Source: a virus
Taxonomy: Duplodnaviria; Caudoviricetes
DNA length: 27,672 bases
Virus record (IMG/VR): IMGVR_UViG_3300010359_000012
Coordinates: 1 to 27,672 of that record
Direction: 5' to 3' (one strand)
Part shown: positions 1 through 27,672 of the stretch, in pieces
Layout of the letters: each line of letters opens with the position of its first letter
How positions within the stretch are numbered: the stretch's first letter is position 1
Notes under the pieces: generated by a model
Databases searched by the model: none
Told to the model about the DNA's origin: nothing
Seen by the model: the letters and a program-made list of their open reading frames with translations, nothing else
Translations under genes and position numbers: made by a program

Positions 1-123
1 ACCGCGCCAACGCTCTAGCCTTCCAACTCAATAACGCTGAGCCCCTCGCTCACCCCGAACTATTGATGGGCTGGGCCTCAGCTTGACAGCGGGTAATACA
101 TGAGTATGATCGAAGTCGTAACG
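1..123. repeat. Left terminal inverted repeat (123 bp)
   Basis: Bases 1-123 are the exact reverse complement of 27550-27672; identity breaks at position 124 (a vs g). Confidence 0.97.
83..110 (+). promoter_or_regulatory. Sigma70-type promoter inside left ITR, pointing inward
   Basis: TTGACA (83-88), 16 bp, TATGAT (105-110), just upstream of the first CDS. Confidence 0.7.
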
Positions 124-133
124 AAGAAGATAC

Positions 134-727
134 ATGAGCGATATTTTGCGAGAAGGCACAGCGATGACTGGCAAAGTCACCATCACGTATGTCGACGACG
201 GGCAGCGCCAGTGCGGTGAGTGTACGCTGTGCTGCAAGCTCTTGCCGGTGCGCGAGTTGGAAAAGGCTGGCGGTGTGCGCTGCAAGCACCAGTCACACGC
301 CAAGGGGTGCCGTGTGTACGGCACCGACAAGATGCCGCCGTCGTGCAAATTATGGAACTGCGCATGGCTGAGCGGCAACCCTGTGGGTCCGCGCCCCGAC
401 CGCGCGCACTACGTCGTCGACATCATGCCGGATTACGTTACGATCGTCGACAACGAGACCGGCAAGAAACGGGCGCAGCCCGTGGTGCAGGTCTGGCTCG
501 ATCCGCGCCACCCCGACGCGCACCGAAACCCGGTGCTGCGCTCCTACCTCGCCAAACGCGGCGAGGCTGCGTTGATCCGCACGAGCCCGCGCGAGGGCTT
601 CGTGCTCGTGCCACCCTCGATGTCGCATGAGAGCGAATGGATCGAGGTCCACACGAACCTCACCAAGACCAGCACACACTCGTGGGACCAGATCAGGCAC
701 GCCATCACAACCGGCGAAGTGCCATAA
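134..727 (+). CDS. Cys-cluster protein, CxxCxxCC (YkgJ-like Zn/Fe-chelating) family
   Basis: RQCGECTLCCK...C...GCRVY...PPSCKLWNCAWL pattern; start could alternatively be ATG 164. Confidence 0.7.
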   Translation: MSDILREGTAMTGKVTITYVDDGQRQCGECTLCCKLLPVRELEKAGGVRCKHQSHAKGCRVYGTDKMPPSCKLWNCAWLSGNPVGPRPDRAHYVVDIMPDYVTIVDNETGKKRAQPVVQVWLDPRHPDAHRNPVLRSYLAKRGEAALIRTSPREGFVLVPPSMSHESEWIEVHTNLTKTSTHSWDQIRHAITTGEVP

Positions 728-896
728 CATCAATTCGCCAGTTGATGCTGCCGACGCTGCGGCCGAGTTCTTTGGCAATCGCGGCAGTGCCCACTCCGCT
801 GGCAATCATCTCTCTCAGGCGCCTGATCTCGTAAGGCGACCACGCCCGTTTGCCTTGTCGGTCGGGTTTCGAAGAAGATAGCCGGATAGGCATCAT
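705..896 (-). CDS. Small GcrA/Myb-like helix-turn-helix protein
   Basis: WSPYEIRRLREMIASGVGTAAIAKELGRSVGSINWRI matches the W-x-x-x-E/x-I..L..G....IA..LG.S pattern of GcrA N-terminal-like domains. Confidence 0.6.
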   Translation of the reverse strand: MMPIRLSSSKPDRQGKRAWSPYEIRRLREMIASGVGTAAIAKELGRSVGSINWRIDVMALRRL

Positions 897-910
897 GATG
901 GGAATCCCGA

Positions 911-1531
911 ATGATTGGGTACGCCAGCCGCACTGGCACGCGACAAAATCTTGAGGCTCTCAAGCGTGCCGGGTGGCGGCTGATCGTGTCACCGACCGGA
1001 GAGCTTCGCACCGAGGGATTTCGGTACGCTCTTGAAAATGGCGCCTGGACGGCACACTGCAACGGTGTGCCGTTTGACGACCGGCTATTTCTGCGGGCGG
1101 TTGACCAACTCGGCCACGCTGCCGACTGGATTGCGCTCCCCGACATCGTTGCAGGCGGCCTGCGCTCGTTGGCATTCTCGCTGCAGTGGCGTGAGCGTCT
1201 GAACGGCGCGCATCTGCTGTTGCCGGTACAGGACGGTCTGCACCCCGCACATATACGCGCGCTGCTCGGCCCTACGCTGGGTATTTTTGTCGGCGGCTCG
1301 ACCGTATGGAAGATCAGCACCATGGCACAATGGGGCGAGCTGGCCGCCGAGGTAGGCTGCTGGATGCATGTGGGTCGCGTCAACACCGCGCGGCGAATCC
1401 ACTTGTGTGCAGCTGCCGGTGCCCATTCGTTCGATGGGTCGAGCGCCTCACGCTATCGCGTTACACTCGCGTTGCTTGATAATGCGAGGCATCAACCCGA
1501 CTTGTTCACGCCAAGCTCCAAGCCGAGTTGA
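911..1531 (+). CDS. TGT/DpdA-fold (tRNA-guanine transglycosylase-like) protein, putative DNA base-exchange enzyme
   Basis: Ordered motifs ALENGA, PDIV, VQDG, IFVGGS, HVGRVN, SFDGSS parallel the D-S-G, D, V-Q-G, G-G, H-x-x-G and S-x-D-S motifs of TGT-family barrels. Confidence 0.55.
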   Translation: MIGYASRTGTRQNLEALKRAGWRLIVSPTGELRTEGFRYALENGAWTAHCNGVPFDDRLFLRAVDQLGHAADWIALPDIVAGGLRSLAFSLQWRERLNGAHLLLPVQDGLHPAHIRALLGPTLGIFVGGSTVWKISTMAQWGELAAEVGCWMHVGRVNTARRIHLCAAAGAHSFDGSSASRYRVTLALLDNARHQPDLFTPSSKPS

Positions 1532-2572
1532 GCGTCGGCAGCGGGGGCGTCGAGCGGAATGATGGTTAATCGCTCGCCCGAGGAGTTCCGCAATTTGCGG
1601 GACGATTGAGTTTCCGAGGCAGCGCAATCGGTCCACCCGGCCGGGTACCCGAGCAGCCACTCGACCCACGTCGGGTTCAGTTGCCCACCAGCCTGCTCCG
1701 GTAGTTGCGGCGTGTGCCCATTGGGCGAGCGTCCACGGCCCGAGCGCCAATCGCGCGCCGCTGGCGTCGGCCACCGACCGTGCCCACCGTCCTGGCGCAC
1801 CGCATCCGTCAGGCTCACCCCAGGATGCGCCTTGCTGCCTAGTGTGTTGCGGGAGCCGCTCGCCTTGGCATCGCTCTCCGTCGGGGTCGGCCACCGACCT
1901 GTGCGCGCCATCGTCTCCAGCGATGGCCGCACCGGACCCACCCGTCCCATTCCGCCACCCTGGTTCGTCCCATAGGGCGTTGCTGCCGGGGTAGGCAATG
2001 ATCCAGATTCGGTCGCGTCGGTGAGGGGCGCCAACGGCGGAAGCAGGTATGCAGTGCCATTCCGCATCAAACCCGAGCGCGGCCAGGTCTCCGAGAACTG
2101 TTGAAAGTCCCCGTCCAAGCAGAGCTGAGACGTTCTCCACGATGACGTAGCGGGGTCGAACCTCGCCAATAATTCGGGCGAACTCGGACCATAGGCCGCT
2201 CCGCTCGCCTGCAAGGCCCGCGCCCTTTCCAGCCACGCTGATGTCCTGGCAGGGGAACCCACCGCATACGACGTCAATCGGCCGTAGCGGGCGAGCGCAT
2301 CGAGCGTCCGTCCGCTCTGCGTCCCGCTGTCGGGGTTGCCACCGCGCCGGCCGTGTCCCGTCAGGCTCGTTCCCGCATCCGGCGTCGGAAAGTACCTTGG
2401 CGGTGAGAGTTCGCACGTCATCGAAAACAGGGACATCTGGCCAGTGTCGTCGCAGGACGCGCTGGCAGAAATGGTCGGATTCGCAGAAGGCGACGGTTTG
2501 CATTCCGGCTCGTTCGAGCCCGAGGGAAAAGCCGCCGATTCCGGAGAAGAGGTCGAGGACATTCAATTTCAC
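1448..2572 (-). CDS. DNA (cytosine-5) methyltransferase, alpha polypeptide
   Basis: Motif I DLFSGIGG, IV GGFPCQD, VI ENV, VIII PHRRDRIW, X LGNSIVP; no clear motif IX in this frame. Confidence 0.93.
   Translation of the reverse strand: MKLNVLDLFSGIGGFSLGLERAGMQTVAFCESDHFCQRVLRRHWPDVPVFDDVRTLTAKVLSDAGCGNEPDGTRPARWQPRQRDAERTDARCARPLRPIDVVCGGFPCQDISVAGKGAGLAGERSGLWSEFARIIGEVRPRYVIVENVSALLGRGLSTVLGDLAALGFDAEWHCIPASAVGAPHRRDRIWIIAYPGSNALWDEPGWRNGTGGSGAAIAGDDGAHRSVADPDGERCQGERLPQHTRQQGASWGEPDGCGAPGRWARSVADASGARLALGPWTLAQWAHAATTGAGWWATEPDVGRVAARVPGRVDRLRCLGNSIVPQIAELLGRAINHHSARRPRCRRSTRLGAWREQVGLMPRIIKQRECNAIA
1492..2436 (-). CDS. Overprinted beta polypeptide of the C5 methyltransferase (alternative frame, motif IX-like plus repeated PTP modules)
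   Basis: Open frame 1492-2562 nested in the MTase; ends in LNPTWVEWLLGYPAGWT (motif IX-like); four F/L/W-PTP modules; start uncertain (ATG 2436 or later). Confidence 0.72.
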   Translation of the reverse strand: MSLFSMTCELSPPRYFPTPDAGTSLTGHGRRGGNPDSGTQSGRTLDALARYGRLTSYAVGSPARTSAWLERARALQASGAAYGPSSPELLARFDPATSSWRTSQLCLDGDFQQFSETWPRSGLMRNGTAYLLPPLAPLTDATESGSLPTPAATPYGTNQGGGMGRVGPVRPSLETMARTGRWPTPTESDAKASGSRNTLGSKAHPGVSLTDAVRQDGGHGRWPTPAARDWRSGRGRSPNGHTPQLPEQAGGQLNPTWVEWLLGYPAGWTDCAASETQSSRKLRNSSGERLTIIPLDAPAADAQLGLELGVNKSG

Positions 2573-2582
2573 GCTGCCTGTC

Positions 2583-3221
2583 TCATGCCGTTAATCCTCG
2601 CGCGAACAGAGCCGCTTCGGCATCGCGCCGGATGCGCAAGCCGCGCATCGTCGGCCAGATGCGTTTCATGCTCCTGAACTCGGCGGGGATGAGATCGAAC
2701 CGCTGAGCGGCCATGTGCGATTTGATGGCGCGCATCTCGGTATAGCGCGTGCCGGCCTTGGCAAATGATGGTCCGCGATTGTAGGCGAGCGAGACCAGCG
2801 CTCCGAACTGATCCAAGGTGAGCTTGTCGGTATTCGGCAGGGCCTTGCGCACGATGGCTGCCCAGCGCGGCACGGTCACGGCATCGAACACCTCGATCGC
2901 GGTGTCCCACGGGATCGTGACCTTGCTCTTCATTCTCTGGGCTAATGCTTTCGCGCGCGAGCCGGTGACGCCGATCGCTGGCTCAAGCGCGTTGATCATG
3001 GCGTCGGAGATGCGGCCCTGCCAGTCGGCCCACAGTTTCTTCTTCGACGACACGCCGGCGCCGATGTCGTAACCGATGCCGATCGTCACGCCGGATCCTC
3101 CACCAGGCCAGACGGTATGCACGAACTGTCGTTTGTAGACTGCTTCACTGGTCACTTCGGACGCGACTATGAGGTCACGCGCGGCGTCGGAGATGAGTTT
3201 CTCGATCATGGCGGTGGCCAT
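2583..3221 (-). CDS. Lysozyme-fold muramidase / endolysin (GH24/pesticin-like)
   Basis: Catalytic-type E (ASEV), SGVTIGIGYDIG, QFGALVSLAYNRG and GLRIRRDAEAALF. Confidence 0.85.
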   Translation of the reverse strand: MATAMIEKLISDAARDLIVASEVTSEAVYKRQFVHTVWPGGGSGVTIGIGYDIGAGVSSKKKLWADWQGRISDAMINALEPAIGVTGSRAKALAQRMKSKVTIPWDTAIEVFDAVTVPRWAAIVRKALPNTDKLTLDQFGALVSLAYNRGPSFAKAGTRYTEMRAIKSHMAAQRFDLIPAEFRSMKRIWPTMRGLRIRRDAEAALFARGLTA

Positions 3222-3430
3222 TGTTCGTGGGTCGCCTTGAGGCAGGCGTCACGGAAGTCCATCAGGCCCAGCCCGGCATTGTGCCGGGTGACATAGGCGG
3301 CGAACGACAGGCGCGCCGCGATCATCTCCGGCACCATGACGTCCGGGCCGACGCCGCGATATTCGTCCTGGAGCTTCATGATGGCTACGCCAAACCGGCG
3401 GCGAAATATCGTGCGTTCATCCTCGGTCAT
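3206..3430 (-). CDS. Hypothetical protein (74 aa)
   Basis: Short overlaps with both neighbours in a tight minus-strand operon. Confidence 0.6.
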   Translation of the reverse strand: MTEDERTIFRRRFGVAIMKLQDEYRGVGPDVMVPEMIAARLSFAAYVTRHNAGLGLMDFRDACLKATHEQWPPP

Positions 3431-3611
3431 GGCTCTCTAGTCGCTGCATGAGTTTCACGAGCTGGTGCGCACAGCGTTCCAGGCACTGCGCTTCGACGAT
3501 GTGTAGATGGTGCTCGTTCTCGTTCTCGTCGATGTCGGCAGCCGCCTCGCGATGCGAGTAGGCATCCTTGCGCCAGATCTCGACCAGTGACAGCAAATCC
3601 AGCGTGATCAC
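3417..3611 (-). CDS. Hypothetical protein (64 aa)
   Basis: GTG start overlaps the TGA of the upstream XRE gene (GTGA coupling). Confidence 0.55.
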   Translation of the reverse strand: MITLDLLSLVEIWRKDAYSHREAAADIDENENEHHLHIVEAQCLERCAHQLVKLMQRLESHDRG

Positions 3612-3916
3612 TGAGGGCTCCTGGGCTGTGCTATGATGGCCTCCGCTGAGATCCCGGTGAGTTCCTCGAGGCGTTTCGCCAGCTCCAACTTGGGGCGTGA
3701 GCGGCCTTCGTGCCACGAGTAGTAGGTCGCGCGCGTAATGCCGATTTGGCGCGACCGCTCGGCGATGCTGTCACCTGGCACTGCGTCCAGCACCGTGGTC
3801 ATCGGCAGTTTGAGGCGCATCTCGATTTGCCTCGCGAGGTCGTGGCTTTCGGGCTCGAGGCCCGCCTTCATGAGCATGCGCAGGATACGCAACGCACGCT
3901 TGTTCGTGGCCGACAT
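3608..3916 (-). CDS. XRE/Cro-like HTH transcriptional regulator
   Basis: SIAERSRQIGITRATYYSWHEGRSRPKLELAKRLEELTGIS; GGAG RBS before ATG 3916; divergent from the ERF gene. Confidence 0.8.
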   Translation of the reverse strand: MSATNKRALRILRMLMKAGLEPESHDLARQIEMRLKLPMTTVLDAVPGDSIAERSRQIGITRATYYSWHEGRSRPKLELAKRLEELTGISAEAIIAQPRSPQ

Positions 3917-4008
3917 GTATAGTCTCCGCATCAACAAGTTGTATAGCTAGCGGTTGAACAAAAACAGGAGGGCGCATACACTACATCTGTATAGCAAGGA
4001 GTTCAACA
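3916..4008. promoter_or_regulatory. Divergent control region with three 21-bp operator-like repeats TGTATAG-N8-T(C/G)AACA and overlapping promoters
   Basis: Repeats at 3916-3936, 3940-3960, 3988-4008. Rightward TTGAAC(3954-59)-17-TACACT(3977-82); leftward TTGAAC(4006-01)-17-TAGTGT(3983-78). Confidence 0.7.
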
Positions 4009-4010
4009 CA

Positions 4011-4814
4011 ATGCGTTCGACCACCCTGCCAAGACCACAGCCCAAAAAGGCCCTGCCAATGAACCAGATAGCGCGCGTAACCACCCCCGCCGAGGGTTTC
4101 GGCGAGGTCCTGACGCAGATGCTCACGGACCCCAAAATTCCTGCGGACAAGTTGCAGATCATGCTCACGATGCAGCGCGAGCTGATCGCCGAGCGGCGCC
4201 GCGAGGCATACCAGAGCGCGTTCGTCGCGATGTCGGCACAGATGCCGCAGGTGCCGAAGAACGGCATCGTCGTGCTGACGCGAGCGGACGGACAGCGCAA
4301 GGGGTCATACGACTTCGCGCTCTGGGAGGACATGGATGCTTGCATTCGTCCGATCCTGATCGAGCACGGCTTTGCGCTGTCGTTTTGCAACATCCCCGCC
4401 CCGCCGGGTTTTGTGACCACCGTCGGTAAGCTCATGCATCGTGACGGGCATTTCGAGACCACGCAGAAGACGTTGCCGGTCGACCTCGGACCCGGCCGCA
4501 ACAACCTGCAGGGCGACGGCTCGGCCACGACCTACGGCATGCGGTACTGCACTCAGACGCTGTGCAACATCGTCCGTCGCGGACAGGACGATGACGGCAC
4601 ATCGGCGAGATCGCTCGACCTCCCGCTGACGGCAGAGCAATGCGCCACGCTTGAAGAGTTGCTCAAGACCTCGGACACCGACCGCGCGCGGTTTCTTGCT
4701 GAGCATGCCAACGTCAATGACGTGAGCGAGATCATGCAGCGGGACTTCGTGCGCTACTGCAATGCGCTGAATGCCCGCCAGCGCCGCCTCGAGCGCGAAG
4801 GAGCGGCGTCATGA
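4011..4814 (+). CDS. erf: ERF-family single-strand annealing recombinase
   Basis: Y.FA.WED....IRPIL.EHGF, L.H..GHFE and QG.GSATTYG.RY motifs; AAGGAG RBS before ATG 4011 (alternative ATG 4059). Confidence 0.88.
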   Translation: MRSTTLPRPQPKKALPMNQIARVTTPAEGFGEVLTQMLTDPKIPADKLQIMLTMQRELIAERRREAYQSAFVAMSAQMPQVPKNGIVVLTRADGQRKGSYDFALWEDMDACIRPILIEHGFALSFCNIPAPPGFVTTVGKLMHRDGHFETTQKTLPVDLGPGRNNLQGDGSATTYGMRYCTQTLCNIVRRGQDDDGTSARSLDLPLTAEQCATLEELLKTSDTDRARFLAEHANVNDVSEIMQRDFVRYCNALNARQRRLEREGAAS

Positions 4815-5521
4815 AGATCGACATTCACGAGCAGGGCTCGGTCGGCTGGTACCGGGCGAGACTGGGCGTGCCCAGCGCCTCGATGTTCCACAAGATCATC
4901 ACACCGAAAACCGGCGAGCTGTCCAAGCAGTGCATGGGCTACATGTACAAGCTCATTGCGGAGCGGCTGCTCAAGCAGTCGATGGACGACGAATTGGGCC
5001 ACGTGCGATGGGTGCAGCGGGGCAAGGACGAACAGCCCAACGCCGAGCGGCAATTTCAGATCGAGCGGGATCAACGGCTGAAAACGGTGGGGTTCATTAC
5101 AGACGACCACGGCAGGTACGGCTGCAGCCCCGACGCCCTCCTGACGGACCGGCCCGAGGCGGTGGAGATCAAGTGCCCCTCACCGCCCACGCAACTGGAA
5201 TATCTGCTCGCCGGCCTCGGCGACGATTACCGCCCGCAGGTTCAGGGCCAACTCCTCATCGGGGAGTTTGATCAGGTGCATTTCTACAGCTACCACCCGG
5301 CCATGCCGAGCTTCTATCTGGCAACGAGGGTCGACCGCGAGTTCCAACGGAAGCTGAAGGATGTGTTGAACCGGTTCTGCGATTTGCTGGACGAGAACAC
5401 GGAGCGGGCGCGGACGCTCGGTCTCTACGCCCCCGCCGAATGGGCCACACGGCCGCTCGAGCAGGCCTATCCCGAGCTTCTGGAGCCTGAGGTCTACACC
5501 AGCATCCTAGCGGCGGGGTGA
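4811..5521 (+). CDS. YqaJ / lambda-exonuclease-like recombination nuclease
   Basis: EQGSVGWYRARLG..SAS, GCSPDAL, VEIKCP, QVQGQL; ATGA-coupled to erf. Confidence 0.9.
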   Translation: MKIDIHEQGSVGWYRARLGVPSASMFHKIITPKTGELSKQCMGYMYKLIAERLLKQSMDDELGHVRWVQRGKDEQPNAERQFQIERDQRLKTVGFITDDHGRYGCSPDALLTDRPEAVEIKCPSPPTQLEYLLAGLGDDYRPQVQGQLLIGEFDQVHFYSYHPAMPSFYLATRVDREFQRKLKDVLNRFCDLLDENTERARTLGLYAPAEWATRPLEQAYPELLEPEVYTSILAAG

Positions 5522-5603
5522 ACCGCGACAGGAGGCCGCCTGTGCGTTAAACCGGCCTGGGAGGCTATGGGTGAAGCCCCTCCCCCCAAAACGCGACCCT
5601 GAG

Positions 5604-5631
5604 CCCCCGCTGAGCGATTGGCGGGGGTTTT
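5604..5631 (+). terminator. Rho-independent terminator after erf-exo
   Basis: CCCCCGC...GCGGGGG stem followed by TTTT. Confidence 0.6.
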
Positions 5632-5646
5632 AATCGGAGCCGAACC

Positions 5647-6177
5647 ATGAGCCAGCGTGAGAGCGGCTACGCGCGCAAGGTGCTGGATTGCTACGAGACG
5701 CCCGAATGGGTGACCTTGGCGCTTCTCGATGGCCACCTGCGGCCGCCGACCAAGGTTTGGGACCCAGCAGCCGGAGGAGGCAAGATGGCCCGAGCCCTCG
5801 GCCAGCTCGATGCCGAAATCATCACCAGTGACGTCAAGGACGGCGCGAATTTTCTGGCATGGCCGCTGAACGGTCGCGTGGATGCGATCATCACGAATCC
5901 ACCCTACACGCTTGCCCGCGAGTTCATCGAGCGCGCGTTGATGATGATGTCTGGCGTTCAGGGGCAGGTGGCGATGCTGCTGCGCACCGATTACGACCAT
6001 GCCGCGACCCGACAGCACCTATTCTCACGCTGCCCTGCTTTCAGTCGCAAGCTGGTCCTGACCAAGCGAATCGTCTGGTTTGATGATCCTGGCGCCGCCC
6101 CGAGCTTCAACCACGCCTGGTTCATCTGGGACTGGCAGCATAGCGGCCCCCCGACATTGGCCTACGGCCCAAGGTGA
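5647..6177 (+). CDS. Minimal amino (N6-A/N4-C) DNA methyltransferase
   Basis: D.YETPEW, motif I WDPAAGGG, motif IV ITNPPY; GGAG RBS. Confidence 0.85.
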   Translation: MSQRESGYARKVLDCYETPEWVTLALLDGHLRPPTKVWDPAAGGGKMARALGQLDAEIITSDVKDGANFLAWPLNGRVDAIITNPPYTLAREFIERALMMMSGVQGQVAMLLRTDYDHAATRQHLFSRCPAFSRKLVLTKRIVWFDDPGAAPSFNHAWFIWDWQHSGPPTLAYGPR

Positions 6178-6189
6178 GCCCTACTTCGC

Positions 6190-6609
6190 CTACTTCGCCC
6201 GGCTGGCCAGGAACACGGTCGGCACCACCACCGCGACGCAATAGGTCGCCAGCGCGACGAGGCGGTAGAGATCGGGCTGCTCCAGCGACCGCCACGTGAG
6301 CAGGATTCCCCCCGTCACCGCCACCAGCACGATCATGCGCGCGGCCAGGATCATCGTGAAGAAGTTCACCGCCCCGAGCATGCCCGCCCGCCAGGCGGCG
6401 CGGTCTATGCGTTCCTGAGCGATCGCGCCCTCGATGGCGCCCTCAGGCCGATCCCGGCTCGAGATCTGCGGCGTAGTCGGGCTCGTCGACGTCGACGTCA
6501 TCCCAGTCATCAGGGGCGGGTCTGGGAGGCGCCGCTCGCCCACGAGCTGCATTGGCCTGGAACGCCTGGGCGTATTTTCTGACGGTGGACCCGTTGTAGG
6601 ATCGGTCAT
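6190..6609 (-). CDS. Membrane protein, possible holin
   Basis: C-terminal hydrophobic helices ending in basic SRAK; last gene of the late operon; ATGA-coupled to the upstream ORF. Confidence 0.5.
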   Translation of the reverse strand: MTDPTTGPPSENTPRRSRPMQLVGERRLPDPPLMTGMTSTSTSPTTPQISSRDRPEGAIEGAIAQERIDRAAWRAGMLGAVNFFTMILAARMIVLVAVTGGILLTWRSLEQPDLYRLVALATYCVAVVVPTVFLASRAK

Positions 6610-6832
6610 CGGCCTTCTTCCGTAAGATTGCGATAGTAGCGGGACACCGGGTCACCGCCGCGATCCCGCTGACGATCTGCGCCGCCGTCATCTCCTCGCG
6701 CTCGAGGGTTGCCCGTAGCGCCATGAGCAACTCCCGCAGGATCGCCTTGCTGATCTGATCCAGATCCTGCAGGTCGTCCACCGGCTCCACCGCTCGGACC
6801 CGGGGCTTCGTCTTGGGCTTGGCCTTCGCCAT
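6443..6832 (-). CDS. Hypothetical protein (129 aa), overlapped along its whole length
   Basis: Strong AGGAGG RBS, MAKAKPK start, amphipathic helical core, acidic tail. Confidence 0.55.
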   Translation of the reverse strand: MAKAKPKTKPRVRAVEPVDDLQDLDQISKAILRELLMALRATLEREEMTAAQIVSGIAAVTRCPATIAILRKKADDRSYNGSTVRKYAQAFQANAARGRAAPPRPAPDDWDDVDVDEPDYAADLEPGSA

Positions 6833-7781
6833 TGCCGCCTCCTACTGCTGCACCGGAAAGAAATCCTGGCGCGCGGCTCGCAACGGCGCCAGTCGCGCGC
6901 GCCGGGATGCCAGCCACCGTGCCGGCAAATCTGCTCAGCGGATTGTTGCGGATCTTGCTGACAAACCACAGGCCGTGCGCAAGCGGCACCCCGGCCATGT
7001 GCAACGCCTGCAGGATCCCAAGCGTCGTGCCGTGCTTGGCGACCACCTCGGCGATCCGCGCCGCCACGGGCGCCGCATAGCCGAGCGTCCGCATCCCGGC
7101 GGCCGTAAGCGCGCCCAGCTCGGCGCTCCTCAGGTGGCTCTCGGGTGTGCCGCTTGCGGTCGGCTCGAGCGCGCCGCCGATCGCACCCTTGGCGGCCTGC
7201 TCGGCAACATTGCCGAGGCCGGTCGAGAGTGAGCCAAGCTTGCGCGCCGCCGTCTCGGCCGCCTGCACTCCTCGAGGCGACAGCGAGACCTTCGCGCCGT
7301 GAATGCCGGCCAGTCGACCCAGCGTGGGTGAGATGTTCGCGAGGAAGGCATCGATCGCCGTCGGCGCCCGGCCGATGGCGCTGGCGATCCTGGCGCCGCC
7401 ACCCGCCAATCCCAGGCCTGGCAGCAACTGTGAGCCCGTGAGCATCCCGAGGACGTGACCGGCGGTCTCATACCCGCTCTCGGACGGCGCCTGAGCAAAC
7501 TCGCGCGTTGGCTTCCGTGTGCGTTCGATCGCCTCGCCAACGCGCTTCGGAAACAGGAAGCGGGTGGGATCCGGCGTCAGATCCTGCAGACTTGAGAGAT
7601 ACCCTGCAAACTCGCGCAGGCTCCCGCGCCCGACTTGTGCCAACGGAGGCGTTGCTGGCGCCTGGGGCTGCGTCCCGAGTTGCCGCTGCAGCTGCTGCCA
7701 CGCCTGTTCCTGTGTTGCTCCCTCGGGCCCCTCGACCTCGTACTCCTTGCCCTCGGGGCTGGTGAAAATGAACGTCGGCAT
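6606..7781 (-). CDS. Putative DNA ejection (internal virion) protein
   Basis: MPTFIFTSPEGKEYEVEGPEGATQEQA N-terminus typical of podovirus ejection proteins; Ala/Gly-rich hydrophobic segments; TGATG coupling at 7781. Confidence 0.65.
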   Translation of the reverse strand: MPTFIFTSPEGKEYEVEGPEGATQEQAWQQLQRQLGTQPQAPATPPLAQVGRGSLREFAGYLSSLQDLTPDPTRFLFPKRVGEAIERTRKPTREFAQAPSESGYETAGHVLGMLTGSQLLPGLGLAGGGARIASAIGRAPTAIDAFLANISPTLGRLAGIHGAKVSLSPRGVQAAETAARKLGSLSTGLGNVAEQAAKGAIGGALEPTASGTPESHLRSAELGALTAAGMRTLGYAAPVAARIAEVVAKHGTTLGILQALHMAGVPLAHGLWFVSKIRNNPLSRFAGTVAGIPARATGAVASRAPGFLSGAAVGGGNGEGQAQDEAPGPSGGAGGRPAGSGSDQQGDPAGVAHGATGNPRARGDDGGADRQRDRGGDPVSRYYRNLTEEGR

Positions 7782-10132
7782 CACCGCACCCTGACGTTCC
7801 ATCCCGGGGCAAGGCCGCCGCCTTGAGCACCACCGGCTGGTGGCGGGCTTCCTGGCACGGCGGCGGCCGGCTGCCCGCCAATTGCGAACGGATCGTATGC
7901 CGGCACGCCTGGATCCTGTTGCCTTTGCAGCCCTCGCCACGCGTCGGATCTCGAGCCTCCACCGAGGTTCTGCGGTACCGGCGTATTTAGCTCATCCTTG
8001 CCCTTCGGCTCATCAAACGCGACGCCTTCGCGCTCGAAATTATCGAGCAGAGCGCCGATGCCTTTGACCGGATCTCTGCCGACCCCTCGTTTGAACGAGT
8101 CATTCATTGCCGCTGCACGCTGATGGAACAGGTGCCTCGCGCTCTGCACGACCTGGCGCAGGAGCGCAGGATTATTAGCGGCACTAAACACCTTCTCGAC
8201 ATCCTTGGTCTCAGACAGCGTCGGATTCCCGCCCTTCTGCGCACGCGCGATCTCGGGCGCCACGAGGTGCACGAGGGCCTCAAAGTTACCGACGGCGATA
8301 AGGCCTTCCTGGGTCATTCCAGGGACCTGAAACTCGCGGCCGGTCCCCGGGATCGGAATCCGCTGCGGCCCCTCGCGCAGGAGAAATTGATAGGCTCTGT
8401 TCAGGGCCGCTCCCATCTCTCCCGGCAGCCGTCCACTGCGTTCAACTTCGTCAATGGCCCGAAGCATTGTTTGGAGATGGCGATCCGCCGTCGGCATCCC
8501 GATGAGCAGACGACCCAAGTTACCCCTGGTGTATTCCTTCACCATGCCAAAGCGCTGTTGAGCTGCCTGACCATCGAACGAAGGGTCGGCCTTCTTGCCC
8601 AGCCCGAGAACCCACCGCATCATCGGATTGACGCGACTCGTCTGCTTGGGCAGCGGAATGGACCCATCCACGTAGCCGCCGATCTGAGTGCCGAACCCGG
8701 GAACGACCCTGTCGACCGCTCGGTAGACCGCAGAGCCTTTCAGGGTTGGATCCTGCTGGATGGCTTCCAGTTCGCGCTCGACCTCGATGCGGCGGGCGTC
8801 GACCAACCCCGCGCGTCTGTCCGACCATTGCTTGCGATCACTGGAGCGAATGCCGCCATTGTGGAACGCATTGACCCCGTCGGTATTGATCCCCCTCCAA
8901 TCGAAACCCTCGCGATCTGCTCGCTGCAGCGTTGGCGAGGAAGGCTGCGCCGCGTTTTGCGCCGAGTGTTTTTCGCCGACCGGGCTCGCGAGATCAGGTT
9001 CTCGCGTCGGCAGTTGATTGCCCGCCATGGCGAGCTGCATGCGTTGCGGCTGATCGGCCGCACCTTGCTGATCTGTAGGGGCTGTGTCGTCGTCATCCGG
9101 CGGCGACAGTCCCGGACCCTTGTCCGGTAGCGGCTCGTCCGTACCGGGATGCGTGGCCGGCTTGTCGTCGTCCTTGGTGTCGGTGTCCTCGGGCGTCGTA
9201 CGCGGGACTGGCGTTCCCGCTGCGTCCGTCGGGTTCTTCAGGTACGGCTCGTCGAGCTTGCGCTGTTGTTCCTCCTTCTGCAGCTGCGTGTTGCTCTTCT
9301 TGAGATCGGAGTGTCGCGCGTCGAGGTACTGCTGCAGCCGGTGTGCCGCCTGGACGCCGCCCTGCTTGAGCGCATTGCTCATATGATCGTCGCCGAACTT
9401 GTCGGCAGCGTCCTGCAGTGCGTCATGCAGCGCGTCGGGATTGTCGTCGCCGTACTCGGCGAAGATCTTGCCGTACTCCTCGAGCTGCTGGCGTTGCCGC
9501 TCCTCGACCTGCAGCGCCTTGAGCCTCATTTGCTCATAGAGGTAACGCGTCGCCGCCATCTGACCCGCGAGATACGCTTTCGAGTGCTGCTGGCTGAACG
9601 AAGCCAGTTGGCCGCCGAGCGGACTGACGGATCGCGACCCCCAGCGCTGCAGTTGCTGGCCGACGCCTTGGAGGATGCCGGGGATCTCCCACGGGGCCGG
9701 CATCCATGGACCCGGCGCAACGCCCGCGAGGCGCTGCGCGCCAGTCAGCGTGAAATGATCCTTGGCCCATTCGCGCGCCGGCCGGTTGGGCATCGATGGA
9801 CGATACTGGGGCACGCGCTGGAAGAACGGGAGCCGAGTTGGTGTGCCCGGCAACGGTTCCGGTGGCAGCCGAGGTGGCGGTGTCAGCGCCTCGAATTGCG
9901 CATCCATCTGCACCTTCGGAATGAGCCCCTCGAGAAACCCGGACGCATCGTCAGCCGACGGTGCTGGCTGCGGCATCGGCTGATTGATGACGTCGGGCGG
10001 TGGCCGGTCCAGCAATGCCGGTGGCGCGGGATTCGGCATGGCCTGAGCGAGCGGCCCCGGCGGCGAAGGTTGCTGCGGCTGCGGCAGTTGCTGGCTGATG
10101 CCCGGATCCTGCCCTGTGTCTTGGAACGTCAT
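7781..10132 (-). CDS. Large putative ejection / internal virion protein (783 aa)
   Basis: Position downstream of tail genes; Pro/Gln-rich N-terminus, coiled-coil segment; coupled at both ends. Confidence 0.6.
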   Translation of the reverse strand: MTFQDTGQDPGISQQLPQPQQPSPPGPLAQAMPNPAPPALLDRPPPDVINQPMPQPAPSADDASGFLEGLIPKVQMDAQFEALTPPPRLPPEPLPGTPTRLPFFQRVPQYRPSMPNRPAREWAKDHFTLTGAQRLAGVAPGPWMPAPWEIPGILQGVGQQLQRWGSRSVSPLGGQLASFSQQHSKAYLAGQMAATRYLYEQMRLKALQVEERQRQQLEEYGKIFAEYGDDNPDALHDALQDAADKFGDDHMSNALKQGGVQAAHRLQQYLDARHSDLKKSNTQLQKEEQQRKLDEPYLKNPTDAAGTPVPRTTPEDTDTKDDDKPATHPGTDEPLPDKGPGLSPPDDDDTAPTDQQGAADQPQRMQLAMAGNQLPTREPDLASPVGEKHSAQNAAQPSSPTLQRADREGFDWRGINTDGVNAFHNGGIRSSDRKQWSDRRAGLVDARRIEVERELEAIQQDPTLKGSAVYRAVDRVVPGFGTQIGGYVDGSIPLPKQTSRVNPMMRWVLGLGKKADPSFDGQAAQQRFGMVKEYTRGNLGRLLIGMPTADRHLQTMLRAIDEVERSGRLPGEMGAALNRAYQFLLREGPQRIPIPGTGREFQVPGMTQEGLIAVGNFEALVHLVAPEIARAQKGGNPTLSETKDVEKVFSAANNPALLRQVVQSARHLFHQRAAAMNDSFKRGVGRDPVKGIGALLDNFEREGVAFDEPKGKDELNTPVPQNLGGGSRSDAWRGLQRQQDPGVPAYDPFAIGGQPAAAVPGSPPPAGGAQGGGLAPGWNVRVR

Positions 10133-12096
10133 GCCGCTGTCGCTCCCGTGCCCGTCTCTTGGAATTCACGCGGCGGTGGCGTGCCGGCCGTGGCGGGATC
10201 CGGCGTCGTCGGCGCCCGCTGGATCTCGGGCAATTTGTAAAATCGGCCATCCCCAGCGGGCTCGCGGAAGTAGGTGTCGCCGCCGCGCAGGCTGTAGCCT
10301 AAGGTACCTTTCTGGAATTGATTGGATGCGGTGTTGCCGCGCATCGGTCCTCGGCCGGGGAATACATCCGAGGCGTTGCCGGTCATCGGGCCATATCCGA
10401 TGTCGCTGACATTAGAGCCGTTGAGAACAGGTGTCGCGACCTCGCGGATGAATTGCCGAAATTCCTGCGCCGTCGGCCGCGCCGATGCGCTGTACGTGTT
10501 GTTGGCGTAGTAGCCGCCTCGGGTCCGTATGGTCAGCAATCCTTGGCCCAGGCCCTGGCCGCGCATCTGCGAACGATTGAACACCGTCTCGAGCTGGGTG
10601 ATTTTCGCCTGCAGCGGCGCGTGTCTGCCGACCTCGCCGTTGACCATCCACGCCGCGCGGTAGAGCAGGTTCGGATTGCGCTCCAGCTCAGCGCGGAAGC
10701 TCGAACGATCGACCGTCGCTTGCGTCGGCCGCATCGACGGCGGGTTTCGCGCGGCGGCCGACCACGACGGGATCGCCACCTGGCCGCGCCCGATCGGCGC
10801 GATGGACTGGCCGTCGGCGGTGCGAACCGGCACAGCCGGTGGAGGCGGAATATTCCCCGGAATATTCCCCGCTGTTCCGGGTGGAGGAAGCGACGTCTCG
10901 CCCCCACGAGCGGGGAGGCCGCCGCCTGGAGGGGGCGGAACGGAGCTCGGCGCTCGGGCACCTGGCGTCCCCGGCATGGCCGGGACAAAGCCACCGGGTC
11001 CGAAGTGCATCGGGACCTCCGTCACCGGCTGGCCGGTCACCGCATTTGTGACCGGCGTTCCCGGTTGTGGTGTCTGGTCACCTCCAGGCTGCTGCTGCCC
11101 TATGCGGTTTTGCATAGGGATGCCCATCTGCTGCATGAGCTGTTGCACGATCTGCTCAAGCGGCGATGTCCCACCACCCGTGCCGCCCGCGCCACCCGCA
11201 CCACGCGCGAGCGCCTGCAGGAGCTGCGCGAACGGCTGGATTGCGGCAGGACCGCCGCCCGCACCACCTGCACCCATCCGCATCAGTTGCTGGACGATCT
11301 GCAGCAGCGGTGAAGGCAATCCGCCTCCGGCACCACCGCCAGGAGCGCCGGGGGCGCCTCGAGCCCCGCTCGGCGCCTGCGGCATTTGCGGCGCTCGCTC
11401 ACCGGTATCAGGAGCGGCGGCTGCAGCTGGCGTTTTTTGGAGCGCTGACGCAGGGGCTGGCGAGCTTGTCGGCGTGGCGGCCGCCGGGGTTTGTTCTGGC
11501 CCCGCGCTCGGCGCAGGCTGATCGGGGAATTGCCCCGGCACAGGCCGCACACCGGCATCCTCCAGCATGCTGCCAGAAACCAGCCCAGTCCGCTGTGGGT
11601 TCACCAGATCGGAAAGGCTGCTTAGTCCTGCACCGGGCGCCAGCGGCTGCTGCGGCACCGGGCCGGTCGGCCCCGGTACCACCGGCTGGCCACCGATCTG
11701 CCAGCTCTGCATTCCCTCGCGCAGTTGCTGGATGCTCTGCTGTCGCACGCTCTCGGGCGGCAGTTCAGGCGCCAACGATGGCGGCTTGCCCCCGGCCACG
11801 TCACGCAGCGCATCCTGCGTGCCGGTGTCACCGGACTGCACGCCGCCAAGCTCGGGCGCGCCGACGTCGGGCGATTGCCCACCGGCCACGCCGGTCAACG
11901 CTTCCTCCGGTGACATGGCGAAGGCGCTGAACGGATCGCCACCGCCGCCGAGACCGCCAGTCATGCTGGAGAACGGATCGCCACCGCCGCCGCCCAGTGA
12001 CGAGAACGGATCACCCGCGCCGAGGCTGCCACCGCCGGCCTTGCCGCCACCGACGTCGCCGCCACCACCCGTTGCTGCGCCTACTGCATCGCCCAT
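10129..12096 (-). CDS. Gly/Pro/Gln-rich ejection protein with C-terminal SleB-like cell-wall hydrolase domain
   Basis: Low-complexity N-terminus with GGDPFS repeats; C-terminal MVNGEVG...LETVFNR resembles the GE...V.NR motif of Hydrolase_2/SleB lytic transglycosylases. Confidence 0.6.
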   Translation of the reverse strand: MGDAVGAATGGGGDVGGGKAGGGSLGAGDPFSSLGGGGGDPFSSMTGGLGGGGDPFSAFAMSPEEALTGVAGGQSPDVGAPELGGVQSGDTGTQDALRDVAGGKPPSLAPELPPESVRQQSIQQLREGMQSWQIGGQPVVPGPTGPVPQQPLAPGAGLSSLSDLVNPQRTGLVSGSMLEDAGVRPVPGQFPDQPAPSAGPEQTPAAATPTSSPAPASALQKTPAAAAAPDTGERAPQMPQAPSGARGAPGAPGGGAGGGLPSPLLQIVQQLMRMGAGGAGGGPAAIQPFAQLLQALARGAGGAGGTGGGTSPLEQIVQQLMQQMGIPMQNRIGQQQPGGDQTPQPGTPVTNAVTGQPVTEVPMHFGPGGFVPAMPGTPGARAPSSVPPPPGGGLPARGGETSLPPPGTAGNIPGNIPPPPAVPVRTADGQSIAPIGRGQVAIPSWSAAARNPPSMRPTQATVDRSSFRAELERNPNLLYRAAWMVNGEVGRHAPLQAKITQLETVFNRSQMRGQGLGQGLLTIRTRGGYYANNTYSASARPTAQEFRQFIREVATPVLNGSNVSDIGYGPMTGNASDVFPGRGPMRGNTASNQFQKGTLGYSLRGGDTYFREPAGDGRFYKLPEIQRAPTTPDPATAGTPPPREFQETGTGATAA

Positions 12097-12099
12097 GGG

Positions 12100-12537
12100 T
12101 CAAAATGCGCCGCGCGCATCAGTGAATGTTCCGGCCCCGCCGCTGCCGCCAGATTGGCCGAGGATGGATTCGGCGCCTGATGAGAAATCGTTGTTCTGCT
12201 GCTGCTGCTGCTGCTGCGCCAGGTTGGCGAGCGTGCCCGGCGGAAGCCCTCGGCTGAAATTCTCCATCTCGGCCACAGTCGCACCCGTCGCGTGTTGATT
12301 TTGCGCGAGATTCTTCTTCTTCATCTTGCTCGCGCCGCCATAAGTCGGGTTCATGGGGTCACCGCCCGGTATGCCGATGCCGAGCTGCTGGTACCTGTTG
12401 TGGATCGCCTCGGCATTCTGGCTCCCGGCCTGCTGCGCCATCGCGACATCGAACGGGGAGAGACCGCCGAAGATGCCGCCGCCACCGCCACCACCGCCGC
12501 CTTTGCCGCCACCGCCACCACCCAGCATCGCGCCCAT
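12100..12537 (-). CDS. Small Gly/Gln-rich putative ejection (pilot) protein
   Basis: MGAMLGGGGGGKGGGG start, polyQ tract. Confidence 0.6.
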   Translation of the reverse strand: MGAMLGGGGGGKGGGGGGGGGIFGGLSPFDVAMAQQAGSQNAEAIHNRYQQLGIGIPGGDPMNPTYGGASKMKKKNLAQNQHATGATVAEMENFSRGLPPGTLANLAQQQQQQQNNDFSSGAESILGQSGGSGGAGTFTDARGAF

Positions 12538-12540
12538 GAC

Positions 12541-12963
12541 CTACTCGCTCCCGGCGCTGTCTTGATTGCTGAAGGTGCCCTGCGTGCCAGTCCCGAACAC
12601 ACTTTGAGATCCAGCCTGGAATCTCTGATCTTCCTGGCTCTGGTCCGTGGCGCCTTGCAGTTGCTGTTGCTGCTGTGCCGCTGCCTGCTGATTGGCATTC
12701 GACGCGCGGGCAAGCTCCAGCGCCTCCTTCAGGCGCGCCCCTCCAGCTGCTTGCGTCGCCATGGTCGAGGCGCCCGTGCCGGTGCCGGCGAATGTCGAGC
12801 GCGCGTGCAGCAGATCTTGCCCGAAATGGAATTGCGCGAGCGCCGCTTGCTCGGGGCTGATCCCGCCAGCACCACCTGCGCCGCCACCACCGCCGCCTTT
12901 GCTCCCGGCGGCCGACGCCAGGTTCATCGCGGGTCCAATCAATGCAAAAGGTCCACCCATCAC
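12541..12963 (-). CDS. Small Gly/Ala/Gln-rich putative ejection (P22 gp7-like position) protein
   Basis: Hydrophobic N-terminus then SKGGGGGG, polyQ; similar layout to 12100-12537. Confidence 0.6.
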   Translation of the reverse strand: MMGGPFALIGPAMNLASAAGSKGGGGGGAGGAGGISPEQAALAQFHFGQDLLHARSTFAGTGTGASTMATQAAGGARLKEALELARASNANQQAAAQQQQQLQGATDQSQEDQRFQAGSQSVFGTGTQGTFSNQDSAGSE

Positions 12964-13370
12964 AGCACCATCACGTAGCGGGGAGAGAGTTCAGTGCAGC
13001 CGACGCGCCGCGCGAGCGGCTCGAGGTCGACGTCGGTGTCGGAGGAAATGCGCCAGATCGCGCATTTGCGGCGGCGCGCCCAGTGGATCGAGCCGCGCAG
13101 AAGCGTCGAGGCTTCCCACATGCAGCCGATGTCGGCGCACACGAAGATGATGTTGCACTCGAAGAAGGCCGGCGTCCACGGCACGGTGCACATCATCGCG
13201 ATGACGAACGCGTTGTCGGTGCGTACCGGATAGAACATCATCGGGCCTTTCAGCACGATGTTCCTAAACCATCCCTCGGTGCTCGACTCGTCGTACTCCT
13301 GGCGGTAACGCTTCTTCGCCAGTCGATGCAGCCAGGGGATATCGTCCTCGGTCATCAGCCGAGGCGTCAC
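12960..13370 (-). CDS. GNAT-fold-like protein (T7 gp13-like position)
   Basis: RLMTEDDIPWLHRL start and LLRGSIHWARRRKCAIW..LARRVGC match GNAT motifs; GTGA coupling at 13370. Confidence 0.6.
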   Translation of the reverse strand: MTPRLMTEDDIPWLHRLAKKRYRQEYDESSTEGWFRNIVLKGPMMFYPVRTDNAFVIAMMCTVPWTPAFFECNIIFVCADIGCMWEASTLLRGSIHWARRRKCAIWRISSDTDVDLEPLARRVGCTELSPRYVMVL

Positions 13371-13810
13371 CAGAACGGGAAGATCCAGTCGATCCCGGCC
13401 CCTCCCCGATACGGGTTCTCGAATTCCTTGCGCACCGTTGGCGCGGGCAGGATCGTGTCGTTCGTGACGTAGTGCTCCATATGGTTCGCGAACGTCCACC
13501 ATCGACGTGAATCCGGATTATCGAATCGCGTATCCCTCAGATTCTGGCCCACGAACAGATCGAGCGACATGACCGACGGGGTCGCGAATTGAGCCGGCAG
13601 CGCACCCTGCGCATCGTTGTGCGCCTGCTGATGGTTCATATGCCACGGGCCGCCGGGGATGTCCGTCCCCATCATCGGGTCGAGGACGTACGGCACCACC
13701 GAGAACCGCGACAGCGGAGACATCGCGCCCCAATAGGTGCGATGCGCCATCATGTGTTCGAAGGCATACGTGTGGTGCACGCCTTCGGCCAGCAGATAGA
13801 CGCTCGGCAT
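13367..13810 (-). CDS. Hypothetical His-rich protein (147 aa)
   Basis: TGATG-coupled start; EHMMAH, NHQQAH, NHMEH motifs. Confidence 0.65.
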   Translation of the reverse strand: MPSVYLLAEGVHHTYAFEHMMAHRTYWGAMSPLSRFSVVPYVLDPMMGTDIPGGPWHMNHQQAHNDAQGALPAQFATPSVMSLDLFVGQNLRDTRFDNPDSRRWWTFANHMEHYVTNDTILPAPTVRKEFENPYRGGAGIDWIFPFW

Positions 13811-14139
13811 CAGTCGCGCCGGCTGCGGACCCGTCCCGCGCGGATGTCCTCCGCGCACAGCCGTGTGGCACGATCGCCTTCGCGATAGCGTTCCAGCGAC
13901 GTGCCCATCGGATCAAACTCGCGCGGGTCGATGCGATCCATGCCGAAATCCGATTGCCTACTTTCTTCGGCGCGGACAGCGGCACCTCTTGGACCGACGC
14001 GGGGCTCGGTACCCAAACGCAAAGGCCCGGCGAGTGGTCGATCGGATCTCAGATACCCGTCCGGGGTCACGAAATACCCGACCGGCTGATCGTCTGTCCT
14101 CGGCGGCCATGGGCCCTGCCTGTATCGTTTCTGGGCCAT
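13810..14139 (-). CDS. Hypothetical Arg/Pro/Asp-rich protein (109 aa)
   Basis: TGATG coupling at both ends; MAQKRYRQGPWPPR start. Confidence 0.6.
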   Translation of the reverse strand: MAQKRYRQGPWPPRTDDQPVGYFVTPDGYLRSDRPLAGPLRLGTEPRVGPRGAAVRAEESRQSDFGMDRIDPREFDPMGTSLERYREGDRATRLCAEDIRAGRVRSRRD

Positions 14140-14228
14140 CAGTACCGCCGACGTCCGCGTCGTCTGCTGCGGGCCGCTCGCCGTGATGCGGGGACGAGCA
14201 CCATTCTCCTGCGGGTTCTGCGCGCCAT
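14139..14228 (-). CDS. Protamine-like peptide (29 aa) MARRTRRRMVLVPASRRAARSRRRGRRRY
   Basis: AGGAGAAGGAGG RBS; 14/29 Arg; TGA overlaps the next ATG. Not in the ORF track. Confidence 0.72.
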   Translation of the reverse strand: MARRTRRRMVLVPASRRAARSRRRGRRRY

Positions 14229-14243
14229 TAGCGCCTCCTTCTC

Positions 14244-14681
14244 CTACGTGAACCTCGTGCCTTGCGCAGATTCCTCCGCGCTGCGGCTCTCTGTGACTTT
14301 GTAGCCATCTGTCACTCCAATCGCCGATCGCCACGGAATGCCTTCGGTCTGCAACGCAGCGATCACATCCTGCACTTCCCTGCACACATAGACCGGGACA
14401 CCGGCTTCGTGCAGCAGCGTGAACGTCTCGACCTGATCCCTGCTCAACCGCCCCTTGGCGGTCTTCAGCTCGACGCCGACGGTTTTGCCGCCATAGAACA
14501 CCATGACATCCGGCATCCCTGCCTTGAGCCCGGAACCCTTGAGCCTGCCGCCTGTGGCCCTCGGCAGCTTGCCCCACCCGGCCGGGAACGTGGTGTACAT
14601 GGCCGGCGGCAGCAGCAGCCAGTCGAGCAGCTCCGCGACGGTGCGGTGCAGCTCGCTCTCGGTCGCCTCGCGCCTCTTCAC
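14244..14681 (-). CDS. VRR-NUC domain nuclease
   Basis: ESELH, G.KAGMPD, VELKTAKGRLSRDQ (PD-(D/E)xK); GTGA-coupled start. Confidence 0.88.
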   Translation of the reverse strand: MKRREATESELHRTVAELLDWLLLPPAMYTTFPAGWGKLPRATGGRLKGSGLKAGMPDVMVFYGGKTVGVELKTAKGRLSRDQVETFTLLHEAGVPVYVCREVQDVIAALQTEGIPWRSAIGVTDGYKVTESRSAEESAQGTRFT

Positions 14682-14854
14682 CGTCGCGCCGCCCGGACAG
14701 GTCCAGTGCGCCCGCCTGGTCGAGGTGAGCGGCCGACCCGAGCCTGACCCTTGCGCACGCCACGCATCCAGTCGGACGGAAATGCACCGTCCGACCACGG
14801 CATGCGGACGACCGGACCCGTGCGACCGGGGGCCTTGTTGCGTCTGCGCGCCAT
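14678..14854 (-). CDS. Arg-rich small protein (58 aa) MARRRNKAPGRTGPVVR...GRTGPVRAARR
   Basis: TGATG start, GTGA end, GAGG RBS; 14 Arg; GRTGPV occurs twice. Not in the ORF track. Confidence 0.65.
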   Translation of the reverse strand: MARRRNKAPGRTGPVVRMPWSDGAFPSDWMRGVRKGQARVGRSPRPGGRTGPVRAARR

Positions 14855-15048
14855 CAGCGACGACCTCTCGTGCGCCTGCCGCGCCGACCGCGCACGCGCC
14901 GGCCTCGCCGTCCCCTGGTGGGTCCGGGCGGCCGCTCGAATTGTGCGCGGACAGCTCGGACTTGCACGCCGGTTCGCGGGCGCCGTGTCCTGAACCGGCC
15001 CGCAGGATCGACCCGCGAGCGCGGGCCGAGATTTACTCCTCGCGGCAT
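14854..15048 (-). CDS. Protamine-like protein (64 aa) ending TRGRRGRRVRGRRGRRTRGRR
   Basis: AGGAGG RBS, TGATG coupling at both ends; 24/64 Arg. Confidence 0.7.
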   Translation of the reverse strand: MPRGVNLGPRSRVDPAGRFRTRRPRTGVQVRAVRAQFERPPGPTRGRRGRRVRGRRGRRTRGRR

Positions 15049-15167
15049 CAAATCCTCCTGCCTTTGCGGTAGCTGTAGAGGCGCGGCCGCCACTTCGGCA
15101 GCCGCCAATTCTTGAGCCGCAACGCTCGTCGCAGATTCAGCGACGCGCGTTGCAACGGCCTCGCCAC
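15048..15167 (-). CDS. Basic peptide (39 aa) MARPLQRASLNLRRALRLKNWRLPKWRPRLYSYRKGRRI
   Basis: GGAGG RBS, TAGTG overlap with the upstream stop; 11 Arg + 3 Lys, no acidic residue. Confidence 0.65.
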   Translation of the reverse strand: MARPLQRASLNLRRALRLKNWRLPKWRPRLYSYRKGRRI

Positions 15168-15232
15168 TACCGCCTCCGTCGACGGGCTCTGATGCGCCGC
15201 GCGCGTCGTGTCTGTTTCAGTCGTCGAGCCAT
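15167..15232 (-). CDS. Protamine-like peptide (21 aa) MARRLKQTRRARRIRARRRRR
   Basis: GGGAGAAGAG RBS; 12/21 Arg; stop overlaps the next GTG. Not in the ORF track. Confidence 0.68.
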   Translation of the reverse strand: MARRLKQTRRARRIRARRRRR

Positions 15233-15270
15233 TGCTCTTCTCCCGTTGCTGGGGTGGACGTTGAACGCAT

Positions 15271-16899
15271 TTACGCTCCGAACAGTGTACGCTCTTCTGC
15301 ACCGACGTGTACTCGCTCGATCGTAAAGTCGGGCGAGTAACTTTCGAGATCAATGGCGGCCGCGATACCTCCGCCTTCTAGTGGCTGTGGTTGCATGTCG
15401 TAGCGCTTACCGGGCGCGAGCTGGAAGCCGATGTCCTGTACCCCGGCCGGGACATTGCCGGCGCCCGTGCGCACGACGCCCGTGATGGCCACGCCCTGCC
15501 CGCTGTTGTCGTAGACCTCGAGGAACAGGCGCTTGAAGTTCTTGATGACCAGCCGCGCCATGCCGCTTCCGCGCAGATACTTTGTCGACAGCCGCTTGAT
15601 CAGTTGCGGATCCGGTTGCGCGAAGAGCTGGTAGAGGTTCGTGCCGTCTGTTCCATAAGGCGTGATAATGGAATCCTGCTCGTAGTGTCCGATGTGCGTC
15701 AGCTCGAGGCCCTGTGAGGCGACGGACCAGAACTGTTTGCCCTGCACCGGGTGCCACATCAGCAGCAGCGAGCGCGTGCGGCCCCACGGATCGGTGAAGC
15801 GGCCGTTGCAGAGCACGACCTTGAAGCTGAACATCGTCGCGGTGCACATCGTCGGCAGGTACTGCGAGCTGTCGAGCGTGTTGTAGATCTCGGTGACCTT
15901 GTTGCCGATCTCCTGTGCCTCACCGCCGGTCATCAGGAAGATGCCGGCGCCGTTCCACATCGTGAAGTATCGGCCGATGCGGCCGACCGGGCGCGGGAAT
16001 CTCTGGCCGGTCTGCGGGTCGATGTTCGCGTAATTGAAATTCGTCGTGAACGGCGATTCTGGGCTGCCCTGGCCGGTGAGTTGGATGTTGCTGATGACGT
16101 CCGTGCTCGAATCGCCGAAGCAGAAGAGGTATCCGGCGCTCGCCGCGAGATCCATGTAGCTGTACGTCAGCTTGTTGCCGAAATAGCCGAAGCTGCCGCC
16201 GCCCGATGCGGTCGAGAAATCGGCGCCGTTCGACGGCGCCGAAAACGAGATCACGTCCTTGCCGGCGACGAACAGGCGGGATTGGTATACCTCCATGCAA
16301 TAGATTCCTGGCAGACCGACCGGCATCGGCGGGACCGGCGCGGCCGGATCCGTCTCTGCCAGGTCGGTCAGCCAGTCCGGTGCCGGATCACCGGGACGAG
16401 AGAGTGTGGTCCCTGACCACGCGTACAGTCCCTTCGGCGAGCCGAACAGCACACCGCCCGACTGGCCGGCCACGGAGCCGAAGAAACGCGGCCGCCAGAC
16501 TACCGCCGAGGCCCAATACTGCGGAGCGATCGGGGTCCAGATATCACCGATATCGACCGGGGGGTCGTGGTTGTCGAGGTCGACCTGTACGACGTGACCG
16601 TTGGAGAGGAACATCCATCCCAGACGGCCGCCGAACTGCGGGCCAGGTGCGGCAAACTGCGGTGTCGGGTGTCCGATGAACCCGAAGAACATACGCAAAA
16701 TCTGCGTTCCGGCGGGTGCGGTGTAGAGTGCTGGGCCATGTCCCCAACACGAACGGAGGTTGCCGGGACCAACCGCGAAGAAGTTTTCATTCCACCACTC
16801 CTCCTGATCGTCGATCGTCCCTCTGCGCGCCTGTTGGTTCAGTCCCTTCCACTCCTCCAGCGTGGTGAACTCTGGCGCGTTTGCAGACTGAATCGGCAT
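15271..16899 (-). CDS. Tail nozzle / DNA stabilization protein (P22 gp10 / T7 gp12-like)
   Basis: 542 aa, beta-propeller-like (YQSRLFVAGKDVISFS, GYLFCFG), N-terminal WKGLN; downstream of the adaptor. Confidence 0.7.
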   Translation of the reverse strand: MPIQSANAPEFTTLEEWKGLNQQARRGTIDDQEEWWNENFFAVGPGNLRSCWGHGPALYTAPAGTQILRMFFGFIGHPTPQFAAPGPQFGGRLGWMFLSNGHVVQVDLDNHDPPVDIGDIWTPIAPQYWASAVVWRPRFFGSVAGQSGGVLFGSPKGLYAWSGTTLSRPGDPAPDWLTDLAETDPAAPVPPMPVGLPGIYCMEVYQSRLFVAGKDVISFSAPSNGADFSTASGGGSFGYFGNKLTYSYMDLAASAGYLFCFGDSSTDVISNIQLTGQGSPESPFTTNFNYANIDPQTGQRFPRPVGRIGRYFTMWNGAGIFLMTGGEAQEIGNKVTEIYNTLDSSQYLPTMCTATMFSFKVVLCNGRFTDPWGRTRSLLLMWHPVQGKQFWSVASQGLELTHIGHYEQDSIITPYGTDGTNLYQLFAQPDPQLIKRLSTKYLRGSGMARLVIKNFKRLFLEVYDNSGQGVAITGVVRTGAGNVPAGVQDIGFQLAPGKRYDMQPQPLEGGGIAAAIDLESYSPDFTIERVHVGAEERTLFGA

Positions 16900-16904
16900 G
16901 TCCG

Positions 16905-16957
16905 TGCTATCCTGGCGGTGCGCCGACGGGGTGCATCCCGCCGACGCACCTGACCAC
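16905..16957 (+). promoter_or_regulatory. Extended -10 plus hairpin-CCTGACCAC leader of the antisense inserted gene
   Basis: TGcTATCCT (16905-13), inverted repeat 16917-16950, CCTGACCAC 16949-57. Confidence 0.45.
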
Positions 16958-16979
16958 TGATCTAATGGAGCGTAGAGCA

Positions 16980-17192
16980 ATGGCCGAAGAAGACGCTACC
17001 ACGGTTGCCGATCCTCTCATGCGTAACCTCGACATCCGTGAGAAGCTTGCACACATCGATCAGATGCTGGCCGACCACGATCGCAAGCGGCAGGAGATAA
17101 CGTTCGCGCCGTGGCAGATCGCCGTAACCACCATCGGTGGCGCCGCTGCTCTTTTTGCCGCTGGTGCTGCATTCGTAAAACTCTTCGGTTAG
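16980..17192 (+). CDS. Moron-like small membrane protein (70 aa; coiled coil plus C-terminal TM helix)
   Basis: GGAG RBS; only plus-strand gene inside the late operon; fills the gap between adaptor and nozzle. Confidence 0.7.
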   Translation: MAEEDATTVADPLMRNLDIREKLAHIDQMLADHDRKRQEITFAPWQIAVTTIGGAAALFAAGAAFVKLFG

Positions 17193-17881
17193 GCACTGCG
17201 TATCGTTGCGCCGTATGCCGTCTGAATCATCTGCGGGCACACCACGGCCGCACACATCGGCAAATCGGAATTGAAGAGCTGGGACATAGCAGCTGCATCC
17301 TCGCGCCGCTGTTGCTGCATCAAGCACAACACCGCTGCCCAGTAGCTCACCGCATCGCTCCACGGGTACGGGATCGGCTCCGGATCGTTATCCGTGAGCA
17401 GCGGCGCCGGCACGCAGGTGAGATCGACATCGAACGGCATGATCTGCGAGGGGATCGGTGCGAGATAGATCGAGCCCATGGGGCCGGCGCCGAATTGCGC
17501 CCACCATCCCGGCTCGCTCAGCACGCCGTAGAACGTGCCGTTGTAGATCCTGAAGCGGGCCTGGAAATCGGTCCATATCAAGCGGCGCCACATCGGCTTC
17601 CAGCCACCCTTGCCGATCGCCATGGCGAGCGAGCGGCAATGCAGCACGCTCTGTGCTCCCGGCATCTTCTCCTGCACGAACGATTGCCAGTCGCTGAACG
17701 GGTAGACCTCCTTGCCGCGCTCGGTCTTCGTGTCGCTGACCAAAACGCGGATGCAGCCGCTCGCCCCCGCGACGCGCCGCCGCGCACGGTTGATGTAGTT
17801 CGTCAACGTTGGGATCGAGAAGAACTGACCCTGTGCATCGTTCAGCAGATTTTGCGTTTCGGTGATGTAGGTCGCCAGCAC
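17189..17881 (-). CDS. Head-tail adaptor / tail tubular protein A-like
   Basis: L..YIN.A.RR.A, IYLAPIP, DAVSYWAA motifs; lies between capsid and nozzle. Confidence 0.72.
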   Translation of the reverse strand: MLATYITETQNLLNDAQGQFFSIPTLTNYINRARRRVAGASGCIRVLVSDTKTERGKEVYPFSDWQSFVQEKMPGAQSVLHCRSLAMAIGKGGWKPMWRRLIWTDFQARFRIYNGTFYGVLSEPGWWAQFGAGPMGSIYLAPIPSQIMPFDVDLTCVPAPLLTDNDPEPIPYPWSDAVSYWAAVLCLMQQQRREDAAAMSQLFNSDLPMCAAVVCPQMIQTAYGATIRSA

Positions 17882-17883
17882 GC

Positions 17884-18315
17884 CTACCTCCGACGACGCC
17901 GTCGTGTGGTCGAAGGCGGATCGCCCTCCGGTGCCACGGACTCCTCCAACGATGACGATGCGACCTCGGGGGGCGGCGGCAACCCCCAGCCGCCGATGAA
18001 AATATTCTGCGTTGTCGGTGTTTGCGGCGGCCGCATGTCGCCGATCATCATCTGATTGACGAACACGATCGGTGGCACCGGAAACGTCGTGGTGAAGGCG
18101 GGGAACTCGCCCGGATTGTCACCGCCGATGGTCGGGGTGTCGTACTCGGGCCCGCCGCCGGGTGCGACTACAGGACCGACTAGGACGCCGACCGGAACCT
18201 TGCCGGCGGGCGGCGGGGTTGGTGGCGGGAAAGTCGGGGCCGGGCCTCCCCCTTGGCCGATCAGCGGCGGGGGCAGGATCGGCGTAAAGGCGGGGAAGAG
18301 GGATTCACCAGCCAC
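17884..18315 (-). CDS. Pro-rich protein with C-terminal hexa-Arg
   Basis: FPAFT repeated twice, ends TTRRRRRR; fills the operon gap. Confidence 0.6.
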   Translation of the reverse strand: MAGESLFPAFTPILPPPLIGQGGGPAPTFPPPTPPPAGKVPVGVLVGPVVAPGGGPEYDTPTIGGDNPGEFPAFTTTFPVPPIVFVNQMMIGDMRPPQTPTTQNIFIGGWGLPPPPEVASSSLEESVAPEGDPPSTTRRRRRR

Positions 18316-18637
18316 GACACCAGCACCGCGGTGGAGGAGGAGGACACGGTGGTCGCGGACGGGGATCGGAGCCGGTGATCAGCCCCGTGCCCGGCGCGCG
18401 GGTCTCGCTCTCGAACCGCCACGGGAGGCGCGGGAATGGCCAGCGACCGGTGAGCCATGGCGAGCCCGGCTGCGGGAGTCGGGCGTACGGCGGGTCGAGC
18501 AGGTGCGACCCCGGCATGACGTAGTGCGGCGGGCGCGGCGGCAGCGCGATCGCGCGCGGCGGCGCCGTACAGGGTGGCGGCCGGGGCGGTGAGACGCGAA
18601 CCGGGCGGGGCGGACGTCCGGGCGGTGGGAACATCAT
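18305..18637 (-). CDS. Pro/Arg-rich protein (110 aa)
   Basis: GAGG RBS right after the capsid stop; MMFPPPGRPPRPVRVSPPRPPP... Confidence 0.55.
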   Translation of the reverse strand: MMFPPPGRPPRPVRVSPPRPPPCTAPPRAIALPPRPPHYVMPGSHLLDPPYARLPQPGSPWLTGRWPFPRLPWRFESETRAPGTGLITGSDPRPRPPCPPPPPRCWCRGW

Positions 18638-18641
18638 GACC

Positions 18642-19697
18642 TCATGGTGGTGTCGGTGGCGGCGGTGGCAGCGGCGGTGGCCCAGGCGGGAAGTTGGCGG
18701 CGCCGCCCGTGATCCCCTCAATGATGATGCCGGTGGAAGGTTTCGAGCACACGAGGTTGAGCGCCGTGAGCGACAAGCCCACGCTGGCGATCTGTCCCTG
18801 CGGAATCGTCGAGTACCACCCGGTCCACGCGAAATTGGCATCCTCGTGGATCACCAGGGTGATGTACTTCGAATTGAAGCCGTATGCGGTGCCGACCGGG
18901 CAATTGAGATCGAAGAAGATCGGCGTGTCGCCGAGGAGCAAACCACGGAAACCGGAATTCACCGGATCGTCCTTGCCCCAGCGCGAGCTTGGGTCGTTGT
19001 TGTAGCGCTCGACGGTCATGAAGTCGGTCAGCAGCGTTGTCCAATCCTCCAAAGAACAGACGACAAAATCGAGTGCCTCACCTCCGGAGTTCTTCACCGC
19101 ACGCAGCAGCATCGGGATGAATGTCGCGCGCGTGAGAATGCCGCCGGCCGCCGCGATGCGGAGGCCGCGCCAGGTCGGATACGTTGCGCGATCGAGACCG
19201 CCGTAGATGCCGCTGTTGCCATACGCATCCTGCAGGCTGAACATCTGCAGCACGTCGGTGACCGGCGGTCCGAACAAGGCGTTTGCCAACGCGTTGAGCG
19301 CAGAGTTCTTCAGATCGTTGAGCTTCAGCATGAGGCGCGACGCAACGGCGATTGCATCCTGCGTTACGAGCTGCTCGAGGCCGAGCGAATTAACCGGCGT
19401 CGCCAGCGCGCACATATTGAATTCTGCATTGAGAGTCGCGGCGACATCTGTAGGCAAATTGAACTGTCCTGCCGGCCCGATCCAGCTCGACGCAACGTAC
19501 TGGCCTGTCTGCACCGGCTGCGTATATGGCGACACACCGCCCGATGCGCGGATGGCATTTCTGAGCAGAAGCGCCAGCAACGGGTTCTGTCGATACAAAA
19601 GAACAACAACCATCTGCGCGAACACGCGACGGATGGTTGCTTGCAGCTCCAATCCCGTGGGGCCGGACGGGATGATGCCTGCGCCCAATATCGGCAT
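18642..19697 (-). CDS. Major capsid protein (HK97 fold inferred)
   Basis: 351 aa after scaffold; GIYGGLDRATYPTW, GFRGLLLGDTPIFFDLNCP.G..Y.FNSKY, LVCSKP; poly-Pro C-tail. Confidence 0.85.
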   Translation of the reverse strand: MPILGAGIIPSGPTGLELQATIRRVFAQMVVVLLYRQNPLLALLLRNAIRASGGVSPYTQPVQTGQYVASSWIGPAGQFNLPTDVAATLNAEFNMCALATPVNSLGLEQLVTQDAIAVASRLMLKLNDLKNSALNALANALFGPPVTDVLQMFSLQDAYGNSGIYGGLDRATYPTWRGLRIAAAGGILTRATFIPMLLRAVKNSGGEALDFVVCSLEDWTTLLTDFMTVERYNNDPSSRWGKDDPVNSGFRGLLLGDTPIFFDLNCPVGTAYGFNSKYITLVIHEDANFAWTGWYSTIPQGQIASVGLSLTALNLVCSKPSTGIIIEGITGGAANFPPGPPPLPPPPPTPP

Positions 19698-19700
19698 GGC

Positions 19701-20243
19701 TTACCTCTGTTCTCTCTCTCGCCGCTCGTCGTTGCGGATGGCTTGAAGGATCTGCGTGCGCGCCCAGCCTTCGGGATCCTTGGCAACCTCGGCGAAGCCT
19801 TCCTGTTGGCGGTGGTTCCAGAAGTGATCGCCGCCGTAGGTCGCGTCGGATGGTTTCGGCTGCTTGCTCGCCTTGTAGCTCGCAGCCACCTCGTAGGAGC
19901 CGACGTTGTTCTTCACCATGAACTCCTCGAGTTCTTTCATGCCGTCGTCGGTGAACCCGTACTGCTGCTGGATCTCAGCGCGCTCCTTCTTCCAGGCCTC
20001 ATCCTCGGCCGCCTGCTTGGTCGCGGCCTCGGCGTCCTCTCGCGCTTTTTTCTCCGCGTTGAATCGCGCGTCGACTTCATCGCGGATGTCGAGTTCCGGG
20101 ATCTCGAGGTTGGGGTACTTGCGCTTCGCCAGGCGCTTGGCTTCCTTGCTCAGCGCGGGATCGTTCCAGATCGACTCGGCAAACGCGGCGGTGTGTGAAG
20201 CCACCATCAGCTTGTTGTATTCCTCATCGGAGATGGTGGCCAT
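19701..20243 (-). CDS. Putative capsid scaffolding protein
   Basis: Charged helical/coiled-coil 180 aa directly upstream of the capsid gene; TGATG coupling. Confidence 0.65.
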   Translation of the reverse strand: MATISDEEYNKLMVASHTAAFAESIWNDPALSKEAKRLAKRKYPNLEIPELDIRDEVDARFNAEKKAREDAEAATKQAAEDEAWKKERAEIQQQYGFTDDGMKELEEFMVKNNVGSYEVAASYKASKQPKPSDATYGGDHFWNHRQQEGFAEVAKDPEGWARTQILQAIRNDERREREQR

Positions 20244-20458
20244 CAGTGACCTCCGTCGAACATCCGCGCGAATGCCCGCGCCGCCGCGCTCGGATCTTTC
20301 ATCGCGCAGTCGAAGCAGACGTTCTCGTGATTGGGTCCGTAGGGCCGCAGCTCGTCGTGCTTGCCGCAGAACGCACACACGCCGTCGAACGCATGGGGAT
20401 CGCGGCGGTCCATGATCACCATGTTGCCGCGTCGTTTGAACAGCTTGGCTTTCGTCAT
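20243..20458 (-). CDS. Small zinc-finger protein
   Basis: CAFC...VCFDC. Confidence 0.7.
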   Translation of the reverse strand: MTKAKLFKRRGNMVIMDRRDPHAFDGVCAFCGKHDELRPYGPNHENVCFDCAMKDPSAAARAFARMFDGGH

Positions 20459-20459
20459 G

Positions 20460-20645
20460 TCAGTTGTTGTTGTTCTTGCCGACGATCGCCGGCTGGAGCG
20501 GCACGCCGCCCTCGGGCTTCGGCACGATCGCGGGGATCGCCCCCCACTCGGAGACCTCGCTCTGCGTATCCACCTGCAGGATCGTGCGCGGCGGTGTCTC
20601 GGGCGGGGCAGTAATTGGCGGATCGTAGCTACGGTTTTGACTCAT
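20460..20645 (-). CDS. Hypothetical protein (61 aa)
   Basis: Abuts both neighbours; Pro-rich. Confidence 0.6.
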   Translation of the reverse strand: MSQNRSYDPPITAPPETPPRTILQVDTQSEVSEWGAIPAIVPKPEGGVPLQPAIVGKNNNN

Positions 20646-20850
20646 GATATCAATGCCTTAGCTCTGTTGTTGCGAGATGCCCGACGGTTGGCATTGATGC
20701 GATCTTTGTTCGCATCGCGAGAGTAATTGAAGTTGTATCCCGTCTTTTCTCGCCATTCCTTTGCGCGCTTGGCTCGGCGACGCCATTTCCCTCTCCCCGG
20801 CTCAAAATCGGGAGAGTGTACCACCCACTTGCGCGGCGGAACGGCGCCAT
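20642..20850 (-). pseudogene. Probable degenerate inserted gene (two overlapping short frames; basic helix resembling HNH-endonuclease N-termini)
   Basis: RBS + ATG at 20850 opens a 66-aa frame, while the protein-like RAKEWREK...NKDRINANRRASR is in frame 20642-20824; locally more AT-rich. Confidence 0.35.
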
Positions 20851-20852
20851 GT

Positions 20853-20940
20853 GCTAAGCTCCCTTAGCGACTGGCTCTGCTCCGATCAGAGTTGGTGGTT
20901 AGGCGTTACGGGTGATTAGGCCATCACCCGTGGCGCCGTT
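20853..20940 (+). ncRNA. Three-hairpin structured element, folding favoured on the + (antisense) strand
   Basis: Stems 20853-68, 20870-96 and 20902-37; the latter two need several G-U pairs available only on the + strand. Confidence 0.4.
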
Positions 20941-20941
20941 T

Positions 20942-21448
20942 CTATGCCCCCGGCAGCGGTGTGGCCGGCATCGGGGCTTGCGTCATCATCTGCGGCATTG
21001 GTCCTGCTGGGCTGTCGTCACCCGCACCTTGCTGCGGCTGCTGGCCCTGCTGGCCGAGGATTTTCTGGAACATCGCGTTCTGCGTCACGCGCCTCAACAG
21101 GTCGCGCAGGTTCGTCTGCTGCACGCCAGCCGTCGGTGATCCCGCCGGCAGGTGTCGGCTCACGCGCGAGAGCGCATTGAGAGCGTCACGATGCAGTGGC
21201 GTGCCCGGCTGCAGGCCGGGAAGCGCCTGCTGAATCATTCCGATTGCCTGGAGCAGCATGTTCATGCTGTCAGCCATGTTGCCTGGACCCGGTGCCGAAA
21301 CCTGGGGCCCCTGCCGCTGGCGGGCTAGAGCAGCCAGAATAGGACCGCCGCCAGCGGCAGGAGGCCCACCGACGGTGCCTGGGCCAGCCGGTGATGGCTC
21401 GGTCGGTATACCAGGCGCGGCAGGGGGGTCTTGGTCGCCGATTGCCAT
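20942..21448 (-). CDS. Pro/Gly/Gln-rich head-associated hypothetical protein
   Basis: Between portal and scaffold; helical core LLQAIGMIQQALP. Confidence 0.7.
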   Translation of the reverse strand: MAIGDQDPPAAPGIPTEPSPAGPGTVGGPPAAGGGPILAALARQRQGPQVSAPGPGNMADSMNMLLQAIGMIQQALPGLQPGTPLHRDALNALSRVSRHLPAGSPTAGVQQTNLRDLLRRVTQNAMFQKILGQQGQQPQQGAGDDSPAGPMPQMMTQAPMPATPLPGA

Positions 21449-21509
21449 GGTCCAAAATCCTAAACCCAGAAGTGTCGCTTAGGCAAATCGCAGTTCCATT
21501 CTGTAGGAT

Positions 21510-23228
21510 TCACGACCGACCATCGCGCCGTCGCCGTCCTCCCCTACCGCCCCGCTGCGGTAACTGGATCACGTCGCGCACCAGCTCCTCCTGCTTCTCC
21601 TGTGCCGCTTGCTGCGCCTGTGCCTTCTGCCGCTGACGCAGTCTTGCCAGCAGAAGCTCGGCGCCGGGCGGATGGAGCATGTGGATGAGATCCTCGGCAT
21701 CGACGGCGCCAGCGCGGGCCAGTGCGATCGCGACCTGGCGGTTGTCCTCGGCAAACGCGGGCGAAGCGCTGTGGCTGTCGACTTGGACCTGCACATCGCC
21801 GGGAAGCTGCGAGAGCAGAAACTCCTGGCCCTTGTCGGTCGTGTAGATCGACGCATCCATGGCCTGCATGATGCGCAGCCCGAGGTAGCCGCAGTCTGCG
21901 AGCTGGCGCTCGATGCGCGCAGCCTGATCGATCAATCGGGGACTCGACGTCCTGACCAGGGTCTGCGCGTGAACGCCAGCTCGCACACCGGGCTCACCCT
22001 GCCCGGACATGATCGGCGAGAACCCCGAGGCCTCGTCGAACATCTGCCAAATCAGCTCCAGCTCTTCCTTGAACGTCTCGGGTGGCGGCTCGAGGAGGCG
22101 CTGCGCCTTGGCGTTGGGATTAGGGTCGTTGATGAAGCCGCCTTCGGAAATGATCTTGAAATACTGCTCCTCGGTCACCGACGAGAAGCCGCTCAACACC
22201 TGCGGCGCAGAGACGTTGCGGTCCCACATCACTTTGAGGTCGCGTAGTCGTTTGTTGAGGATGTCCTGCAGCATCTGCACGTCGGCGATGTGCGAACGGC
22301 CCCAGAAATAGCCGGGGGTCGGTTGCGCCTGGACCTTGATGAATGGAGCGCGGCCGGGCACGCGAGAGAGATTGCGTCGTGTGTTCTCACCCTCGACGAT
22401 GATGTCGGGGTAGATGAGCTGGAACGTCGAGTAGTCGTCGCGGTCTGCGTCCTTGAGCCAGAGTTCGCAGAACTTCACCGTCTCCTGAAAGCGGGTATTC
22501 GGCCGCCATGGCGTCGGCACCGGAAACACGTTGACGATGCCGCCGGCCTCGGGATTGACCGAGGTGGCATCGCCCAGCGGTTGCAGGCCGCCGACCACGA
22601 TCTGGTGGAAGTAGGTCGGCTGCTCGTCCTCCTTCTTGCCGGCCCGCGCCTCGAGGATTCTGTCCATGATCGTTTTGCGGCTGGGGTGACCGCTTTCCTC
22701 AAGCATCGAGCGCACGCGCGAGATCGTCGGATAGCTGACGTGGCAGAGACCCTCCTGCTCCTCCAGCGAGAGGATCGTCTCGCCGAGCACGCCGAAATTC
22801 TGCGGGTGAACCGGGGCGATCTTGAACGCCTCACCGTCAGGCCGCAGCTTGAGCAGCTGGCAGCCGTTGATCAGTGACCACACGACCGCCTCGGCGAACG
22901 TGATGTCACTGTCGGTCTGCTTGAAGTCGGCCGAGAGCTTCTCGCTGACGAGCTGGGCGCGCTCAAGCACGTCGTCGGGCTTGCCGCTGTCGAATATGCA
23001 CTGGAAGCGCACGTCGGTCGGCTGCATCAGGAAGCCGGCGAGCTTGTCGATGAACGCCTTCACCTTGTTGTAGATGGCCGCGCGGCTGTCCTGGGTGCCC
23101 TGATAGTAATATTGCGAGGCGCGCGTGTAGACCATGCCGCGCTCATTGGCGCTGCCCATGCACTCGTCGGTCGTTTCGGTCAGAAACTTCTGCAGCGAAA
23201 GCTTCTCTTTGGGGATCCGCAGCATCAC
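21510..23228 (-). CDS. Portal protein (P22-like)
   Basis: 572 aa after terminase; IYNKVKAFID, PGYFWGRS.I.DV..LQ..LN, EASGFSPIMSG; Arg-rich C-tail. Confidence 0.88.
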   Translation of the reverse strand: MMLRIPKEKLSLQKFLTETTDECMGSANERGMVYTRASQYYYQGTQDSRAAIYNKVKAFIDKLAGFLMQPTDVRFQCIFDSGKPDDVLERAQLVSEKLSADFKQTDSDITFAEAVVWSLINGCQLLKLRPDGEAFKIAPVHPQNFGVLGETILSLEEQEGLCHVSYPTISRVRSMLEESGHPSRKTIMDRILEARAGKKEDEQPTYFHQIVVGGLQPLGDATSVNPEAGGIVNVFPVPTPWRPNTRFQETVKFCELWLKDADRDDYSTFQLIYPDIIVEGENTRRNLSRVPGRAPFIKVQAQPTPGYFWGRSHIADVQMLQDILNKRLRDLKVMWDRNVSAPQVLSGFSSVTEEQYFKIISEGGFINDPNPNAKAQRLLEPPPETFKEELELIWQMFDEASGFSPIMSGQGEPGVRAGVHAQTLVRTSSPRLIDQAARIERQLADCGYLGLRIMQAMDASIYTTDKGQEFLLSQLPGDVQVQVDSHSASPAFAEDNRQVAIALARAGAVDAEDLIHMLHPPGAELLLARLRQRQKAQAQQAAQEKQEELVRDVIQLPQRGGRGGRRRRDGRS

Positions 23229-23689
23229 CAGACCTTGTGTGATCGCCGTTTGCTGATCTCGATGAGATCGGGCTCGGCGCCGCTCTTGAGATTCGCCTGC
23301 AACACATCGAGGCCATCACCGTATCGCTGGCGCACCTGGCGGCCGAGCGCCATCGCGTGCTGCATGGCCTGCGGCGTGATCGCGCTTCCGTCAGCCGCCT
23401 TGCCCCAGCTCGACGGGTTGCTGTCTCGGTAGCGGACGTTGGGCGTGGCGTCGTGCCGATCGCGCTGCATGTCAGCGACGTGATAGTCGTTGGCCGCGAT
23501 GTCCTCGGCGAGCGTGGTAGCACGCGCCCGTGGCGAGCCGACGATCCTCGGCGGGACAAACTCCTGGCGCATCGCGGCCGCCGCACACTCTGGGCACTCT
23601 GGCGGGGGCGCCTCCCAGTCCTCGGCGGAGAGCATCACCTCAAGAAAGTGATTGCACTCACTGCATGCGTACGTCCTGACGATCGGCAT
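23225..23689 (-). CDS. FmdB-like zinc-ribbon protein
   Basis: MP..TY.CSECNH.LE...ECPEC. Confidence 0.75.
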   Translation of the reverse strand: MPIVRTYACSECNHFLEVMLSAEDWEAPPPECPECAAAAMRQEFVPPRIVGSPRARATTLAEDIAANDYHVADMQRDRHDATPNVRYRDSNPSSWGKAADGSAITPQAMQHAMALGRQVRQRYGDGLDVLQANLKSGAEPDLIEISKRRSHKVW

Positions 23690-23945
23690 CCTTGCACCCC
23701 ATGATCAGCACGCGCGGATCGTCCACCCGGCCGGCGGCGGTGATCGCACAGCTTTTCCCGCAGGTATGGCAGAGCACGATCCACAGACCGCAACGCGGCG
23801 CCGGATAGGGCAAGCCGACGTTGCAGTGGCGGTCCTCCTCGGCGCAGTCCACGACGACCATGCCTTCGGGATATTTGGGATCCGGCGGGCATCGCGGCTC
23901 GCGGCCGCGATCGACGAAGTAGACGTCCATGTCGGGCTCGGCCAT
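23658..23945 (-). CDS. Cys-rich hypothetical protein (95 aa)
   Basis: TGATG-coupled start; C...C...CHTC. Confidence 0.65.
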   Translation of the reverse strand: MAEPDMDVYFVDRGREPRCPPDPKYPEGMVVVDCAEEDRHCNVGLPYPAPRCGLWIVLCHTCGKSCAITAAGRVDDPRVLIMGCKDADRQDVRMQ

Positions 23946-24133
23946 CAGTAATTCCCTCTCACATAGGCGTTCCAGTAGGCGCCGATCGAATCGGCGGTGA
24001 CGAAGCGGTGGTATTCGATCGCTGGAAAGTTCTGGAGCTGGTAGCTGCGGCCATCGGTGAACGTGATGCTGAGCACCTCCTCCTCCTCGTCGTAGTCGAG
24101 GCGCGCGATCGCGCTGCTCGAGACCGAGACCAT
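23945..24133 (-). CDS. KTSC domain protein
   Basis: VSSSAIARLDYD....L.ITF.DG..Y....P...Y..F..A.SIG.YWN..VR.NY; TGATG-coupled to terminase. Confidence 0.9.
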   Translation of the reverse strand: MVSVSSSAIARLDYDEEEEVLSITFTDGRSYQLQNFPAIEYHRFVTADSIGAYWNAYVRGNY

Positions 24134-25929
24134 CAGAACCGCTCCCGGCGCGACTGGGACTTGCGATTGATGTTCTGCATGTGCTGACTGAAAGCGAACG
24201 ACAGCACCGCACCCGGATCGCTGGGTGGTTTGTCGTGGACGCTGGCCCACGTCAAATTGCGGGCGATCAGGCCGGGGCGCCTCCACTCAATCCAGGCATG
24301 ATGCGCCAAAACAAGCGCCGACACCAAATCGTCGTTCTCGCCGGTATCCGGGCCCGCACCAATCCAGCCATCGTCCTCGACGATCGCCTGCATCTGCTGA
24401 ATCAGCCGCAGCGAGCGCACCTCGAGCCGGCGCAGCATGAGGCTGTCGCGCAGCTCGCTGTAGATCATGTGCTTGTTGTCTTGGTTGGTCTTCCAGTTGA
24501 TCACGTTGCCCGCGCCGCCCATCGTGTCGGCGCGCTTGTAGAGGAACCACCGGATCGAGCCGATCATCGACAGGATATGGTCTTGGTTGGGCATCGCCTG
24601 GATGATGCCGCGCTCGGCGAGCTGGCGCAGATTGCGCACCTCGGGCATCACAGCTGCGCCGACGCCGCTGACCTCCAAGTTCGCTAAATGATCCCGATAC
24701 GCGCCAGCCAGGTGCGCAAGAACCCACGCCAACTGATAGGTGAGCGGCCGGTTGCTTTGAAACTCTGCCACCTGCACAACTCGATCGGCGTAGCAGCGCA
24801 GCACCTCGATCGCGTGATCGTTAGCCTCCCCTCCTCCCCCGCCACTCGGATCGATGCCGAGCACGTACACGCCAGTCGGATCGGGAGGTTCCCATACGCG
24901 GAGCGTTGCGCGATCGCTGCTCTTCGTTTGCTCAATGCGCGAACCGAGAAACTTCTCCTCGAACACATATTCGTACCCCTTGTACGGAGCACCCTCTGCC
25001 AGTGCCTCGCCGATCTCCAGCGTTCGTTGCGCCGGGAAGAAGCCTGAGCCCGAGGCGATGAAGCACTCGCGCTCATGCCATGGGTAGTGGCGCAGCATGT
25101 ACTCCTCGGCCGAGAACTCGGATTCGCGCCGCCACCACGCGATCTGCTCGGGCTTCACGACGATGCCGTATTGCTGCTTGACGTAGCGGGCTCGGGCCAG
25201 CTCTTCGTCGGACAGCCGGCCGTCCCAATAGACGCGATAATCGGGGTCGCTCTTGGGAATCGAGTAGGTGGGGTTTGACCAGAAGCCACAGAAGATGAAC
25301 CGCATATGGCGGTCGGCTTTGGCCTGCTGGCAGTGGTTGTAGAACCAATTAAATCCGTTCGCGATCGACTCCCACACGTACAGCCGGTGCGGATTCTGCC
25401 GGGCGAGCGAGGCCTTCAGCGATTCGACGCCAGCCAGCGAGCGCCACAGCGAGCACTCGGTCGCGTGCATCATGTTCAGGGCGCGCGACGCACCGAGGTC
25501 AGGGTTATTAGCCGCCGCCATGAGATCGAGGACCGAGCGGTTGGCGAACGCCATCCCGTTCCGATTGTTCGTGACCAGCCGGTGTTCCGGCCCGCGCCAC
25601 TCCGCAGGAAGTGTCTCGAGGAGAGCCGCAAAAATACGACGCAGACGCTCGAGGTTATCCGTGCGATCCGCAATGATTGCGCCCTGAACGCCAGGATTGG
25701 CCAGAGCCCAAAACAGCTCCACCACGGAGCAGACGGTCGTGATGGCGACCTGGCGGCACTTGAGGACAACGAACTCATGCACGTCCTCCTGAAGGCCCTT
25801 GGCGATTGCGTCGATGATCATGCGCTGCGATTGCCACGGCTCGACGTGGGCACGGCCCTCTTCTTTGGTGTCGATCTCAACGGCGCTTAGGAGCTGGTAG
25901 ATGCCCTGCCGGATCGATGGGGTGGCCAT
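24133..25929 (-). CDS. terL: Terminase large subunit
   Basis: PWQSQ, Walker A-like LKCRQVAITT, Walker B MMHATE, ESIANG, nuclease YVLGIDPSGG and DDLVSA. Confidence 0.93.
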   Translation of the reverse strand: MATPSIRQGIYQLLSAVEIDTKEEGRAHVEPWQSQRMIIDAIAKGLQEDVHEFVVLKCRQVAITTVCSVVELFWALANPGVQGAIIADRTDNLERLRRIFAALLETLPAEWRGPEHRLVTNNRNGMAFANRSVLDLMAAANNPDLGASRALNMMHATECSLWRSLAGVESLKASLARQNPHRLYVWESIANGFNWFYNHCQQAKADRHMRFIFCGFWSNPTYSIPKSDPDYRVYWDGRLSDEELARARYVKQQYGIVVKPEQIAWWRRESEFSAEEYMLRHYPWHERECFIASGSGFFPAQRTLEIGEALAEGAPYKGYEYVFEEKFLGSRIEQTKSSDRATLRVWEPPDPTGVYVLGIDPSGGGGGEANDHAIEVLRCYADRVVQVAEFQSNRPLTYQLAWVLAHLAGAYRDHLANLEVSGVGAAVMPEVRNLRQLAERGIIQAMPNQDHILSMIGSIRWFLYKRADTMGGAGNVINWKTNQDNKHMIYSELRDSLMLRRLEVRSLRLIQQMQAIVEDDGWIGAGPDTGENDDLVSALVLAHHAWIEWRRPGLIARNLTWASVHDKPPSDPGAVLSFAFSQHMQNINRKSQSRRERF

Positions 25930-26149
25930 CGCTGATCTGTGTCTGCAGGAATATGTCGCCGTCCCGACGGTGCCACTGACCGGACAGGTAGACCTGATGC
26001 GCGTCGGACGGCGGCGTCAGGGCGCGCGGGCGGGGCTGCAACAGCGGCTTGAGTGCCTCGGCGATCTTGTCGAGCGCACGCTCGATCTCGCCCACGGAGG
26101 CCTCCAGCGGGCGAGAATCTTGCGGAGCAGCTTTCGGAGCTTTGGCCAT
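25877..26149 (-). CDS. Hypothetical protein, terminase small subunit by position only
   Basis: Immediately upstream of and overlapping terL; helical N-half; no diagnostic motif. Confidence 0.45.
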   Translation of the reverse strand: MAKAPKAAPQDSRPLEASVGEIERALDKIAEALKPLLQPRPRALTPPSDAHQVYLSGQWHRRDGDIFLQTQISDGHPIDPAGHLPAPKRR

Positions 26150-26158
26150 AGGGGAACC

Positions 26159-26203
26159 GGCCGCCTCTGTGCTAAGTTATAGCACAGCGCGGCCCAGTGG
26201 AAA
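26159..26203 (-). promoter_or_regulatory. Palindrome CTGTGCTA-N5-TAGCACAG over an extended -10-like element; candidate late promoter/operator
   Basis: Arms 26167-74 / 26180-87, extended by GGCCGC arms; minus strand reads TGcTATAAC upstream of the packaging genes. Confidence 0.5.
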
Positions 26204-26288
26204 CACGGGGGTGCGTTTTAGACGGGGCGGCCATTCCCCTCCCTGAGATCCCCTAGCCGAGCTGGCCGCCTCGTCGCCCTACAGGCCT

Positions 26289-26495
26289 TCATATGAGCCG
26301 CTCCCCCAAGCAAATTTTGCGGTAGTCCTCGACGATTGCTTCCATGCACTTGATCTCGTGCTCGGCCATCTTTTCCGTCATCGTGCCGGCGCGCACGCGA
26401 CCGGGATAGACGCGGCGCCGCAGGGCCAGCTCGCGCTCGGCGCAGCGCATCTTGTCGTGCTCGGTCACATTCTGACGATCGATAGGGTCCATCAC
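26289..26495 (-). CDS. Phage hypothetical protein (68 aa)
   Basis: K..CAERELALRRRVYP..V..G.MT...A..EI..MEAI; coupled to the upstream gene. Confidence 0.7.
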   Translation of the reverse strand: MMDPIDRQNVTEHDKMRCAERELALRRRVYPGRVRAGTMTEKMAEHEIKCMEAIVEDYRKICLGERLI

Positions 26496-26728
26496 AGGTC
26501 AGGCTCCTCAACAAGATCGAGCCGTCTCTCGATGCGTCTGATGCGCCTTTCGTACATGTCCAGGCGAGCATTGAGAGTTGCCACCTGCGTGACGAGGAGC
26601 CCAAGCACAGCTTCCATGCTCGTGACGCGAGCCGCGAGATTATCAAGGCGCTCGATTGTCGTGTCGAGCTTGCGGCCGAAGTCACGCAGGTGGCGTAGCA
26701 CGATGTCGTCAGGTCCGTTGTCGGTCAT
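26492..26728 (-). CDS. Coiled-coil hypothetical protein (78 aa)
   Basis: Heptad repeats, RIRRIERRLDL end; ATGA coupling. Confidence 0.75.
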   Translation of the reverse strand: MTDNGPDDIVLRHLRDFGRKLDTTIERLDNLAARVTSMEAVLGLLVTQVATLNARLDMYERRIRRIERRLDLVEEPDL

Positions 26729-26985
26729 GCCATCTCATCCTGCATGGTCTTGTTTCGCTGGCGATCCAGCATCATCGCCGCAACCGCGTCGTCGGTCGCC
26801 AGCCGCTGAGCGTCGGCTTGGCTCGCGACCTCGACCAACTCGGGTCGCGTCGTGAACGGATAGTGTCCGCGGACATCCAGCCGCATGCTGCCGACGTAGA
26901 GGGTTAGGGTGCCCTCCTGATCGCGCACCACGTAAATGCGGTCGCAATCGAAGATCGAGACAGAGTGGACATGGGCTTCAGGCAT
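26725..26985 (-). CDS. Hypothetical protein (86 aa)
   Basis: AGGAG RBS before ATG 26985. Confidence 0.6.
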   Translation of the reverse strand: MPEAHVHSVSIFDCDRIYVVRDQEGTLTLYVGSMRLDVRGHYPFTTRPELVEVASQADAQRLATDDAVAAMMLDRQRNKTMQDEMA

Positions 26986-27023
26986 TGGTATTCTCTCCTG
27001 ATTCGACGACATAACGGGCTTCT

Positions 27024-27058
27024 TAGGGCGCCGAGAGCCTCATCCGGCGCCCTATTTT
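27024..27058. terminator. Perfect 10-bp stem hairpin, T-tract on + strand
   Basis: TAGGGCGCCG / CGGCGCCCTA then TTTT; lies directly after the stop of 27058-27510. Confidence 0.55.
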
Positions 27059-27510
27059 CATGCTGGCGCGGTCTCCCGGGGTGTGATGCCGGCGGCCTTA
27101 AACGCCTCATCTGTTGGTTCCTCGGCGCGTGACCAGAACCGGTCTATCGCCTCAAGCAACGCAAATTGCGAACCACGCGGCATTGCTTGAATTGTCCTAG
27201 CTAACTCGTCGCGATCGGTTCCCCATTTCTCCGACATGCTGCTGTCAGCGTCGTGGATGTTGGCCCACACCATCGAGGCACTCATCAACGCGGCTCCGGT
27301 CGACAGCTCCATCCCGTTGTTGCAGTCCATGATCATGCACCATTGAGCGCGCGTGAACGGCATGTTGCGCAACTCCGCTTGCATTAACGCGTTGTAGCGA
27401 TCACAGACCGTGTTCAACCGGCCGCTTCTATTCTCGGCATAGCGTGGCCCAAGGGCAGAAAGCGCCTCGATTACCGGCGGGCCTGCATAAATGCTAAATC
27501 GTTCAGCCAT
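27058..27510 (-). CDS. Hypothetical protein, possible ribbon-helix-helix N-terminus
   Basis: RFSIY...VIEAL...RSGRLNTVCDRY; first gene behind the right ITR promoter. Confidence 0.65.
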   Translation of the reverse strand: MAERFSIYAGPPVIEALSALGPRYAENRSGRLNTVCDRYNALMQAELRNMPFTRAQWCMIMDCNNGMELSTGAALMSASMVWANIHDADSSMSEKWGTDRDELARTIQAMPRGSQFALLEAIDRFWSRAEEPTDEAFKAAGITPRETAPA

Positions 27511-27549
27511 ATCATTCTCACTCTCTGACGAGGTATGAAGCTGGGTGTC

Positions 27550-27672
27550 CGTTACGACTTCGATCATACTCATGTATTACCCGCTGTCAAGCTGAGGCCC
27601 AGCCCATCAATAGTTCGGGGTGAGCGAGGGGCTCAGCGTTATTGAGTTGGAAGGCTAGAGCGTTGGCGCGGT
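27550..27672. repeat. Right terminal inverted repeat (123 bp)
   Basis: Exact reverse complement of 1-123. Confidence 0.97.
27563..27590 (-). promoter_or_regulatory. Sigma70-type promoter inside right ITR, pointing inward
   Basis: Mirror copy of TTGACA-16-TATGAT. Confidence 0.7.

What the first reader, a model, noticed from the sequence alone, without database searches (positions are those of the whole stretch)
14139..15232. Hidden operon of tiny protamine-like Arg-rich genes between tail nozzle and ejection genes
Seen: five minus-strand micro-ORFs: 15232-15167 (21 aa, MARRLKQTRRARRIRARRRRR), 15167-15048 (39 aa), 15048-14854 (64 aa, RGR repeats), 14854-14678 (58 aa) and 14228-14139 (29 aa). 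Each has a Shine-Dalgarno, starts MAR or MPR, and is joined to the next gene by an exact stop/start overlap (TAGTG, TGATG, TGATG, GTGA, TGATG), which is hard to get by chance. Established: protamines, adenovirus pVII/mu and baculovirus p6.9 condense DNA through Arg clusters; tailed phages are generally thought to rely on polyamines and cations. Inference: a possibly undescribed multi-peptide genome-condensation or nucleoprotein system co-packaged or co-ejected with DNA. Alternatives are RNA-binding ARM antiterminator peptides or membrane-penetrating peptides.
Basis: partly seen in the sequence, partly recalled or inferred. Interest (0 to 1): 0.9.

Follow-up and report, generated by a model that had tools for sequence, protein, structure and literature searches.

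The report
Arginine-rich micro-gene cassette in podophages
An uncultured short-tailed phage carries six tiny, very arginine-rich genes among its particle-building genes, conserved as proteins across its relatives and echoed by shorter basic genes in distant lineages; their products likely bind and partly neutralise the packaged DNA, something tailed phages are usually thought to leave to host polyamines and ions.

Summary
The five micro-ORFs are real at the stated coordinates. A sixth (14308-14228) was missed, and a VRR-NUC nuclease gene splits the row. The upstream gene is a P22 gp10-like nozzle. In 32 related loci the row recurs in the same order: families C and D in 32 of 32, B 30, A 27. 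It evolves as protein (611 synonymous vs 123 non-synonymous changes in DNA-level alignments) and varies from 3 to 9 genes per phage, median net charge about +75. Three distant lineages (capsid about 35-41% identical) carry 1-3 basic genes of 9-24 codons in the head module instead, unannotated in two GenBank records; one nested group and one other lineage lack them. Best reading (0.5): late-made polycations that enter the head and partly screen the DNA, with C and D also docking through conserved non-basic motifs. Expression, virion presence and DNA binding are untested. Ten paper searches found no description.

The parts
15271..16899 (-). Tail nozzle (hub), P22 gp10-like, 542 aa from the ATG; upstream anchor of the cassette
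   Evidence: AlphaFold2 model (mean pLDDT 60) matches podophage tail chains in PDB: VP1 E 3e-10, P22 8u10 E 5e-9, Pa223, Pan3, Sf6, Pam1; no PHROG hit
15233..15270 (-). Short leader ending in the SD of gene A; shares a motif with the leader of the first basic gene in a distant lineage
   Evidence: Pattern has 35 same-strand hits and 1 reverse-strand hit in 335 loci; 34 of 35 precede a basic micro-gene
15167..15232 (-). Gene A, 21 aa, net +13
   Evidence: family in 27 of 32 loci; pN/pS 0.24
15048..15167 (-). Gene B, 39 aa, net +14, GTG start, most hydrophobic (33%), W-R-L-P motif
   Evidence: 30 of 32 loci by pattern; pN/pS 0.55
14854..15048 (-). Gene C, 64 aa, net +22; nearly invariant 17-residue N-terminal motif, then a variable Arg/Gly tail
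   Evidence: 32 of 32 loci; alignment A4; pN/pS 0.39
14678..14854 (-). Gene D, 58 aa, net +14; optional Trp/Asp segment and a conserved Pro/Gly C-terminal motif
   Evidence: 32 of 32 loci; pN/pS 0.40
14244..14681 (-). VRR-NUC nuclease, predicted junction resolvase, inside the cassette
   Evidence: PF08774 E 1e-6, phrog_93 and phrog_5702; this slot holds one of three resolvase-type families in 31 of 31 loci
14228..14308 (-).
   Evidence: 14 of 32 loci within 1.9 kb of the nozzle, two more further downstream; pN/pS 0.42
14139..14228 (-). Gene F, 29 aa, net +14; mobile within the cassette
   Evidence: 8 of 32 loci, at three different positions; pN/pS 0.25
13810..14139 (-). Conserved 109-aa gene of unknown family, coupled to F; downstream anchor
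   Evidence: 30 of 31 loci; no Pfam or PHROG hit
12960..13502 (-). GNAT-type acetyltransferase gene before the Gly-rich, presumed ejection genes (start uncertain)
   Evidence: phrog_1249 E 0.002; in Mx8 an acyltransferase gene sits third after the capsid-neck genes, before 'virion structural protein' genes

Best explanation
The cassette encodes six small polycationic proteins that are likely made late together with the virion genes, likely enter the head and would partly neutralise the packaged DNA, acting as phage-encoded counter-ions. Shown: the genes, their coupling, their place between nozzle and presumed ejection genes, and selection on the protein. Inferred: coupled translation gives similar, high amounts; the 2.8-7.5 kDa peptides reach the prohead during assembly; A, E, F and the pure-Arg genes act mainly through charge; C, D and perhaps B dock on a virion protein by their conserved non-basic motifs and present Arg/Gly arms to DNA, as microvirus J is recalled to do. 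Partial rather than full neutralisation is expected on volume grounds. The role is accessory, since some relatives lack the genes.
For: Conservation of order and families over nozzles 59-100% identical. 611 synonymous vs 123 non-synonymous changes in 15 DNA-aligned pairs; mismatches by codon position 364/252/836. 27 of 33 conserved Arg columns use both AGR and CGN codons. SD-led Arg-rich micro-ORFs at 1.5 per kb in the cassette vs 0.027 per kb elsewhere on the same strand. Gene number varies 3-9 and F moves, as expected if total charge matters. Three distant lineages place shorter basic genes in the head module between portal and scaffold/capsid, so the trait stays in morphogenesis operons at two different sites. 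No peptide has a hydrophobic stretch. A resolvase-type gene, recalled as a DNA-packaging helper in other phages, shares the operon in 31 of 31 loci. About 230 sets would cover 20% of a 42.5-kb genome in about 6,800 nm3, which fits a head of assumed 26-30 nm inner radius.
Against: No expression, proteomic or binding data. Tailed phages are described as packing naked DNA with polyamines and cations (PMC6755088, PMC7096446, passages). Five nested loci of the Manatee Spring-like lineage lack the genes (a sixth), one of them on a 36.5-kb contig, at the top of that lineage's size range; lineage L268-L272 (3 of 5 loci read) and Mx8 show none. 90% neutralisation would need about 30,500 nm3 beside 45,400 nm3 of DNA, which is tight. 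No capsid-targeting signal or maturation protease was identified. In distant lineages the genes come with promoter-like sites, hairpins and a covarying pseudoknot, which also fits an RNA-level role. Charge alone does not explain the invariant motifs of C and D.
Confidence: 0.5

Rival explanations
1. They are low-copy, site-specific parts of the neck, tail channel or ejection core, like T7 gp7.3 and gp6.7: each docks at one place and holds the DNA end or the ejection proteins, and leaves on infection.
For: Position between nozzle and presumed ejection genes; invariant non-basic motifs in C and D. T7 gp7.3 sits in six copies at the adaptor-nozzle junction and anchors the DNA end (PMC11784390, passages).
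Against: Does not explain 3-9 genes per phage, near-pure Arg genes of 12-17 aa, or the mobility of F; distant lineages have only 9-24-codon genes in the head module.
Confidence: 0.2
2. They act in the infected cell and are not packaged: coating newly made phage DNA or the host nucleoid, or binding RNA (arginine-rich-motif type) to control late-gene expression.
For: Covarying pseudoknot before the second basic gene in the Manatee Spring-like lineage (0 of 500 shuffles reach its score, better than all slid controls). Promoter-like site before the first gene in 18 of 22 loci of a third lineage and a terminator-like hairpin after it in L277. A nuclease gene shares the cassette.
Against: The window has no such pseudoknot pattern or minus-strand terminator-like site between genes A and F, and no promoter-like site in 12000-26500; six coupled genes are more than a regulator needs; 9-14-residue peptides lack the further domains that lambda N is recalled to need.
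Confidence: 0.2
3. They are membrane-active lysis or entry peptides, like the phiKT gp28 disruptin.
For: Small and cationic; gp28 is 56 aa, net +7 (bioRxiv 10.1101/515445, passages). B is 33% hydrophobic with two Trp. No spanin was recognised among the ORFs beside the endolysin (read by eye).
Against: The endolysin lies about 11 kb away, whereas gp28 lies in the lysis cassette; the best 11-residue mean hydrophobicity is at most 0.23 and negative for four of six.
Confidence: 0.06
4. They are chance frames in GC-rich DNA, or by-products of a conserved RNA or DNA element.
For: Arg-rich shadow ORFs are frequent in this window; 27 of 58 internal gaps in pairwise DNA alignments were not multiples of 3.
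Against: Third-position bias, AGR/CGN switching, conserved starts and stops, 55-fold local enrichment and the chain statistic. All compared frames are open in both partners, so the odd gaps are likely compensating alignment artefacts in Arg runs.
Confidence: 0.01

Closest known systems
Adenovirus core proteins VII and mu; baculovirus P6.9; protamines
   Same: Small, Arg-rich, nearly free of acidic residues; VII screens DNA-DNA repulsion and lowers internal pressure (PMC6755088, passages). P6.9 and protamine features are recalled.
   Different: Eukaryotic systems; no homology found; here 3-9 separate coupled micro-genes in a motor-packaged tailed phage.
Microviridae DNA-binding protein J (phiX174) and gokushovirus VP8 (recalled; search returned no paper)
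   Same: Tiny basic phage proteins that combine DNA-binding arms with a capsid-docking motif, as proposed here for C and D.
   Different: ssDNA, tailless, one gene at fixed capsid stoichiometry; no Pfam or PHROG match to these peptides.
T7 gp7.3 and gp6.7
   Same: Small podophage virion proteins that are ejected; gp7.3 anchors the DNA end in the tail channel (PMC11784390, passages).
   Different: 99 and 88 aa, 6 and 12 copies, not Arg polymers; no similarity detected.
T4 internal proteins IPI-IPIII
   Same: Non-essential proteins in the head at about 360 copies each; IPI is injected with the DNA (PMC9958956, passages).
   Different: Processed by gp21, IPII and IPIII with a capsid-targeting sequence; no protease or shared signal found here.
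phiKT gp28 disruptin
   Same: Small cationic phage peptide.
   Different: Predicted amphipathic helix in the lysis cassette, net +7 on 56 aa; these carry +13 to +22 and lie among virion genes.

Membership tests
Protamine-like viral core proteins (adenovirus VII/mu, P6.9) | Small, Arg-dominated, almost no Asp/Glu | tested here: met
   24-57% Arg, 0-2 acidic residues each; over families A-F 1808 Arg, 334 Lys, 123 Asp+Glu in 5790 residues
Protamine-like viral core proteins (adenovirus VII/mu, P6.9) | Sequence homology to a described family | tested here: not met
   No Pfam hit; PHROGs only two weak unknown-function hits for E (E 0.02-0.03); NCBIfam one weak unrelated hit for D; no ESM Atlas hit for C
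Protamine-like viral core proteins (adenovirus VII/mu, P6.9) | Present in virions and condenses DNA | not testable with these tools
   Needs proteomics and binding assays
Microviridae J-type proteins | ssDNA tailless host virus, gene next to capsid gene F | tested here: not met
   Terminase, portal, HK97-type capsid and nozzle show a tailed dsDNA phage
Microviridae J-type proteins | Docks on the capsid inner face through a conserved motif | not testable with these tools
   Needs a virion structure
T7 gp7.3/gp6.7-type small virion proteins | Homology or fixed low-copy site in tail or core | tested here: inconclusive
   No PHROG or Pfam match; site and copy number unknown
T4 internal proteins | Shared N-terminal targeting sequence and a phage prohead protease | tested here: not met
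   No shared leader among A-F; no protease hit among 31 window proteins scanned, but the record is about 52% complete. Family H of relatives does have an acidic leader
Disruptins (phiKT gp28) | Amphipathic helix encoded in the lysis cassette | tested here: not met
   About 11 kb from the endolysin; no hydrophobic window
Arginine-rich-motif antiterminators (lambda N, recalled) | RNA hairpin target plus polymerase-binding regions in a protein of about 100 aa | tested here: inconclusive
   Peptides are 21-64 aa; structured RNA is present beside the genes in other lineages but was not seen in the window

The most novel reading that the evidence does not exclude
A widespread family of P22-like podophages encodes its own protamine-like genome counter-ions: one to three tiny Lys/Arg peptides in the ancestral head module, expanded in one clade into a modular cassette of up to nine Arg-rich genes beside the nozzle. 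These phages would package a nucleoprotein rather than naked DNA, tune capsid pressure genetically, and may deliver peptide-coated DNA into the host.
Probability: 0.4. Interest if true: 0.9.

Novelty: new variant of a known kind. Interest (0 to 1): 0.74.

Why it matters
Reviews state that motor-packaging tailed phages store naked DNA balanced by host polyamines and ions, and they stand apart from viruses that use basic protein domains (PMC6755088, PMC7096446). A conserved, selected set of phage-encoded polycations in the virion operon would be an exception in an abundant family (about 1,800 IMG/VR stretches estimated for one sister lineage). Gene callers miss such genes: two GenBank records leave them unannotated and call opposite-strand ORFs there, and tryptic proteomics would destroy the products. 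The peptides are short enough to synthesise, so DNA condensation and effects on packaging or ejection can be tested at once, and natural presence/absence pairs exist.

Tried and rejected
Complex prediction of two capsid subunits with peptide C gave no answer (score 0.01); it is no evidence either way. Profile searches of the peptides (Pfam, PHROGs, NCBIfam, ESM Atlas for C) gave nothing usable. Rfam: no match at gathering score in five sources, only two chance-level matches in the sister-lineage spacer. The nozzle profile found no PDB sequence; only the fold search placed it. No cultured close relative: the phage collection gave two environmental records and weak Mx8 hits. Host not determined: three short MAG contigs bear conflicting labels (Xanthobacteraceae, Caulobacteraceae, Terracidiphilus) and may be binned phage DNA; two of them carry the cassette. 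No read data were obtained, so expression is open. A deep capsid alignment was too divergent to scan with. A link between peptide load and genome length was considered: the window's clade has larger genomes (several contigs of 40-43 kb) and more charge than the Manatee Spring-like lineage (34-36 kb), but a peptide-less contig there is 36.5 kb, so it is not supported within that lineage. Attenuator leader peptides were rejected for the window's cassette because non-basic residues are under selection and no terminator-like site lies between the genes. The recalled result that condensed DNA stalls the phi29 motor was not found in the library and is not relied on.

Full report
Setting. The window is a partial phage record (about 52% complete) with a minus-strand morphogenesis operon: terminase (phrog_2), portal (weak P22-portal hits), capsid (phrog_9953; weak match to PDB 7f38), adaptor (phrog_399), a 542-aa gene, the region in question, a GNAT-type gene and Gly/Pro-rich presumed ejection genes. 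An AlphaFold2 model of the 542-aa protein (pLDDT 60) matches podophage tail chains, among them P22, Sf6, VP1, Pa223 and Pam1, at E 3e-10 to 6e-7. It is the nozzle. The label 'ejection genes' rests on position and composition only.

The observation. All five ORFs, their ribosome-binding sites and their overlaps are as reported. Two things were missed: a sixth gene, E (14308-14228, 26 aa, coupled to F), and a VRR-NUC nuclease gene between D and E. Together A-F give 237 residues and net +90. A chain of four coupled basic ORFs was never approached in 1000 dinucleotide resamples (longest 2).

Conservation in the clade. The nozzle found 42 viral loci; 3 partial ones were left out. The other 39 form 37 groups at 95% identity, with pairwise nozzle identity of 59-100%, median 69%. 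Of the 32 loci with at least 1.5 kb after the nozzle (they include the window's own record and one near-duplicate), patterns found C in 32, D in 32, B in 30, A in 27, E in 14 and F in 8, always in the order A-B-C-D where present; F occurs at three positions. The two B misses show variant B genes by eye, and two more E genes lie further downstream. Relatives add near-pure Arg genes of 12-20 aa and a family H with an acidic leader before an Arg block. An automatic census of 31 loci, with some visible misses and false calls, gave 3-9 genes per locus (median 6), median net charge +75, and 110 of 149 junctions within -11 to +12 nt. SD-led Arg-rich micro-ORFs occur at 1.5 per kb in the cassette (85 in 56 kb), 0.027 per kb elsewhere on that strand (14 in 509 kb) and once on the cassette's opposite strand (37 loci).

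Selection on the protein. On protein-guided alignments pN/pS is 0.24-0.55, against 0.32 for the nozzle in 20 loci; synonymous sites are near saturation. 27 of 33 conserved Arg columns use both AGR and CGN codons. To avoid bias from protein alignment, 15 hand-picked pairs were aligned as DNA: mismatches by codon position 364/252/836, and 611 synonymous vs 123 non-synonymous single changes. Against this, 27 of 58 internal gaps were not multiples of three; both frames are open in every pair, so these are likely compensating artefacts in Arg runs. The pairs are not phylogenetically independent.

A resolvase slot. In 31 of 31 loci the next conserved gene after D is a nuclease of one of three kinds: VRR-NUC in 17, phrog_1770 Holliday-junction resolvase in 10, phrog_244/PDDEXK_15 in 4 (families confirmed on 2 examples each of the last two kinds). 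Three exchangeable resolvase types in one slot suggest a DNA-handling operon; their role in debranching DNA for packaging is recalled from T4 and T7.

Distant lineages. Two GenBank records from Manatee Spring (capsid 36% identical) have no cassette after the nozzle but two SD-led 13-codon Lys/Arg genes between the portal and the Pro/Gln-rich head gene; both records call opposite-strand ORFs there instead. Among 56 relatives with enough flank, 46 had two such genes, 7 one and 3 none in the fixed interval, at 2.2 per kb vs 0.007 per kb elsewhere; third positions vary most. In a wider set 65 of 70 carried them and the 5 without form one nested, supported group (duplicates across collections not removed; tree of 47 of 117 rows). 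A third lineage (representative 41% identical) had 1-3 basic genes of 9-24 codons in 43 of 44 loci scanned (48 found, 4 left out for short flank), and the 44th shows one by eye. A fourth lineage had them in 10 of 10 loci with upstream flank (13 of 15 scanned). L267 has one; lineage L268-L272 shows none (3 of 5 read); Mx8 shows none in 28 kb. In the window's clade the head-module site is empty in 40 loci examined (one hit, the portal's own tail). The leader-plus-basic peptides of the third lineage resemble family H, and a short leader motif before window gene A recurs before the first basic gene of 29 third-lineage loci. I infer that the cassette is an expanded, relocated and Arg-shifted form of an older head-module trait; this order of events was not tested on a rooted tree.

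How it likely works. Shown: real, selected, coupled genes in the virion operon. Inferred: coupling and good ribosome-binding sites give ample late product; peptides of 2.8-7.5 kDa enter the prohead and bind incoming DNA; A, E, F act by charge; C and D, with invariant Gly/Pro/Asp/Leu/Trp motifs and variable Arg/Gly arms, also dock on a virion part. Covering 20% of the phosphates of 42.5 kb needs about 230 sets and 6,800 nm3; 90% needs about 1,020 sets and 30,500 nm3 beside 45,400 nm3 of DNA, in a head of 74,000-113,000 nm3 if the inner radius is 26-30 nm, an assumption. Partial screening is therefore the likely state. Confidence 0.5. Rivals: fixed low-copy tail or core parts like T7 gp7.3 (0.2); a cellular DNA- or RNA-binding role (0.2), favoured by a covarying pseudoknot and promoter- and terminator-like sites in other lineages but not seen in the window; disruptin-like lysis peptides (0.06); artefact (0.01). 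The losses show that the role is accessory.

Comparison with print. Passages read: PMC6755088 and PMC7096446 (tailed phages pack naked DNA with polyamines and cations), PMC9958956 (T4 internal proteins), bioRxiv 10.1101/515445 (gp28), PMC11784390 (T7 gp7.3, gp6.7), PMC11965321 (Patience gp4, a capsid-binding accessory protein; two passages, nothing on DNA binding). No supplements were read. Searches for basic or protamine-like peptides in tailed phages listed nothing on such genes; two searches returned no paper; some searches were for comparison systems. The library lacks most subscription papers, so absence from print is not proven. Microvirus J, P6.9 and lambda N are recalled. The peptides match no described family, so they are not filed as members of one; they may work like viral core polycations.

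Earlier notes of this scan. No note matched this stretch or its relatives by sequence. Word searches returned unchecked notes on other DNA, among them a 14-codon basic gene with promoter and terminator between portal and head genes (e1-2918045) and three basic head-module genes with an RNA element (e1-3483724). I saw these after finding the sister-lineage genes; they agree with that result but are not independent support.

Verdict. A real and conserved cassette, function inferred. New variant of a known kind; interest 0.74.

Noticed in passing
L043:3565-3602 and about 50 related loci (alignment A3): Conserved H-type pseudoknot just before the SD of the second basic micro-gene in the Manatee Spring-like lineage; 91.6% of cells paired, covariation above 500 of 500 shuffles and all slid controls; no Rfam family. 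Absent from the six peptide-less loci checked.
   Followed up: partly
L025, L029, L030, L033-L036, L038, L039, about 10-60 nt after the nozzle stop: A different pseudoknot-like motif precedes the family H gene in a subgroup of the window's clade; 12 of 57 exact pattern hits in viral contigs have the full motif. Not in the window; covariation not tested.
   Followed up: partly
L005, L008, L020, L025, L033, L277, L297 and others: Family H: a short acidic or hydrophobic leader joined to a basic block at a recurring Asp/Glu/Asn-Arg/Lys-Arg junction, like a pro-peptide; no protease identified.
   Followed up: partly
window 14244-14681: The resolvase slot is filled in 31 of 31 loci by one of three exchangeable nuclease families.
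   Followed up: partly
window 21510-21575 and 17884-17910: The portal and the 143-aa Pro-rich protein end in basic, often Arg/Gly-rich tails; the portal tail has 4-7 Arg+Lys in the last 15 residues in the 40 clade loci printed.
   Followed up: partly
L250, L252, L253, L258, L117, L119: The peptide-less group has a Glu-rich N-terminal stretch in the head gene that follows the missing peptides.
   Followed up: no
window 20642-20824 (-): A 60-aa basic ORF overlapping the start of the conserved 61-aa head gene; conservation not checked. A 15-pair hairpin lies at 20902-20937.
   Followed up: no
window 1448-2572 (-): The C5 methyltransferase ORF is overlapped along almost its whole length by a second 356-aa ORF on the same strand (1492-2562).
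   Followed up: no
L011, 535-726 nt after the nozzle stop: A 63-aa ORF with a Cys/His motif, recalled from HNH-associated domains, is inserted between B and C.
   Followed up: no
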